DNA of 64,000 nucleotides from Yuukianura sp. NJ FZ-2021. Taxonomy: Eukaryota. The number at the start of each line of letters is the position of its first letter. The first letter of the stretch is position 1. The DNA is taken from the NCBI GenBank assembly GCA_046563655.1, contig CM102290.1:6572001-6636000 (forward strand), given 5' to 3'. This document shows positions 1 to 64,000 of the stretch, piece by piece. Made by a program: the position numbers and the translations under genes. The notes beneath the pieces were generated by a model. It made no database searches. It saw only the letters and a list, made by a program, of their open reading frames with translations, and had not been told where the DNA came from.

Positions 1-210
1 GTAGTTGAGTCAGTGAACTTGGTGGACCAACATTTGGAGCGTTGCCACATTGCATCGGAAGGGTCGGACGTACTAAAGATGTTCCAACCAATGGCGGTGG
101 GACCACGGGCACAACTGAACCTTCCTGAACTGCCGGCGTCGCTCCTTGAAGAAGAGTAACAGGACCAAAAGCAACAGCGTCCTCAATACGATCTGGACCA
201 CCTTCGCTTC

Positions 211-1310
211 TACCCGTCGGCACTACCCGAGACTATGGTACTTCTCAGATTACTAAAACAAAAAATTTACCAAAATTTAGTTAATAACAAATTAACTTAC
301 AATTTAAAAATTTTAAAATTACCTAGATCGAATGAGTCGTTCAAAGGCCGACTTAATTGCATTGAGCTCATGCTCATGCTTTCGGCTTAATTCGATGATC
401 CGATTCTCCCTGAAACAAATTCAATACTTAGTTAAATTGACCAACAAAACATAACAATCAAGTAAATATGAAGAATATCGTACTTGTAATTTTAACTGAC
501 CTGCTTATGATGGCATTCTCAAGATCTTGTTTTAACTTTCTTTCGATTATCTCACTGACGCGCACCCGTCCCTCCAACTCCCCTCTCAGTCTAGTAATTT
601 CAGCCAGTTGAGTTTCCCTAAAAAAAACTTTTAAAAAAAAATTATAATACATTTCAGAAATTTTTCTTGTGAAAAGTTGCAAAAATTGAATTTTAAAACT
701 TACGCATCCAATTTCCCTTTCAATTCCTCAACTCGTCTGCACGTAACCTGCATGGCACTTGTGACGGCATTCATGGCTTGGCTAAAAAAAAGTTTTTTTT
801 AGGAATAGGTTGATTTTAAAACGTTATGTATAAATGATTCAAAGATTTTACTTACCTCACAATCAAGTAATCACCCGCCCCATAATTCAGCATAACACGG
901 AATCCTCTGACCTCGTGTGCCTTGGAGAGAATTGCTGTCGCACACTGCGGGCTTGGAACTGGAAATGGACACGGAGTGCTGAAAAAAACATTTGATTCAA
1001 TTAACTAACCGTACTAGAGTGATAAACTTATATAAAAAATGTTAACCTTCTGCGCTGTTCCATAATGTTGACAATAGTTCCCACCGCAATGATTCTTTTC
1101 ATCAAGCATCTCCTAAACAAAAATATCGAATTAGTTTACCTTAAAACTAGAAAGTTATTTTTTTCAAAACATATTTCCAGAAACTCACCAGTGAAAAGCA
1201 TGGTAACATTCGGTTACCCACACTGATGCGTGTGCGCCGGAAACTTCGACAAAAGCTGGATTATTGTCAACAATTGAAAATTTACACAAACTACACGTAG
1301 CAATTGGCAT
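211..1310 (-). CDS. Spliced RING-H2 + coiled-coil protein, homolog of the Maverick gene at 19110-20479 (3' end uncertain)
   Basis: Manual splicing of exons 1310-1189, 1112-1047, 978-856, 781-704, 617-501, 410-324 and 253 onward, all GT-AG phase 2. Translation MPIATCSLC...TECYHAFHWRC...CPFPVPSPQC followed by heptad-rich exons. The last exon either stops at about 211 or is frameshifted. Confidence 0.75.
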
Positions 1311-2006
1311 CGTAACTTGTCTGTGCCTAAGCTTTCGTGTAATAGACATGTCCACACTGGAACTCAGCGTCTTTTAAACTTTCTAAAGAAGTTAAAAATT
1401 TGAAGATCATCAGCTTGAAAATCTAGGGGGTTTGTACAACCAAAGAAAAAGTTTCAGCCTAAATCCAAAAACTGATATCAATTTTCAATAAAAAGCTAAG
1501 TTTTCGTATGGAGATAATGGTGGGGAGTCCAGACTCATTAGGGCGGGGGAGCGTCATTTGTAGACTTTGTGTCTTAAACTCAATTTTTTTCAAGAAAAAT
1601 ATGTTACAAACGCTTTTTCAAAACCCAATGTGTTTTCTGTTTTTAGTGTTTTTAATATAGAGAAAATAACAGTTACTTAGATTTTTTAAAGAAAGAGCAA
1701 ATTTTCATTTTGGAATTCAATTCTTGAAGTACAAATGAATTCTGCAAAACTTTGAGCTAGGGGGCAGAGATTATTTGAATTAGTCGGTCGTTAATTAGTT
1801 TTGGGAGCATCAAAGCCTAGATCCATTCTTTTTCCGAATGTCAAATTTTTTCTGGAAAGGGAAGGGGGGGGGGGGCAAAAGATCATCGATGATTATTTAC
1901 AACTTTTGAAAAACTTTGTTAACATGTTTCTAAATGTTTCTAAACGTTGAGCGTTTCTTTTTGATTAAAAAATAATGCATTTTACTAATTCTCAAATCCG
2001 TTGAAC

Positions 2007-2729
2007 TAATTGCAGTGGTAACCTTCTACTTTTTGTGTCCTCTTGCTACCAAACCCTCTCCTAGCTTGGAAATCATCCAAATCTTCTACCTCCTGCAATT
2101 GCAATTTTCAAAATGTAGTGTGATATTTGAAGACACAAAATTACAAAAACAAACGTAATTACAGAATATTACATACCGCAGAAAGAATCCCATTTCCATT
2201 CTCCCGGGTTTCCAACCCATTCTCTTCATTATTTTTAGTACAACTTTACTAATACAGGCAGGACTAGAAAATTTTATTCAAATTAAAAATTAGTTCACAT
2301 TGACCTTGAAAAAGAATTTCAATTTTGAAAGAACATTTAAGTTTAGAATTATAGGAATAACTAACATGTTTAACACACTAAAAAAACTAAGCACAAATGA
2401 GTTGTAATTTGTGGCAGCTACACTGTCTTCCGATGCCTTAATGAAAACTGTGAAGTTTTTCTCCAAAAAATCATACACTTTGTGCCCCTTCGGGAAACGT
2501 TTTTCAAAATTTTCTAGATTAAAATTGTGACACACTGAAAAATTTTCCATTTTTTCAGGCTGAACTTTTGTTCTAGACACCCCCAGTTAGAAACTGATTT
2601 TACATTTCTATTTAGAACTGCAACTTTGTCTTCAGAACTGATTTGTGTAGACAAAGTAGCTACATAAAATAATTTTTTGCAAATCCATTGATCGAGTTTG
2701 CAAACATCAAAAAGTGTCAACTTTGACAT
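2007..2729 (-). pseudogene. Frameshifted spliced gene with a degenerate C-terminal G-patch-like motif
   Basis: Overlapping ORFs 2729-2514 and 2580-2290 join at a C run. Downstream exons read KIMKRMGWKPG, then after a frameshift ENGNGILSA, an intron, and EVEDLDDFQARRGFG, resembling the G-patch pattern MGWxxG...G...RxGLG. Confidence 0.4.
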
Positions 2730-3149
2730 TCTATGTCAAGTCGAGACAAAAGATTTATTGCTTTTCCCATTTGAAGGGAACCCCATTAATTTAATGTGGA
2801 GATTCTCTCACTTCTTCTCACAGTTCTCAAATCTCACACATCTAATACCAAGTCAAAAAAATCAGATCCAAACCATACATGTATTGTTTCATATACAAAA
2901 TAAATCGACATACGTCAGAACTTATTTCTAGTTTTTGAAAAAAGTCAAACATTGTATTTTCATCAATACATCTTTTTTCAAGAAACTTCTGTCATTTCAA
3001 TTGGAAAGGGTGGGGGGGGGGACAATTAGGGGTGTCATTTCATCTCATGAGCAAATCCTCTCTTCACATTTCTTGTGTGTAGAGTCTTCAGCTAGAGATT
3101 GTTTTGGTCCAAGTGGAGGGAGGGGGATGGGGAGTGGGGGTTGCATGTC

Positions 3150-3250
3150 AGTAGAATGGTAAGTTCCGCGAAGAACGTAAAACGTTCCGGATTCGTTTTG
3201 CGGAGGGAGTTGAGTCAGTTAGGAAGAATGCAAGGTTGAGGTCAAACGTT
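3150..3250 (+). repeat. Left TIR of Maverick 1 (101 bp)
   Basis: Reverse complement of 20938-21038 with one mismatch. Confidence 0.97.
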
Positions 3251-3508
3251 TGTCGTTCGATTGCAACTTGAGTTTTCCTCAGGAATGTAAGGTTAGCTCA
3301 AGGTCCTTAAGCCCGAATGCACAGGGTCCAAAGTCCGAACTGTTTTCAAAGACACAAGGACGGCAGTGAGTCATGCCCCACAGTGTGCAATCAGGAGTAC
3401 AAAGTCCAGGATCGTCATTTAAATTCTGAAAAAAGTCGACTCCAAATTACGTCATGTGCATGTATATATTTAGCAGTGCTTGCGTAGTGGCAAGTCATTC
3501 AAAAAAAG

Positions 3509-4328
3509 ATGGTAGTTCTCTTTACTTATGAAGGGAGATTAAAAACGTATCAGAACGGTCAGGTGAGATGGCCATTGAATTTTGTGACCCCGGAAGCGTG
3601 CTCGTGTGCGGGATTTTACTACCTTGGAGTAGATGACAAGGTGGGTAATTTTCAACCTTGAAAAAAAAAGTTTTTTTTTTAACAATTTGTTTTCTGAACA
3701 GGTAGCATGTCCTTATTGTCGAGGTGTTGTTGGTGAGTGGGTGGTTGGCGATGACCCGTTGTTAGAGCACCGGAAACATTTTCCGCGCTGTCCATACATT
3801 GTAGTCTTAGTAGGCCTGCTGTCCGGGGTTGGGTTCGTCATTGCTCCAGATGTAAGTGGGACAGCCGCGATGGGAATTGACGCCTTGACTAATGTAAACC
3901 CAGGAACCGGAATGCGCGGCGCCTTAAGTACTGATGTGACCGGATCTGGTATCCCCGCTAGCAACCCTGGAACGGCAGTAACTGATGTGGCCGGAGCAGC
4001 CGTGCCAGAAGCCGACAATCCTGGAGGGGTAAGAACCGAAGTGGTCGGAGCAGCAGGAGAAACCGACGTTGCCGGTGCCGGGACCGAACCCGTTTTAAGA
4101 GCGGCATCCTGCGCTTTGGCATACGACGTATATAATTTGACGGCTGTCAACGTTTCCAGCGACAATTCCGGAAATAGTCTTACCTGTAAGATTTGTTGGG
4201 ACAAAGAAGCCTGCGATGTATTCTTACCGTGTAAACATTTGATTGCTTGTGCTACATGTTCATTGTCAGTAAGAAATTGCGCAGTTTGTCGAGAACCTAT
4301 AATAATTAGATTGAAGGTGTTTACTTAG
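3509..4328 (+). CDS. iap: Inhibitor of apoptosis (single BIR + C-terminal RING), 2 exons, about 252 aa
   Basis: Exons 3509-3640 and 3702-4328 (61-nt GT-AG intron, phase 0). BIR: RLKTY..WP..AGFYYLGVDDKVACPYC...W..GDDPLLEHRKHFPRC. RING: CKIC...PCKHLIACATC...CAVCR. Confidence 0.92.
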
Positions 4329-4574
4329 TAGTCAAGTAGGGATATTTTGTGTTGAGTTTTCCAAGTCATCTCACAACCCAATTCATCTAGCGTTGAATTG
4401 AGTTGTGGGATGACTTTTGTTGCTGTGAGTTCGAATCTTACTTTGGTATATGAATAAAAAAAAATCGTCTGAAAAGAAAAGTGTTCATGCAACGTTTGGA
4501 TGACGTGTTTCTGAAATAGTATTTAATCAGCTAAACTTTTGAGTAATTAAGCATTCGTTGTCCAAGTTAAGAAC

Positions 4575-7500
4575 ATGGAAGGGTTCACGAAATTTAAGTG
4601 CGACAATTGTGGTGCCCGTTTTGATTCGCAAGATTCTTATTGGGATCACGCGTTTGAACTTCATGTTTACGACCTCCGCATACCACGTCAAGGTATTTTT
4701 TTTCAATAAGAATCATTCGAGTAGGGTATCTTATGAGGTTATGTAACTTTGGCTAGAGTGGGAGCCCTTGGACGATCAGGTGCCGGGTCCAAGTCGTGCC
4801 AGGGTAGCAACCAGTGAGGAATCTGGAGCGATGAATTTGGAAAGTTCAGTACAACCAACTGTTGATGCAATTTTGGAAGGGCTGCTTGATTATGAAGGTA
4901 GTAACAATAGATTTGGAAACGACTGTGTGGTCGTGAAAAAAAAAAGAAAAGAAAAAAAAAGATTTTTTTTGTAGAAGAATTGTCAGAGACTCAGCATTCG
5001 GCCATAAATTCAGACTTGTCAAACTATCGCGAGAGATTCTGTTCCCACTGCGCCATCAAGTTTGAGAACGCAAGTGAGTTGGACTACCATCGCTTTGAGT
5101 TTCATCGCCAACTCTACACTGATCAAATGGAAGGTCAACAGTGGGGTGGAACTGAAAGTCGACTTGAGATTCGAGAAGTTCAGAGGGCTGGACGTCGTCG
5201 GCAAGGCGGTGATGCTGGTATTGTAAGAGAATTCGAAGTCGATTTGACTCAACAACTCTTCGCAGACGTGACTGGTGTAATGCGAAGCACAGCTAACGCA
5301 GTGACAATCTTGTTGGAGGGACTTGTCCAAGAGTTTCGGGGCATGAAGTTGATTGGGACTTTGATGGCAGAGATGACAAGAATGTCTAGGGACCGACCAG
5401 GTGAAGCCGAGGTCGAACGGTTTCCGTTCAACAGTTTTCTGCATGGGTGTTTTCATCAGAGTATGATTCAAACTATTCTGAGGCAAATGTACTCTAAAAT
5501 GCGGTTGTCTTTGGAATCTTTCATTCACCATGGTTCTGGGTGGAAATTGAAGCGATTCTTGCTACTTCAACTGAGAGTTTTTGAGTTTAGAATGGACCGT
5601 GGGTCGAGTTGGATTCCGACTCCAAAGGTGATTCGAGACAAACGGTGCATCATAAACATTCGGAACAATGACGAATTCTGCTTCAAGTACGCCATCATGG
5701 CAGAACTCAACCCACTTTACAAAAACCCGAACATTGACTGGTACGCCTTTACCAATCCTAAGAACTATCAGGGAAATTGTGACCAGATTGACTGGGACTG
5801 TGTAAATTTTCCGATGACAATTGGACAACTTGACAAGTTCCACCACTTCAACCCACAGATTGCAGTTAATGTGTTTGGTTACGAATCGCGCGACGAACTT
5901 GCTCCAAGTGTGAAAGGCAAAAAGAAAATTGATATTTTTCCTCTCTATATCTGTAGAGAAGCAAGAGCAAGAAGTGTTGATTTGTTGTTACTAATCGATG
6001 GAAACAATTCTCATTACACACTGCTGCGTCAAAGTGATTATAACCCCACAGAGGGCTTGTCTCGATTGCTCGGAAAAGCTGAACGTGATTATGAAAAGTT
6101 TGTGTGTCGCTTCTGTATGTGTTTCTCGAAAAGTGAAATCAAATTGCAAAATCACCAAAAGTTTTGTGCGTCCTTGGACCTACAACGCGTCGTTTTACCA
6201 ACCGCGAAAACGTTCACGTCAGACTTCATTGTGCAACGGCTTCCAGTGCCGTACGTCATTTATTTAGATTTTGAGGCACTTTTGGTACCAAGAGACGGAA
6301 TTGGTACTCGGCAAATCGGTGACGTTTATAATGAACATTTTGACTGTGGGTGGTCAATGAGTATAGTTGGACCGGACGGTTATCTTGCGGACCGCGTTGT
6401 GACATTTTGTGGTCCGAATGCTGCATTGAAGTTGATTGACGAGCTTGTGTCGGTTGCAGCAAAGATATATCCAATTTTGAAAACCGATGTAGGCCTTGAC
6501 CCACGATGGACCGAATCCGACTATGCTCGTCTCCTGTTAGCATCAACTCACTGTATTCATTGTGGTTTAGAATTTGTGGAAGGAGTTGACACAAAGTGCA
6601 TTGACCATTGCCATATTACATCAGCGATTCGTGGAGTGAGTTGCGGTCCATGTAACTTGAAGGCACAAGTGTGCTCATTTATTCCAGTTGTGTGTCATGG
6701 TTTTCGACATTATGATTCAAAATTTATTGTGCAAGCATTGCGTGCTACTACAATTAAATCTGTTGAAGTGCTCGCAAGCAACAGCATCGAAAAGTTTACT
6801 TCGCTTCGATTGACAACCCATGGAGATCATGTTTTGCGAATGATTGATTCGTATCAGTTTATTAGTGCAAGCTTAGCAGAGCAAGTAAAAATGCTTGCCA
6901 GGGAGGGAAAGCACAAGTTTCCTGTGACATGTCGTCATTTTGAAAAGTACGGAAGTAAAATCGATTTACTTTTGAGAAAAGGCGTTTACCCCTACAGTTA
7001 TTTTGACTCTATGGAACGATTTGAGGAAACGTGTTTGCCACCTGCCGACAAATGGAAAAGCGATTTGACTGGGAAATCCATAAGTGCTGAAGACTTGGAG
7101 CATGCGCATACAGTTTGGAGGGAATTTGGCTGTGAAACATTGAGAGATTATCACAACTTGTACGTTTCTCTTGATGTCTGCCTTCTTGCGGATTGTTTCC
7201 AGAATATGAGAAGAAGTATGCTCGAGAGTTTCCGTTTGGACCCTGCTCATTATCTCACACTTCCGGGAATAGCATACGACGCTGCAATGTTGGCCGGAAA
7301 AGTGGAGTACGAGTATTTGGACGAGATTGACAAATACATGTTTTTTGAACGCGGAATTCGGGGTGGAATTTGTTCCGTCGGACTACGTTACGCAAAAGCA
7401 AATAACCCTTACTTGGGTGATTTGTATGACCCAACTATTCCATTGAGTTACATTTGTTACTTGGATGCAAACGCCCTGTATGCAACTTGTTTGAGGAACT

Positions 7501-8837
7501 ATGTACCGTGGAAAGATTTTGTTTGGGAAAAGTCACTGGAAAACAGAATAAGCAATTTGGATTGTGTGGTGAAAATGATCATGGAAATGGAAGATTGTGG
7601 GCCAAAGGGCCTAGTTTTGGAGGTGGACTTGAATTACCCAGCAGAATTACATGATTCTCACAATGACTACCCATTAGCTGTGCAACGAACTGAAGTAACA
7701 TACGACTGGTTGTCAGACTACACAAAAGAAGTTTTGAAAAACGTTGGAGCCACACCTGGATCGTGTAAAAAGACAAAACTTCTGGGAACATTGTGCAACA
7801 AGAAAAACTATGTTGTTCATTACCGACTTTTGAAGTTATTTTTGGATTTGGGTTTGAAACTCGTGAAGGTTCACAGAGCTATTCGGTTTACTCAAGGTCC
7901 ATTGTTTCGTGTATACACCGACATTTGTATAACACGACGTCGGCAAGCAACGAATCCAGTGGACAAGAATTTTTACAAGGCTATGGGAAATATTTTGGCT
8001 GGAAAAGTTTACCAGAACGTCCGAAAATATAGACGGATCAACATTGCATTATCAATGGAGAAGATGCGAGAATATGCCCGAAAGCCAACCGTTGATGACG
8101 TCAAAATCATTCATGATGAGTGTGTTTTGTTTGTGATGAAAAAGTTGGCTGCTAGGCTAGACAAACCGATATTTGTAGGGCAGTGCATTTTGGATGATTC
8201 CAAATGTAGAATGTACAGCTTTTATTACAAATGGTTGAAGCCGCGATATGGAGACAACATGAGGCTGATGTATACCGATACGGACAGTTTCTTGCTTCAC
8301 ATCAAAACGGAGGACTTATATGCCGATTTTGCTGAAAGTGTAAGGAGCAATGAAGGAGTTTTTGATACATCCAAGTATGATCGAGAAAATGAAAAATTTG
8401 GACAATTGTGGAGTGACCAATTTGAAGGGGTTGGTGGGTGTTTTAAAGATGAATGCGCCAATGAGGTAATTTTGGAAGCAGTTGCATTGAAGCCAAAGAT
8501 GTATGCAATAAAGATGTTGCGAGAGGATGGGACCCAAGCTCAACTGAAGAAGGCCAAAGGGACTGTTCGCTCAGTGGTAGAGAATGAATTGGATTTTGAA
8601 GATTACAAAAAAGTTTTGGAAGAAGGGCGATTCAAGTCTTGCAGTATGAATATAATTAGAAGTTTAAATCATCGTTTGTATACAACTACAATGTACAAAA
8701 AAAGTTTGTCAGCTTATGAAGATAAGAGTTTTTATTTGTCACCAATTGATTCATTAAGATTTGGTCATTATAGAATTGAGGTAGAAAAGAATTTGCATCA
8801 AATTGTAGACGGATTGGAAGAAGATGATGATGAATAA
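4575..8837 (+). CDS. polB: Protein-primed family B DNA polymerase with two N-terminal C2H2 fingers and an endonuclease VII-like insert, 3 exons, about 1373 aa
   Basis: Exons 4575-4692, 4757-4897 and 4975-8837 splice in frame. Exonuclease motifs YLDFE, HGFRHYD, DSY; polymerase motifs YLDANALYA, KAMGNILAGK, YTDTDS; CxxC...DHCH...RG..CxxCN insert. Confidence 0.96.
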
Positions 8838-8895
8838 AGCCAACTAGATTAATTGTCCGCGCAGTTAGTAGTTGTTTGGTGTTTGATTTGTCAAG

Positions 8896-9555
8896 ATGGA
8901 AATTCAATGTTCTTTGCAGCATCCGTTTGTGATGGTTTTGGCGGGACCTACACAAAGTGGAAAAAGTACTTTGATCAAAAACATTTTGGAACGTATCGAA
9001 GAAGTTGTTGAGCCGAAAGTCAAGCGTGTAGTCTATTGTTATGCAGAAGATGAGCCGGACTTTGCAAAACGATTAAGAGAAATTAATAGTGCAAAAGATA
9101 TTGAAATTGATTTTTGCCAAGGCATGGATCAAATTGACGTTGACGTTGGAAACAAGAAGCCAACACTTGTTGTGCTGGATGACTTTATGGAAGACATTGG
9201 ATCATCATTGGATATTTGTAAAATGGTTACCCGCGGGTCTCATCACCGGTCACTCTCTCTGATGATTACGATTCAAAATTTTTTCTTCAAGGGATGTAGG
9301 AATTTGACTTTAAATGCAAAATATGTTGCGTTATTTCGAAATCCGAGAGATAAAACTATAATAAAATATCTGGGACGACAAATGAATGGCGGAAAATCAA
9401 ATTCAACACTAGAAGAAGCATTTGAAGACGCCACAAAGAATAAGCCAAATAGTTACTTGTTTTTAGATATGTCTCAAAGTCAAAATGATGACTTTCGAAT
9501 TAGGTCAAATGTATTTGCAGATCCAGACTCTTGTGTAGTTTATTTAAAAAAGTAA
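8896..9555 (+). CDS. Genome-packaging ATPase (A32/FtsK-like Maverick ATPase)
   Basis: Walker A GPTQSGKS, Walker B VVLDD, followed by HHRSLSLMITIQN and FRNPRD motifs typical of Maverick ATPases. Confidence 0.93.
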   Translation: MEIQCSLQHPFVMVLAGPTQSGKSTLIKNILERIEEVVEPKVKRVVYCYAEDEPDFAKRLREINSAKDIEIDFCQGMDQIDVDVGNKKPTLVVLDDFMEDIGSSLDICKMVTRGSHHRSLSLMITIQNFFFKGCRNLTLNAKYVALFRNPRDKTIIKYLGRQMNGGKSNSTLEEAFEDATKNKPNSYLFLDMSQSQNDDFRIRSNVFADPDSCVVYLKK

Positions 9556-9561
9556 TTTACC

Positions 9562-10059
9562 TTAGTTCCGTTTTAATTTTGAAAGTCCTTCGGTGAGACA
9601 CTCAAATAAATGAATTGGAATAACGACACCAGATCCAGCATCATAAACATTTTTGATATGTAAATGTGTCAGAGGTCCTTGGTCGTTTCCTTGTTCGTTG
9701 CCAATGTAGAGCTGCCAACCATCCTCCAAATTAACTCGTGGTGGTGGATGCGGTTTAGGAAACTCTTGACGAACTTCAACAACCATTGCCAGAGATGTAA
9801 CTTTGCGAGGTAGTTTGGGTATTCGAACTCGTTTGCGTTGTTTTTTCTCTTGGGTAGTTTCCGTGAGAAGATTTGGATTTAGGTTAAGAAAATCTTGAAT
9901 TGGAGATTCCATTTCGATTGCCTGAGAGGGTTCCGAGGTTTTGTTGAGGTTACAGTTACAAGAAAATGTTTCACAAACAGTAATTGTAGTAGTTGAATTT
10001 TTTTTGAAGCAAAAATTTGAAAAAGAACGCCACAGAGAGCAAATTTGACACGAGCTCAT
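9562..10059 (-). CDS. Hypothetical Maverick protein; C-terminus loosely PC4-like
   Basis: 165-aa ORF packed between ATPase and integrase. The C-terminal strand-strand-helix pattern (LYIG...THLHIKN...GVVIPIHLFECL) resembles PC4 by eye only. Confidence 0.55.
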   Translation of the reverse strand: MSSCQICSLWRSFSNFCFKKNSTTTITVCETFSCNCNLNKTSEPSQAIEMESPIQDFLNLNPNLLTETTQEKKQRKRVRIPKLPRKVTSLAMVVEVRQEFPKPHPPPRVNLEDGWQLYIGNEQGNDQGPLTHLHIKNVYDAGSGVVIPIHLFECLTEGLSKLKRN

Positions 10060-10071
10060 GTCACGGCAAAG

Positions 10072-11034
10072 TTAAACTGAAGACTGAGGAACGCGTTGCA
10101 GCTCCTCGTTGTAAAATATTCCAAATATGTCTTCACCTTTGCCGTCTTTTAACTTGTAAGTGACAGGGACGGTGTTGCAAACTTCAACAATTTGAAAAAT
10201 TTCTTTTGTCCAACTTTGGGCGTATCCCTTTTCAAAAAGTGTTTTATTTTTACTAAGTAGTACGGAGTCTCCAACATTGAAGGTAGCACGTTTCCGTTTT
10301 GGTCGGTTTTGTTTTGGTGAGTGTCCGTACAAGTTTAGAAATACTTGAGTTTTTGTGTCGTCATTGACTTGGTTTGGTGTACATTTGATGGAGCGATGGT
10401 AGGTGTTGTTGTATGAATTTACAATATTTTGCAAAACATCTAAAAATTTTGTTGTCTGATTGTGTGTCATATATCTCGCCAACCTTCTCATTAATGTTTG
10501 GTTAAATCTTTCAACAATTACTGCTTTCAGTTCTGATCTAGTACTAAAGGATAGAACAGAGTGTTGTTTTAAAAGTTGTTTAACATTTCGATTTAAAAAT
10601 TCTTTCCCTTCGTCAAATTGAATTGACTTTGGAGTGCCTCTTTTCTTAAAAATTTTTTGTAAAGCGTTTGCTACTTGAGTCTCAGTTTTATTTTTTAAAG
10701 GGATGACGTCAGCGACTTTTGAGAAACCGTCAATACAAGTCAACAAGAACTTATGATTCGTATTTGCTTCGGAATACTTTGAAATATCGATTAGATCAAT
10801 TATATACTGATATCTTATGGACGGTATAAAAACTTGTCGTCTGTTGTAGTGTTTCCGAGCCGGTTTGTGAAGAGTATAAGCTGGAATTTGTTCTAATGCT
10901 TTTAGTACATCAAGTTTTCTGACTCCACTCTTCTTTTGAACTTTAAAAGTGCCTTCTAATCCTGAAAATGCAAAACTTGAACGAGGATTGACGTAGTCTT
11001 TGCGTATTTTCTCTATCAAATGTTTTTGCTCCAT
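10072..11034 (-). CDS. int: Retroviral-like (rve) DDE integrase
   Basis: IDLID, CIDGFSK, QFDEGKEF and VERFNQTL catalytic motifs; YNNTYHRSIKCTP and FEKGY..WTKEIF typical of Maverick integrases. No chromodomain visible. Confidence 0.95.
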   Translation of the reverse strand: MEQKHLIEKIRKDYVNPRSSFAFSGLEGTFKVQKKSGVRKLDVLKALEQIPAYTLHKPARKHYNRRQVFIPSIRYQYIIDLIDISKYSEANTNHKFLLTCIDGFSKVADVIPLKNKTETQVANALQKIFKKRGTPKSIQFDEGKEFLNRNVKQLLKQHSVLSFSTRSELKAVIVERFNQTLMRRLARYMTHNQTTKFLDVLQNIVNSYNNTYHRSIKCTPNQVNDDTKTQVFLNLYGHSPKQNRPKRKRATFNVGDSVLLSKNKTLFEKGYAQSWTKEIFQIVEVCNTVPVTYKLKDGKGEDIFGIFYNEELQRVPQSSV

Positions 11035-11161
11035 TGTACAAATGAAATCTGACCCTAGAATTTGAAAATGCCAAACTTTTTATAGGAGAGGTATACACAA
11101 TGGAATTAGTCATTTGAAGTTTCAACATGAAACGGGTCACACGCATAACCTGCACTCAACC

Positions 11162-11497
11162 ATGTCTACAACTGTGAAAGAAAATTCAGATTTTTTGAGA
11201 TATTTAATCAAGTGTTCACCACAGCAAAGAAAAGCTTTAATTAAATATGCTAGTAGTGGTGAAGTCAAAAGTATTTGTGAATGTGTTTTGAATATATATA
11301 AAAAAAATGTTGGACTAAAAAAGTCTACAGTTGAAAAGTTGCGTCCATTCAAAAGAACAATACTTTCAATTGTCAAGAAGAAACGCTCATCGTTGGCAAA
11401 AAAGAAAAAACTTTTGTCTCAAAGGGGTGGTGCAATAATTCCATTGCTATTAGGATCCATGATCCCAAGTGTTTTATCAGCCATTTTTCAAAAATGA
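11162..11497 (+). CDS. Small basic conserved Maverick/adintovirus virion-type protein
   Basis: ICECVLNI..NV.L motif, Lys-rich middle, QRGG motif, then amphipathic tail AIIPLLLGSMIPSVLSAIF. Confidence 0.75.
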   Translation: MSTTVKENSDFLRYLIKCSPQQRKALIKYASSGEVKSICECVLNIYKKNVGLKKSTVEKLRPFKRTILSIVKKKRSSLAKKKKLLSQRGGAIIPLLLGSMIPSVLSAIFQK

Positions 11498-12504
11498 AAC
11501 GAATGCGTCTAATATCAGAATCAGAGTACAAAAACAAGTATGAAGAGCCAAACAAAAGTTCCAAAGAGTCACTTAAGATTGTGGGGGGTGGAAATGAAGA
11601 TTTAGAATACAAGAAGCAAACAATTTTATCAGTTGACGATGTACCAGATGATATCAAAGCTCTTTTATACTATGATTTTTCTCGCCGCCTTCTCCAAAAA
11701 CAAAAACTTTTGTCAAATCGTCCAGTTTTAGTCAAATCTATTTCTGAAACTACTCCTAATTTGACATCAAACTCAAACATCAGTAACAACAAGAACAACA
11801 ACAACAGCAACAATCCATCCAACTTGTTACAAAACATTGAGTATGTTACAGAACCATACATTTTAAAACAAGTACCAGGAAAGGATGCCAAAAAGTTTTT
11901 AAACTTTATGAAATTTAGTAATATTAGTTGGAATTCAGATTTGGAAATTTTAATTGATAATAAGCGGATTCCTTCTTCAAATATCATCAATGTCCTCTCT
12001 CAATTTGTTTCATTTAAAAAGAAAAATTTATCCGAAAGGCAAAAACAAAATCTTATCCTCAATCTACCAGTTGGATGGAATGATGTCAATGAACATTTAC
12101 AAAAATTTGAAGAAATCCAAACACCACCACAAACTGTTCGTAGAATTCTTGAGAAAGTACCAGCAGGAGAAGTTGGTAGTAGAAACTTAACTACTACAAC
12201 AGTTACCATTGAACCAACAACCCCCCTTTCATCCCTTTTTAAAGGCGATTCTGAAGGAAATGTTGAGGAGGAGGAGGGGGATGATGATGTGGAAAGTAAT
12301 ACATTTGGTACACCACCAACCTTGTCCCCACAACAACAACAGCAACAACAACAACATCAAAAATCATCTCCACCCAAATCTCTACCGATCAAAGACAGAC
12401 TCCGAAAACGAGGAAACGTAACTACTATAAATGATAGTACAAAAAGTAAAAAAAACATTGTCAAAAAACAACTTGCCAAAAGTTGGGAAGCATATAAAAA
12501 TTGA
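11494..12504 (+). CDS. Hypothetical Maverick protein (336 aa; Asn, Gln and acidic low-complexity tracts)
   Basis: Long ORF overlapping the upstream stop (ATGA). ISWNSDLEILIDNKRIPSSNI segment resembles the ORF commonly found at this position in Mavericks. Confidence 0.75.
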   Translation: MKRMRLISESEYKNKYEEPNKSSKESLKIVGGGNEDLEYKKQTILSVDDVPDDIKALLYYDFSRRLLQKQKLLSNRPVLVKSISETTPNLTSNSNISNNKNNNNSNNPSNLLQNIEYVTEPYILKQVPGKDAKKFLNFMKFSNISWNSDLEILIDNKRIPSSNIINVLSQFVSFKKKNLSERQKQNLILNLPVGWNDVNEHLQKFEEIQTPPQTVRRILEKVPAGEVGSRNLTTTTVTIEPTTPLSSLFKGDSEGNVEEEEGDDDVESNTFGTPPTLSPQQQQQQQQHQKSSPPKSLPIKDRLRKRGNVTTINDSTKSKKNIVKKQLAKSWEAYKN

Positions 12505-12595
12505 AAGTGCTCCCTGCTCCCCATGCTTGCAGGGATGCGCGCGCGCGCGGTCCCTGCTTTATCATGGTGGGTTTTAAACCCAACAATGCTACGCT

Positions 12596-12826
12596 GGGTG
12601 TTACTCCCTGCTGACCACGTGGGTTTTAACCCTGCGTGCAACTTGGGTTTTAACCCTGCGTGCAACTTGTATTTAAGCCCTGCGTGCAACTTGGGTTCAA
12701 GCCCTGCGTACAACTTGTATTTAAGCCCTGCGTGCAACTTGGGTTCAAGCCCTGCGTACAACTTGGGTTTAAGCCCTGCGTACAACATGGGTTTTACACC
12801 TGCGTGCAACCCGGGGTTTTAACCCC
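12596..12826. repeat. 24-bp tandem repeat array (8 full copies plus degenerate flanking copies)
   Basis: Unit GGGTTTTAACCCTGCGTGCAACTT and variants starting at 12621, 12645, 12669, 12693, 12717, 12741, 12765 and 12789. Confidence 0.95.
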
Positions 12827-12931
12827 TTCCCCCTTTACTTTGTTTTTAAGTAATAAGTAAACGTTGTATTTTATCTTAGTGTGATTTTATATTTCGTCCA
12901 ATAAACACGTGAATCTCAAAAAAAAAAAAAA

Positions 12932-13732
12932 ATGGCGCATCAACAACGTGATACCTCATTTTTTGTAACATTACAATCAAACGCATGTATGGATTTATTT
13001 CCAGATAACAAAATTTCAAATTTCAAGAACCGTCTTTCCACAACAATCTCACTGCCAGCTGGGCAATGGGAAGTTGCTCTTACTGAAATCTCATATACAT
13101 TTGGAAATGCTATAATACATTCTGGTGACGTGTTATTTTCAACTTTCAAAAAAAAGGAAGATGAGTCTGTGTCGTCGTTACAAACATATGTCTGCAGCAG
13201 AAACATTACAAGTGAACAGGAATTGTTACAAGAACTATCATATGCTCTAAGCGGAGCTACTTTTGAAATTAGGAATCACAGTTTCTATTATCAGTTCCCG
13301 TTGCTACATGAAGGAATTATAGTTTCACAAAAATTGGTTGATATTCTTGGACTACCTAAAGCAGATCTTTCTGTAAAAAGTAGTGCTAAAGCTACAGAAA
13401 AACTTTTTTTAAACCAACCTTTTCAACTCAAAGGTCAAGGAACAATGCCAGTGTTTTTTAATTCTGGAAATACAAAAATGTTTGTATACTGTAACCTTAT
13501 TAAACCACAATTTGTTGGAGATGTACTAGTACAGTGTCTGCGGGTTGTCAATTATGATGGACACATACGACATCAAGTTGTAAATGAATTTACACATCCA
13601 CATTTTTTGGACCTCGCCGTAAGTGAATTTGACACTGTCAAGATCTATTTATTAAATGAAGTTGGAGAAAATCTGGCACTACAATTTGGAAACGTGACGG
13701 CAACACTTCGCTTCCGTCAGCGAAAATATTAA
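12932..13732 (+). CDS. Minor capsid protein (penton)
   Basis: N-terminal FFVTLQSN...FPDNKISNF...L...WEVALTEISY and C-terminal MFVYCNLIKPQFVGD...LR motifs characteristic of Maverick penton. Confidence 0.9.
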   Translation: MAHQQRDTSFFVTLQSNACMDLFPDNKISNFKNRLSTTISLPAGQWEVALTEISYTFGNAIIHSGDVLFSTFKKKEDESVSSLQTYVCSRNITSEQELLQELSYALSGATFEIRNHSFYYQFPLLHEGIIVSQKLVDILGLPKADLSVKSSAKATEKLFLNQPFQLKGQGTMPVFFNSGNTKMFVYCNLIKPQFVGDVLVQCLRVVNYDGHIRHQVVNEFTHPHFLDLAVSEFDTVKIYLLNEVGENLALQFGNVTATLRFRQRKY

Positions 13733-13740
13733 GAACAAAC

Positions 13741-14187
13741 ATGAGAGCCCTAGTACCATACAATTGTGCCAGAGATGGCGCTCATCATTTCTTCAAATTT
13801 TCAACCCATCCCTCTTCTCTTCATCAAGTTGGCTACGGATCCCCCATATTTTTTTCTGGAATACGACGACAAAGGGGAGCAGGGTTAGGAGCTGTGCTAG
13901 GTACATTTGCAAGAAGGCTAGTACCATTTTTAAAAAAATATATCGCTCCGCATGCATTGACAGCAGCCCGCTCAGTTGCATCCGACCTAATTGAACGTAA
14001 GCGCCCAATCTCTGAATCACTTCGTTCACATGGTATAGACGCTCTTAAAGGAGTAGGACGGGACTTGCTGCGTCAGACAGGATCTGGACGGCGAGCCATA
14101 AAGAAGCGTAAAAAACGAAAGAATAAAAAGAAGAAGAAAATTGTCAAAAAGAAAACAAAACCTTCCAAACCAAGATACCTTTTTTGA
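13741..14187 (+). CDS. Basic core/membrane-lytic-type protein with repeated QxGxG motifs
   Basis: QVGYG, QRGAG and QTGSG motifs, amphipathic helix LGAVLGTFARRLVPFLK and Lys/Arg-rich tail; lies between penton and major capsid as in adintoviruses. Confidence 0.8.
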   Translation: MRALVPYNCARDGAHHFFKFSTHPSSLHQVGYGSPIFFSGIRRQRGAGLGAVLGTFARRLVPFLKKYIAPHALTAARSVASDLIERKRPISESLRSHGIDALKGVGRDLLRQTGSGRRAIKKRKKRKNKKKKKIVKKKTKPSKPRYLF

Positions 14188-14202
14188 ACAGCAACAAAGA
14201 AA

Positions 14203-15549
14203 ATGCCAAAAGTTAAATCTTCCAAAGTTTCTCCTAGCACAGCTTCTTCTTCTTTACCTTACACATTTGTTAGATCAGAAACACAACTCTTTGAAGAACC
14301 AATCTTTGATGTTAGTCTCGCATCAACCTCAGCTACGGAATTCCATTCAATCAATTCACTTTCAGACAATCAAGCCCCTCTAGAATTTTTTGTACAAGGA
14401 AATCAAACTGAACTAATCGACTTGTCTGAAACAAAACTTTATTTAAAAGTTAAAATTGTAAAGTCAAACGGCACGGATTTGGATGACAACAGCATTGTTG
14501 CACCAGCGAACAATTTCCTTCACTCGCTATTTCTACAGTGTTCCATATATCTCAATTAAGTTTTAATTACTCCTGCAAGTTTACAGTATGCTTACAGAGC
14601 ATACTTGGAAACTTTACTCGGATATGGAAAAGAATACAAACGCTCTCAAAGTCAATGCTCACTTTTCTACAAGGACAAGGATCCTAAATGTACAGATGAA
14701 ACAAAGGAAGATGGATTTAAACAAAGATACACATTTGCAGTCAAAAGCAAAACCATTGAAATGGTTGGACGTCCATTTACCGACCTTTGTGTCCAAAACA
14801 AATTCCTCGTTCCTTCAATAGACTTACGGATTTCATTTTTAAGATCCACACCAGAGTTTTGTCTTGTAGCCAAAGCAGCTGGTAACTACCAAGTTCAAAT
14901 TCAAGATGCTCGCCTCATTGTACAGCGCCATCAACTCCTTCCTTCATTACTAACTTCAATTCTCCAAACTTGGGAGCATGGAAGGCCAGCCACTTATCCA
15001 ATGAAACGAGTTGAAATTAAAACATATACTCTATCCCCTGGCACAGTTACCAACGTCAACGAAAATCTCATTTCTGGTGTCATATGTGATCGACTACTAA
15101 TCGGACTTTTACCATCAGAAAACTACATTGGATCTATAACCACAAATCCATTTGCATTTGAGCACTTTGACTTGAGCTACATAAATGTTAGCATTAATGG
15201 TGACTCTGGAACTTCACTTGGGACACATGTAGACTTTACGCAAGATCAATATGTTCAACTCTACCACAATCTATTTTGTAGTCTCGGAATTGCCAACGAT
15301 GACGTTGGACTAGATTTGAATCGCGAAGAATTCAAATCTCATCCGCTTATGCTATATAATCTCAGGCATTCAAAAGAAGGTTTTCCTACTCCCAAATACG
15401 GCAACGTCAAAATTGATCTAAAATTTAAAACTGCACTCAAAAGCTCTGTCACCGTCCTTGTCTATGCCGAATTTCAATCCGTCCTACACATTGATTCTTC
15501 AAAATCTGTATACTTTAGAGACTACAGTCTTGCTAGCCTTCAACAATGA
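14203..15549 (+). pseudogene. Major capsid protein (double jelly-roll) interrupted by one in-frame TAA
   Basis: ORFs 14203-14559 and 14605-15549 share a frame. Read-through gives NNFLHSLF..CSIYLN*VLITPASLQYAYRAYLETLLGY and later NPFAFEHF, both Maverick MCP motifs. Confidence 0.9.
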
Positions 15550-16070
15550 ATACACAACAAATTTACTCTTATCTTTCGAAAATTGTCGGCAAATATCCTT
15601 CTACTTTTGATGTGATTCCAATTGATCATTTGAATACCATGGAAATTTTCACCTATCCTCTTCTACTTGTCGTCAACAGTGCTCCTTCTCATCATCCAGG
15701 ACAACATTGGCTAGCCCTATTTAGGGAAAATTCAAAATCTCCACTAACATTTGTAGATTCTTATGGACTTGGTGTAGAAATGTATGATATAGCTCTGCAA
15801 AATTTTGCCAAACGTTTAAACACATCCATAATCGAAAATACAAAACAACTTCAAAGTATAAATTCTACAGTTTGTGGTGAGTATGCAATTTACTTTCTCT
15901 TTAAACTACTACATTCCTGCTGTTTAATGTCAATCTACTGTAACTTTAGTTCAAACACAATCAGAAATGATAAGCTAGTAAAGCGGTTTGTCAGAAAACT
16001 GCTATGTCAAATAGTTAAAACTATCCCCTACTATGGCCCAACTCAGTGTTGTACCCCACATACTAAATAA
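15546..16070 (+). CDS. Adenain-like cysteine protease
   Basis: Catalytic His (GQHWLA), Asp (FVDSYG), Gln (QLQS) and Cys (VCGEYAIYF). Confidence 0.93.
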   Translation: MNTQQIYSYLSKIVGKYPSTFDVIPIDHLNTMEIFTYPLLLVVNSAPSHHPGQHWLALFRENSKSPLTFVDSYGLGVEMYDIALQNFAKRLNTSIIENTKQLQSINSTVCGEYAIYFLFKLLHSCCLMSIYCNFSSNTIRNDKLVKRFVRKLLCQIVKTIPYYGPTQCCTPHTK

Positions 16071-16164
16071 AAACAACCAAAAAACGCCTTGTTTTTTAAT
16101 GCTGCACAACACTCACAATGGAGCTTTTATTTTTCAAAAGCCTTATTCCTTAAAAATAATATTT

Positions 16165-16620
16165 CTAATCGTGAGGCATATCTTCAATTTCCTCCTTGGC
16201 AGAAGCGACCTCTCTCAAGCAGCTTTGGAGTGTGTCCGTAGCCTTCTCCAAATCACACCCGACGGCACGGCAATAAATGTTTGTTAGTTTCCGCATGACA
16301 TATGGAATGTTCCGACCCTCAAAGTTGACCACCTTTCCCTTGCGTTTAAAGTACACCCAAGTGTATGGTCGTCCTTGAAAAACCGAGTCCCGATGGAAAA
16401 CGTCCAACTTTTTGTCATCCTCCACATAATTCAACACCTCACGATCCACGCCGTCATCTACGACCGCTTCATCTCCTAATACACAAAAAAAATCACTTTC
16501 CCAAATCTTTTCTATTGTGAGAATGAAAAAATTACCTCTCTTGTCCATTGTTAAAAATAAGAGCTTCCTTCTCCAAATGCTTCTCAGAAACTGAATGATT
16601 TGACATGCAACAAGTGCCAT
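16165..16620 (-). CDS. Hypothetical protein, probably with a 60-nt in-frame intron (16535-16476)
   Basis: ORF containing a T-rich GTAATT...TATTAG segment; upstream TATAAAA; product unknown. Confidence 0.6.
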   Translation of the reverse strand: MALVACQIIQFLRSIWRRKLLFLTMDKRGNFFILTIEKIWESDFFCVLGDEAVVDDGVDREVLNYVEDDKKLDVFHRDSVFQGRPYTWVYFKRKGKVVNFEGRNIPYVMRKLTNIYCRAVGCDLEKATDTLQSCLREVASAKEEIEDMPHD

Positions 16621-16731
16621 GATTTTATACCCCGCACAAAACGTACAGACAACGACTTTTTATTCAAATCGAAAAGGGGAGACAGCGAAACGTTTACAAT
16701 TCAGAAATAGGCATGAATCATATAGTGACGA

Positions 16732-18278
16732 CTACCAATTTCCATAGTCAGCAGCAATCGTTTCCAACTCCTTCACCAGCAAGTCCTTGGCTTCCATGTT
16801 CTCACCAAACTTAAATGTGAACGACTTTCCCGCCAAAATCTGCCCTCCCCGGGTGCTTGCTGAACTCCCTCTTCCGTTTTCCATCACAACAAGAACCCCC
16901 AAAGCATCAGCTGCAGCCAAAATCCTGTTCCAGCATTCCTTGTCCTGCGAAAAGCTGAACCTTGTTTGCTGACAGACACCGGACAAAGAAATTTCTTGTA
17001 GGGCTGGAAGTCTCGGAACTAGTTCCAAGAACACAACATGGTCAACCCCGCAAGAAAAATCAATGTGACCTCCAAGGCGGTCCAAATGTAGTTTTCTCAA
17101 ATTTGGTAGAGATGCAATCGATCTTACAAGTTCCCCACGTAACACATTTGCGCCGACCAGAGAAAGTTTGTAAATGGACTTCGGATAATTCTGCTGACAC
17201 ACAGTTTTGTGGAACCCTTGAAATCTTCCGTGTCCAAAGAAGAATGGGCTGTGGCTGTGGGGAATAAACTCCAGACGCAATTCCGTCAAATTATTCAGTT
17301 CCTCCAACCCCTCAATCCTATATGGCGACCTCGCGTCCATCACCACGTTACTAACATCCAACTTGCGTAGGCTTTCTTTGCTATTCTTGATTATTACAGC
17401 TAGCCGTTGCATTGAAACTCCGTCTAGTTCCACCTTCAAGCATTCAAAAGCATTTGGCAAGTCCACCAACTTCCACCAAATACTAAAAAACGAGGACGGG
17501 AAAGCGTAGTGCGGAAGACAACTGATCTCCAAAACCCGCAACTTTGGCAACACCACGTTTGCCACAGGGCCGATCTCTCCAAACTCCATATTGCTCCGCG
17601 TACATGTTAGGTTCAAAACTTCCAACTTCTCATGATGCCTTTGGATGAATTCGAAGAAGCTGTGAACTGTGCCCGGCTTGAATTTGTGACACAAATGGAA
17701 CTCGGAAAGTTGTGCTAGTACAAAGTCGGGTTTTGAGCACAAAATTTCAAACAACCCGGGCTGTTGGTGCCTTCCGCCATTTCCGTTGGACAAGCAGGAG
17801 TCAATCTTGAGTATTTTCAAGTTCTGGAAGTGGCTCACCATTTGAGACGGCGTGAATTGGGCACAATTGATCTTTCCAATTGCACCAACGTGAAAAAAGT
17901 TCATCGCAGGAACAAAGTAATACGTCCGAATTGCGTTCCGCAGACCGCTCATTGAACAAGCGCCAGAAAATGTTACCTCCTGGACCAGGCTGCGAAACTT
18001 GATTGCAGGCAGCGCTGCGTCACGGTAGTTTTTCAGAACAAGATGCCTCACTTTCGACTCCTTCACATGCGGCGGGAGCCACTTGTTATAGCACACCAGC
18101 TTCCACAATCCCAACCTAAACCAAAAAAAAATCCTTCAAAAAAAAAGCTCAGAATCGCAACAGGAAGCGCCTTGGGATATGTGACGAACCTGTCAACGCG
18201 TTTTCTCCACTCGCGAGACACAAGCCGCATTTTACTCAGCTCATTATTATTCAAATACGACAGAACAAGGGCCAACAT
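16732..18278 (-). CDS. F-box / leucine-rich-repeat protein, 2 exons, about 490 aa
   Basis: Exon 18278-18190 (VLSYL..EL.KMRLVSREW..VD, F-box) splices through a 74-nt GT-AG intron in frame to 18115-16732, which has repeated LxxLxL motifs (LPKLRVLEI, LNNLTELRL, LPNLRKLHL). Confidence 0.85.
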
Positions 18279-19109
18279 CTAGTTAACAAAAAAATTCATT
18301 CATTTTTTCGTATATATATATCCTTCGCGGCTAAAGATTTTCCTGTTTGGGGAAACGTGAGAATCGCCCCCTTCCCCTCCTCGAAATTTCTCTGAAAAAA
18401 AACTGTCAACTCTTGCATTGCCCCGCATGATGTAACCAGTCTCACCATGCCCCACTTGACGTAAATCCAAAAACACTCGAATTCTCACATAACCCCGTAT
18501 GGTGGAGATTCTAAAACACCCAAATTCTCACATAACCCCGTATGATGTCAATCCTACAAAACCCTACCCAACAGCTCACCTCATTCGGAAGGCTTTCCAA
18601 CTTCGGGTCTTCCATTGCCCCAAATGTGTTATAATTTGTGCTTTTGCTGGTTTTCTAACAAGCGTGAGGTACTGTTACAAATGACAAAACAACTCAATTA
18701 TATACCCCAGCTCAAGGATAAAACAAACGTTTCCTCAACGTCCAAAGTCTAAAAAAATGACGTCACCTGATAACACAGTCTAACAAGATAGCAACGATAG
18801 ACGATGATGGGATGCGTCCAAACTTTGTCTTCTCACCAAAGTACCACCTAACCAGCTACTACGACGTGAAAGTCCAAGGTCATGGGCCACCTACCAAAAC
18901 TCCTGACGTGATTATGCTAGACTTTCACAGTTTGAATTTCGATGATATTCTATTCACATTTCTTAAAAAACAAAGTTTTTCTAACGCATTTTTATAGTAC
19001 AAACAGCAAACCCACAAAAACCGAAAAGTACAACGAAAAAAAAATTCAATTTATTTTTTTGCAAACAAAACAAAAATGTTGTTTTTTTTTTAAATAGTAA
19101 TTCAAGTAT

Positions 19110-20479
19110 TTAAAACCCAACTCGGGTAAGGCGCAATCGCATGTTGCGAGTTTCGCACATTGGACCAGCAGACCCCCCCCGCTTTTTTGGAGGGCGCCCC
19201 CTTGGGCGTTTTGGCGGGACTGGCTCCTCCGCCACTTCCACTTCAGCCACTTCCCGCTTCACGGCAACGTTAGCAAGCTCTTGTTTGAGTCGATTCAACT
19301 CCTCCACAGCTTCCCGTTTTGCCGTTTCAGCCGCAGACGCAACTACTTCGGCCACTTGCTGGTTGTCCTGGGCAATTTTAGTACGCTCACGAAGTTCGCG
19401 CACTTTCTCTTCAGACTCCTCAAGTTTCTTGTGAACAATGTCAAACCTTGCGGCATAAGACACTTGTTCCTCCTTGTGACGAATGTTCGCCATGTGCCAC
19501 CGCGCCTCGGATTCAACGAGTTTTTGGCTCAATTCCGCACAGCGGGATTCTGAGGCTGCTCCCCGCTTGTTCGATTCGTCAATTAATCTTAAGTTGTTCG
19601 CCATGATTTTGTCCCTAAACAAAAATTGAAATTACTAACTACACAGAGAAACACAAACAAAAACTTGACAAAAAAAATTGACAACATTGAAAGATTGTTA
19701 AACCAAAAAAAAACACTTACCACGCCGTAGTACGACAGTTCAGCTCCGTTTCTTTTTTGTTCAGTTCCGCCTGCAAGTTCATAATTGTTTTCGTTTTTTG
19801 ACAACTGCCGAACTCCAACTCCGCAACTCTTTGACCCCTGAAAAAAAAACGAATTAAAAAAATTTAATTTTCACACATAACTTAAAAAAACTACAAAACG
19901 CTTACAATGCGTATTGCACAGGCAAGGCAGCGATCCTGGCCTGCAGATCGATCACCGTGCTTTCGATGATCTGAATGCGATCACTAAAGATTTTTAAAGA
20001 AAAACAAAATTTTGTTTAACATTTTTCAATTAAAACGTAAAAGAAAAATTACCTATCGGAAGTCACCACCAAACCGGACCAGGCCATGCCACATTCCTGC
20101 ATGGACAGAAACAGCCTTCGCCCCTCCACTTTCTCCCCAGTGGTCTTGACCATGGCCTGACACACTGGACATGCCGTCCTCAAAGAAAAAGCACACAGTT
20201 AGCACAAGGTTTAACTTAACATATAAAGTAGTAAAAGTACTTACTCAACTGTGGCCGAATCTCCAAGGCATCCAGGATGGACAGAATTAGCCCAATTCAG
20301 CATGCAAATCCTAAAAACGCAAAGTTTTTAAATCCTGACCAAACACGTAAATCCTAAGAATCTGATACAAATACTTACCAGTGCAACACGTGGTTGCACT
20401 CAGTTGAGATGACGATGGCCTTCACGTCCATCGGCTCATGGTCCCCGAACTTGTCCAAACACACGGGACAAATAACCAT
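19110..20479 (-). CDS. RING-H2 + coiled-coil + AT-hook protein, 6 exons, about 330 aa
   Basis: Exons 20479-20379, 20310-20245, 20178-20053, 19983-19906, 19837-19721 and 19614-19110 give one open frame: CPVC...ECNHVLHWIC...CPVC, long coiled coil, KRPRGRPPKK. Confidence 0.88.
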
Positions 20480-20937
20480 GGTTTTTTCTTCTTTTTTTTT
20501 TACGACAGAGATTGACAGCACAAACTCAACTTACTTTCAAATTAACTTTCAACTTACAACAAACCTCTTTATATCTTACGAACGAGGCGGACTTAAAAAC
20601 CAAAGCATTTAGAAATTGTGCAACTAAACAAAATACTCCATCGGGGTCGAAGGTTGGAATCCTAACGCTCCAAACAATTGTCACAGTGTCACAAGGACAG
20701 AAACTACAAATTTCTGTCCACATCCCAAAAGCATGCCAAGGACGTCCAACACTCAAATTAACATCATGTTTTGTCATGTGAATGACTCAGTTTTCAGATA
20801 TCTGATTTCAACAACAAAATGTCGTCAAGAACTGGCACAGCAAACTTACGATCTGACTTAACTTAAAAACTTAACGATCTTAACTTAACCTTTTCGTGAG
20901 TCACCCCCACAGACCAAAAACGCGCGAACGAATCCAG

Positions 20938-21038
20938 AACGTTTGACCTCAACCTTGCGTTCTTCCTAACTGACTCAACTCCCTCCGCAAAACGAATCCG
21001 GAACGTTTTACGTTCTTCGCGGAACTTACCATTCTACT
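20938..21038 (-). repeat. Right TIR of Maverick 1
   Basis: Reverse complement of 3150-3250; ends ATTCTACT followed by TSD CATGTC. Confidence 0.97.
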
Positions 21039-21154
21039 CATGTCATTCCCACTGACCTACTTCAGATTTCCAGCATAAAGCACGAATCAGCCAGCAGAAC
21101 TGAGATGGAATTTTCCCATCTCGGTTCTACTAGCTAAACTAAGGTTATTACTAA

Positions 21155-24100
21155 AGCCACATCACACTCTTCTGCATATTAACAACGAATTTGTTCCTTT
21201 CACAAACCAGGTAACCAATTCTAATGCTCATTTGACTAATCCGTCTACTTCTGTTCCCACATCCAGTTGTAATCACAACTCCGGCCATGGGGTCCTACTT
21301 GGAACTGCAGAAGTCTACGTAATGGATGCTACTGGAGCCTACCAAACCTGCCGTGTCCTTTTCGATCCAGGAGCTGAGGTTTCCTTTAGCACCGATCGGT
21401 GCTGTCAGCGACTTGGTCTCTCACAGACAAAGTCCAACGTCGCCATCAACGGAGTTGGTGCCACAACAGTTGGTAAAGCAAAGGGAAAAACAATTTTGAA
21501 AATCAAATATATGTGTAATGATTTTACGTTGTCGGTGGAAGCTTTTGTTCTCTCCCAGGTCACAGGTCAACTGCCCTCATTTAGGTGTGGTGACACCTGG
21601 AAAGAATGGACCCACCTTCAGAATCTGACCTTGGCTGACCCCAGATACATTGACCCGAGGGAAGTTGACATTGTACTTGGGGCTGAGGTCACACACCGAA
21701 TTTTCACTGGTCAGACTCTTTCTTCTCGGGTTGATCAACCCGCTGCTTGTTCGAGCCACTTCGGTTGGGTGGTCATGGGACCTGTCCATACTCCACCAGT
21801 GCAGTCTTACACGGCCCACTGCCACACAGTCTCTCTGGATGGAGCCATTCAACGCTTGCGGGAACTCGATCACGTCCCAACTCGGATGCAGTTGACACAA
21901 GAGGAGAGTGACGCAGAGAACCACTTTACAACTCATCACTCTCGTACACAGGATGGAAGATACATTGTTCCACTTCCATTCAAACCCAACATTTCGGAAC
22001 TCGGATCATCACGATCAATTGCATTACGGAGACTCCACCACACTGAACGTCGGCTGGATCGACTCCCGCAACACAAAAGTGAGTACGTAAAATTCATGAA
22101 TGATTATCTCAATTTAGGTCACATGGAACAAGTCCCAGCATCGGAAGAAGGAGAACAATTCAAGATGGATCCATCCAGACGTAGTACCTCCCACATCACT
22201 TCGTTTTGAAGGAGGATAGTACAACAACCAAACTTCGTGTGGTGTTTGATGGTTCGTGTGAATCAAATTCAGGTTTGTCACTTAACAAGTGCCTAATGGT
22301 AGAACCAACTATTCAACCTGATTTATTTACACATCTAATCAAATTCCGATTGGATCCAATCGTTTTAAAGGCTGACATAACAAAAATGTATCGCCAGTTC
22401 TCAGTTTTAGAGTCAGACTCCAACTTCCAGCGGATCCTTTGGCGGCCAACTCCTGATCAGCCTATTCGGGAGTACAGGCTAAAAACAATCACTTATGGAA
22501 CCTCCTCGGCTCCATTCGGTGCCATTCTGGCCCTCAACCAACTTGCTCTGGACGAAGGAAATTACTTTCCCTTGGCCAGGCAAGCAATAATTGAGCGTTT
22601 TTATGTAGATGACTTTTTAGGTGGTGACTCATCAGTTCCAAAAGTGGTGGAAACTTACCACCAATTCACCAAACTACTCGCTCGTGGACAACTGTCAATA
22701 ACTAAGTGGACTTCAAACTCTCCGGAAGTCCTGCAGGAGATTCCTTCACACCTAGTGGAAATCTCCACTCAATCACTGGCGGAGGGATCAAGCACAAAGG
22801 CATTGGGCGTTCAGTGGACTCCAAATTCTTATCTTCTCCATTTCACTGGATTTAGGTTTAACCAAACCTCGGTAATAACAAAACGTACCATTTTAAGTGA
22901 CATCGCAAAGTTATTTGATCCACTGGCGCTACTCGCTCCATTCGTCGTGTCGGTAAAAGTTTTCTTCCAGAGTCTGTGGACCTTGGGAATTGGTTGGGAT
23001 GATAACCTGCCCGAGGACTTGGTAGAAAGGTGGTCCCACCTTGGCTCATCATTGTCATGTCTTAGTGACATTGCCATTCCATTACACCAAATTACCAACG
23101 AATGGAATTACATGGGTTTTCGGATGCCTCCGAAAGAGCCTATTGTGCCGTGGTCTACCTCAGGACATTTGATAACGATCTACCAATATCACGAATTCTC
23201 ACTTCCAAGACTAAAGTAGCTCCTGTCATAGCACAGAGCATTCCTAGGCTAGAACTTTGTGGTGCTTTGTTATTATCAAAACTAATTTCTTTCCTTTTGT
23301 CTAGTTTGGATCCAAACTGTCATGTCTACTGTTGGACTGACAATGAAATTACTTTGCGTTGGATCTCGTCTTCTTCTCGTCGCTGGGTCCCATTCGTGGC
23401 CAATTGGGTTTCGCAAATCCAAGAGCCCACACCAGTCGAATCTTGGCATTTCATTCCTGGGACACTCAACCCTGCCGATTGCGGAACAAGAGGGATCCCT
23501 CTTAATGAGCTTGTCGACAATCAGCTCTGGTGGAACGGACCGGAGTTTCTTTCACAACCACAATTACCTTCGTTCTCCAGTTCACAATCACTCTCATCTG
23601 AGCATCTGAAGGAAGAACGTAAGGTCAAGGTCCTAACTATTCAAGTGTCTTTTCCCATATTGAACAGGTATTCGTCATTTTTGCAACTCCTACGTGTCAT
23701 CGGGTCACTTCTCGGGTTTGTGCTGAGAGCTCAGCAGAAGTCGGCACCGACGTCACGCTCAGTCGAGTTCTACCGAATGGCCACTCGGAAGGTCATTCAA
23801 CTGTCACAACAGGAACACTTCCAAGAGGAGATCCAGTCTCTGACTGAAAACGGTAAAGTAAAACAATCCAGTTCGTTGCTCTCTCTTTCCCTATTTTTGG
23901 ATTCGGATGGATCTCTTCGTGTCGGTGGACGGCTCCACCTGGCATCGCTCCCAGAAGCTGCCAAACACCCTCTGATCATTCACGGAAAGTCTTCAGTCAC
24001 TAAACTACTTGTCCAGCATTACCACCACAAGCATCATCATGCTGGGAATCGTCTTCTGCTCTCACTTCTACGCCAAGATTATTGGATTGTCCACGCACGA

Positions 24101-25123
24101 GATTTGATCAAATCTGTCATCTCTCGCTGCCTCAGATGTAAGCTGTTGAGACAAAAGACGGCAACACAACTCATGGGTACACTGCCTCAACCAAGAGTCA
24201 CGATGTCACCTACGTTTCATCACACTGGTTTGGACTACGCTGGTCCATTTACACTCCAATCTGTCAAAGGACGAGGCCAAAAACAATTCAAGGGCTACTT
24301 CTGCATCTTCATCTGTCTCTCTACGGAAGCCGTTCACGTGGAGTTCGGAACCGAACTGTCGACCGAATCCTTCCTCGGCAGTTTCAAACAGTTTGTATCA
24401 CGTCGGGGTAACCCACTACATTTGTATTCTGATTGTGGTGCAAATTTTGTAGGTGCTAATAACGAGTTGATGGATTTGGTGAGCTCTCACCAGTTCAACT
24501 CGGAAGTTTCTTCTTACTTTGCAGAATCACAGACACATTGGCATTTCAATCCTCCGTCTGCTCCTCATCATGGTGGAATCTGGGAGGCAGCAGTACGTTC
24601 TGTCAAATTTCATTTGAAGAGGATCATTGGGACCACCACTTCAACGCTTGAGGAATTTGCAACAGTTCTTTGCCAAGCGGAGGCAGCGCTGAACTCCCGA
24701 CCTCTTCTACCGATGTCCAGTGACACGTCCGATTTAGGTGTGATCACACCGGGCCACTTCCTCGTCGGCAGACCTCTCCTCGCCGCTCTTCAACCAGATC
24801 ATGCTGATGTCAAGGTCAATCGCCTCTCACGTTGGCTGTTGCAGGAGAAGCTATTCCAAACGTTCTGGAAGGTCTGGTCACTCGAATACCTCACATCCCT
24901 TCAACAACGAGTAAAGTGGACCAAGAAAACCAACAACTTGACAATCGGAGATCTCGTGGCCATCAAAGATGACAATTTACCCCCTCTAAAGTGGAAACTG
25001 GCTCGCGTCATCAACGTTCATCCTGGTCCAGACGGACTAGTCAGAGTCGTCACTCTTCGTACGGCCCTCGGAGAACTCCAACGCCCTGTAGCGTCTCGGA
25101 CCGCTACTATCCCCAAAATATGA
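21155..25123 (+). mobile_element. Degenerate BEL/Pao LTR retrotransposon pol region (end of gag, protease, RT, RNase H, integrase), 5'-truncated and frameshifted
   Basis: HHTLLH (end of gag knuckle), LFDPGAEVSF, TTKLRVVFDGS, YVDD, LHGFSDAS, IPRLELCGA, DYAGP, SDCGANF, GGIWEAAV. Split into three ORFs by frameshifts near 22200 and 23090. Confidence 0.93.
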
Positions 25124-26039
25124 CCGCAGCCCCACCATCAGACTCTCATCTCTGAGTCCGCAGACTCTGACAACTCACCAAAAGACCAAAAACTCACCAA
25201 AACACTGACAACAACGATCAGTGAATAAATGTATGAAAATATATTTATTCACTGGAATAAATAAAGAACTGAAAAACACTGATGACTACATCATATAATA
25301 CAACTGATCCTCCTCCTCCTCTAACAACCAAAACCAGACTGCCTAAAACTACATACTAAATCCTAAACTCCTCGCTCCTCGCCTCAACCCAAATCTACCG
25401 CGAGCCACATCATCATCTCAACCTGCCCCTAACATAACACTACACTAACGCTACGGACGAGCAGGCGTCTCAACCCAATTGTCAAAGTGGTTCCACTTTT
25501 AACCAGCGACGAGTTATCTCCAACTTAATTTTGTATTTTACTTCATTTTACTTCGTTTTAATTTTAATTTATCTTAATTTAAGGCTAAGTTAGGTTAAGT
25601 CATCTTTTCATTTTAGTTAAGATCTTAACTTTTAAGGTTTTTGACAACATTGAATTTGTAACTTTAACTTAACTGATCGATTTATCAACCAGCATGGCAC
25701 AAAGTTTCCCACACATTTGTAAGCGATTTGCCTGGTCTTTTGGTTAGAGTTGCTTGAGCTGTAGGAGGTCACGCAAATTGGGTCTCCTTTTAGTTTTGAC
25801 GGAGGACGAGGGTGACGTTTCGCACTGCCCGAATGACGCATCCGACCTGCAGTAAGTGTGATTTTGGCCGAGGGCTTGGTAGTCCTTACAAATGTATAAC
25901 GTATTTTTTCCGACACGATCGTGTCAGGGGTGGCGGCATGTTGGCGGGTAAACCGACGGTTCATAATCTTAGGCTAATTTTACTTTACTTTTACATACAT
26001 TTTCCATTTCTTAGAATAAGGCTATTTTTACTTTAGTAA

Positions 26040-26379
26040 CGGATTAGAAACACTCGTTTCTTCCCTTCTAAACTTCTAACTTACACACAGTAATTTACGT
26101 TGTGTTCTCATTCTGTGCTTTTCATTACTTAAGGATTAGGAATACTCATTCCTCCTTTTACAATTCAGTGTGCTTTTCTTAGGTTATAAATACTAGTGAC
26201 ATACAGTCACTCAGGGTCATTCCAATTTTGAGTTTCATTCAGTAACCGTCTTCTCTCTATTCTTACATACATTCAATAAACTAAATAACGTAAATTCTCG
26301 ATGTCTTGATCTCTCTGTGGCTTCACCACAATTCACTTGCTCTCCCACATTCATTGGAGGTCGCGGAGGTCAACGAACA
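26040..26379 (+). repeat. Possible partial 3' LTR of the BEL/Pao element
   Basis: TATAAATA near 26185, AATAAA near 26275 and an end in ...GAACA. No second copy in the window to confirm it. Confidence 0.35.
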
Positions 26380-27396
26380 ACCACTGTGGCGTATTTTTCT
26401 AAACCTCTCGCCACTAATGATTCTCGTAGTGAAAAAGTTTAAATAGAAAATTGTTAAAACATTTCAATAACAAAATAGTAAAAACTTACCCAGTTGAGCA
26501 CAAGCCGTAGCGGATTTGCGTGTTTTCGTTTAGTTTTGGTTTCCTGGAAGAATTTGAGCTCTCAAATTTTGGGCAGCGCAAAAACTTTCTAATGTTTTTG
26601 CGCCGCAAAAACAAAATTTTTTATTAGCTAATAAAATACTGCTCAAAAAAGGCAAAAAAGCGAAACTAAGATTTAGGCTAAGGCAGATCTCGGACGTTTG
26701 CAGAATTCAAATTCTTTCAAACTTGGTTAAAGTAATGGACGGTTTGACAAATATCACAACATTTTGTACATGCATATTTTCTTGAACGAGTTTGGCAAAA
26801 TACTTTTAAAAAAAAATACTAAACTACATACTTGTTTAGTATTTTTTTATAGTAGGAAGAGAATATAATTCGACTAATGTCTTTGGACTAACATGGCAAT
26901 TTGAAATAGATACAGCTCTAAGCGGGATACACTTCATAATTTTGGAATACTGCAAGCAATTTCTAAACTTTGTTTTTAAATTTCAACAATTTCTAAATCT
27001 CTTTTCTAAATTTCAACTATTTCTGAACTTTGAACTCTGATTGGTCAAATTTTAGAATAGTACTTTAATATTTCTTCTGTCTTCTAGAATGATCCCATCA
27101 TCAATCGTCAAAAGGCCCTGGAAGTATTGAAAGTGAGGATGTAAAATAGTGTTTCATTTTTTATAAAGTTCTAAAAAGTTTAGTGTTTTTATCATGAAGA
27201 AGAAGAAAAGTGCCACTGCAAAATTAACGTCCTCCTTCACGACCTTGATTAAGGAACTGGCCACTGCACACAAAGTTTTGGACCCTTCAGATTTTCATGT
27301 ATGTCAACTTCAAGTACAACTCCTAAAAATCCTACGTTCTGCCATTTCATAAAATATATATATATATAAACTCTATTATTATGTTGCCTCTACCAG

Positions 27397-28360
27397 TACC
27401 AATTTGTTTCCAAGTTCCAATCGGGTTACCTACTCGGGCAAGAGCGTGACGCAGGCGAATTTTTGGTCCACTTGTTACAGGAACTTATGAAAGAAGCTAC
27501 AAGCCCTTCTGCGCCCCAAACTTTGGTACAAAATTATTCATCAGTTAAAATTCAAAGTGTAAAATTTAGCAGGAGAATTCTTCTTTTTTTTCAGAAAAAC
27601 ATACCATTCAGCATTCAGACTTAAATTCCCTTTCCTATCCTTCAAGTCACATGCGAATGTGCCAAATGTAAGAAAAGAACAACGAGCCAAGATGAGGCTT
27701 GGATATTAAACGTCCCAATTCGGTCATCAGTTGAAGTAACTTTCAATTTCAAATTACATAAATTTTTAAATATGTTTTAACCCCTTGTACAAATATGGAA
27801 CGAAATCCAATTTAATCTTTAAAACTGTAGCTTTGTCTCAAAGCATTCCTGAAGGACGAGGAAGTTGACTTGACGTGTTCCATTTGTGGTGGTAACAGAG
27901 CCATCAAACGCGGAAAGTTTAGCTTGTACCTCAAAGTCCTAATTGTTGCCATCAAAAGGTTACTTTCCTTTTATTAACTCAAACAAATTGTTTTGTAACC
28001 AATTTGATGTGGATGATTTGTTTGTTGTTAGATGGAATACTAAAAGTCAAAAAAGTGAGGACCAGGTTTACGTTCAAGAAGAGTTATTCTTGAAGGACGA
28101 TGGTAATCTGAGAGCTGTGCAGAAGTTGATTGCGGTTTGTAATCACATCGGACTCACAACGCATGGCGGTCACTATACAACTACGTGTCAACGGTCAGAA
28201 AGGTAGATGCTCAGGCACTGAATCCGCTCAAGTTTACACCTCATAAAAACTTATTTTCTGTTTAGATGGTGGAAGATGAACGACGCTTCTGTGACCCCTT
28301 CCAAATTGAGTACTTTAAGCAAAAAGGCCTACGTTGTCATTTATGAGAGACATGAAAAAT
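27397..28360 (+). pseudogene. Ubiquitin-specific protease (peptidase C19)-like spliced gene or fragment
   Basis: Exons read GQERDAGEFLVHLL, HIGLTTHGGHYTT and WWKMNDASV...AYVVIYER. An intact Cys box was not confidently found. Confidence 0.6.
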
Positions 28361-28703
28361 TGAAGAGTTTGGAAAAACATGTTCAATCCTCTTCTCCGAC
28401 CGCAGTGCAGTTTCCACCAACTCAGGAATTAATAAGGACGGCCCTCTTTTGGAGGCACTTGTGGAAGATAAAAGTAACTTGCCTTAACTCATACACGTAA
28501 ACATAAACGCAATTCATAAACGTAAAATTTTTGGGCTGTTTTAGATGGAAAAAATCCTTTCACTTTTACGTATGACAATAACAACGTCAACCCACAAAAC
28601 CCGGTATAATACAAAAAACCCGGGGGTTTTGGATTTTTCCGAAAAACCCGTGGGTTTCCCACTCACTGGAAGTTATTAACTCCGTCCTCTCTTTTTTTTC
28701 AAG

Positions 28704-28832
28704 GGAAAGGATTTACCTGCAAAAGACATTTCCGGGACTTCTGATCCCTATGTCCGCGTCACTCTCCTCCCTGACAAAAAACATCGCCTCGAGACGACGA
28801 TCAGGCGACGGACGCTCAATCCTCGCTGGAAT
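28704..28832 (+). pseudogene. Syt7: Isolated, truncated synaptotagmin-7-like C2A exon
   Basis: After a splice acceptor: [43 protein letters not shown], then an abrupt break. Confidence 0.8.
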
Positions 28833-29426
28833 CCTAATCCAGACTAGAATCCTAACTTTCAAAAAACAACAAAACAAATAGAATCTTTTTTTTTTTGGAA
28901 ACAAACAAAAAACTTTTTGGTTTGCAAAAATTCAAACTTTCTTTTCACTGACGTTGAACTTGACCCAATTTAATATTTCAGAAAACTTTGAAAAAAAGGT
29001 GCGAAAACCAAAATTTCAGGTGAATTTTTATATAGTGAAGTTCAAAAATGTGGAATTTCGTGAAACTTTACAAAAAATCAAAGTGTTTGTCGATTTTCTA
29101 AAAAAAAATTCACATTCCGAATTGTCTACTTCTCTAGACACTCTTTCAGTTTGAGTTGAAAAAGTTCGAATTTTCGGAAAAAGGAAAACGGCGGTGTATT
29201 TTGAACTGGATTTCTTCACATTTTTTTTGTTTGGGTGAGTGGAAAGTACATTAAGGGTTTATTCGTTCTCCGCCTCCTTCCTCTGCCTCAGTCCATCCAT
29301 TATTAAGTTACTCCCTCCATCGAACAAACGCTTTCTTTCTGTTTTCCTTTTCAAACTCCTTTCCCGTCATAGATTCAGAATCGGTTTGGGATTTGGGATG
29401 AACTTTTCTATTAGTCAACCTTTTAT

Positions 29427-29464
29427 CTTCTCTCTCTCACTCTCTCTCTCTCTCTCTCTCTCTC
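29427..29464. repeat. (CT)n microsatellite
   Basis: Direct reading of the sequence. Confidence 0.9.
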
Positions 29465-31814
29465 CACTTTCTCTTATTTATTAACCTCTCCCAAATCCAA
29501 ACACTCTTTTAACCTACAACTAAAAAAATTTTATTTTTAAAAAAGTTTTAGAACATTAATGAACAAAATTCTTTGTCCATTTTTTTGAATTTTCATCCAC
29601 GAAAACAGTTTTTTTTCTTCGTTCTACTAAAAAAGTTTTCTACTAAAACTTTTTCCGCCGTTAGTTGCGATTGAGGGATTTCAGCCTATTTTGAAGTTCA
29701 AAAGAAAGTTGTAAAAAACTTGTTTTGGTTGGATGAGGTCAAAGGTCATTTTTTCTTTTGGCGGGAAGCTTCAATTATTGTGATATTGCGAGTATTGGTC
29801 GGAAGAGAGGGAAGCCTGTGCGTTACGTTATTAACCTAAGGCTGTTATGTCGTTGGACAGAGGAGCGGGAAATTTGGAAAATTGGGTCTGAGAGAGTGAA
29901 AAGACAAAGGGAAGAAGAGAGTCCTTTAAATAATTTATGAGTCCATCACTCACTATATTGATTATGATAAACCCGACCAAATGTCAAGACTTAGCCAAAA
30001 TGGAATCAAACTAAAGGTTCAACAGAGTTGCAATAGAGAGAGAGAGAGAACGCATGCGCACTCTGCGCCAAATTCACAAATTTTCAGTAAGTTGGGCATC
30101 GTGGCCTCGATGGCGCCTAGGCTTCATTGTAATGCAAAGGTTGAAGGATTGGGACACTTTCCCCGTTGGTTACCTAGGGGTAAATAACTTCAAAGTGTAA
30201 CCATGTGGTTACGTAACCACATGATTATGTAACCACGTAATTTACATAAATATATAGTAAGAAATACAACATAGAGGGAGTACCTACTCCAACACAAAGC
30301 CAGAAAATTAGGAAACCAGTTAATTCTTACCGTAAATGTCCTATTAGAAGCGCGCGCTTATAATTATTTTTCGAGTTCTGGGGCGCGCTACTATTCGAAA
30401 CGAAATTTTTTCCGATTTTCTTTAATTGAAAACTAATTTAATTTTTGTTGCAAAGTATTGTAGGCACTTTATAAATTAAGCGTTATCACCATCGTTTTCG
30501 CTCATAACGATGTCAGAATTGTTCAGTTTGAAAGATTTTTGAATCAATTCTGCTCTTTTTTAATCATTCTCAACCTTTCTGTCACTCTAAATGGAATTTG
30601 GGACCCTTAAAGTCCCCCTGCCCCATGGATTTAAAAGCTTTATGTCCCCTTCTAGAACTTTTTAGTCCAAATCCATTTTTGGCTATAGATCTTTATAGGC
30701 TTTTTTAGTCTTTTAATGCGCTCGGTGCGTGTGGCACTTCTAACTGTACATGACTAGAGGTCGACGACCCAACAGATTAACTCCAAAATAATCAACGAAA
30801 AGCGGAAAATTGCATTACATATGAAGAGTAAAGCATTCAGAAGTAAACTGCCTCCCGCGGTTTTTGTTAACCCGATTACAATTGACCTTTTGTGGATTTT
30901 TGACATTACTTTTAGTCTCTAAAAGCTTTTTTCTACTGTGACTCTATTTTCTGAAGACATCACCACTGTAACTTTTATTTGGCAATTTCAACGCCGGTTA
31001 GAAATATTTCTGCTGAACATTGCAGTTTTTAATTACATCAGATTTAGTTGGGTTCTTCAATTCGAGTTCGACTGTAGTTTCATCTTTTTTAAAATTGACT
31101 TGTTTTAAATTTTAAAATGTGCAATGCGTTTTGTTTAATTGGAAGTGGCGTCAGTTGGACTGTTGAAGGCGTTTTGCTCATGTGATGCTTGACTTGCTTT
31201 CTTTTTCTTATGGGTGGGTTTGAAGCCGTTGTTCGTCAGATGTTCCCATTGGATTCAATCTTGGTAAGCAATTAAATTTTTCTCAAAACTTTTCTGTATA
31301 AATGTTGATTTCAATTTTAGTTGAAATTAGTGGCAAGGTTTTTTTTGATGTACGGCGTTTTTAGGTGTGACATCCATTTCAAATAAGGAGGAACCTCTTG
31401 ATTTAGAAAATGCTTTGTGTTGTGCATAAAAGTGTATCTGTCATGTTCATACCATTAGAAGATCCACTTTTTCTATTTAACATACATTGCCAAATCACAG
31501 CATGATCATAATGACAGTGGCCATGTTCATTAATCACATGTAAGAAATTAAGAAAAATGCAAGAAATTAATCAAAGTGTGCAAAATTTTATGGACCCTCT
31601 AAATTGTTTCTTAACAGGCGAGCGACAGTCAGACATTTCGCGATGTTTACTCAGAACGAAAGAAATGTTTTATTAATTTTAGTTGCACAAAATTTAAATT
31701 CGCAAAATTGCAAAAAAAAATTCCAAATCCTCCCGGATGAATGTTGAAACTGTCCCTGAATTTTCAAATTTTGGTGACTCAATTTTGCTTAAATTTTTCA
31801 TAATTATATTGGAA

Positions 31815-34152
31815 GTGCAAGGAGAACCGCGGAGAGACATTGTTCTGGGACTGCGTGAACCGACGCGACGGCCCCAGTAAGAATCGAACCAAACTAAAAA
31901 AAAACGTGGACGAAGAAGCTGGACAAGGAGGGGGTCGAGTGTCCTTTACAGTCCTCTGCGACACAAGACTCAACAACCAATCAGTAAGTTTTGCAAAAAA
32001 ACAAAAATTTTTTCACTTTTACAAAATCCCCCTTTCCGAATTCCTTTTCGGCAAAGACTACAAAGGGACAAAACGTTGCGAAATTTTTACAAGCTGGTTT
32101 GGTCCGCCATTCATGAAATTTTGGTTTCTTCAATATGGCGCACGCAAAAGAGTAATTGGTTCAATGCGTTTTGAGTCTTATGAAATTAGTAGACTCAACA
32201 AGAATACGGCGGAGGACACATGAGGACTCCCTCCGGACACGCAAATTGTTCAACAACAAAACGATCAACAACTGAAATTGTTAAAATGTAAAAAATGTTG
32301 TTAATTTTCATTTCGATACCGGTGACTATCCGAGTGTCGGATGCCAACGACAACAAACCGGCATGGCTCGAAGGCCCCTTTTCCGTTTCGGAACAAACTT
32401 GAGTCGCTCTTTGAGTTTCGACTTTCGATTCCAATTTCAACGTGACATTGTGGGTGAGTGACCACTGTGAAAGGGTGCCAACCGGACCCACCTTGGTCCA
32501 GTGTAGCAACCCTCCCGTAACCTCGGCAGTGACTCAAAGAAGGTGAAAGACGTGACCCTGGAATGCGTGCGACGATGAGTTTATTGCGCTGTTCGCCCTA
32601 AGGGTTCCTCTGGACCTCGGTGTTGGATACCAGGACTCGTCCACTCTCCAGCTCCTCCATCATGGTGGAAGATCTGGAGAGGAGACCTACTGACTCTCGG
32701 CTACTCTCCTGCTTGACTCTCTCCCAATCTACTACTCCGCTCTCCCGCACTCCTCTGCTACTTAAGCTTTCTCTCATGGTCAGGAATGTGACCATGAGAG
32801 GAAGCTGCCAAAACCAAAAGTAGCTCCTCTCACTCGGCCAACATAGGCTCGTGTGCAAAACCTTGAGTCAGTGTGCCAAATCTATGTGGGTAGTGAGGAC
32901 AGGGTTCCGTGGGCTAACCACGGGATCCTGACCTCACACACTGGGTTCCGCCGCTTTTTAGTGACACGACATTGCACGTCAATGTCATCGATTTGGATAA
33001 CCTCAATCCCATGTACGAATTTGAATTTGTAAGTTTTTTTTAAGAGTTTGATTTTGAAAAAATGGAATTTTATATTTTAAATTTTTTTTAACAGGTTTGA
33101 AAACGTCTTCTACTCAGCACTGCTCCCGCGACATGCAAAAGCTGGACTTGTGCTGGACATTGAGCCTGAACCAATCAGAGCCGTTGACCAAGACATTGGA
33201 ATCAATGCACCACTACGCCCCACTTTTCCGGAAGATAAAATTTCAAAATTTTAAGAAAAAAAAAACTCAAAATTTCGACATTTTTTTAAAACTGTTTTGT
33301 TCCTTAGGTCGTCCTGAAGTGAAGCGTCTTACTTTCGTCTGGATCCAAAAACCGGCTGGATTTCTTTGACGCGCGACATTTCCGATGACCAGCTCAACCA
33401 ACCGTTGACCTTATAGCCCACAGGAACTTAAAATATGACCTTTACCCCCACGGGGAACAAGTACTCAATCCATTCCAACTGTAGCCAATGGGTCAATTTT
33501 TTTTAAAACAGTCTAGACTCTGAATCACACCAGAAACACAGTTCAAGCATCTGATGGATTTCAGGTACAAACTCCAAATTTCGAAATTTGAAATTTCCAA
33601 AATTTTGATTTCACCAATTCGATTTACAAAAATCTAAAACCACATGTTTACTCTTCAGCATTGGGAAAAATTTTGAGCTTCGAACTTTGTAGTTGACGTT
33701 TGCACTAAAAGGTCAAAATTCTCAACTCCTTTTTTGTGAAATTTGTGTTTTAGAATGCACCTACTACAGTTTTTATCCAAGTTCTGAATGTGAATGACTT
33801 AAGTCCGAGGTTTAGACAAGCCTTTTATGAGTTCAACGTTTCAGTGGAGGGAGTAACTAAAGGTCAAATGCTGGGTTAAATTGAAGTCGCAGACGGAGAC
33901 TTGGACGACCGCATTTCACTCGAAATCAAAAAAACGAATCTCATTCGCGTCGATACCAACGGGTGACTCAAGGAAAAACTTAAATTTTAAGAAAAGATGA
34001 AAAAGCTTGGAATTTTCTTAAATTTTGAAAAATTAATTTTTTATAGACGACAGTATTTGAAGAACACGAGTTTGGTGAAACGTGAAATGATGTTTTTAGT
34101 TGTGGCTAAAGATTCTGCGGAGCCACCGCGAGAAGCTTTTGTGCCAGTATTT
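31815..34152 (+). pseudogene. Degenerate cadherin-repeat gene fragment
   Basis: IPVTIRVSDANDNKP, LHVNVIDLDNLNP, IRAVDQDIGINAP, VLNVNDLSPRF, EVADGD, VVAKDSAEPP; contains stops, frameshifts and an insertion. Confidence 0.7.
32466..32938 (-). mobile_element. Solo-LTR-like insertion in a cadherin exon
   Basis: GC-richer 473-bp block bounded by TGTGA...TCACA with CAC on both sides and AATAAA on the minus strand. Cadherin coding sequence resumes after it. Confidence 0.5.
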
Positions 34153-35623
34153 TAAATTTTGAACTTTCGGAAACCTGCTGACTTTCCAAAAGTAGAAACA
34201 TGATGAAGCAAGATGTGGAGATGAAAATGGCGGTTTGCTTGTTGCGCAAGCGCAGTGACCAAGCAAGCACACGTTTACGTGGGATTGTTACGATTTCGTG
34301 AAGTTATAGCGTGAGTGGGATAATTGAAATCAACATTTCAATTGAACCCCAAACATGAGAACAAATAGGGAAAATTACTAAAAGGAGAGACTAGGCCTCA
34401 AGGGCCCCCTCAAAGTCCCTCCTCCCAAGGGCACCCTTGGGAAAGAAATGAAAATCAAACAACTAATTGACGACAAACAAATCATGCAACTATCATCACT
34501 TCTTTGCTATTGTCCACTTTGTGACGATGAGCAGTCAGTTTCAGCCTGTCCATCATGCGACAAAGTCGTCAGTCAATATGACGTTGACAGTCATGACGGT
34601 TTTGACCTTTTGGTTGACCTTGGCACTGACTTCGGTCAGCACTCTGCTGATTTCCAGAGGAATTTGCCCAAACTTACCGCCCATGCCGAACTTGAACGTT
34701 ACAAAAGTCAGCATTTAGTTTCAAATACTTTTTTTTAAGAAAAAGTTTCGAAAAGTTGTTCTTTTGTTTCTAATTTTGTTGTTTTTAAATTTCAACATGC
34801 TGGAAGATGGTATGATCCTGAAAAGTACTGGTTTGCTGTTCAAGCAGACTACTTACCAAATTTTGATGTGGACATCAGACAAATTGAAACTTTGTACGTG
34901 GTAAATATTTCAAATTTTCAAAAAGTAGATTTTTTAAAATTTTGCCATTTTTAGAACAGAATGAGTTGTGAGGCTGACAGGTCATACGATGTTTGTGAAC
35001 AAAAACACGACAACAACGGCAGACTTGATACTGGAACTCTTCCTTACTCATAGACGTGTTCCTGTCTTCCAGTCAGGAATTCAAAAATTTCCAAGTTTTT
35101 AAATTCAAAATTGTACAAAAACGTATTTTGTCGTTTTAGTTTCTGTACACTTTCTTTCCCATTTGCGTGTTCTGTTCTGATGACCAACTATTCAACCTAC
35201 ACCATCAATTATTCATATAATCCAAGTTGGCTCATTGAGATTTGGTAATGCAAGACATCACTCAATTCAGAAATTTTGAAATTTTTCAGAGGGGATTTGG
35301 ATCTTACCACAAGGAAGAAAAGACGTTTAGCAGGAAAAAAACGGGCCAAAGTTCACCGAATTGTTGACAGTTTTAGCCTTCAGTCTTCTCTTCCTTTAAC
35401 CTACTCGGACACAACTGTCCCTGGTGAAATTTCAAAATTTCAAATTCTCAAAATTTCAAAAAAGTGTTTTCAAGAATAGTTTTAGTTTAAAAAGTTTAGT
35501 CAAAATTGTTACCACTTCTTGGTTAGTAGTATTAGTAAAAGACTTAACTAAGACTGTCGTTCGTTTCCTGTGGTATGCAAAAATGTGTTGATGTTGGCCA
35601 GCGTTTCATTTGCGTCGTAAACT

Positions 35624-35982
35624 CGGTAAAATTCTGGTTTAGTGGAAAGATTCGGATAATTTTGAAATTTTGTATGTGAACTCCCTATCGACCCCTGATA
35701 CCAAAAATCAAAAAAAATTTCACCGGAAATCAAAAAAAAATTTCAAAAAAATTTTTTTTTTTGAATTTTTTTTTACCGGAATTCAATGAAAATCGGTTTC
35801 GAAAAAAGTAAAAAACAAAAAAGTTCGAGCCTATTTAACGTCAAGTTAGGTTAGGTTAGGTTAGGTTAGGTTTTTGATTTCCGGCGATTTTTTTTGTTTT
35901 TTTGGTATCAGGGGTCGATAGGGAGTTCACACCGAAAATTTCAAAATTTTCGGAATTTTTCCACTAAACCAGAATTTTTCCG
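35624..35982. mobile_element. MITE-like element with about 110-bp imperfect TIRs and internal (TTAGG)5
   Basis: CGGTAAAATTCTGG...CCAGAATTTTTCCG, with direct repeat TAAACT at 35618-35623 and 35983-35988. Confidence 0.85.
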
Positions 35983-36385
35983 TAAACTCCTTCTCCTGCA
36001 ACGCGTTACGCCCATTCAAAATACGCTTCTGCCTGTTGTTCCGTCCTGCGTCATGGAACGATTCCGCTCACCAATTGAATTTGTGATTGTCATACTCATC
36101 ATCCTCGCGTCAATCCTAATAAATGGTCATTTGGCGAGAAATATGTTGAATTTCTGCATTGAACATGATTCGGCCAGCTACGAATTGTTCCACCGTCTCG
36201 ATTTTGCAGAAGACCTTTACGTAAGTATTTAAAAAAACCGAGTAAAAAGAGTGATAAGTTCAAGTAATTTTCACTTTCAGAGATCGTCATGTCCACAGTA
36301 TGTCATACATCGGATCAATGTAAGTCAGCGTTCCACAAACAACACAAACATGCTTTCCGATCTCCGAAATTGTTAAGTTCTAATA

Positions 36386-36805
36386 GGCAGTTATCTGCAG
36401 CCCACGTATCTTGAAAACGTAAACGTATCACGTATCTTTTCGAAAAAGATACGTGAAGAGCTTGAGATACGTAAACGTATCTACTTACGTTAACGTAAAA
36501 ATCAAAAAGATACGTGAGAGATACGGGAGACGTAAACGTATCTTAAATTCCAAATCACACTCGGTTCAAAGTGTGAATCCCTTTAGAAGTATGTTTTGTA
36601 TCTGTAACAGGTGCAATTTGAAAATCACTTTTTTCGTCTTTTTTTTTTGTAAACAAAACGGACTTGCGCTAGGCGTTACGGTTTTTTGTTTTGGGGCTTG
36701 CAGAAAACTGGTGAAAAAGATACGGGAAACGTATCACGTATCTCAAAAAAGATACGTTACGTTACAACGTACGTTTCAAGATTACGTGGTCTGCAGATAA
36801 CTGCC
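36386..36805. mobile_element. MITE with TA flanks
   Basis: TIR GGCAGTTATCTGCAG...CTGCAGATAACTGCC; many internal ACGTATC/GATACGT motifs. Confidence 0.85.
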
Positions 36806-37012
36806 TAATGTTTTTTTTTAATTTTTATAGGAATATTACCTCTTTTTTTTTAAATTTTCGACAAGGTGTGAAGGAAAAAGACCTCAATGCACTTCCGGGC
36901 CCAATGCAATGCACGAATCAATTATGTATATGCCTTGGAATTAACAATCAAAAATCTAATCTCGAACTAAGCTTAATTTTAACTAATCTTAATGTATTTT
37001 AATTTTAAACAG

Positions 37013-38408
37013 GATCAACAATTTGAAATTTTTGAGAAGAGTTTGTTCTTCTAGAATAAACCTTGAGACCTAACCTTGAATCGTCGTTTCTAACTGCTTT
37101 GGCACAGACATCGGAATTGGTCATCTACAATCCAGGCTACATTCTTTGTTCTCCTGTAACAAGGTGCAGTAACATGTTTTTCCTACTTCAAGGAGAACTG
37201 ATTGTCCGCAGCAAGACAAATATGCAGCACATTTCCGCACTTCGTCCTGCTGGTTGTATAATTGGAGAGATTAACCTCCTCTTCTCAATTCCATATGACC
37301 ATCAAATCGAAACTAAAGTAAGTTTTATGCTTTTATGCTTCAATATTATGAAAAAAATAACCAACGTTACTCAAATTTGATAAATTCTAAAATCAATCAA
37401 TTAGTTTATTTGACTTTGGCAATTGCCTTACCAAGTTACATTTTGTTTCGAGAGGGGATCTAATCGTATTCAGTAGTATGTAAGGTAAAAGTAATTTAAA
37501 ATATTAGCCTTGAGAACTCAGAATTTCAAGTGTATGAGGGTCAATCAAGAGTAGAAGTAGATATTTTGTGTAATCGGTTGTCTTTAGCTTCCGGTTGAAC
37601 CAAGGTTTCTATAGCAACGGAATAGTTGTTGCTTCATAAGGTTAAGCAATACCTCGGTTTTTATATTTTTCCTTCCAAAATTGCAAAAATGAAAAAACAT
37701 CAGGGCAAGACATTCACTCTGATTCACTCTGGGTGAAGCGTGGGTGAAAAAAAAAGTTTGGAGCGAGATTTTTGGAAAACAAGACTTAGGTAGGTTAGGG
37801 TGCATTCGCATTTAGACAAAAAAAGAAACTTCGTTTAACTTAGAAGGAGAGTCGGAAGGTGGCACATGTAATTTTAGGGAGAGAATTGGAATTTCAGATA
37901 CTTTAAACTAATGAGAATTAAGGAGAATTAAGGTATCAGAGAGCTGTTCCTCCAGGACGCGGCGGCTGGTGTACCGGGTGCACGTGGACGGGTTCTAGGT
38001 TCGTTTTGTCTTGCTTCACGTTTCTTCTGTCTATCCATTCTAGTTTCAGCGGTGAGGTATTCGGTTATGGAGTAGATTTCTTTTTGGTTAATGAGTGTTT
38101 TTCTAAGTTGAAGGGCTTGCATTCTGAAAGAGTAGGTCGGGAACCGCACTTTGATTGGCCGAGGCTTGTTAGACGAGTTTGGTTTTCCTAATCGGTACGC
38201 ATCTTCTATGTTCACCCGAACTTTGTAGTTCTTAAAGAATTCATTTGCGACACTAACATAACCTAACCTATAAATTCTAAAAAAAATGTAATTTTTCTGT
38301 ATTTTCAGTATGTCTGTCTGTCAAGCACTGATGATTAGCAGCGAATCGCTTTTTCAACTACTGGAACTTTTTCCGCATCTTGTGCAAGTTCTTCGAGAAA
38401 AGTTTGGG
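37013..38408 (+). pseudogene. Cyclic-nucleotide-binding-domain gene fragment (CNG/HCN-like)
   Basis: SFLTALAQ..ELVIYNPG...MFFLLQGEL...GCIIGEINLLF, and a later exon CQALMISSESLFQLLELFP. The next exon is hit by element 2. Confidence 0.65.
37928..38215 (-). mobile_element. LINE ORF1-like (RRM/CTD) fragment in an intron
   Basis: IEDAYRLGK...PRPIKVRF...ITEYLT...R pattern. Confidence 0.6.
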
Positions 38409-38466
38409 GTGAGAACATTCTTACTTGCGAAGTTCTCCAATTTCAATGGACTTTTTTCAAAGTGTC

Positions 38467-38543
38467 AGTAGTAGCCTAGAAGGGACTTTCACGCCAAATC
38501 GACCTTTGGACCCATAAGGTTTAAAACCACTGGCGTGAGATCC
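38467..38543 (+). repeat. Left TIR of element 2
   Basis: Reverse complement of 48850-48926 with one mismatch. Confidence 0.97.
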
Positions 38544-39041
38544 AAGTAGGACAAATCCTGAAGGACAAATTAAGGACAAATTAGTTAAGACTAATTGACG
38601 CTTCCTGTCACCGAGTTAATTAGCACTTCCTGTTGGCTTTAACCTACACAAAATCCCTTAATTGGTAATTTCCGATCTCGGACTTAATTTTTGGTGTTAA
38701 GCCACAATTTTCGAAATCCCGCCAAAAATTTTGTACATAAACCTTCGAGCCAAATTTCAAAAAAAAAAAAAAAAAAAATTAGTGAATATTAATTAATTAA
38801 ACACTTCATGTTGGCAAGATGCTTCCTAATGCCCTGACAGCCTTGTTCTAGTTTTACCTTTAACACCATCGACTCAAATCAACCTTTGCCCCCAATGTGT
38901 GTACAGGATGAGTTAACTCACAACTTTACAACATTGTTCACAACATCTAACAAAGAACCAATAACACAAAAAGAAAGGACTAGTCACAAAATTGTTCTAA
39001 TCATTTTTTATTTCAAATTTTTATTAACATTTGTAAATCCA

Positions 39042-39740
39042 TTATACAGGAGTATTTTTGGTTAGCACACCATGAAATATGATGCTGTCAATTACATCAG
39101 CACTGTACGGCTTCATTCGAAGTTCCTCATGCGTAGAATACATGCTACGTGTAGAACTCTCCATAACAAAGGTTCTTCGACGGATCTGAAATTGTTGGTG
39201 CTTTGTCAAATCCAGCAAATGGGTGGTATACAGTTCTCGAATGTGTTGATTTGTTTGTGGACAGCAGCAATTAGGACGATCGAAAACACTTCCATGGTTT
39301 TCTTTATTTCGACACTTATTCAAAGCCAATTCGCGTAGATCCTTCAAGTAGCTTCGCTTTGCTTCATGGATAACTCTATCCAAAGATTCGTCCAAATACG
39401 AAGTTGGAAATGATTTTAGAAGTCTCCCAACCAAATGCGGAATTTGATCCAATTTTATATAAGCAGCGCCACACGCTCGAATTAGGAATACTTGATCATC
39501 TTGTCTTATGAAATGAATATCCGCTTCTCCGAATTTCTGAATTGAATCTACCTGACTCGCCTTCTTACGATTTTGAGCCAGAATTTTTTCAAAATACGGT
39601 AGGCCAGCCATCATTTTTCCCGCCCCAATGTATACAACGACTAACTTCTCAACCACCGTCGTCAGTTCCTTCTCAGCAAAAGTAATGGAAAAAGATGAAT
39701 TTCTGACTTCAATACCGGATGAGGACGAAAGTACTTCCAT
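39042..39740 (-). CDS. Orphan protein A (232 aa, C...NCCC motif), paralog of 40119-42698
   Basis: Intact ORF sharing ELxTVVExLV, LPxFxKxLxQNR, IHFI, LDxIPxLV, FPxxYLxESLDxxIHExKRxY, NCCC and LDxTKHQQ with the split paralog. Confidence 0.85.
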   Translation of the reverse strand: MEVLSSSSGIEVRNSSFSITFAEKELTTVVEKLVVVYIGAGKMMAGLPYFEKILAQNRKKASQVDSIQKFGEADIHFIRQDDQVFLIRACGAAYIKLDQIPHLVGRLLKSFPTSYLDESLDRVIHEAKRSYLKDLRELALNKCRNKENHGSVFDRPNCCCPQTNQHIRELYTTHLLDLTKHQQFQIRRRTFVMESSTRSMYSTHEELRMKPYSADVIDSIIFHGVLTKNTPV

Positions 39741-40267
39741 GTTGAACTAATTTAAACTGATCGTCTAAAACAGCCGTTCAGAGTTCCTTCTTCTCAGGAC
39801 TAGACGAGACTAAGTAAAACCAGTTAAGACTTCCAGTTAAGCACTAATTGGGACTAATTGATTTTCTTTTTTGTCCGTTAGCACTGGGTGGAGCTACCCC
39901 CGACAAATCCTTGGGATTGCCTCTTGTACAAAAACGTTTTTGTACAAATACCCTTTTAATGAACATGTGATTAGAGGGAATTTAATGCCATCCACATTCA
40001 GCGCAGCACCCAGTGGTACCTATACAGTTCAGACATCATCAGTTTTACTATTGTCCTAAATTTGTTACTATTGTCCTAAAGTTTACAGTTGCTTTTACAT
40101 ATTTGCAGCATACCAAGGATGGACGTAAACCTGCCGGAAGTCTATCTAAGCAAGGGTCTTATTGCCGTCAAGAATTCTGGAAATTCAATTATGTTTTTAT
40201 CCGAGGAGCTACAAACCGTTGTAGAAGAACTAGTCAAAGCATATATTGAAGAAGGGAGGATGATTAA

Positions 40268-42164
40268 CTCCCTACCTCACCATACTTCCAGACTGCATTC
40301 CGGCGAAAACAAACTGACAGTTGTCACCCAGAACGATTTCGGCAAAAACGTCCATATTTTTTAAATTAAAATATTAAAAAAAAAAAAAAATTTTTTTGAA
40401 AATTTTTACTCCGACGTCATTTCATGTCGCAAGTGAAAATTCACGTCGCGAATTTTCGCGTCGCGCGAGGCGACGCGAATTTTCACAGAAAATGCAAATT
40501 TGATGCTCAGTCGCTACTACGGCGACACCCACAGCGATGGGACGCAATTTCCCGTCGCGCGTGAAATTTCACGTCGCGAATGGCGACATCCGCGAATTTT
40601 CGCGTCGCGCGAGGCGACGCGAATTTTCACAGAAAAAACAAATTTGATGCTCAGTCGCTACTACGGCGACACCCACAGCGATGGGACGCGATTTCCGGTC
40701 GCGCGTGAAATTTCACGTCGCGAATGGCGACATCCGCGAATTTTCGCGTCGCGCGAGGCGACGCGAATTTTCACAGAAAATGCAAATTTGATGCTCAGTT
40801 GCACTACGGCGACACTCACAGCGATGGGACGCGATTTCCGGTCGCGCGTGAAATTTCACGTCGCGAATAGCGACATCTGCGAAATAGGTCAAAAACTAAA
40901 AACCGATGTCGGCAGGTGTTATGCGTGACAACGGAATTGTCCTAAGCCGTTTCCAGACTCACGCGAAATTTCACGTCGCGTACGCCGCGAGTCGTGAATT
41001 TTCGCGTCGCGCCTGGCGACGCGAATTTGGTAGAAAATTGCCCATTTGTTACTCAGCTGTACTCACGGCGACACCAACAAGGATGCGACGCCATTTTCGG
41101 TCGCACGTGAAATTTACGTCGTTGTACGTCGCGAACGGTGATATCAGCGTTTTTTACGAAAATGCGCATTTGATGCTAGACACGTTCAGAGCGTACCTGT
41201 GGTATTGTGAAGCCATGCTTCACTGACGCGAATTTTTGCGTCGCGGATGGCTACGCGAATTTTCCCTTTCGCGACGCAAAATTTCGCGTACGACCGGAAA
41301 TGGCGTCGCATTTCTGTTGGTGTCGCCTTCAGTACAGCTGAGTAACAAAAAGGCAATTTTCTGTAAAAATTCGCGTGTCGCCAGGCGCGACGCGAAAATT
41401 CACGACTCGCGGCGTACGCGACGTGAAATTTCGCGTACGACTGGAAACGGCTTAGGATCAATTCCGTTGCCACGCATAACACCTGCCGACATCGGTTTTT
41501 AGTTTTTGACCTATTTCGCAGATGTCGCTATTCGCGACGTGAAATTTCACGCGCGACCGGAAATCGCGTCCCATCGCTGTGAATGTCGCCGTAGTGCAAC
41601 TGAGCATCAAATTTGCATTTTCTGTGAAAATTCGCGTCGCCTCGCCCGACGCGAAAATTCGCGGATGTCGCCTTTCGCGACGTGAAATTTCACGTGCGAC
41701 CGAATATGGCGTCATCCTATAGTTGTCGTGCGCATAAAATCTGTTCGTCGATTTGCCTTTTAGCACATGGCCAAGGGTGGCGCAATTCGCGACGTGGAAT
41801 TTTCACGTTCAATACGTTTGTGCAAAAAATTCAAAATCGTTTGAAAAACGTAATTTAGGGTGTTTTCATCATTTTCCAATTTTTGAAAAAAATTGGTTCA
41901 GAATTTCAAAAATTTTATACCGCTGTAAGAATTGAGTTTCTTTGTCAGAAAAGCTCAAATCCAGCCCAAAAACAGCAATTTTCACTTCAAGAAATCCCGA
42001 AAAATTGAAATTTGTCGAAAAAAATCAAAAAACGTTTGAAAAACGTAATTTAGGGTGTTTTCGTGAAATTTCAATTTTTTGAAAAAAATTGGTTCAGAAT
42101 TTCAAAAATTGTATGTAGGGAGAAAATCGTGGGTGATAATTGTCATCATGATTGGCAGTGTTGT
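40268..42164 (+). mobile_element. Non-coding insertion with Helentron/Helitron2-like ends and a large internal palindrome
   Basis: CTCCCTAC at 40268 with its inverse GTAGGGAG at 42115-42122, hairpin 42125-42153, ATTAA at both junctions; internal 144-bp repeats and about 420-bp inverted arms. Confidence 0.55.
40434..41701. repeat. CpG-rich 144-bp tandem units arranged as a long inverted repeat
   Basis: Unit marker TGATGCTCAG at 40501, 40645 and 40789; about 40696-41115 is the reverse complement of about 41279-41701. Confidence 0.92.
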
Positions 42165-42765
42165 ATTAAGCATCTTCCACATTTTGGGAAGCTGTTATTG
42201 CAGAACCGTAATAATGCAGCAAAGCAAAATGAATACTCGCCGGATGAACCACTACTCCCGATTCATTTTATCAAGGACGCATCAGCTCGTGTCATCCTTA
42301 TCCGAAGCGGCGCGCCTGTTATGATCGATTTGGACCATATTCCCCAGCTGGTTGAGTCACTTCTAAAATGTGGATGTTTTCCTATTACATATTTGGAGGA
42401 ATCTTTGGACATGCTGATTCATGAAACTAAACGCGGCTACATCGAGAAACTCCGCAATGAGGCGTTCCGATCCTGTCACAACAAATTGGAAATTGATCCT
42501 TGCAGGAGCATTTTTGGCGAGTTCAACTGTTGCTGCACAGCAACTAATACATCAAACTACAGTCAACATGTATTGGACGTTACTAAACACCAGCAAATGG
42601 AAATTAACAGATGGAAATGGGGAATAGATAGTTTCTATGGTAAGAGAGAACTTGCTGTACTTGAGAGTATTCGACTAAGAAATATTCCACTGACTTAATC
42701 TGGAAAATTACATTTCATGGCAAAAGAGATTGCTAAACGGTCTTTATTCAAGTCAAATAAAATTA

Positions 42766-43530
42766 TCAATTATTTCTGTACACAGTACATCCAACATCGG
42801 GAAATATATTATTGCGGATTCTAAACCTATCATCCTGGGATTGGTGTAGGTCGATAAATACATGACCATACTGTTTTTTCATAACGTCGTCATAGCATGT
42901 TTCCAAAGCTTCGTTCCGTTTTCCGTTTTTTGTTAGCTGACGTCCAAAGCAGAGAACTTGAGAGACTTCTCGAGGATTTTTGGTGAAACAAACATACTGG
43001 CAATTTGTAGTTATCGTTCGTTGTCCTTTCTCGAAGAAGCTTTGGGTAACGAAAATTATGCTCACATTCCTGTGATGACTCGTTCGAGTAAATGCAGAGA
43101 CGATATCCTTACTAGCACAAACTTCATGCATAAGATCGTCAAGTACGACGATTCGATGAGTGTTGTAGGGGCTCGCAAAATCGTCTGGTAATCCGTAGTG
43201 AAATTTAATTGTTGGGATGTGACTTTTCAGATCCTGAAAAAATTCAATCTCTGGCTCCCCATAACAATACAGGATATCATTAATCGGAACATCCACCATT
43301 TCAAAACGTCGAAGGAGTAATTCCTTAAGAACCGTCGACTTTCCACTTTGGCTTGCTCCGCTAATTGTCATGCAGAATGGCGCCTTTAGCCTATAATCAA
43401 AACACTCATCACGTTCCGCCATGGTACGATGTTCCGCTGTAGTTTCATCGGTTTGCTTATGTGCAGTGTATACATGGCGTTTAAGGTTATCCGAACGTGT
43501 GAACGTACTGTTGCAAACACTACAATCCAT
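42766..43530 (-). CDS. Maverick-type packaging ATPase with an N-terminal C2H2 zinc finger (254 aa)
   Basis: CSVCNSTFTRSDNLKRHVYTAH, then GASQSGKS, VVLDD, SHHRNVSIIFVTQ and KNPRE; clearly homologous to 8896-9555. Confidence 0.92.
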   Translation of the reverse strand: MDCSVCNSTFTRSDNLKRHVYTAHKQTDETTAEHRTMAERDECFDYRLKAPFCMTISGASQSGKSTVLKELLLRRFEMVDVPINDILYCYGEPEIEFFQDLKSHIPTIKFHYGLPDDFASPYNTHRIVVLDDLMHEVCASKDIVSAFTRTSHHRNVSIIFVTQSFFEKGQRTITTNCQYVCFTKNPREVSQVLCFGRQLTKNGKRNEALETCYDDVMKKQYGHVFIDLHQSQDDRFRIRNNIFPDVGCTVYRNN

Positions 43531-43558
43531 GCTGTTGTGAATACTGAAACACAAATGC

Positions 43559-43760
43559 TTTATATACACCACCACCACCAGTCTTGCTAGGAGGAGGAGG
43601 AGGAGGAGGAGGAGGAGGAGGAGTAGGAGGAGGAGGAGGAGGAGGAGGAGGAGGAGGAGGAGGAGGAGGAGAGGAGGAGAGGAGGAGGAGGAGGAGGAGG
43701 TACCACCACCACCACCACCACCACTATAAAACTGTTGCAATCGGATAAAAATGTTCAGTT
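43559..43760. promoter_or_regulatory. Bidirectional promoter: two outward-facing TATA boxes bracketing (CAC)n-(GAG)n-(CAC)n arrays
   Basis: TATATAAA on minus (43566-43559); TATAAAA on plus (43725-43731) with TCAGTT initiator about 30 nt downstream; GAG tract 43589-43700; CAC tracts 43567-43580 and 43702-43724. Confidence 0.7.
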
Positions 43761-43773
43761 GCATTTGTACATC

Positions 43774-44223
43774 ATGCCTGTTTACTGTGACATTTGTTCC
43801 AAGTCATTTTCCCGCGCAGACGCATTAAATCGACATAATCGCGTTGCTCATTCAGACGAAGCTATGGATTCAGACTCAGAAACGGAAACTGAAGCAGAAA
43901 CGGAAACTGAAGAAGAAGAAGAAGAAGATGACTCTAAGTCACATTGTGGCATGAGTAAATCCAGCTTATCGTTAATCCTTCATGCACTACAAAATGCGGA
44001 TATTGGAGTTCAACGGCTGACTTTGGACAGCTTACGCAAGCTTGTGGAAGGCGCAGACGATTCTGATTCTGATTCAGATGATGATGATGATGATGAATCA
44101 TCCGACAAGTTGGATTCAAGTCAATTAGATTATTTAATAGCCGTTGTAAAAGCCGGAATAAGAAATGTTATCAATATTAACACAGCAGAATTTTTAAAAA
44201 TGCTGAATAAAATGATTTTATAA
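43774..44223 (+). CDS. C2H2 zinc finger + duplicated acidic/helical module protein (149 aa)
   Basis: CDICSKSFSRADALNRHNRVAH followed by two D/E/S tracts, each preceding a similar amphipathic helical segment. Confidence 0.85.
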   Translation: MPVYCDICSKSFSRADALNRHNRVAHSDEAMDSDSETETEAETETEEEEEEDDSKSHCGMSKSSLSLILHALQNADIGVQRLTLDSLRKLVEGADDSDSDSDDDDDDESSDKLDSSQLDYLIAVVKAGIRNVININTAEFLKMLNKMIL

Positions 44224-44290
44224 ACTTTTATTGTTTTCAGCTTGGACTAATCACCTAAAATCTGTATTTTTTCACACATGTCAAAATAAA

Positions 44291-47200
44291 TTATTGAGAA
44301 ATATCTCTATGTCCAAATGCTAAAGTGTTAATTCTATCAACACCATATCGTTTGGTATCTAAACCGTTCAGAGCCCTTTTTAACGTTACTTCTGTGAAAA
44401 TTCTATGTTCCACACTTCTAAATCCTCTCATCCATACACGAGTTTGAACATCTTCCTTGAGGACTTTCTCAAAATCTTCATATGCTATTTGGTTGTTGAC
44501 AGCTGTTTTAGTTATTCCTTTGACTTTCTTCGTGCATTCGTCTTTGATGAACCAGCTGCCGTCAGTCTTCTTTTGGTAAATATTTTTCCCATCAAATCCT
44601 TTGCAGACTTGAAGTTTCAAGGATCTAATGGTGTACATTTTTGGACGAGGACAAACGACGTGAGTGACTACCGAACCGGCAGCTTCATCTTTGAATTTTC
44701 CCAAAACTTTCTTGTTGGTGGGGTCGTGAAACTCTCCAAAGATGGGGTGATCGGGTTCATATTCGCTCATGTCATACAAGTCCTTGTCATGGAGCATGTC
44801 TTGGTATACATCGTCAGTTTGGATGTGATAGATGAAGGAATCTGAAATAAAAAGTTAGCTTTAGTTTAAAGTTAAATTATTGAATAGTATAACATTTACC
44901 TGTGTCAGTATAAATAAGGCGACACTTCTCGACGCCGTATTTCGCCTGTATAGTGTAGTGATGTCGATACATGATGCTCTTTGCCAGTTCAAGCACTGTT
45001 ACCCCCGTAAATATCGGTTTGTTCAAAGTAACTTGAAGTCTCTTCATCATAAAGATGCATGTTGACTCGTTAATTGGGATGACATTCTGGACGGTGGGTT
45101 TCTTGTTGTAACGTAGAGCTTCTTCCATTGATGTAACGATACGAACATTCTGACGCTTGCGTACTTGCTCAATGGTTTTACCAAACGCAGAGTTGTTGAG
45201 GAGTTTCCAATAATCCTTTTCAAAGTCTGACTTTGCCTTTTTTCTCATTTCGGTGTTAAAGTCGATAAAGTCCTTCATCCATGGTCTCTGCTTGAAGGAA
45301 ATTCCGCGGTGAAGTTTTGTAACTTTAACTCCAAGCTTCAGGTACTCCATCAAAATGGCGTGATGTAGAATATAGTTTTTCTTATTGTTTAGATCTGCCA
45401 CAAGTTTCTTAACTTTGAAAATTCCAGGACCTGTGTCGAGTTTTTCCGTCAATTGTATTTGGTGACTGGACAGCTCGCTCTGTGCAACTGTACGGTTAAC
45501 TGGAGCTGGAGGAAAATCATTCAGCTTGTCATGCAATAAAGGGTCAATTTCCAAATCGACTTCAACCATGTATCCTTTTTCATCGTTCATGATAAAATGG
45601 TTTTCTTGAAGTTTCATCAACTCCTCTTCTGTTAGCCAGCGAAATTGTCCAGTTGGAAGCGGAAGACTCATGCTTTTGCCCTAGTGAAAAACGTTAGATA
45701 ATAATTTTTCATGGACGTTGGATACCAAAATGTTGAATACTCACATATAAGTTATTGGCATCGATGTAGAGGAGGTAACTGGATTCCTTTTCTGGATTGT
45801 ATTCATCTCCCATGTACTTGTTGTTTGCTCTTGCCTCTCGCATTGATCCGACGCTAACGTATCCACCTATAAATAAAATGAATCAGAAAATGTCTTCCAA
45901 TTGGTTAAGTTTATAGGTTTTACCTCTAATAGCATGCTCCAGCCAGCAATGCATGGTTGGATCCGTGATTAGCTCCAATTCGACTCCTGATTTCTTGAGA
46001 ACGCAGTCCATCGCCATTATAGGTAACGAGAAATAATGGGCCAGGTCCAATTCGTAAGCATCAAACATTATTTTTCGGATTCCTTCCATCACATCAGCCA
46101 GAAGCGATACATCTAGCCTGACGTACAAGTCATGCCAATCTCCCATGTCTTGAATGTTGAAGCTTTTCCAGACTTTCTGAGCGTGTTGATAAGCGGCATT
46201 ATCAATGTGTGATTCCGCCAAGTCATTGTAGAAATCTTCTTTTGGTGGTAGATTTTTGATTTTGAAATCCTTGCAAGACTTCATGAGGGAATAAGGGTAA
46301 ACACCCTTTTCGAAGAGAAGTTCAATGTCATCGTGTTGTGCAAACTCTTGTCTTGTGATTGGAAATTTTGCATTGGGATCAGCTCGCATCACTTTGACAA
46401 GTTTGTCTAATGATTTCAATGTAAATCCAAGACTGTCTGTAAACCTCAGCTTGAAGGGTTTCTTCTGCCAGCGAGGTGGTTCTTCGTCCTCATCGAAATC
46501 ATCGTGGTACGCAGGAACAATGCTCAGCGACATGTATTTTTCACTGCTCTTAGGGATAACAGTGATGTCCTTGATGATTCCGTCTTGTCTGAGCTTTCCA
46601 GCCGATTGCACAATGAAGTGAACATCATATGATGAGAAGTTATGCATAAAGACGGGAAACTCCTATTTGATTTGCGCTTGGAGGTTACAGTCTTGGTGAG
46701 CCATCCCGATGTAGTTGAACGGTGGAAGATGTGAATGGTGTCGTACTTTAGTTCCATCCAATGGCTTCTTGCAGAAACAACAATGTTTTTCAATGGCAGC
46801 AGCACTTCTTTGCGTTGGAGTCAGATTTAACATGTCTGGAGCAATTTTTTCGTAGTACCGAACTTCCTCTTCCAGTGTTTTGGAGTACTCAGTTATGCTC
46901 TGAATGAATTTGGCGGCAACGTCTTCATCATCGTTGGTGATATGATAATATTCACCATGTCGTCGTTTTCCATTGAAGTCCACGCAAACCCATGCATATC
47001 CACACGGCTTGTGTAGGTGAGTGCAACACTTATTTACAGGTTGAACTGGTCTTCCACGTATCTCTTCTTTGAGTTGTCGGCGCTCTTCCTCTTCTATAGT
47101 TGATGGATTAAACTTTGGGAGGAATGCTTCAAAGTCTGCGTAGAACCGAAATGGAACTGGCTGAGTTCTGGCCCAGTTGTTGAAAGTCAATTTGTTGTCA

Positions 47201-48555
47201 GTAGGATACACAACTTTTTGAAGATCTAAGGAAGCGCAATACTGGATGTGGTCCTGAAGAGTGTGAGCTGATTGAAAATTGGAGAGGCAGTTGCGACAAA
47301 TATGCTTCACTTTGTGATCATTCGGGGCTCTCATTAAAGCTTCAAGGTTTCGAATCAGGATGAAGTGTGCGTTGTTTCCTTGCATTAGACACATCAAGTC
47401 GACATGTATGTCTTTCGACTGTTGAGAATTGTACAGTAATGAAATCTTGCTTTGTATAAAATTGAATGATTCAATTTTGCTCAGCTTCTGTAAAATCATG
47501 TCATCACCATCCATGTCATAACCAAGAACGGTTATAGAAATGTTCGGGTTGAGTTCTTCAAAGTGAGGGATCTGCTCCAAAGTCATCGGAAAATGGAGTC
47601 CTTTAGTGTTCAACTTGTATTCATGTGGCTGGTATGTTTTCACTAGCTTGTCAATACGGCACCTATGATTGTTTCCACCAGCTGGAATGCCACCGATTTT
47701 GTCATGAGCGAGCACTGACCAGATGAAGCATTTGTTGTGGGAATCGTCCATTGACACTTTGCTGTTGTTGATGTTAAGAAGAACTTTTTGAGTCGATAGT
47801 GGGTATGGGGTATCCATGTATGTACCAATCTTGGTGAATTGATACTTTGAAGTGACAAATCCAAATTTCAAAATGGAATCCAGAGTCCAGCCGCTTCCTT
47901 CATTTGTGAAGTCTTCAATTTGATCTGACATTTGGTTGCACATGATTGACCAAACTTTAGGTAGCATGTTTGCATTGAAGACAAGGTGTCGATATGATGT
48001 GAATCCAGCATCTTTTGATTCAACTGTTCCATCTGCGTGTGTCTTTATGAAGTGACACCCCAAGGTAAAAAATATCCTTAGGTTCTTCCATCTGGAGATG
48101 TCTTCTTGGATGACTTCATATGATGATTGCTTCACATTTGCGAAAAAATCTCTCTCGTCGACACCTTCACCGCATTGAAATGCATCATGTTCTGCCAAAT
48201 ACTTCCGACTCATTTTCAGAGATTCCAACACTAGTTTTACAGTTATTAGATCTGTTGACACTCCTCCGCCATCTTGAATGTTGAAGTCTGGGTGAGTTGT
48301 GTAGAAATGTTCTTGAAGTTTATTCCGGCAATTAAATGAAAGTCCACAAGTATAGCAAAACAAATGGCGATATTCTTGTAGAATACTCTCGTTTGTGACA
48401 TCGTAACCTGGTGGAGCTGGTTCAAGACAGTTTTTATGGACTGTGTCAAAATGTAGTTTTAATAATGGTCGAGAGGTAAATCCATGAGCGCACAGTATGC
48501 AGTTAAAGAGTTTCTTGGATGGACCAACAATTGATGTTCCTTGGCGCTTCGACAT
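44291..48555 (-). CDS. polB: Protein-primed family B DNA polymerase, 4 exons, about 1361 codons, one in-frame TAG (46665-46663)
   Basis: Exons 48555-45924, 45866-45745, 45680-44900 and 44841-44291 splice in frame, restoring IRGG, YIDANNLYG and YTDTDS. Also YADFE, HNFSSYD, KLLNNSAFGK and two N-terminal C2H2 fingers. Confidence 0.94.
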
Positions 48556-48849
48556 TATGACAATAGCAAGTGTTTAGGACAATAAGAATCTTAGGACAAC
48601 TGAATATTTGAGGAGTTTTTCAGAGACTGAAAGTCTCCGAAAAAGTTGGTGGTATTATATCTCTAGTCAGAGCCGACCCCCTAAGCTGACCCCCTAAAAG
48701 AGTGGGTGAAGGTTTAGCCTTTTTCCTTCCTTTGTGTTAATTAGTTTTGGAAGTCTTAATTGGTCTTGAACGGAAGTGTTAATTAGTCTTAATTAATGTT
48801 CATGCTGGTCCCAGGAAGTCTTAATTAGTCTTAATTAATCTGACTTGTA

Positions 48850-48926
48850 GGATCTCACGCCAGTGGTTTTAAACCTTATGGGTCCAAAGGTCGATTTGGC
48901 GTGAAAGTCCCCTCTAGGCTACTACT
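48850..48926 (-). repeat. Right TIR of element 2
   Basis: Ends CTACTACT followed by TSD GTGTC. Confidence 0.97.
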
Positions 48927-49394
48927 GTGTCTCGTTTTGGAGTTACCGATTAACCGAAAAACTATCAAGAGACTACGAGTTTATTGGCACGTATCCGTTC
49001 CAGTATGCTGTGCGTAAAAAGGACCGGCAGTCCAAAAATCCAAGATACACTATGAGAAGGTTTGTCCCGATTTTTTGTTTCTGAAATATCTTCGGTATAT
49101 CAAAACATATTCGACATTTTTTTACTTTTTGTTGCAGAAAAGTCTTCATTCAAACAAGACGAGACGATGTTAGTGATGACTCTGCCAATACTTACATTAT
49201 GACCATGCCTACCTATGCTGGAGAACACACCAGAGTAAACAAACTTTTTAAAAACGATTTAGTTGAGTAATTAATTGATTTAGTGTTTGATTATCGTCCT
49301 TGTAGGATTATACTCGGACATACCGCTCATGTCGTCATGTCCTGTACCGATCATCCTGGCAAATTTTTCAAAATGTGAATTTTTTAAACTTACC

Positions 49395-49621
49395 AAACTA
49401 TGAGAGAACATAACTAAAGGAAAAGACGATAAGCGTCCATTTCCATTTTGAGTCGACGAGCGTCGTGAAAATACCGCGAATGTATCGGCGCGTCCGTTCA
49501 AACACGTTCACTTGGCGCGTATTGTAAACACCCGATTTTTGAAAATATCTGTTACGACAGTGCTCTGCGTCATCTAGCCCGCGGTCACGTCGTTGACCTT
49601 CAAATCTATCAGAGTAAAACC
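49395..49621 (-). pseudogene. Inward-rectifier K+ channel N-terminal exon (fragment)
   Basis: RYFQKSGVYN...RRYIRGIFTTLVDSKWKWTLIVFSFSYVLSW; pore exons not found. Confidence 0.75.
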
Positions 49622-50334
49622 TGTTAAAATGTAAATTACATAAATACATCATGTGTAATTCAAGCACAACCAATCACAATTAACATTGCGTTATTAAGTA
49701 GTAACCATCAATTACCGTTAAACGTAGCACCTTGAGCCACCAACTTAATTGGTTGTACTTTGTTATTGAGTTGAAACGGAGGACTGACTTGGATAAGTGC
49801 TGCATCGTAATCAACAGTTTGTCTGAAATTTCAAGAAAATTTTCAATTTCATTTCAAAATTTTTATGAAAGTATATAACTAAACAGCGACCAAACGTAGT
49901 CGAATTTTGACTTACGAATTGTACGACTTGTGTGTGATAACATGAACAGCGCTCCAAATTTGCTCGTTGCCATTTGGGTGAAGAAGGGGAAACTTGAATT
50001 AGTTTTGCTACAAAAATCCCTTCATACAGGACCACTCCACGAATTCTTAGTCCTTTCCCCTATCTCTTCCCCTAAGGAATTTACTCCCCACCAAAGAGAA
50101 AATTTTGACTGGGGGTAATAACGCACACGGTAGGATGACGTCGTAATCGTATCGTAACTTTGTTTACTTCTACTATTTAAAAAACACAAAACTGTTGAAT
50201 AACGTCGTTTGCTGTTTAGTTGTTCAGATGAGCGGATCAGCCTTTCAGACTTACTTACGTAGGTAGTGTGTCTTGTATTAGCCTTGGTGTTTTATTTCGT
50301 TCAACTGTCGTTACCTTCGTTTCAATTAGCTTAA

Positions 50335-50919
50335 ATGGGGAATCGATATCCTGTACCACTCGATGAACTGTTCCGGATTAACCTCGACGCGTGTAATAAT
50401 TTTCCGGATTTATTTCCACATCTTTCTAAAATAACAACCTTGTTCGAGAATGATGACAATAAGAACGACCGCTATTCGATCTCCTTGTATGACTTCGTCG
50501 AAGCTCTGACGACTAAACAGGAGCCTGTTGGAGTGCAGAAACATAAGTTTATCCAAGCGTTTGTAAGTTTTTACCACAAGAATTTGATTTATTCGGAATT
50601 CGGGTGGATTCCAGCTTCAGGAGTGTTTTATTTGTTTGTTTGTTTGTTTTTTTATTTGCAGACGACGTTTAATTTACTACGGCAGATTTTGGTGTCTAAG
50701 CAAGATGAAGATCAAGAGAATATTCTAACATCTCTAACTCAAGATGGATACAAGGCTGATTATTGCGCGGAAACAATGTATCCAACGTTCGTAGGTCCAT
50801 CTTTAATGGGAAGCGTTTTTACCTACCGTGCTGTTCTCTTTCAACTGGACTTACGGAAATATGGTTACTCGGTTCAGGTCTGTAAGAATGAAAACGTCAA
50901 TTGTAAACCGATGCATTAG
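50335..50919 (+). CDS. Hypothetical protein, probably with an in-frame intron (about 50563-50661)
   Basis: 194-aa ORF containing GTAAGT...TTGCAG; no recognised domain. Confidence 0.4.
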   Translation: MGNRYPVPLDELFRINLDACNNFPDLFPHLSKITTLFENDDNKNDRYSISLYDFVEALTTKQEPVGVQKHKFIQAFVSFYHKNLIYSEFGWIPASGVFYLFVCLFFYLQTTFNLLRQILVSKQDEDQENILTSLTQDGYKADYCAETMYPTFVGPSLMGSVFTYRAVLFQLDLRKYGYSVQVCKNENVNCKPMH

Positions 50920-51169
50920 ATACTCCAAGCAAGCAGTTTTTTCCTGTTCTTAGCCAACGGTTAGGTTTAGTGTAAATTTAATTTTCAAGTTGCATTTTCA
51001 AATTTCAAGTCTGTCTTGTACTTAAAACAAAACTAGTGTTCCCCAATCCAAGCAGTAATCTCAATTGTCAACTTACCCAATACTATGGTTGTTATTAACC
51101 AAACAAAAATTAAACACATTAAAAATTAAAAATTAAAATTAAATTCTTCTCACATTGTTTCGTTCTAAA

Positions 51170-51573
51170 CAGTGTTGGTGGATATCCACTTTTTCGACAT
51201 TTCATCCACGGCTGGATATCCAGTGGAAGAAATGGACGAAATGGATGAATCCAAAGGGGCGGAGCTTTGCCCTCTGAATTTGAATTAGTTGACTAGAAAC
51301 AACTAAAAAACGTGAAAACACAGTTCAAAAACTAAGTATATATCGTTTTTAAATACGTTTTAAATAATATATTAACTATAATCGCGAAAGTAAAGCTTTC
51401 TGATATCATTTCGTAAATTTAAATTTGAATTGATTTGAATTTCGAATTTCGAAAAAATTTGTGATTTCTTCCATCCACTTTTAGTTTCGTCCATTTGGGG
51501 TGCGTTTCTTCCAGTGGATATGCACTGGAAGTGGCAATTAAGCCACTGGACGTTTAAGCGTCCACCAACACTG
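51170..51573. mobile_element. hAT-type MITE
   Basis: TIR CAGTGTTGGTGGA; 8-bp TSD GTTCTAAA (51162-51169 and 51574-51581). Confidence 0.9.
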
Positions 51574-51964
51574 GTTCTAAAATCTAGGCAGATTTCTGGA
51601 TGGTAATACAGTGTGCGGGAGTGTACAAATTTTAAACGATGAGCACTTACCCGATAGAACTTGAGCGTGAAGGTACATGACGAGGTCCTCATTCGGTTTT
51701 GGATCCCTGTATTACTGACTGACAAGACAAATCTGCTTGACGAACTATACCCAGTTTACAGGGATAAAAGCTGAACCCTTTCTAATGGACTTTTGAAAAA
51801 TCCAAACTGACAGAAGAAACTTGTCAAATTGAATTGAACAACTTTTGTATAATTTGTACCGGAAGTGATGCTGCTCGTTGAAGTTTTCAAGTTATGTGTA
51901 AGCTAGTCTTCCAGCCTTTGTGATCTGTTCAAGTGCCAAAGTGAGTAGACACGATGCTGATCAG

Positions 51965-52469
51965 CAGAGCCCCAAAAAATATTTTCTATAAACTACCGAA
52001 ATATTTATTTAAATATTTCCTAAAAACTGGCAAAATATTTGCTTAAATATTTACCAAAAACAACAATATTTCTGTAAATTAAAGCATTTAGGCGCCCAAA
52101 AACACACAATATGTGGTTTAGCATTGTACAAATTGTTCGAACTATTAATTTGTGCCGTTGATTTACTCAAAAGGAATTGCTTTTAAAAATTTATATCGTT
52201 TTAGTGAATCCCTTGAAGGAATTTCGGCGGTTGCTTTGCAAAAAATATTTTCCAAAGTGCTGTTTGTTAAGAACGGCATATCGTCATCTTCTTCATTGAC
52301 CCTCCATATCGAAAAATATTGGTTCTTGCCCGAAATTTGACCTAAAACACAAATATATTTCAAAAACTCCAAAATATTTAGTAAATATCTCTTATTTTCA
52401 AAAATATTTATAAAAAATTAATATTTAAAATATTTAAAATATTGATAAGAAATATTTTTTGGGGCTCTG
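51965..52469. mobile_element. hAT-type MITE
   Basis: TIR CAGAGCCCCAAAAAATATTT; 8-bp TSD CTGATCAG; internal AAATATTT motifs. Confidence 0.88.
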
Positions 52470-52668
52470 CTGATCAGTATAAGGATAAGTGATAAATTAT
52501 TTTTACAGGTCAACTTTGAATGGGAGGCGGACTTGGCGCGTATAATTTCAACAGGATCTATACTATTTTTATTTCAATTTACTCCAAACAGTAGAACAAT
52601 TCATAACAAGTTATTAATAAACTGCACACATTTTGAAAATCTTTGTGAAAACCCAAGGTGTTATAATA

Positions 52669-52888
52669 CAGGGTATGGCATCCAAAAGTAGACACCTTAA
52701 ATTCGTTGTTAGTGGTAACCGACGAAAACATGGTAAATAATGGGGGGGAGAATTTAGCCAAATTCAAAAATTGTCAAAAGTCAAAACAATTTTTTACCGA
52801 AGCGCTTCGGTGCAAGTTTCCTCCCAGAGTTACGAAAATAAACAAAATATTTATAATTGAGGTGTCTACTTTTGGCTGCCACACCCTG
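52669..52888. mobile_element. Tc1/mariner-type MITE
   Basis: 29-bp TIR CAGGGTRTGGCAKCCAAAAGTAGACACCT with TA on both sides. Confidence 0.88.
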
Positions 52889-53526
52889 TATAACTTCAAA
52901 TTTACGCTACAAAAAGGTGAAAACTTCAAATTTGCGCTACAATATGGAGTTTTTGTTCAAAAACAGATCGGTGATTTTTCGAAATTGATCAAAACTTGTA
53001 CAGGTTTTTGACAATTAACGGCACAATTTATGTTGGCTTAACTTTTAATTGACTCGATCTGTGTGACCTCTACGACAAAGTTTTTTCGTGACTCTGAAAT
53101 ACACTTTGCTTGGACTTGATTTTGAATTTTTGAAAAAAAAAATCATTTCGTTTTTATAAAATTTTTAATTAAGAAAAAAGTAAAGAAGGGAGAAGGGAGG
53201 ATAATAAAGGAGATGGGAGGTGGTTAAAATTGTTGTTTTTGTGAGTGAGGCTATAAAGTCTAAAAAAAACAAATCTAAAATTCCTTGGAGGAAATTAGGA
53301 GACGCAAAATGTACAATTAAAATTCAACTTCCAGATTTCGAGAAGGTAAATCATTCCTTCTGTCTGCTCACCTCCGTACAAAAAAGACGACAGCGGATGT
53401 CATCTTCAGTGTGACGCCACTGGTGGAAGTATGTTTTGCAACATAAATTCAAAATTTAAACCTCAAATTTGAATCTTCAGATAATTCAAAATAATTTATG
53501 TTTCAAAATTTTAATTTTTTTTTCAG

Positions 53527-55170
53527 ATTCCAGTCATCTTTGTAGCGCTGCACAGAAGAGATTATGCGCCGATGGGAACTATGGCAAGAATGCCCAATGT
53601 ATTGATGGAGCCTGCGTTTGTAAATTGGGATTTGGTAAGGTTTAAGTTTTTTTTTTCAATTTTTTTTTGTGTAATTTTTTGAAATTTTGAAAACTGTAGA
53701 AGGAGATCCATACTCCAAGTGTGAGGACATGAACGAGTGCGAGGAAGATGTTTGTGGTGTCCATGCGCACTGCATCAACATGCCAGGAACATACGACTGT
53801 CGTTGCCCTTTGACCCTTCCACTCGGAAATCCATTTGTAGAGTGTTTCTCGGAGTCACAAAATCTCGTTGATTGTGGACGGAGTCAGTGTGTAGTTGTGG
53901 TGGTGAAAGTGGGAAATATCCTGTTCAGAAGGATGTACATGTAAAAGTGGCCTCTGCATAGACGAATGCGAAGGAGTCAGTTGCGGTGCAAACTCTGTTT
54001 GCTCCGGTGGAAAATGTTTTCGTCTTGACAACTGTATGGAATTCATTTGTCTGCTCATCTGGTCTGCATAACTCAGTATTAAAAAAAAAGTTTAAAAAAA
54101 ATATTTTTTGAAAATTTTGATTTGATTTTTTTCAAAAAGGAAATCTTGATGACCGACTTGGTTGCGTGGAAGTATTTAAAAATGAATGAACAAAGGAAGG
54201 AACAAAATGTCAACTTGTTTGGGTAGAGGTCAAATGCAGTCCAAATGCCGTTTGTATCTCAAGGAATTCCAATTTTATTCAAAAAAAAGTTTTTCGAAAT
54301 TTTTATGTTTTGGTGTAAATTGTAGACAACCATGCTGCTCAATGCCAATGTCTACCGGGAAAATTCAAAGGCGACCCATACGATCTGTCCAAAGGTTGCT
54401 CCCCGGTTCCTTGTATCTACAATTCGGATTGTCAACCGCATCAAACGTGCAATCGGCTCCAATCGGCATGTCACGACGTCTGTACCAACGACAGTTGTGG
54501 AAAAAATGCACTCTGCATTCCCGAAAAACATACTTATCGAATCGCATGTGCACCAGGATTTACAGGGGCAGAGCCAGAAAGTGCCTGTGAGCCAATCAGA
54601 GACTGCACAAGCCAAAACCCATGACATTCTTCAGCTATTTGTATTCAAGAATCAAATGAAGTCAAATGCATTTGTCCAGGAAGGGAAGGTGATCCTTATG
54701 TAGGGGGATGCGAGGTCAAAGGTCAAGGTCAAAATGACGACATCGCAAACATTTGTACGGCGGACAACGAGTGTCCGGACGGATTTTAGTGTCGAGATGG
54801 CAACTGTGTAGATCTTTGTCCAGGCCAATGCGTTGGAAAACATGCAATTTGTAATGTCGTAGATAACGTGGCAACTTGTTCATGTCAAGAAGGATTTGAA
54901 CCCATGATGAGACACAATCGAACGAGCAAACAATGTGTATGCGCCTCACGACAAAATGTTCCGCGGACAACGACTGCGTGGATAGAATATGCGTGGACAA
55001 ACAATGTAAAGTCATTTGCACTACCAAATCGGACTGTGGCTCAGACGAAGTTTGTCTATTTGGAATGTGCATGCTTCCATGCATTGCCCATGCGCAGTGT
55101 CCTACTAGCCATGCATGTGCTGGAGGGTACTGCGTCATCGGATGTAGAAGTAACCAAGATTGTTCTAAAG
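53527..55170 (+). pseudogene. Degenerate dumpy-like EGF/Cys-rich repeat gene fragment
   Basis: GDPYSKCEDMNECEEDVCGVHAHCINMPGTYDCRC...GNPF and several further Cys-rich repeats with frameshifts. Confidence 0.75.
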
Positions 55171-55885
55171 ATAAAGAAAAATGGAACTGACTCCACTTAT
55201 TTCTTGAACTTTGACCTCTGCTACACTTCTTCTGTTGACAAAGTTGTCTGCTATTGCTATGGCCAGTTTTACTTGGAGCTCTTTTCGCTGAAATCCGGGC
55301 AGAACGTTTTGCCTCCCGTCTGCATCAATCACAACGTTGAATTCAAAAAAGTTAAGAGGATTATCTGTCGGAGCGGTGGTAGCAGCTCTCCATCCGCCTC
55401 GTTTGACCTTGACCTCTGGGTCATAGACGCCTCCTGGGTTATCTATATTTTCAAGGTCACTGACCTCTCCGAAGTCATCGCCCTCTGGTTCTAGCAGGTT
55501 CAGGAACTCAATTTCAGTGAAAACTTCTACTCGCAGGGTAAGAGCAATCTTGAGTAGAATGCATTGCAGTTGCGCAATACTCACGTGATCAATTGAACCC
55601 GGACAGAACTTTGGACAAAGTCGCTTGACCCCAAAGTCACGCATGTCACTCAAAACAAACGGCCAAAGGTGAAGCACGTTCTTACGTGTAAATGCTGATC
55701 GTTCTTCAATGATAACGACGCGTGCGTCCAACAGTTGTCCTTCGATTGCGGAGCGCAAGCCGCATGGTCCGGCGCCAATGACGAGTACATTGGAGTCTGC
55801 GCGGCCGCGACTGTAAGGTTTGGAGTTGTGCCGACGGTCGAACTTGGCAAAAAGTTCTCGGAGGTCAGCCGAGTTCAAAGTCCCC
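55168..55885 (-). pseudogene. Mical: MICAL flavoprotein monooxygenase domain fragment (3'-truncated)
   Basis: VLVIGAGPCGLRSAIE...FTRKNVLHLWPF...KFCPGSIDHVSIAQLQCILLKIAL...KLAIAIADNFVNRRS.AE..VQEISGV. Confidence 0.88.
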
Positions 55886-57136
55886 TAAAATAGAGCAAAA
55901 TTAAAAATAATATATTAAAACTACATTTGGTTTGAAAAAAAAGTGACGTACTACCTTCAACTTTGCAAAAAACTGTGGACAATTTGTAGGTTCAATTTCG
56001 AGAATTTGTATTTATTTCACTTCAAGTACCCTGCATGCAGGCCATTACACTTGAGTTTAAGTTAAAAAAAAAAGATGTGTACATTAGTTAATTAGTAGGT
56101 CAATGAGGACAAATATTGAAAAACATAAGTCAATTTAAAAAGAGTTACATTGGTAAAATTAAGATTGAACGTTAAAACTATTTCAGACAAAAGAATTACT
56201 TAGGGTAGAGTCAAGACAGGACATATTTGCTAGGTTTGAACTTTTTGTCGTCGTCAAGATTTGTAAATTCAGAAAATGTTTGTGTAGGGCATTCCGGAAG
56301 TGAGCAAATGGTTTGCCAATTCCAAGATCCTGAAGTTCAGTCGGTAGGGCGCAGATTATTTTTGCAATTGTAGGAATAAAGGCCTTTGAATGGAAACATT
56401 TGTCATTCACAGAAACGTAGGATCCGCTTCGTGTCGATTTTCTTTGTCTTAGGCAGTTTTCAATCTGTAAGATGGTCTCCTGGAAGTATGGAACTTGGTG
56501 AAACTTCAACTTGGCGAAAACTTGAACCAGTTCAAAAAGATTGAGATGAGTGGGAAGGAATTTCGCAGAAATTTGCAAATTTCTCAAGAATAGATTCGAA
56601 ACTTTTTGCACTTGCAAATTTTTCAAAAGCATCTATTCCCAAAGCAGACTGGCTGTCCATCCTGTCGGAAATTGAAAATTCAAAGAAGGAAGAGGTTGAA
56701 AAACTTTTTCCGAATCAAGAGTGAGAAAGAAAAGTGGCAGAACTGGGCCAAGTCTTGATTTGGAAATGAGCTATAAATAAAATTAGCGCAAAAACTTTTA
56801 CGTTTTTTGAAAATCTGCCAAAATGAAAACAGCATAAGCACAAAATTTTCAGGTTATGGTGGGTGCGCACTATACAAACAAACAGAAGAAATGCAGAACA
56901 GTTTTTATGAAAAAAAAATTTGCAAAACTGACTTCCTTTCATTCGAAATTTAACTTTGTGTTATCTTGTTTGGCACTTCAAAAAATTGCAAAATTACTAT
57001 AAAAGGAAACACATGAATTTGAAGATAATTTAATTGTTGCAATAGTTACATTAATTACTATAACCACTTGAATTATTATAATTCATTTAATTATATCAAG
57101 TAATTACATTAATTATCAACTTTATAATTACTTTAA

Positions 57137-57781
57137 TCACTTTTTTCCCCAGTTTCGCTTGGGAACTTTTTGCCACATTCCATATTGTGGCTTGGGTCTG
57201 ACTCCTGAGAGACTGCGGAGGAATTGCTCTGGAATTGGTGTTCTAGCGGTCGGTTCAAACCGGAAGTTGAGCACCGCCGCGGCGATTGCTACTTTTTCCT
57301 CGACCAATGCAAAGTGACTGACAGTACATGCGCGTTGACCAATCCCGAACGGGAGGTAGTGAGCTGGATGGCGATTGGCTCTTTCTTCGGCGGAAAATCG
57401 TTCCGGAATGAATCGGTTTGGCTCGGCATAGATGTCCGGATCATAGTGGATTGGCATCACAGGAATTATAATTCCGGTTCCCTTGACAATATTTAAGTCG
57501 GTTTTGGGCAGATTGTAGTCCATGGTACACCTTCTGGTTAACCGAAATGCTGGCGGGTACTTTCTCAAAGTTTCTGTAAAAAATATAATAATATATAATA
57601 TAATATAATATATAAAATCAAAGGTTACCTGACACCACCATATCCACATACGGTAGAGATGATAAGGTTTCATAATTCGGAGATTTTGCAACTCCGATTT
57701 CTGTCCAGCAGAATCCAACTCTTCAAATAATTTTTGCTGAACTTCAGGATTAACTGCCAGTTCGTACAAACAGAAATCCAG
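57137..57781 (-). pseudogene. Cytochrome P450 C-terminal fragment (CYP3-clan-like)
   Basis: YELAVNPEVQQKL, ETLRKYPP, PERF and heme motif FGIGQRAC; frameshift before the intron and no N-terminal half. Confidence 0.85.
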
Positions 57782-60700
57782 TAAAGCTTTGATACAACGA
57801 TTGTAATAGTTGGTTTAAAGACAGATTGCGTTTTGTTATATGAAGTCTCGATTTCTTCGCCTTGCTGAACCGTGACATGGGTCAAAAACTGTCCAATAGG
57901 AGATGCCAGTTCGTTCATAACCACTTCTTTTCTAATCCTGATTTTATCGTCATGCTGTTCATTCTCACAATTTGCACACTTGAAACAAATGAAAGCAATA
58001 ACAATTGTTATTCCGAACAACACGCCTTCCATTCTTAGTTTCAAAAAAGTTGATCTTGACTTCAACGTAGTTGAAAAAGGAATGGTAATTTTACCTGGAC
58101 TGGAGTTTATGATGTTTAAATGAATCAAAATGAGATGAAACGCTAGTGAACACAAACAAGCTCTATTCGTATTTTTGATAAAAATAGCTTAATCTCCTGC
58201 TTAGTCCTGCTCCTGACTCATTTCCGGGAAGGACCAAATTACTAGAACGTTTTTGAGAACTATGACTGTTGAAAAGTTTAATGGCTATTGTTGTTGTGAT
58301 GTGAAAGTAAAATGACACTTTTAGGGAAAAAATGTTCATCATTTTTCATTTAGTATTTTTCCTGTCTTTTAAAACAGCGCGCACATAATCCCGGCTTTTC
58401 GCAAATCTTCGTCGTTCAAGATGGTTTCCTCATCTTCCGCCTCAAGTTCTCCATTTAAAAAAAAACATGAAAATCTGAAAAAAATTCCCTCAATTCTTAC
58501 AATTAGTGTTTACTTCGCGCTCATTATCAAGCACATCGCAACTCCTTTCCGTCGTTTCGTAAAGCAACTCAATGAGGTTGTTCATGAAAATTCTTGTTTT
58601 ACATACATAAAACAAGAATTTTCATAGTTCCAATTCTGCAAAACAAAAATGTTATCAGTATCATAATCATTATGCTTTCATATTTCAAATTTCATAGCAT
58701 GGAATTGTGAAAACTTCATGATAGAAGAGAAATTTTTCTCCATTTCGCATTTTCAAAAGTGGCCATTTCCTGCGATGATTTTGAAAGTCAAGAAGTCTTG
58801 GCCTCTGCGTCTTTATCCTCTTAAATGCTGGACTAAAGTGGCTTTATTTGTAAGTGGATTGACATAGGTGACCCCGACTTCCGGACCTTACTGTAAAATA
58901 ATGTTTAGATTACGTACGATTTAGACTAACTTTAGCTTCATTTTGAAGATGAAGATGAGGGTTCAGGAACTCTCAAATAGGATTATGAGCTCAAAGTACG
59001 AAGTGTAGATGGACTAGATGTAGTTGCAGAGTGTAGATGGAGTTGATTTACTTAAGCAAATTAATCAAATAATTTCGCAGTAAAATTCTCAATTTCAAAA
59101 ATTTTATTTTAAATTCCATTTGAATACCTATGTTTTGAACAGAAACCATTTTTTTAAAGTTAGTTTCTTCTATTATTTTGTAGACATTTTGCCCATCAAA
59201 ACGTAAAATATTTTATGGGATGATGTATTGCCTAACTTTGTGCTTTTCAACCAGGAACTAATAATTGAAAATTGAAACAGCAAATTAGAATTTGATAAAT
59301 TTCATTTTCAAAATTTTACTGGATTGCCAAACCGGATACACATTTCCGATTTCCCTGCAAAATCTGGAGCTGACAATTTGATAGCCACCAATTTGATTTT
59401 CTTTTCCATGTTGTTGATCCATTTGGATGCTTGATCTTGCGGGTCAATGAGCAGAGGCCAACGTCAAGCATTGCTATGTCAACTGTTGCAAAAGACACTT
59501 TTAAAACTGGTGGTAATTAAATCAACTCGGCCAAGCCTGAATGATGTGTCTTCTTTACCTTTTGAAGTTGTCCATTGACTCCACATTATCCTGTAATCAC
59601 TTTAGCACAACTTCCTTGTCCTGGCTACCAGCAGCGGGTGGGGACAATGAAGCAGCGCGAAAATTTTAACGGGGGGGGGGGGGTGACAGGCGCGGCGCCA
59701 AAGTTTACTTCAACCGTTTGTGTAGAATTTGAACACGAGAAGATCACCGAATTTCGGGAAGTCAACATGAAATACGACAAAGAGAGTGTATTCAAATGTG
59801 CAAATTCTTCGTGACGCTTATTGAAGACAAGGGTCCGATGATCGTAGAACAATTGTTTCACCAAGTCCCAAGTCGGAGTTCAATTTGATGCTGGAGCTTT
59901 CGAAGGGATTTTCAAAAATCCGAATGAGTAAGAAATGAAATTTCGAAAACTCAAAATGTCAAACATTTTCACAATGTTTTCTTGATTATTTATAGCCTGG
60001 GAGTTTTACTTAAAATCCAGCCACAGTGCTTTCAGGTGATGATACTTATACCTTTTGACTTACTTTTATAATACTTATGCTGATTATGCTCTTATACCCC
60101 TGGAAACTCATTAATTCAATTTCAATTCCAGGTTCAGCACTCGAATCTGGTCACTTTATCAGCGACTTACTCAACGGAACTGGACATTCTGCATCGCCAA
60201 TGTGACAACGGACCGAAATTTAGAGTCCAGCCGGAAATGTCCAATACTTCCACGCCTGTTTCCGTATTATCAGGTCTCCGTCCTTTACTATAATTGCGCC
60301 AAACAATTTAGACCCGAACTTTTGGTTTGAGAGAAATACATCACAAACTCACACCTCTGTCAATTTTGCACCCATTCTTCTCGTCTCAACTCAGAAGTGA
60401 AGAATGAAATACTCAAAACAATAGCAAAACAACTTTCGTTTCCTTTTCGACAAATTCCTTGTTATCATTGTCAGACACTTCCGAAGTATTAAGATGGTTG
60501 CCAGCTTTCGCCAAAGTAATTATTATAGATTAATTATTCAGATTTTACCAATTACAACCGTCCCCATTCTCCTGTAGATTCTTCAGGTATTTATGGGGGT
60601 TCGGGATATACCTATCTTCGGGTATACTGATATATATGGTATACCGAGAAAGTAAAGAAAATCTCTCCCGCCAAAAATTCAAAACAATAACAGAAATAAC

Positions 60701-61999
60701 AACTATCTGGGTGAACTGGGGCGAAGTTTGAGATGTAGTTCTCTCAAACCAAAAGTTCGGGTCTAAATTGTTTGGCGCAACTATACATACTACATCTCCG
60801 CCCAATAATGCTAATAATAGGAACAGCAGTGCTCAGCAACAAGGTATAAGCCTAAAATTACAAGAACTTCCAAAATCGACATTTCTTGTGTAACGCCCAA
60901 AAAAATGTCCGTTATGGCACAGAATAGTCCAGTCAATCCGATGCAAACGCTTAGCCTACATACAAAAATTTTGAAGTATTTTCGGATTCCAAATCCCAAA
61001 ATTTCGTTTCTCAAAGTTGGCGACCCGAATCCCTGAGTCTGAAACTCTGTGTCTGAATCAAGTGGATCATGTGGGAGGAAGAAGTACAAGACTGGAAGGA
61101 GGACGAAACCACAGAATCGCTGCTGATACAAAACCGTTCGCAGTTTCAGCGTCGAAGGTAAAAATTCTGAAAGAAATCCTGGGGTAAAGGTAAAACGTAA
61201 TACCCAAAAATTGAGGTTACCACAACATTTTTTCTTGAACTTTTTTTGAAATTTTTTTTTTTGAAAATTCGTTTTTCGAAAATTTTTAATGTTTTTAGGC
61301 AGTGTTTCGATGTGTGGTCACTGAGTAGTGGTGTCAAACGCACAACGATGGCACAATTTTTGATGACGATTGACGGAGAGCATTGCAGTACTGCAGTTAC
61401 ACAAATACTGGCAAGTATTTTGCATGGAACAAATTTTGAAGAAGGTAGGCGAACAATTTACAAATCAAAATTAAAAAAAAAAATTTTTTTAATTATATTG
61501 AGAATTTTGAGTTTTTGAATTTTTGTAAAGGCGATCCAGAAGTTTTGGTGAATGGCATGAAAGAAACAATCGGGCAATTGAACACTGTTTCTCAAAATTC
61601 ATGATCGTGTTGTCAACCAAGTCAAAACACACTGGATTTCTGGACAAGATGGACTGGACAATGGCAATCCTGATTTCATTACACCGTATCTAATCAGGTG
61701 AAAAAAATTCCTAAAAATTTCAATGAATTTAAGTATACTCTGAACTCCTTGAGAGTTTTAATTAATTTCGATAATACGTGCGTAGAATTCGCAATTTTTA
61801 CTTCTGACAAGTGAAACTTATTGTGTTAATTTCAAAGTTTTAACTTGAATTTCTGGTAAGTTGTCATGAGGAGGAGGGTTTTGATTGTTCTCAAACAGGA
61901 GTCAAAGTATTCTGGTGAAATATTGGTACGTTCAACTCGAAAAATCTAAAAATTGTCTGGAGTCTCGGAGAATTTTTAACTTTTACTTTGTTTTTCAGC

Positions 62000-63890
62000 A
62001 GGAAATGGATCATCGTCAACTTTTTAGTAACGTGGACTTGTCTTCTGGACAAGGCGATCATGGAAGTTCTGAGGTCGAAGGTTACTCTGTCACAGGATCG
62101 TCTTCGCTTCTAGCTAGAAGTATTTTGCATGGTTCCATGGAGGATATCCATCAAAAAAGTTATGGAAACTAGCTGGTCAAGAAGTCACTAGCATCGTCTT
62201 CTTCTACTCCAGCATCGTCAGCGTCATCAGATCACTCCCTATCGTCAGATCAAGATACTATGACTCCATCCAAAGCCAAGGCCAAGATTTCTTTGACGAA
62301 GCCTGCGACTCTTAACAGAGGAGTTGGGACTGAAGTAGAAAATGGAGCGCTGTACAAGTACATTCAAGAGGAAAAACGAGCAGTACTTCTACGCAAGGTC
62401 ATTACAACGTTTCTGTGCGGGGACTTAGAAAGACTTCGCAGAAACTGAACGAAGCCGAAGAGCAGCGGAAGTTGAAAGAAGTTGAATGTGCTGCTCGAAT
62501 GATCCTGAACACTATATTGCTCAGTTCGTGGGGGCAGGATAAGCAACAACTCACAAAACTTCTACATGAAAATGCTCAACTAACAATTTCGATAATTTTT
62601 ATCAAAATTGTAGTTGTCAAAAAAAAATCTTCTGAAATTAATGTTGGCTTTATATTCCAGGTTGAAAATTTAACTCTGCAACTTCGAGCTCTTCGGCATT
62701 TACAAGGTCAGGAAAAGGATCGAGCCAATGAGAAAGTCACCGAAATTCGGAATTTGAAAACACAAGTGGCTAATGCTCAAAAGTCGCTCAAAAATTCTGA
62801 AAACGTGAGTTGCAAATCAACATTCAAAAACTTAGTTTAAATGCTCCGATCTTCCTTTATCTTCCAGGATTTGGCAAGTATTCAAGAAGAGTTACGCTAC
62901 TGCCGTGAAGACAATCAGAAACTGACTGAGCAGAAGACATTTTTACACAAGGAACTGGAAGAGCTGATTGCTGAAGAAAGTCGAATGGTCGAAACCGTTG
63001 AAACGGAACGAAGACGTGCCAGTCGAACGGAGGAGGAATGCCGAATAACTAAAGCTGAGGTACACTGATTCAGTTTTTGAAATGTTTTGCACTTTTCACC
63101 TTTGAAAGTGAAATTGAAAGCAAAATTAACATTTCCAACTTTTTTTTATTTGCAGTACACCGATTTACGAAAAGAAGTCAAAGACTTTAGTGCGCAGAGC
63201 TTCCAGTGGAGAGAGCGAAGCCGAACACTGGAAACCCAAGAAATTCAAATTCAAGAAAATCTTGACCTTAGAGAAACATCGCTGCGCCTTTTGGAATCTA
63301 ATTTCAAATTGCTTTTGAGTGAACGAGAGCAACTGGAACTGTAAGCTTGAGTTACATTTTTGGAAATTTTTTAAAATCAGAATTTCGATTTCGTATTACA
63401 GGAACAAGAAATCGCTTGAAGACGCCTGCAGTGATATGCAAGAACTCCTCAACGCGGAAGTATCAAAAAGTGAATCGCTGAAACTACAATGGCAGCTACC
63501 GAATCTCAAGAGGAAAAGTTAGCAGCGCTCGAGGAATCAGTGCTCATATTGCGGTGAATAATTGATTGTTGTTGACCTTCCAAATTTAAAAAATTTTAAT
63601 TTTTCAAAACTAATTAATCATTTTTTCTGTTTTTTGTTTTTAGCAACGAAAATCAGAAGACAATGAAAGAACTCTACTGGCACAAACTTCGCAATGTTCG
63701 TAGTCGTCGAGGTAAGAATCTTTACTTTACAACAATTTCGTTCGTATTTTTGACAAAACGATGACAAAATTTTGTTTTACATTTTAGCATGGGTCAATGC
63801 GGTAGAAAGTTTTAGCAGTCCTACGTGGTTGATCAAGTATTTACTATTTGGTGGAGAAACATCGAACGAAACTCAAGAGGTAGAAAAATG
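62000..63890 (+). CDS. Multi-exon coiled-coil protein gene or fragment
   Basis: Series of short GT-AG-bounded exons encoding Glu/Lys/Leu heptad-rich sequence after a Ser-rich N-terminus; possible frameshifts. Confidence 0.55.
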
Positions 63891-64000
63891 AACAAATCTT
63901 TAGACAAACGATCTGTGAGTATTGGATTAAAACAATTTCAATTCAAGTGTTAACTTTCTGCAAGTCTTCTCAAATTTTCAAAAAGGTTAGGTTACGCTAA

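Follow-up and report, generated by a model that had tools for sequence, protein, structure and literature searches.

Termini and gene content of the element

The window, i.e., the whole 64,000-nucleotide stretch of DNA analyzed here, contains at positions 38467..48926 a compact element of 10.5 kb, a Maverick/Polinton relative with terminal inverted repeats (TIRs) and a target-site duplication (TSD). A repeat scan of the window found inverted repeats of 78 nt at 38466-38543 and 48850-48927 (99% complementary), and blastn of the element ends gave a TIR of 77 nt with a single mismatch. As read directly and by blastn, the left TIR (38467..38543, plus strand) begins AGTAGTAGCC and the right TIR (48850..48926, minus strand) ends GGCTACTACT, with AGTAGT ends. 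Direct reading also placed a copy of GTGTC outside each TIR, at 38462..38466 on the left and 48927..48931 on the right, and these five letters are common to the joint of an empty site. This exact empty site occurs in the same sample (run X3, two contigs), and because contigs of this public run connect 38461 directly with 48927, sharing five letters that fit both sides, the GTGTC repeat is a true TSD. A diverged empty site, joining 38423 to 48948 with 61 letters between, was found in runs X1, X3 and X4, and was seen in a second organism. The 77-nt TIRs and the 5-bp GTGTC are typical of Polintons in kind, whose TSDs measure 5-8 bp. The element is a real transposed unit that was inserted recently, and its insertion is polymorphic in the sampled population. 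The TIR scan, blastn and the empty site all agree with the initial annotation of this DNA, which had described 77-bp TIRs, AGTAGT ends and a perfect 5-bp TSD.

Subterminal repeats were found at both ends of the element. The left one (38577..38612, plus strand), a candidate protein-binding site, contains the motif TTAAGACTAATTGA at 38585-38598, and the right repeats (48772..48842, minus strand) hold TTAAGACTAATTAA twice without mismatch, at 48779 and 48821. All three exact matches of the motif in the window lie inside the subterminal regions of the element, and when up to 2 mismatches were allowed, the window had 10 matches against 2.1 expected. An Rfam search of 38000-49400 matched no RNA family.

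The element holds five genes, arranged in divergent and convergent pairs, namely orphan A, orphan B, an ATPase, a C2H2/acidic ORF, and pPolB. These had been described previously as five packed genes in about 8.6 kb without the insertion that interrupts orphan B, and the measured length is indeed 8558 bp. Over the nine ORFs of the element, Pfam recognized DNA_pol_B_2, Pox_A32 and C2H2 alone. For the rve integrase, there was no Pfam match in the nine ORFs, and tblastn of the integrase ORF of Maverick 1, a neighboring element in the same window, was empty against the element; for the double jelly-roll major capsid protein (MCP), the penton protein and an adenain-like protease, no Pfam, tblastn or profile match was found in the element. 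When 11 Maverick-1 ORFs were compared with the element by tblastn, matches were obtained for pPolB and the ATPase alone. The blank Pfam and tblastn results, together with the short non-coding gaps of the element (498, 378, 67, 243, 67 and 294 bp, the longest being 498 bp), bear out the previous claim that no remnant of an integrase, capsid or protease gene is present. Orphans A and B, each of about 230 aa, are the only unassigned proteins, and either might conceivably be a small structural protein of extreme divergence.

The C2H2 zinc-finger/acidic ORF (43774..44223, plus strand; 149 aa; Pfam zf-C2H2) and the ATPase gene lie head to head, with an (AGG)n microsatellite (43581..43708) in the divergent promoter region between them, and the finger of this ORF is 43% identical to that of the ATPase. 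In other copies, represented by read contigs, the ORF has an in-frame 9-nt indel at 43909.

The polymerase and ATPase genes and the neighboring Maverick

The pPolB gene (44291..48555, minus strand) was recognized by Pfam (PF03175, E 5.5e-8) and by alignment to the pPolB of Maverick 1. In the gene-model alignment it comprises 1361 codons in four exons (48555-45924, 45866-45745, 45680-44900 and 44841-44291), separated by three GT-AG introns (45923-45867, 45744-45681 and 44899-44842). Its layout consists of N-terminal C2H2 fingers, a TP-like region, ExoI, a putative HNH-type insertion, ExoII/III and PolA/B/C, with the YTDTDS motif split by intron 3. The Exo and Pol motifs are all present, although the gene of this copy holds an in-frame stop, a TAG at 46663..46665 (minus strand) that falls past the putative HNH insertion and before ExoII, where the alignment is ungapped and conserved. 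The copy at 38467-48926 is defective, since its pPolB carries this nonsense codon and its orphan B is interrupted. The previous statement that the element replicates itself fails for this copy, in which the stop precedes ExoII. The initial annotation had overlooked the defectiveness of the copy, and the three pPolB introns, the in-frame TAG and the paralogy of orphans A and B are also absent from it.

The element pPolB can be aligned with residues 34-1289 (out of 1308) in the product of the neighboring pPolB2-type gene, that of Maverick 1, at 28-37% identity. Its HNH-type segment aligns to the Endonuclease_7-positive region of Maverick 1 and to proteins P0002 and P0003, both of which have Endonuclease_7, and the segment of the element itself had no Pfam match at E <= 0.1. 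The N-terminal exon matched the N-terminal regions of adintovirus and Polinton pPolB in BFVD (top E 5.5e-26), with weak PDB matches to family-Y polymerases, which fit the TP domain as described in the accessible text of PMC11161782. No loci related to this exon were found in the metagenome contigs or viral contigs searched.

The adjacent gene encodes an A32/FtsK-HerA-type packaging ATPase of 254 aa (42766..43530, minus strand), identified by Pfam Pox_A32 (score 24.0 against a gathering score of 22.8) and an N-terminal zf-C2H2. Its ORF is intact, with GASQSGKST as Walker A and VVLDDLM as Walker B, and it is 39% identical to the Maverick-1 ATPase. Among 88 homologs, the closest of which is 73% identical, Walker A and B are invariant. 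The fusion of C2H2 and ATPase occurs also in more distant metagenomic relatives and is not peculiar to the compact element. In the viral contigs, neither a single-sequence nor an alignment query retrieved loci related to the ATPase; in genome contigs, the related loci were Polinton-like contigs in bacterial MAGs, 30-40% identical, with nothing closer.

Maverick 1 has TIRs of 101 nt at 3150-3250 and 20938-21038, with AGTAGAATGG ends and a 6-bp TSD, CATGTC. Its pPolB gene (4911-8837) is followed directly by the ATPase (8887-9555), then by the rve integrase and a Peptidase_C5 remnant, such that pPolB and the ATPase adjoin and are co-oriented. Since its TSD is 6-bp and not 5-bp, and its TIRs resemble those of the element at the AGTAG tip only, Maverick 1 is unlikely to be the helper, i.e., the source of functions that the element lacks; it had been suggested from the TSD length and termini that the helper may belong to another family, and the TIR/TSD comparison agrees. 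Moreover, in view of the strong divergence of both its pPolB and its ATPase from those of Maverick 1, and of the introns in its pPolB, the element is not a fresh deletion of a co-resident element seen here.

It had been further claimed that the element keeps its own packaging motor. The position of the gene offers a simpler explanation of its retention: because pPolB and the ATPase are adjacent and co-oriented in Maverick 1, one internal deletion could leave the ATPase in place by position alone. Nonetheless, an ATPase ORF with intact motifs, in a copy that bears two lesions, would fit selection for ATPase function as well.

Orphans A and B and the nested insertion

Orphan A (39042..39740, minus strand) is an intact ORF of 232 aa with no Pfam match. 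Orphan B is in two parts on the plus strand, an N-terminal part of 48 codons (40119..40262) and a C-terminal part of 177 codons (42165..42698), which are respectively 52% and 42% identical to orphan A; the two orphans are paralogs. The parts are separated by a nested insertion of 1902 bp (40263..42164), a high-copy repeat with ATTAA on both flanks and with palindromically arranged 144-bp tandem units. Contigs that join 40262 to 42165 with 5 shared letters, i.e., an insertion-free orphan B, were found in all of runs X1-X4. The idea that the first ~100 nt of the insertion might be a diverged duplicate of orphan B was rejected, as the two failed to align even at E <= 100.

A homology search with orphans A and B produced no match at E <= 0.01 among 259 candidates, and a sequence profile of A+B produced none against PDB at E <= 10. 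In the ESM Atlas their best score was 0.77, which is a lead only, and the AlphaFold2 model of orphan A had a pLDDT of 35.8. An exhaustive HMMER search with the A+B profile returned two matches, both of them repeat artefacts: in one, a 23-residue stretch of the profile fell on the TPR repeats of protein P0006, and in the other, an 18-residue stretch fell on a 2527-aa protein to which there was no BLASTP alignment. A metagenome locus (L001) from the scan with the A+B alignment was also rejected, as it matched a 14-residue pattern only. The initial annotation had considered that profile searches might reveal the orphans as a capsid protein or a recombinase; the searches showed neither. A scan of the A/B intergenic region for bacterial-type promoters, a model unsuited to a eukaryote, found nothing.

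The orphans bear on the idea that the element is an autonomous minimal transposon, integrated by the putative HNH nuclease in pPolB or by the orphan A/B pair as an unrecognized recombinase, such that no helper would be required. Two paralogous genes that are intact, or were so until recently, and have no assignment leave room for such a role, and the putative HNH-type insertion aligns to the Endonuclease_7-positive segment of Maverick 1. However, the HNH segment of the element falls below Pfam significance, Maverick 1 possesses both an HNH insertion and an rve gene, and the invariant residues of A and B show nothing resembling a DDE pattern in the first predicted strand, although that model is unreliable. 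The 5-bp TSD and the AG...CT termini, moreover, are the signature of an rve integrase. We therefore regard an autonomous element as most improbable.

Copies, selection and relation to known elements

Contigs matching the element numbered 584, 1180, 965 and 235 in runs X1-X4, respectively, in identity classes ranging from 99+ to under 90, and the family is multi-copy and known from two organisms. The layout evidence from the second organism consists of short contig pieces with the same local gene adjacencies: they extend over the divergent A/B region (39739-60), an insertion-free orphan B (40130-40262 and 42165-42362), and the 3' ends of the C2H2 ORF and pPolB (43953-44333). In this organism, the site orthologous to that of the element is empty. 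Variants of the left and right TIRs have gained one nucleotide at corresponding places, 38526 and 48864.

For the analysis of selection, which the initial annotation had proposed in the form of dN/dS among copies, the 40 best-supported differences listed were counted, 34 of which lie in the pPolB coding sequence. Among these 34, 21 were synonymous and 13 non-synonymous, whereas only 20% of the sites are synonymous (p = 1.7e-7), and 22 fell at codon position 3 (p = 1.8e-4), giving a pPolB dN/dS proxy of 0.16 at the level of the family and for the listed variants. Of the coding-sequence indels among those listed, 3 out of 4 keep the frame (one of 9 nt, one of 3 nt, and a +1/-1 pair 6 nt apart). 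For the listed variants, these results document that the pPolB of the family evolved under purifying selection, and that its function matters somewhere in the family. It is to be noted that, among the variants listed, the number of distinct contigs per position was up to 12 in pPolB, 2-4 in the ATPase and 2-7 at the left end; because more distinct contigs lie over pPolB than over the ATPase and the left end, the signal may stem partly from the pPolB of full-length relatives and not from compact elements. Differences in contig depth between pPolB and the rest were not used as copy numbers.

The surplus of contigs over pPolB and the two disabling lesions would also be expected if the element were a dead, one-off rearranged fragment of a Maverick, the multi-copy signal coming from the pPolB of full-length Mavericks only. 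This is very unlikely, since the TIRs are nearly perfect, the TSD is exact and the same sample has an empty allele, all of which shows that the element moved as a unit, while the matching TIR insertions and the second-organism contigs spanning the A/B region, the insertion-free orphan B and the C2H2-ORF/pPolB junction speak against a single event.

We consider it probable, though well short of certain, that the element is a non-autonomous Maverick/Polinton derivative belonging to a multi-copy family in a nematode-like genome and mobilized by an rve-type integrase in trans; the present copy is now defective. It has no integrase of its own, yet it has a TSD and an empty site, and because the transposed unit contains neither integrase nor morphogenesis genes, integration would have been supplied in trans. 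The previous proposal that the integrase was borrowed from another element is thus upheld, for an integrase-free yet bona fide unit of Maverick/Polinton ancestry. In the mechanism that we propose, one arm of a pPolB2-class Maverick, comprising a TIR, the pPolB with its putative HNH insertion and the adjacent A32 ATPase, would have been kept and joined to the small C2H2 gene and the two paralogous, cargo-like orphan genes, with loss of the integrase and of the whole capsid/protease module. The simplest origin would be that a full-length parent, with pPolB and the ATPase presumably next to each other as in Maverick 1, underwent a single internal deletion or recombination, and the insertion would have been performed by the rve-type integrase of a related element whose duplications are 5 bp long.

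Phage satellites such as P4 and the PICIs are small elements that have their own replication gene or genes and depend on a helper for the virion and other functions. The element, known here from its DNA alone, resembles them in concept only. A true Maverick satellite, essentially the reading of the initial annotation, is rather unlikely; its five-gene layout would constitute a stable genome kept by selection, it would amplify itself by its TP-pPolB, and its C2H2-ATPase would load the DNA into the capsids of a helper Maverick, whose integrase would also be used. In such a satellite, the C2H2/acidic protein would perhaps act on the subterminal TTAAGACTAATTRA repeats. Several results are in line with it, namely the purifying selection on the family pPolB, the resemblance of the N-terminal exon to adintovirus and Polinton pPolB and its fit to a TP domain, the intact ATPase ORF and Walker motifs, the restriction of the exact subterminal motifs to the two ends of the element, and the occurrence of the family in two organisms with a polymorphic insertion. 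An ATPase without a capsid is also unusual, as the capsid-less Polintons described in the accessible text of PMC4028283 lost the MCP, protease and ATPase together. However, the stop truncates the pPolB of this copy, the place of the ATPase beside pPolB accounts for its retention, and the C2H2-ATPase fusion is known in more distant relatives as well. Maverick 1, the sole co-resident Maverick seen, differs in TSD length and TIR, and the listed variants number only one in the ATPase and two in the C2H2 ORF, both of the latter non-synonymous. The complete scheme, i.e., a stable satellite of nematode Mavericks that copies itself by its own TP-polymerase and enters capsids and genomes by way of a helper Maverick, through its zinc-finger ATPase and subterminal repeats, is quite unlikely. 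The orphan pair would be fast-evolving in this scheme, acting on the helper or the host. Were the satellite reading true, this would be the first element in animals to correspond to P4, the PICIs and similar phage satellites.

The non-autonomous derivative that we favor can be compared with published elements, as far as the accessible parts of the respective articles describe them. Autonomous Polintons/Mavericks are defined by pPolB plus a retrovirus-like integrase (PMC5499653), of which the element has the pPolB, with one stop in this copy, and not the rve integrase. It is similar to the pPolB2-class Polintons of terrestrial nematodes (Jeong et al. 2023, PMC10748475; Widen et al. 2022, 10.1101/2022.07.12.499685) in a putative HNH-type insertion between ExoI and ExoII, the A32-type ATPase, the AG...CT TIR tips, the 5-6 bp TSD and the cargo-like genes beside a TIR. 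Unlike them, it is devoid of an rve integrase, capsid proteins, a protease and a fusogen, and measures 8.6 kb without the nested insertion, compared to 13-25 kb; its pPolB differs by its three introns and its low identity (28-37%) to the pPolB2-type gene of Maverick 1, and its 77-nt TIR is also shorter than the 100-1500 bp quoted for Polintons (PMC10748475). The supplement of that article, in the form available, contains neither the TIR tip nor the word TSD, but its longer cells are incomplete and this carries little weight.

According to Krupovic, Bamford & Koonin (2014), nine capsid-less Polintons lost the MCP, protease and ATPase together (PMC4028283). The element resembles them in that the capsid gene is gone, in keeping with a virus-transposon continuum, but they retain the integrase by definition and have lost the ATPase, whereas the element keeps the ATPase and has no integrase. 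Zhang et al. (2024) described remnants at 10 loci of C. elegans consisting of pPolB1 and a TIR without integrase (PMC11414722); the element shares with these the polymerase end, the TIR and the absence of integrase, and differs in being a complete unit, with two TIRs and a TSD, that possesses additional genes, has an empty allele and is represented by relatives in a second organism. Transpovirons of giant viruses, which resemble the element in the same conceptual sense as phage satellites do, are likewise TIR-bounded and about 7 kb. Their polymerase is a TP-vOTU-palm fused to a superfamily 1 helicase, with no exonuclease (PMC11161782, PMC5499653), in contrast to the element, which is chromosomal with a TSD and has a full pPolB with ExoI/II motifs and no helicase domain.

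In the accessible literature, Mavericks/Polintons are treated as all-or-nothing, and surveys select near-complete elements (such as PMC10748475 and PMC11414722). The search of Jeong et al. (2023) required five Polinton proteins within 20 kb and would therefore miss an element of this kind (PMC10748475), and the criterion of another survey was pPolB plus integrase (PMC11414722). A mobile, multi-copy derivative of this kind would show that the superfamily also yields structured non-autonomous lineages that keep the replication gene and the ATPase, with no integrase or capsid. If the ATPase and polymerase were selected within compact copies, this would raise the question of hyperparasitism, i.e., satellites, among animal endogenous DNA viruses, and might provide another vehicle for gene transfer by Mavericks, which has been described in nematodes. 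The orphan paralogs A and B, for their part, are candidates for new cargo functions.

Ends and target site of the compact element

By direct reading, the compact element (38467-48926), a Maverick/Polinton derivative, starts with AGTAGTAGCC at 38467 and finishes with GGCTACTACT at 48926, flanked by the target-site duplication (TSD) GTGTC at 38462-66 and 48927-31. One long terminal inverted pair was returned by repeat search (38466-38543 and 48850-48927; 78 nt, 99% complementary), and blastn of the ends gave terminal inverted repeats (TIRs) of 77 nt with one mismatch. Five public DNA sequencing runs contain the stretch; four derive from a single sample of organism A and the fifth from organism B. 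Contigs of four of the five (X1-X3 of organism A, X4 of organism B) were aligned to window positions 37400-50000. Two contigs of run X3 carry the exact empty site with one TSD copy, joining 38461 to 48927 with five letters that fit either side; a diverged empty site, joining 38423 to 48948 with 61 letters in between, was found in X1, X3 and X4, and the filled left junction is crossed by an X2 contig (record 9, 37819-38511). Since both empty-site and filled-junction contigs are present, the insertion is polymorphic in the organism A sample, and organism B has the site in a diverged, empty form. The TIRs and 5-bp TSD described in the initial annotation are thus real, and the element inserted as a whole unit via a 5-bp staggered cut. 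The exact TTAAGACTAATTRA motif occurs three times in the window, always subterminal in the compact element and oriented inward, which makes these motifs candidate binding sites for whatever recognises its ends.

Other copies in the runs carry a 1-nt insertion at 38526 in the left TIR and another at the mirror position, 48864, in the right one, indicating that their two TIRs changed in step, and variant TIR tips also exist among copies (loose end at 48916). Just left of the element, 37400-37820 is highly repeated, with contig depth 10-30x that of its neighbours, and contigs of three runs join 37400 to 48831 on opposite strands.

Gene content and nested insertion

[quoted passage not shown] The nested insertion (40263-42164, 1902 bp) is a separate high-copy repeat with ATTAA on either side; the joint of 40262 to 42165, with five shared letters, was present in contigs of all four runs, and the orphan B frame continues across it, parallel to orphan A. 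Without this insertion the element measures 8558 bp, matching the earlier estimate of about 8.6 kb, and its genes (introns included) and TIRs take up 7011 bp, leaving six non-coding gaps of 498, 378, 67, 243, 67 and 294 bp. The nested repeat, which is high-copy in the runs, contains 144-bp tandem units (three copies, 96% matches) and an inverted pair of 255 nt (40685-40939 and 41459-41713, 97%), with no visible terminal inverted repeat.

The compact element encodes no integrase. Pfam analysis of its nine ORF pieces gave matches for polymerase, ATPase and zinc fingers alone, and tblastn with eleven ORFs of Maverick 1, the longer Maverick of the same window (rve integrase included, the protease-like frame at 15537-16070 being outside the eleven queries), matched only pPolB and the ATPase. 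The gaps (longest 498 bp) are too short for concealed remnants of integrase, capsid or protease genes, and the absence of these genes noted initially was upheld. Orphans A and B are paralogs, their identity being 42% in the C-terminal 177 aa and 52% in the N-terminal 42 aa. They had no relatives in a word-seeded protein search, no match among PDB sequences and no useful Atlas neighbour; thus, at the sequence level, no capsid or recombinase relative was found, and the structure model (pLDDT 35.8) was too low in confidence for comparison with these at the fold level. Two matches of an exhaustive A+B profile search were rejected as repeat artefacts.

The ATPase scored above the Pox_A32 gathering score, retains both Walker motifs (A and B) intact and shares 39% identity with the Maverick 1 ATPase. 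Its closest relatives, as called, begin after the N-terminal zinc finger (P0007, 73%; P0010, 68%; P0008, 62%; P0009, 60%). This finger is no hallmark of the compact form, since the more distant metagenomic ATPases P0011, P0012 and P0022 also have it. C2H2-type fingers of the compact element lie at 43459-43524, 43786-43851, 48292-48501 and 47236-47298; pPolB, the ATPase and the small acidic ORF all open with such fingers, and those of the last two face each other head to head on either side of an (AGG)n microsatellite, resembling an inverted duplication. Maverick 1 has fingers at 4599-4664, 5040-5105 and 6105-6167, its pPolB fingers being at matching positions, and none in its ATPase.

The polymerase, its family and the present copy

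The pPolB matches PF03175 and aligns to residues 34-1289 of the Maverick 1 pPolB (1308 aa) at 28-37% identity; it has three GT...AG introns (57, 64 and 58 nt), the third of which splits the YTDTDS motif. In this alignment YADFEA, HNFSSYD, DANNLY and NSAFGK represent ExoI, ExoII, PolA and PolB, respectively, and the PolC motif is present as well. Between ExoI and ExoII lies an HNH-type segment that aligns to the Endonuclease_7-positive segment of the Maverick 1 pPolB, and on this basis both polymerases would belong with the pPolB2 class, as described by Jeong et al. 2023 (PMC10748475). A model of the N-terminal exon (630 aa, pLDDT 56) matched an adintovirus C2H2 protein in BFVD (E 5.5e-26), along with pPolBs from adintoviruses, MELD virus and bidnavirus-like viruses. 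Matches to PDB were weak (E about 0.05-0.1, over some 100-119 columns) and nearly all to family-Y polymerases, in keeping with the published homology between the Polinton terminal-protein domain and the little-finger domain (PMC11161782).

The present copy is defective: the nested repeat disrupts orphan B, and pPolB contains an in-frame TAG (46663-46665) that falls between the HNH segment and ExoII, at an ungapped position relative to Maverick 1. That the copy is defective was overlooked in the initial annotation, and the TAG contradicts the self-replication that it ascribed to this element.

The compact element is not a one-off and belongs to a family, seen as pieces of copies rather than whole copies. 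Contigs aligned at 88-100% identity numbered 584, 1180, 965 and 235 in X1, X2, X3 and X4, respectively, and single pPolB positions were covered by up to 12 distinct contigs. In organism B, where the orthologous site is empty, contigs cover the A/B divergent region (39739-40060), an orphan B free of the nested insertion and the 3' part of the ATPase (42740-43074), and span the ends at which the C2H2 ORF and pPolB converge (43953-44333). The family polymerase is constrained. Among the best-supported 40 of 1073 differences between the present copy and other copies, 34 fall in pPolB coding sequence, 21 synonymous and 13 non-synonymous against 20% synonymous sites (binomial p = 1.7e-7), with 22 of the 34 at third codon positions (p = 1.8e-4) and a dN/dS proxy of 0.16; the frame was kept in three of four coding indel events among those listed. 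The synonymous bias, third-position excess and frame-keeping indels thus indicate a pPolB lineage evolving as a working gene, in a small, support-chosen sample that may include polymerases of full-length relatives. In the same 40 differences, the ATPase had one change (synonymous) and the C2H2 ORF two (both non-synonymous), too few to judge.

Known relatives, proposed origin and helper dependence

Literature searches on non-autonomous, satellite/helper-related and nematode Polintons/Mavericks turned up no account of a Polinton derivative, bounded by TIRs and a TSD, with pPolB and ATPase that lacks integrase and capsid genes. Non-autonomous Polinton entries of Repbase type are known. Two published cases come nearest. 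Krupovic et al. 2014 (PMC4028283) reported capsid-less Polintons that retained the integrase and lost the ATPase, whereas the compact element has the ATPase and no integrase; in C. elegans, pPolB1 and a TIR occur without an integrase at ten loci, which were described as remnants (PMC11414722). Of two nematode surveys, one filtered for at least five Polinton proteins (PMC10748475) and the other for pPolB plus integrase (PMC11414722), so that the compact form would be missed. The supplement of PMC10748475, searched only for the two TIR tips and 'TSD', gave no match.

Integration would have occurred in trans, by the rve-type integrase of a related Maverick. As had been suspected, Maverick 1 would be a poor candidate for this helper, because its TSD is 6 bp against 5 bp and the TIRs are alike only in the AGTAG common to their tips. 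The simplest origin would be a single internal deletion in a parent with adjacent, co-oriented pPolB and ATPase, the arrangement found in Maverick 1 (4911-8837, then 8887-9555); the orphan pair would then be cargo adjoining the other TIR, and cargo regions adjoining a TIR are described by Widen et al. (10.1101/2022.07.12.499685). With such an origin, position rather than selection may account for the retained ATPase. The initial annotation envisaged instead a satellite that replicates itself, keeps its own packaging motor and borrows the capsids and integrase of a helper Maverick. This interpretation is partly supported: the element is non-autonomous, depends on a helper for integration and is a member of a family, while self-replication is contradicted for this TAG-bearing copy. 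The satellite reading is unlikely, although several points lean towards it: the polymerase is constrained and has a terminal-protein-like domain, the ATPase is intact in a copy with two other lesions, the subterminal repeats are end-specific, and published capsid-less Polintons lost the ATPase along with major capsid protein and protease (PMC4028283).

Maverick 1 itself (3150-21038; 17.9 kb, pPolB2-type, 101-nt TIRs, 6-bp TSD CATGTC) looks partly decayed, since several frames are split by in-frame stops (e.g., 9562-10071/10072-11079 and 13660-14187/14188-14559/14560-15549); its protease-like frame at 15537-16070 is a Peptidase_C5 remnant. A BIR + RING (IAP-like) ORF that looks like apoptosis-inhibitor cargo occupies 3633-4328, between the left TIR of Maverick 1 and its pPolB. 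The right TIR of Maverick 1 is directly adjoined by BEL/Pao-type LTR retrotransposon ORFs (21079-25123) with Peptidase_A17, an integrase zinc-binding domain and DUF5641. Elsewhere in the window, the minus strand carries cytochrome P450 C-terminal exon(s) at 57137-57814 (Pfam p450, E 2e-36), which mark an ordinary host gene.

What the first reader, a model, noticed from the sequence alone, without database searches (positions are those of the whole stretch)
43450..43860. Two divergent zinc-finger genes whose predicted target triplets form the microsatellites between them
Seen: the ATPase finger has recognition helix R-S-D-N-L-K-R (positions -1 to +6) and the divergent protein has R-A-D-A-L-N-R. 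The 244 bp between their ATGs hold about 110 bp of (GAG)n flanked by (CAC)n, i.e. (GTG)n on the other strand, bracketed by two TATA boxes. Known: in the Zif268-type C2H2 code RSDNLxR reads GAG and RSDALxR reads GTG. Inference: single fingers on an oligomeric ATPase ring could bind the GAG array cooperatively, making it a cis packaging signal or autoregulatory switch specific to this element. Caveat: RxDxLxR helices are common and single fingers bind weakly.
Basis: partly seen in the sequence, partly recalled or inferred. Interest (0 to 1): 0.85.

Follow-up and report, generated by a model that had tools for sequence, protein, structure and literature searches.

The report
Zinc-finger packaging ATPase beside matching triplet repeats
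In a decayed virus-like transposon of an animal genome, the DNA-packaging ATPase carries a single zinc finger whose predicted three-base target is the microsatellite beside its own promoter, and the same pairing recurs in distant relatives, which suggests a built-in self-recognition address that has not been tested at the bench.

Summary
Two divergent genes with one C2H2 finger each (helices RSDNLKR and RADALNR) flank a 243-bp spacer. It reads TATA, (CAC)4, (GAG)38, (CAC)7, TATA.

The locus lies in a 10.5-kb TIR-bounded Maverick/Polinton derivative. Its protein-primed polymerase is broken, and no integrase, capsid or protease homologue was found. The finger sits on an A32/STIV-B204-type packaging ATPase. 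The partner gene is an orphan finger-plus-acidic protein.

N-terminal fingers on such ATPases are common: 84 of 164 retrieved relatives have one, including named coral and mussel proteins. The G-contacting residues are conserved and position +3 varies.

About 12 had usable upstream DNA. Six of these have triplet arrays upstream, and all six fit the helix:
- GAG with RxDNLxR, 3 of 3
- GTG with RSDALKR
- GNG with RHDSLKR
- GTH with WLDSLKR

None of 56 fingerless loci has a GAG or GTG array upstream. Three near-identical ATPase pairs have swapped finger cassettes.

Against this, about half of the finger loci lack an upstream array, the sample is small, the GTG case is distal, and nothing shows binding. 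I read the array as a multivalent landing pad for the ATPase finger, most likely for promoter autoregulation and possibly as a packaging address.

The parts
38466..38543 (.). Left terminal inverted repeat of element B (starts CAGTAGTAGCC)
   Evidence: Inverted repeat I7: 78 nt, 99% complementary to 48850-48927. Read.
48850..48927 (.). Right terminal inverted repeat of element B
42766..43530 (-). A32/B204-type packaging ATPase with an N-terminal single C2H2 finger (P0001, 254 aa); the reading frame is intact
   Evidence: Pfam Pox_A32 30.2 bits (cut-off 22.8) and zf-C2H2 23.5 bits (cut-off 25.2). AlphaFold2 mean pLDDT 81.5; residues 1-20 about 90, linker 31-40 below 50. Best fold match is the STIV B204 packaging ATPase, 4r2h, E 5.4e-07.
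43477..43497 (-). Codons of the ATPase recognition helix RSDNLKR (residues 12-18); the whole finger is 43459-43524
   Evidence: Translation. The GAG module RSDNLAR/RSDNLVR is printed in the papers read.
43559..43566 (-). TATATAAA box of the ATPase gene, 34-36 nt before its ATG
43567..43580 (.). (CAC)4 block; it reads (GTG)4 on the ATPase coding strand and abuts the ATPase TATA box
43589..43700 (.). (GAG/AGG)38 array, purine strand = + strand (antisense to the ATPase)
   Evidence: Tandem Repeats Finder: period 3, 38.0 copies, 94% match. 28 of the window's 33 GAGGAGGAG matches lie here.
43702..43724 (.). (ACC/CAC)7 block abutting the P0002 TATA box
43725..43731 (+). TATAAAA box of the P0002 gene, 43 nt before its ATG
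43774..44223 (+). P0002, an orphan 149-aa protein: one C2H2 finger (helix RADALNR, codons 43813-43833), two acidic tracts and predicted helices
   Evidence: Pfam zf-C2H2 25.9 bits (cut-off 25.2). No homologue in the first 80 metagenome loci or in the protein database. DNA contigs of two organisms cover the gene region, with a 9-nt in-frame gap variant.
44291..48555 (-). [quoted passage not shown] It has in-frame stops at 46663-46665 and 45883-45885 and frame changes within 45578-45739 and 44845-44901. Its N-terminal part carries three more C2H2-like fingers.
   Evidence: Pfam DNA_pol_B_2 30.4 bits. tblastn against the element A polymerase and against loci. Stop and frame count. Fingers SRPLLKL, CRNKLQE and SAHTLQD.
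39042..39740 (-). Orphan ORF of 232 aa. Its 43%-identical paralogue lies at 42063-42698 on the + strand.
   Evidence: No Pfam family.
40447..41713 (.). 144-bp tandem repeats and 255-nt inverted repeats between the two orphan paralogues

Best explanation
Element B (38466-48927) is a reduced, decaying Maverick/Polinton-type element. Its packaging ATPase carries a single classical C2H2 finger at the very N-terminus, joined to the motor by a flexible linker.

The finger reads G-N-G triplets. Arg -1 and Arg +6 contact the two G's and residue +3 picks the middle base: Asn gives A, so the window's finger reads GAG.

The (GAG)38 array between the two TATA boxes offers dozens of contiguous sites. One finger alone binds weakly. 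An oligomer of the ATPase could hold on by avidity, the way oligomeric GAGA factor binds GA arrays.

The first consequence I propose is feedback control of the divergent promoter, that is, of the ATPase gene and of the orphan gene P0002. P0002 looks like a minimal activator: a finger plus acidic tracts. Its helix RADALNR predicts GTG, and (GTG/CAC) blocks abut both TATA boxes.

In capsid-bearing relatives the same array could also mark the element's DNA for its own ATPase, as adenovirus IVa2 does. Finger and array travel and diversify together as a specificity cassette.

Shown: the anatomy, the ATPase and finger folds (predicted), conservation of the DNA-contact residues, the helix/array association, and the cassette swaps.
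Inferred: binding, oligomer avidity, the direction of regulation, and the role of P0002.
For: 1. The finger is a family trait and looks like a DNA reader.
- 84 of 164 Walker-A-bearing relatives in hand have an N-terminal finger.
- Among 63 distinct fingers, -1 is R in 50, +2 is D in 47 and +6 is R in 60. Position +3 varies: N 29, A 16, S 10, V 4, E 2, D 2.

2. Helix and array go together in relatives at 30-50% protein identity.
- L053: RSDNLQR, with about 390 bp of GAG-rich repeats ending 66 nt before the ATG.
- L027: RIDNLQR, with (GGA)8.7 ending 57 nt before the ATG and (GAG)5 after the stop codon.
- L009: RSDALKR, with (GTG)n.
- L089, from a different collection: RHDSLKR, with GTG/GCG/GGG triplets abutting the TATA box.
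- L058: WLDSLKR, with arrays that read G at position 1 in 59 of 63 and 25 of 26 triplets, and T at position 2 in 53 of 63 and 24 of 26.

3. A uniform count of perfect triplet runs in the 1 kb upstream of the ATG.
- GAG-class runs of 20 nt or more: 3 of 9 finger loci, all RxDNLxR, against 0 of 56 fingerless loci.
- GTG-class runs: 2 of 9 against 0 of 56.
- Fisher test, leaving out the window, counting the non-matching RTFNLNR locus and removing near-duplicates: 2 of 3 against 0 of 50, p = 0.002.

4. Cassette swaps.
- L053/L058: 90% nt identity from about codon 44 onward, none upstream.
- L009/L026: 93% from about codon 92 onward.
- L056/L102: promoter 100% identical over 94 nt, then different fingers and linker arrays.
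- L052, L053 and L058 come from one sample yet carry different helices and arrays, so host repeat bias alone does not explain the pattern.

5. The arrays sit 8-70 nt from TATA-like boxes or start codons in the window, L027, L053 and L089.

6. AlphaFold2 predicts a confident finger (residues 1-20, pLDDT about 90) on a low-confidence linker.

7. Precedents, from passages read.
- GAGA factor has a single finger plus POZ oligomers and represses its own promoter (PMC2175371).
- IVa2 is a packaging ATPase that binds repeated motifs and also a promoter element (PMC5033970).
Against: - No binding, expression or oligomer data exist. The one transcriptomic run laid matched only a (GAA)n tract.
- About half of the finger loci with context have no upstream triplet array: L029, L052, L092 and L011. 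L010 and L056 have none in their short upstream stretches. L026 (RTFNLNR) has a 9-mer array instead.
- The L009 (GTG)n array is 648 nt from the ATG. It lies beyond a segment shared with L026, which has another finger, so it may not belong to the cassette.
- Shuffling array classes among the finger loci alone gives only p about 0.02 with the window and 0.05 without it. This is my own arithmetic on the table.
- The 20-nt threshold was chosen after seeing the data.
- RxDNLxR is the commonest helix type in the family (14 of 46 distinct helices) and is close to the general C2H2 consensus.
- The finger has no GAGA-type basic flanks, since it starts at residue 3.
- The ATPase TATA box is only 34-36 nt from the first ATG. 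The finger-bearing start might therefore be skipped in favour of Met37, which is where the fingerless relatives begin.
- The closest relatives, L001 (73% identity) and L002 (60%), show no finger.
- Other copies in the same genome differ just upstream of the ATG, and short-read contigs cannot cross the array.
- The L058 arrays could be short ORFs that begin with ATG.
Confidence: 0.4

Rival explanations
1. Packaging address only. The finger lets the ATPase pick out the element's own DNA for encapsidation, and the array is the packaging signal, as the A-repeats are for adenovirus IVa2. Any promoter effect is incidental.
For: - The protein is a packaging ATPase.
- IVa2 binds repeated motifs in the packaging domain (PMC5033970, passages read).
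- In L052, L056 and L102 the arrays that fit the helix lie inside the gene, not in the promoter.
- Swapped cassettes between near-identical elements fit a self/non-self address.
- Tandem repeats of other periods lie upstream of fingerless ATPase genes too: L016-18, L030, L047 and L048.
Against: - The window's array is about 5 kb from either TIR, whereas the adenovirus signal is near a genome end.
- The arrays abut TATA boxes in 4 loci.
- Element B has no recognisable capsid gene to package into.
- No virions or packaging data exist for this group.
Confidence: 0.18
2. Coincidence. The arrays are ordinary promoter-region microsatellites that expand neutrally. The finger is a generic C2H2 module used for non-specific DNA grip, nuclear targeting or protein contacts.
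For: - The helices are close to the generic C2H2 consensus, and RxDNLxR is the commonest class.
- Roughly half of the finger loci have no upstream array.
- Element B is decaying, so a 38-copy array may be a recent neutral expansion.
- The L056 relative L082 encodes its poly-proline linker with CCG where L056 uses CCA.
- The sample is small and the matching was done after seeing the data.
Against: - 0 of 56 fingerless loci have GAG- or GTG-class arrays upstream, against 3 of 3 RxDNLxR loci.
- Six of six upstream arrays in finger loci fit their helices, including one from a separate collection (L089).
- The base-contacting residues R-1, D+2 and R+6 are conserved across a family at about 30% identity.
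- (CAC) runs of 4 or more occur nowhere else in 64 kb.
Confidence: 0.27
3. Host-factor or DNA-structure element. The purine/pyrimidine array keeps the bidirectional promoter open, either as a nucleosome-poor or triplex-prone tract or as a site for a host GA/GGA-binding factor. The element's own fingers are irrelevant to it.
For: - The array lies exactly between two outward-facing TATA boxes.
- GA-rich promoter arrays bound by host factors are well known (GAGA factor literature, listing and passages).
Against: - This does not explain why the repeat class changes with the helix: GAG, GTG, GNG, GTH.
- It does not explain why fingerless relatives lack such arrays.
- (GTG)n and (GTH)n are not purine/pyrimidine tracts.
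Confidence: 0.1
4. Host-targeting finger. The finger tethers the ATPase or the pre-integration complex to host microsatellites, and the internal array is a by-product.
For: The L009 array lies at the contig edge, outside the variable cassette, so it could be flanking DNA.
Against: - The flanks of element B are not microsatellites.
- The arrays in the window and in L027 are internal, between polymerase and ATPase genes.
- The ATPase has no known role in integration (general knowledge of the family).
Confidence: 0.05

Closest known systems
Adenovirus IVa2 with the packaging-domain A-repeats and the major-late-promoter downstream element
   Same: It is a packaging ATPase of the same viral lineage that itself binds short repeated DNA motifs in its own genome and also acts at a promoter (PMC5033970, passages read). 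Some homologues of P0001 carry the precomputed Pfam Adeno_IVa2 label PF02456.
   Different: - IVa2 has no C2H2 finger; the review describes a bipartite DNA-binding domain.
- Its repeats are 5'-TTTG-N8-CG-3' near the left genome end, and it needs L4-22K.
- P0001 itself did not hit PF02456 in my scan.
Drosophila GAGA factor (Trithorax-like)
   Same: A single C2H2 finger, an oligomerisation domain that gives cooperative binding to GA-rich arrays, and negative feedback on its own promoter (PMC2175371, passages read).
   Different: - GAF needs basic regions flanking the finger, and P0001 has none because the finger starts at residue 3.
- GAF oligomerises through BTB/POZ, not through an ATPase domain.
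- Its site is GA-rich (GAGAG from recall), not GAG triplets.
- It is a host transcription factor, not a mobile-element motor.
Engineered Zif268-type one-finger modules (GNN set)
   Same: RSDNLKR and RSDNLQR differ from the GAG modules RSDNLAR/RSDNLVR only at +5. RSDALKR differs from the GTG module RSDALTR only at +5. S at +3 goes with a middle T in TSGSLVR = GTT (PMC3607563 Table 2; PMC5260015).
   Different: The engineered modules work as covalently linked arrays of three or more fingers. Here there is one finger per polypeptide, and any multivalency would have to come from protein oligomers and DNA repeats.
Ordinary Maverick/Polinton A32-like ATPases (for example element A of this window, 8896-9555)
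   Same: Same ATPase family and the same polymerase-then-ATPase gene order.
   Different: They have no finger and no triplet array upstream. Element A has a 58-bp spacer after the polymerase ORF and no repeat there. I found no paper describing the finger-ATPase fusion or the arrays (full-text searches).

Membership tests
Maverick/Polinton self-synthesising element | [quoted passage not shown] | tested here: met
   Pfam DNA_pol_B_2 30.4 bits. tblastn against the element A polymerase gives E 8e-84. The gene is broken: 2 in-frame stops and 2 frame changes.
Maverick/Polinton self-synthesising element | Retrovirus-like (rve) integrase | tested here: not met
   tblastn with the element A integrase finds nothing better than E 1.4 in 38400-49000. 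No rve hit among the ORFs scanned.
Maverick/Polinton self-synthesising element | Capsid proteins and adenovirus-type protease | tested here: not met
   The element A candidates (262-aa and 266-aa ORFs, protease) give no hit better than E 0.03 in element B. Distant capsid folds were not searched.
Maverick/Polinton self-synthesising element | Terminal inverted repeats | tested here: met
   78-nt TIRs, 99% complementary, 10.3 kb apart. A target-site duplication was not clear.
A32/FtsK-HerA-type viral packaging ATPase | Walker A and Walker B motifs, family profile and fold | tested here: met
   GASQSGKS and IVVLDD in the sequence. Pox_A32 30.2 bits against a cut-off of 22.8. Top fold matches are STIV and STIV2 B204 packaging ATPases, E 5e-07, TM 0.58 on the target.
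A32/FtsK-HerA-type viral packaging ATPase | Ring oligomer; ATP-driven DNA translocation | not tested
   Assumed from the family. No complex prediction or assay was run.
Classical (Zif268-type) C2H2 zinc finger | C-X2-C-X12-H-X3-5-H spacing with conserved F and L, and a beta-beta-alpha fold | tested here: met
   Both proteins have the spacing. P0002 scores zf-C2H2 25.9 bits, above the cut-off of 25.2. P0001 scores 23.5, just below it. P0001 residues 1-20 are modelled at pLDDT about 90 with a hairpin and a helix starting at residue 13.
Classical (Zif268-type) C2H2 zinc finger | Zinc-dependent, base-specific DNA binding through positions -1, +3 and +6 | not testable with these tools
   Indirect only: family-wide conservation of R-1, D+2 and R+6 and the helix/array association.
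GAGA-factor-type single-finger DNA-binding domain | Basic regions flanking the finger | tested here: not met
   The finger begins at residue 3, and the following linker (KQTDETTAEHRTMAERDE) is acidic.
Adenovirus IVa2-type packaging recognition | Repeated cis motifs near a genome end, bound by the ATPase | tested here: inconclusive
   Repeats are present, but about 5 kb from either TIR. Binding is not testable here.

The most novel reading that the evidence does not exclude
Maverick/Polinton packaging ATPases of marine and soil invertebrates carry a natural, programmable one-finger reader. The +3 residue of the finger and a microsatellite 'address' in the element co-evolve and are exchanged as a cassette. 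This would give each lineage a private self-recognition code for packaging and/or promoter control, comparable to an immunity or incompatibility determinant. Reduced elements such as element B, which keep the ATPase, the finger, the array and the TIRs but no capsid genes, could use that code to be recognised in the presence of complete helper elements such as element A in the same window.
Probability: 0.22. Interest if true: 0.85.

Novelty: new variant of a known kind. Interest (0 to 1): 0.7.

Why it matters
How Mavericks/Polintons recognise their own DNA, for packaging or for regulation, is unknown. Their virions have not been seen.

A finger on the packaging ATPase whose target repeat sits in the element would give a concrete cis/trans pair that can be tested. 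It would also be a rare natural case in which the textbook C2H2 code can be read one finger and one triplet at a time. Microsatellites would serve as multivalent sites, and the code would diversify between closely related elements.

The protein family is large: 2,740 database proteins at E <= 1e-10. A decisive genome-wide test is therefore feasible.

Tried and rejected
- Whole-genome search of the window's own assembly: no genome is held.
- IMG/VR scans with two ATPase alignments: no relative, then one fingerless locus without arrays, L087.
- P0002: no homologue among 695 candidates. The Atlas returned only generic small C2H2 clusters. The single-sequence AlphaFold2 model is poor (pLDDT 46.6), so I draw nothing from it beyond the secondary-structure outline.
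- Sequencing runs:
  - Contigs of three DNA runs from two coded organisms show that the element is multicopy and that the P0002 region is present in both.
  - No contig crosses the array (43581-43733 was skipped as repeat), so array length and presence in other copies cannot be judged.
  - Runs X5-X20 hold only 0.05 of the sampled words. Of these, only X19 was laid, and it matched only a (GAA)n tract.
- Coding arrays as binding sites: (CCA)n poly-proline in L052 and L056 with RRDAMLR, and (GCA)n in L102 with WPADLKR, fit the code. I do not count them, because L082, a 91% nt relative of L056, uses CCG for the same linker and its finger is not on the contig.
- MAG scans by family and by order (122 and 401 genomes) added only fingerless or degenerate loci.
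- Pfam on the two orphan paralogues and the polymerase pieces at E <= 1: nothing meaningful.
- A target-site duplication for element B could not be defined.
- I did not run complex prediction, because it cannot include DNA.
Full report
**1. What is there**

- On the minus strand, an intact 254-codon ORF (42766-43530, P0001) begins with a C-X2-C-X12-H-X4-H finger. Its helix positions -1 to +6 read RSDNLKR.
- On the plus strand, a 149-codon ORF (43774-44223, P0002) begins with a finger whose helix reads RADALNR.
- The 243 bp between the two ATGs read: TATATAAA on the minus strand, (CAC)4, a 10-nt spacer, a 112-bp (GAG)38 array, (CAC)7, then TATAAAA.
- The array is the only period-3 row among the window's 19 tandem-repeat rows.
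- 7 of the 8 near-matches to (CAC)4 in 64 kb lie in the two flanks (0.13 expected). 28 of the 33 GAGGAGGAG matches lie in the array (0.23 expected).
- The helix-to-triplet assignment rests on printed engineered modules. GAG = RSDNLAR, GTG = RSDALTR and GTT = TSGSLVR (PMC3607563 Table 2, passages read). GAG = RSDNLVR (PMC5260015, passages read).

**2. Context**

The window is animal DNA. It holds a P450 exon and a Pao-type retrotransposon. It also holds two virus-like elements.

Element A (3150-21038, 101-nt TIRs) has the full Maverick/Polinton set: polymerase, fingerless ATPase, rve integrase, protease and a BIR-RING gene.

The finding lies in element B (38466-48927, 78-nt TIRs at 99% complementarity). 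Element B holds:
- a protein-primed polymerase interrupted by two in-frame stops and two frame changes
- the finger-ATPase
- P0002
- two orphan paralogues around a block of 144-bp repeats

No integrase, capsid or protease homologue of element A is detectable in it. It is therefore a reduced, decaying derivative rather than a full family member.

Contigs from DNA runs of two coded organisms show that the element is multicopy and that the P0002 region is present in both. They break at the array.

**3. The two proteins**

P0001 passes the Pox_A32 cut-off (30.2 against 22.8 bits). Its AlphaFold2 model has mean pLDDT 81.5. It shows a confident finger (residues 1-20), a low-confidence linker (31-40) and a confident ATPase core. 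The best structural matches are the B204 packaging ATPases of STIV and STIV2.

P0002 passes zf-C2H2 (25.9 against 25.2 bits). After the finger come two acidic tracts and predicted helices. It has no homologue in the first 80 related loci or in the 5.8-billion-protein collection at near lengths. Its model is too poor to use. A finger plus acidic tracts is the layout of a minimal activator; that reading is an inference.

**4. The finger is a family trait**

A first search found mostly 200-220-aa relatives without the finger and four with it. A profile of 15 finger-bearing sequences then found 2,740 proteins at E <= 1e-10.

Of the 164 proteins in hand with a Walker A motif, 84 carry an N-terminal finger. 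Among them are entries that NCBI names from Oculina patagonica and from Mytilus species.

Among 63 distinct fingers:
- -1 is Arg in 50
- +2 is Asp in 47
- +6 is Arg in 60
- +3 is Asn 29, Ala 16, Ser 10, Val 4, Glu 2, Asp 2

The family thus keeps exactly the residues that contact the two outer G's in the classical code and varies the one that reads the middle base. That is what a G-N-G reader with shifting specificity would look like.

I found no paper describing this fusion or the arrays (full-text searches).

**5. The co-variation test**

One metagenome scan returned 80 loci of 291 relatives. A scan of prokaryote assemblies and follow-up searches of contaminated MAGs added 41 more.

Fifteen sources carry a finger on the ATPase: the window, L009, L010, L011, L026, L027, L029, L052, L053, L056, L058, L078, L089, L092 and L102. 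About twelve have usable upstream DNA.

Six of these have triplet arrays upstream, and each fits its helix:

| Locus | Helix | Array | Position |
|---|---|---|---|
| window | RSDNLKR | (GAG)38 | 58 nt before the ATG |
| L053 | RSDNLQR | about 390 bp of GAG blocks | ends 66 nt before the ATG |
| L027 | RIDNLQR | (GGA)8.7, plus (GAG)5 after the stop | ends 57 nt before the ATG |
| L009 | RSDALKR | (GTG)n | 648 nt before the ATG |
| L089 | RHDSLKR | GTG/GCG/GGG triplets | abuts the TATA box; cut by the contig end |
| L058 | WLDSLKR | G at position 1 in 59/63 and 25/26 triplets; T at position 2 in 53/63 and 24/26; never G at position 3 | ends 111 nt before the ATG |

A uniform count of perfect triplet runs in the 1 kb upstream covered the 65 of 79 loci that have at least 150 bp there:
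- Any class at 20 nt or more: 5 of 9 finger loci against 6 of 56 fingerless loci (p = 0.005).
- GAG class: 3 of 9, all RxDNLxR, against 0 of 56.
- GTG class: 2 of 9 against 0 of 56.
- I then left out the discovery locus, counted the non-matching RTFNLNR locus as a miss and removed near-duplicates. The GAG association is then 2 of 3 against 0 of 50, p = 0.002.

Three loci from one sample (L052, L053, L058) carry three different helices with different arrays. Host repeat bias is therefore not the explanation.

**6. Cassette exchange**

- L053 and L058 are 90% identical in nucleotides from about codon 44 to the contig end. They are unalignable upstream of that point (finger, linker, promoter, arrays).
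- L009 and L026 are 93% identical from about codon 92.
- L056 and L102 share a 94-nt promoter at 100% identity, then carry different fingers (RRDAMLR and WPADLKR) and different linker arrays.

Physical linkage explains why finger and repeat change together. It does not explain why each pair obeys the recognition code.

**7. What counts against it**

- Half of the finger loci lack an upstream triplet array.
  - L029 (RPDALKR) has a 35-bp spacer.
  - L052 (RRDAMLR) has none in 1 kb.
  - L092 (RKDVMLR, a pseudogene) has none in 1.5 kb, although a divergent finger gene lies upstream.
  - L011 has none. L026 (RTFNLNR) has a 9-mer array that contains GGAG only once per unit.
- The L009 array lies beyond a segment shared with L026, which has another finger, so it may not belong to the cassette.
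- The coding arrays that fit ((CCA)n, (GCA)n) are weakened by L082. It is a 91% nt relative of L056 that uses CCG, and its finger is off the contig.
- Shuffling array classes among the finger loci alone gives about p = 0.02, or 0.05 without the window. This is my arithmetic on the table.
- The threshold and the class-level matching were set after seeing the data.
- RxDNLxR is the commonest helix class (14 of 46 distinct helices).
- A lone finger binds weakly, and the GAGA-type basic flanks are absent.
- The closest relatives, L001 and L002, show no finger.
- The ATPase TATA box is only 34-36 nt from the first ATG. Translation may therefore often start at Met37, where the fingerless relatives begin.
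- No RNA evidence was obtained.

**8. Mechanism**

I put about 0.55-0.6 on the finger reading the array.

Given that it does, the promoter-proximal position in the window, L027, L053 and L089 favours feedback control of the divergent promoter. It abuts or lies within about 70 nt of the TATA box or start codon. In that model an ATPase oligomer binds many contiguous triplets by avidity. The working precedent is oligomeric GAGA factor, which represses its own GA-rich promoter (PMC2175371).

A packaging-address role is the main rival. Its precedent is adenovirus IVa2, which both binds the packaging repeats and activates a promoter (PMC5033970). The two roles are not exclusive.

The assignment of P0002 to the (CAC/GTG) blocks rests only on the code and on their position against both TATA boxes.

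**9. Verdict**

This is a new variant of known kinds: a C2H2 reader, and a packaging ATPase that binds DNA. It occurs in a large and apparently undescribed protein family, and a decisive genome-wide test is easy to specify.

Noticed in passing
window 3150-21038: A second, complete-looking Maverick/Polinton (element A). It has 101-nt TIRs at 99% complementarity, a BIR+RING (IAP-like) gene at 3633-4328 and a 1236-aa polymerase ORF with an endonuclease VII hit. It also has a fingerless ATPase at 8896-9555, an rve integrase at 10072-11034 (-) and an adenovirus-type protease at 15546-16070. A 24/48/72-bp tandem repeat lies at 12606-12825.
   Followed up: partly
window 46663-48555 (-); loci L032, L036, L042, L049: The N-terminal part of the protein-primed polymerase also carries C2H2-like fingers (SRPLLKL, CRNKLQE, SAHTLQD). 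Fingers such as RKDALKR, RHDNWKR and RKDAWRR lie 3-4.5 kb upstream of the ATPase in long relatives. Finger fusions are therefore not confined to the ATPase.
   Followed up: no
window 39042-42698: A second divergent gene pair in element B. Two orphan paralogues (232 aa on the - strand, about 211 aa on the + strand, 43% identical) face away from a block of 144-bp tandem repeats and 255-nt inverted repeats at 40447-41713. No family was found.
   Followed up: partly
loci L053/L058, L009/L026, L056/L102: Near-identical ATPase genes (90-93% nt) or promoters (100% over 94 nt) with abrupt loss of similarity at the finger-linker module. This points to recombinational exchange of the 5' cassette between co-occurring elements.
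   Followed up: yes
L058 199-390 and 1000-1078: The same promoter-plus-array module (beginning caacagagaaaATGtac...) precedes both a BIR-domain gene and the ATPase gene. Each array could also be read as a short Tyr/Asn/Ser/Asp-rich ORF.
   Followed up: partly
L092 1100-1620: A mussel-symbiont MAG contig, apparently host contamination, holds a broken finger-ATPase (RKDVMLR). A divergently transcribed single-finger gene (KKSLLLK) lies about 130 bp upstream, with no repeat array between them. The two-divergent-finger-gene layout therefore recurs without the microsatellite.
   Followed up: partly
loci L016-18, L030, L047, L048, L042, L038/39: Fingerless relatives often have tandem repeats of other periods just upstream of the ATPase gene: an 11-mer x12.5, a 27-mer, a 28-mer, 22-mers, (ATT)16 and (GAC)9. 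Their role is unknown.
   Followed up: no
window 21322-25123 and 57137-57673: A Pao/BEL-type LTR-retrotransposon pol fragment (Peptidase_A17, integrase zinc domain, DUF5641) and a cytochrome P450 exon. These are host-genome context.
   Followed up: no
window 43549-43557: In other copies, in runs of two coded organisms, contigs diverge or carry about 30 extra letters between the ATPase ATG and its TATA box. The 5' leader therefore varies among copies.
   Followed up: no

Follow-up and report, generated by a model that had tools for sequence, protein, structure and literature searches.

Does the polymerase gene of a Maverick-type element in this stretch of DNA contain genuine spliceosomal introns, and if so, were they acquired where the gene now sits or do they travel with the element? 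The question arises because a preliminary description of the window (the whole stretch of 64,000 nucleotides analysed here) had placed three GT-AG introns in the most conserved motifs of a viral-type pPolB. The window holds two elements of interest, Maverick 1, whose polymerase is intronless and serves as the comparator, and element 2, which carries the interrupted gene. Their features are collected in Table 1.

Table 1. Positions of features in the window (for the polymerase exons and introns in the direction of the gene; a slash marks a splice site).
Feature	Position	Strand	Details
Element 2 polymerase gene	44291..48555	minus	4 exons; ATG 48555-48553, stop 44293-44291
Exon 1	48555-45924	minus	2632 nt
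Intron 1	45923-45867	minus	57 nt, phase 1; splits I-R-G/G
Exon 2	45866-45745	minus	122 nt
Intron 2	45744-45681	minus	64 nt, phase 0; between Y and G of ..DANNLY/G.. (motif A)
Exon 3	45680-44900	minus	781 nt
Intron 3	44899-44842	minus	58 nt, phase 1; second Asp codon of Y-T-D-T/D-S (motif C)
Exon 4	44841-44291	minus	551 nt
In-frame TAG, codon 631	46665-46663	minus	exon 1, premature stop
Pfam PF03175 DNA_pol_B_2 match	45883-46662		E 5.5e-8
Left terminal inverted repeat, element 2	about 38466-38543	plus	repeat search, ends read
Right terminal inverted repeat, element 2	about 48850-48927	minus	repeat search, ends read
Target-site duplication, left copy	38462-38466		GTGTC
Target-site duplication, right copy	48927-48931		GTGTC
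Packaging-ATPase-like ORF, element 2	42766..43803	minus	uninterrupted, C2H2 finger, low-complexity N-terminus
Maverick 1	3150-21038		6-bp duplication CATGTC
Maverick 1 polymerase ORF	4911-8837	plus	1308 aa, intronless
Maverick 1 rve integrase	10072-11079		
MICAL exon	55177-55884		
P450 exon	57152-57793		

The summed exons of the element 2 polymerase come to 4086 nt (1361 codons and a stop), as compared with 4265 nt for the unspliced gene, and each of the four exons is open in its own frame apart from one TAG in exon 1. The gene matches the Pfam family DNA_pol_B_2 and has 1384 homologs at E <= 1e-3 in one protein search and 9850 in another, with identities of up to 49-56% to database homologs and of 29-37% to the polymerase of Maverick 1. 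The nearest relatives that bear a name come from Folsomia candida (proteins at 34%) and from an Orchesella springtail adintovirus (PolB, 33%).

The three segments were recovered at exactly the positions and lengths that had been given for them. Their junctions read ...ATT AGA G/GTAAAACC...TTTATTTATAG/GT GGA (intron 1), ...TTA TAT/GTGAGTAT...TTTTTCACTAG/GGC AAA (intron 2) and ...GAC ACA G/GTAAATGT...TTTTATTTCAG/AT TCC (intron 3), and the split codons rejoin as Gly (G/GT) at intron 1 and as Asp (G/AT) at intron 3. The GC content of introns 1, 2 and 3 is 0.25, 0.31 and 0.19, below the 0.39-0.43 of the exons. All three have a pyrimidine tract as well as a branch motif, which is CTGAT in intron 1 and CTAAC in introns 2 and 3; the branch A is 16 nt upstream of the 3' end in intron 1 and 13 nt in the other two. 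A scan of the whole gene accepted GT..AG segments 45-80 nt long that had GC <= 0.31 as well as a pyrimidine tract and CTRAY, criteria that were fixed after the introns were known. Four segments passed, all of them at the three intron sites and two with a common acceptor, a result that speaks for the uniqueness of the intron-like segments within the gene and carries no independent probability. For intron 2 a single GT..AG pair preserves the reading frame; intron 3 allows two, of which homology favours the one in Table 1. In their GT-AG ends, frame restoration, branch motifs, pyrimidine tracts and composition the segments agree with U2-type introns, and they are very probably genuine spliceosomal introns. 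In the element 2 copy it is indeed the most conserved motifs that they interrupt.

Alignment to uninterrupted relatives bears out two further points of the preliminary description, namely that removal of the introns restores the frame and that Maverick 1 has no introns in the homologous region. With the introns removed, the open exons are exactly colinear with intronless polymerases, those of Maverick 1 and 10 database homologs included. The tblastn alignment of the Maverick 1 polymerase has a gap of 19 residues that coincides exactly with intron 1, a gap shared by the intronless homolog P0005, and its matches are interrupted at introns 2 and 3, while those of the 10 database homologs are interrupted at identical nucleotides (45745/45680 and 44901/44845). 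This evidence bears on the reading in which the segments are decay products, that is, small insertions whose GT and AG ends are accidental, in a gene already dead. Such a reading could appeal to the TAG by which the gene is already broken, and to PMC8097293, where Genewise-type 'introns' of degraded vertebrate Mavericks are taken as insertions. It would, however, have to produce three exact frame-restoring ends, together with AT-rich bodies, pyrimidine tracts and well-placed branch motifs found nowhere else in the gene, in a reading frame whose 1361 codons show no other frameshift or indel, and at sites that are also interrupted in independent relatives (see below). We therefore consider decay very unlikely.

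As had been proposed, the polymerase would depend on host splicing, since no full-length product can be read from the unspliced gene: intron 1, although its length is a multiple of three, is closed by an in-frame TGA, and retention of intron 2 or intron 3 shifts the frame. The polymerase message would be made by host nuclear transcription, and the host spliceosome would then remove the three introns, so that full-length polymerase could be translated. We infer that the introns are actually spliced out of the message.

The same description had spoken of an active polymerase, a term that does not apply to the copy in this window. The TAG in exon 1, which the preliminary description does not mention, has a zinc-finger/HNH-like stretch on one side and the exonuclease motif ..FMHNFSSYD.. 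on the other, and is aligned without gaps to residues of Maverick 1, P0003, P0005, P0007 and P0010; since all homologs align colinearly through it, it represents a premature stop rather than an intron. A fourth intron containing the TAG was considered and rejected on account of this colinearity, and the sole GT..AG pair around it spans 26 nt and deletes conserved residues. Barring an assembly error or read-through, the spliced message of this copy would be truncated after 630 residues.

The three sites were scored in 268 homologous proteins against the intronless reference P0005. The great majority run through (242 at site 1, 240 at site 2 and 227 at site 3), and the site is not covered in 22, 6 and 36 proteins, respectively. 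At site 3, four proteins with 38-53% identity to exon 3 of element 2 (P0003, P0277, P0287 and P0358) read ..TDT followed by G and then end within 1-24 residues. The G is followed by K in P0003 and P0277, by M in P0358 and by nothing in P0287; K or M after the G is what G/GTAAR or G/GTATG would encode, and the unspliced frame of element 2 ends in the same manner, reading ..TDTGKCYTIQ and a stop. The 227 run-through homologs continue into the rest of motif C, and 141 rows of the set used for the tree below were scored as ..TDT then D. The end of a further protein at this site, P0291, was discarded as an intron sign, the sequence being simply cut short.

At site 1, the closest relative of the element 2 polymerase, P0242, and its cluster mate P0510 begin MFL.. 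/ MLNPFFLLFL.. directly before GGYVSVG. These starts may be read as a translated pyrimidine tract, an indirect indication of a putative site-1 intron. Three other ORF starts at this site are uninformative, as they begin at an upstream conserved Met.

At site 2, 16 ORFs begin at a conserved Met three residues past NLYG and 6 end nearby. Among the best 150 matches to exon 3, the 20-residue bin with the site-2 junction holds 14 ORF starts, and every other bin has at most 8; the site-2 ORFs lie on contigs longer than the ORFs themselves. For one of them, P0517 (P0244 cluster), the DNA of locus L001 was read, and the ORF starts at site 2 because an 81-nt GT..AG segment with 3 in-frame stops interrupts the locus in the Gly codon after NLY, 1 nt from the position of intron 2 in element 2. 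The end of P0027 at NLYG was rejected as an intron, since its 90% cluster mate P0528 runs through; some of the ORF ends at site 2 are thus plain nonsense mutations, and P0040 looks alike. Part of the site-2 signal may be due to decay upstream of the conserved Met. The evidence for shared sites comes mostly from the starts and ends of database ORFs and is to that extent indirect.

These comparisons qualify the claim of a lineage-specific gain. It holds up in so far as most of the 268 homologs run through all three sites, and gives way in so far as the sites are patchily interrupted in diverged relatives; the comparison of intron positions across pPolB homologs, which had been proposed as a check, finds breaks at the same sites, and the positions are not unique to element 2. 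Judged from these proteins, the three intron positions do not mark one lineage, and their pattern is patchy. The expectation that ORF-based searches would miss such genes is met with directly in P0277, P0287 and P0358, which are single exon-sized ORFs at the same sites.

The distribution of the sites was followed on a FastTree tree of 155 exon-3-equivalent segments, which is weakly supported, with 33 of 152 branches starred. Site 3 has 5 carriers and 4 changes, and the element 2 copy and P0003 group together, a result matched by 14 of 300 label shuffles. The 16 putative carriers of site 2 correspond to 16 changes, which is no better than shuffled labels. Within the starred group of 26 rows that holds the element 2 gene, intron content is a mosaic: the element 2 gene has sites 1, 2 and 3, P0242 has only site 1 out of sites 1 and 2, P0003 has site 3 only, P0244/L001 has the site-2 intron one base away, and P0243, P0005 and P0007 have none. 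The mosaic is equally compatible with introns that come and go often and with gains that recur at preferred codons.

At the DNA level, GT-AG interruptions were found in at least 5 of the 87 polymerase loci fetched (L001, L022, L066, L068 and L069). L022 has four and each of L066, L068 and L069 one or two, all at positions other than those of element 2; L001 and L022 were checked computationally and the other three by eye. The loci were screened twice, for gaps between matches and for stop-bearing inserts of at least 10 residues (the latter catches in-frame introns bridged by tblastn), and the remaining 82 of the 87 were flagged by neither screen. In viral_contigs, a search with P0003 as the query found nothing, and 7 loci obtained from an alignment scan had no GT..AG candidate and no stop-bearing insert in either screen. 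A metagenome scan did not recover the contigs of P0002, P0003 or P0242. The introns of the related loci also fall in poorly conserved stretches of the polymerase. Given that related loci carry introns elsewhere, no evidence was seen for a functional role of the placement in conserved motifs.

Element 2 itself is ~10.5 kb long, with 78-nt inverted ends that are 99% alike, a 5-bp target-site duplication and the same AGTAG.. termini as Maverick 1. The near-identical ends, the duplication and the shared termini indicate a recent insertion of element 2 along the usual Maverick route. Besides the polymerase it contains a packaging-ATPase-like ORF with matches to Pfam Pox_A32 (E 3.2e-5) and zf-C2H2, which has 39% identity in one frame to the ATPase of Maverick 1. 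The 3 longest of the 13 ORFs that reach 70 aa between 38466 and 42760, together with the ATPase and C2H2 ORFs, gave no Pfam match to an rve integrase, the integrase of Maverick 1 had no tblastn match in element 2, and neither capsid nor protease was detected in it with Pfam or in comparisons with the ORFs of Maverick 1. Element 2 thus has the polymerase, inverted repeats and target duplication of a Maverick/Polinton, with no retrovirus-like integrase detected, and looks like a cut-down derivative. As only polymerase and ATPase genes were detected and the polymerase has a premature TAG, this copy most likely represents a derivative that inserted recently and is non-autonomous or dying. The neighbouring P450 and MICAL exons have their best matches among arthropod proteins (39-53% identity); with arthropod homologs as queries, no further exons of the two genes were found in the whole window. 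On these matches the host genome is arthropod-type.

These features of the insertion allow a second reading to be weighed, in which the introns postdate the insertion: they would have arisen here, through gain on the host side or through intronisation, in a domesticated or resident polymerase, and would never have been mobile. An element with no detectable integrase or capsid may indeed be immobile, and the scatter of sites 2 and 3 over the tree (16 changes for 16 carriers and 4 for 5) would fit repeated local gains. However, with inverted ends 99% alike and a clean GTGTC duplication, the insertion is so young that three gains since then are improbable. Moreover, the nearest neighbour on the tree, P0003, also has site 3, the closest relative, P0242/P0510, appears to have site 1, and the premature TAG speaks against a gene retained for the host. 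We consider gain after insertion unlikely. From the young ends and the occurrence of site 3 in P0003 and of site 1 in P0242/P0510, it is instead most likely that the introns were already in element 2 before it inserted and travel with the element.

A third reading would make the segments introners, or members of another short mobile family, that inserted into the element. The accessible part of PMC11957031 places introners in Maverick-like proviruses of dinoflagellates, and the reuse of the same sites across lineages could mean a target preference. Within the 64-kb window, neither of the marks of introners, many similar copies and insertion footprints, was found: the three introns are dissimilar to one another and to the rest of the window (best outside matches of 8-14 nt, which is chance level), flanking duplications are not visible at the junctions, and lengths of 57-64 nt are shorter than is typical of a mobile family. 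An origin as introners is accordingly judged most unlikely.

The explanation that we favour, and hold to be probable by a good measure, is that these are U2-type introns in the pPolB gene of a Maverick/Polinton-type (adintovirus-like) element of an arthropod-type genome, and that they are copied with the element; as an element of this type replicates as DNA, its introns would be inherited by its copies. A bolder hypothesis, which we offer tentatively as possible rather than likely, is that there is an arthropod-associated Maverick/adintovirus-like subfamily with introns in its own polymerase, carried in a mobile, possibly infectious genome, and that the catalytic-motif codons IRG/G, NLY/G and TDT/D have been hit repeatedly in separate lineages. 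If this were true, catalytic motifs would be hot spots of parallel intron gain, and the splicing dependence would tie the polymerase to nuclear, host-type expression and could serve to restrict it.

Element 2 resembles Mavericks, Polintons and adintoviruses in the order of its pPolB motifs, its packaging ATPase, its inverted ends and a duplication of 5-6 bp, and differs from them in the three introns of its polymerase and in that integrase, capsid and protease were undetected. The genes of intact vertebrate Mavericks are described as intronless in PMC8097293. Widen et al. (10.1101/2022.07.12.499685) give the core genes of nematode Mavericks as intronless and their cargo genes as containing introns, and Bellas et al. 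2023 (PMC10120064) justify the use of a prokaryotic gene caller on the ground that endogenous viruses 'do not contain introns'. Spliceosomal introns in the core polymerase of animal Mavericks or adintoviruses are undescribed in the literature searched, which stopped short of Kapitonov & Jurka 2006, Pritham et al. 2007 and supplements. The cargo genes of nematode Mavericks and the introners of dinoflagellates are like element 2 in that introns are carried and copied in Maverick-type DNA; they differ in that those introns lie in host-derived cargo or are repeated introners, whereas those of element 2 are unique, short and situated in the catalytic motifs of its own polymerase.

Surveys of Mavericks, Polintons and other integrated DNA viruses as a rule rely on prokaryotic ORF finders, assuming that the elements lack introns (PMC10120064). 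For part of the family (element 2 and at least 5 of the 87 related loci), this assumption fails. ORF finders split such polymerases into exon-sized 'proteins', and sound elements could be scored as degraded. Introns in a replication gene would also imply expression through the host nucleus and spliceosome, unlike that of relatives replicating in giant-virus factories. In addition, catalytic-motif codons that are interrupted alike in separate lineages would provide a small natural dataset on parallel intron gain or loss in a DNA element that has no reverse-transcription step.

Two known systems offer parallels for a polymerase that would need host splicing. The third intron of the Drosophila P element makes a transposon enzyme dependent on host splicing, and its germline-only splicing has been shown experimentally. 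It is like element 2 in that the enzyme of a DNA transposon would be made only after host splicing, and it is the model behind the idea, also put forward in the preliminary description, of tissue-specific control. For the element 2 polymerase, tissue-specific or regulated splicing would be a guess by this analogy: in contrast to the P element, element 2 is known from its sequence, in which no feature suggests regulation. Adenovirus, a nuclear DNA virus related to Mavericks, expresses its protein-primed polymerase (E2B) from spliced host-type transcripts. There, a short leader is spliced from upstream onto a polymerase ORF that is otherwise unbroken, whereas in element 2 the three introns cut the catalytic core.

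Maverick 1, a Maverick/Polinton-type element, looks complete: near-identical inverted ends and a target duplication accompany its polymerase, integrase, ATPase and protease genes and an IAP-like BIR+RING ORF. An Endonuclease VII/HNH-like zinc-finger stretch lies between exonuclease motifs 1 and 2 of its polymerase and also of the three-intron polymerase of element 2, the 10.5-kb element of the same window. The corresponding domain (PF02945) is a precomputed annotation in many database polymerase homologs as well.

GT..AG interruptions at other polymerase positions were also found in four metagenome polymerase loci (L022, examined computationally; L066, L068 and L069, by eye). The latter three are all interrupted close to one reference residue, about 776-785 of the intronless homologous polymerase P0005, which may be a further recurrent interruption site.

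For one exon-sized polymerase ORF starting at the motif A site (P0292), the source is the protist Lithocolla globosa: its EukProt record describes the ORF as complete and places it on an assembled node of 9 kb. Given this source, either the polymerase family extends past animals or the record is contaminated.

Features of the window and of related polymerase loci (locus coordinates for L022 to L069)
Feature	Position	Strand	Detail
Maverick 1	3150-21038		
Inverted ends, Maverick 1			101 nt, 99% alike
Target duplication, Maverick 1			CATGTC
BIR+RING ORF, Maverick 1	3633-4328		
Polymerase, Maverick 1	4911-8837	+	1308 aa, uninterrupted
Endonuclease VII/HNH-like stretch, Maverick 1			residues 530-583; Pfam PF02945 match
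ATPase, Maverick 1	8887-9555		
rve integrase, Maverick 1	10072-11079		
Adenovirus-type protease, Maverick 1	15537-16070		
Pao/BEL-type retroelement	21079-25123		
Inverted-repeat nest, element 2	40447-41713		68-255 nt, 74-97% alike
Single-codon runs, element 2	43520-43800		
C2H2-finger ORF	43627-44223		divergent
Endonuclease VII/HNH-like stretch, element 2	~46680-46830		
MICAL monooxygenase exon	55177-55884	minus	single
P450 terminal exon	57152-57793	minus	single
L022 interruptions	1782-2943		GT..AG
L066 interrupted stretch	2430-3662		GT..AG
L068 interrupted stretch	1532-1678		GT..AG
L069 interrupted stretch	~5660-5712		GT..AG

The right end of Maverick 1 is immediately adjoined by a Pao/BEL-type retroelement with Peptidase_A17, integrase zinc-finger and DUF5641 domains. 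Across the whole window, no MICAL or P450 exons were found beyond the single exon of each, and these may be gene fragments within a transposon-rich region.

Element 2 itself contains a dense nest of inverted repeats, without a recognisable gene. Elsewhere in this element, long single-codon runs encode poly-Leu, poly-Ser, poly-Gly, poly-Pro or poly-Glu, whichever frame is read, and are located at the overlap of the ATPase N-terminus with the C2H2-finger ORF.
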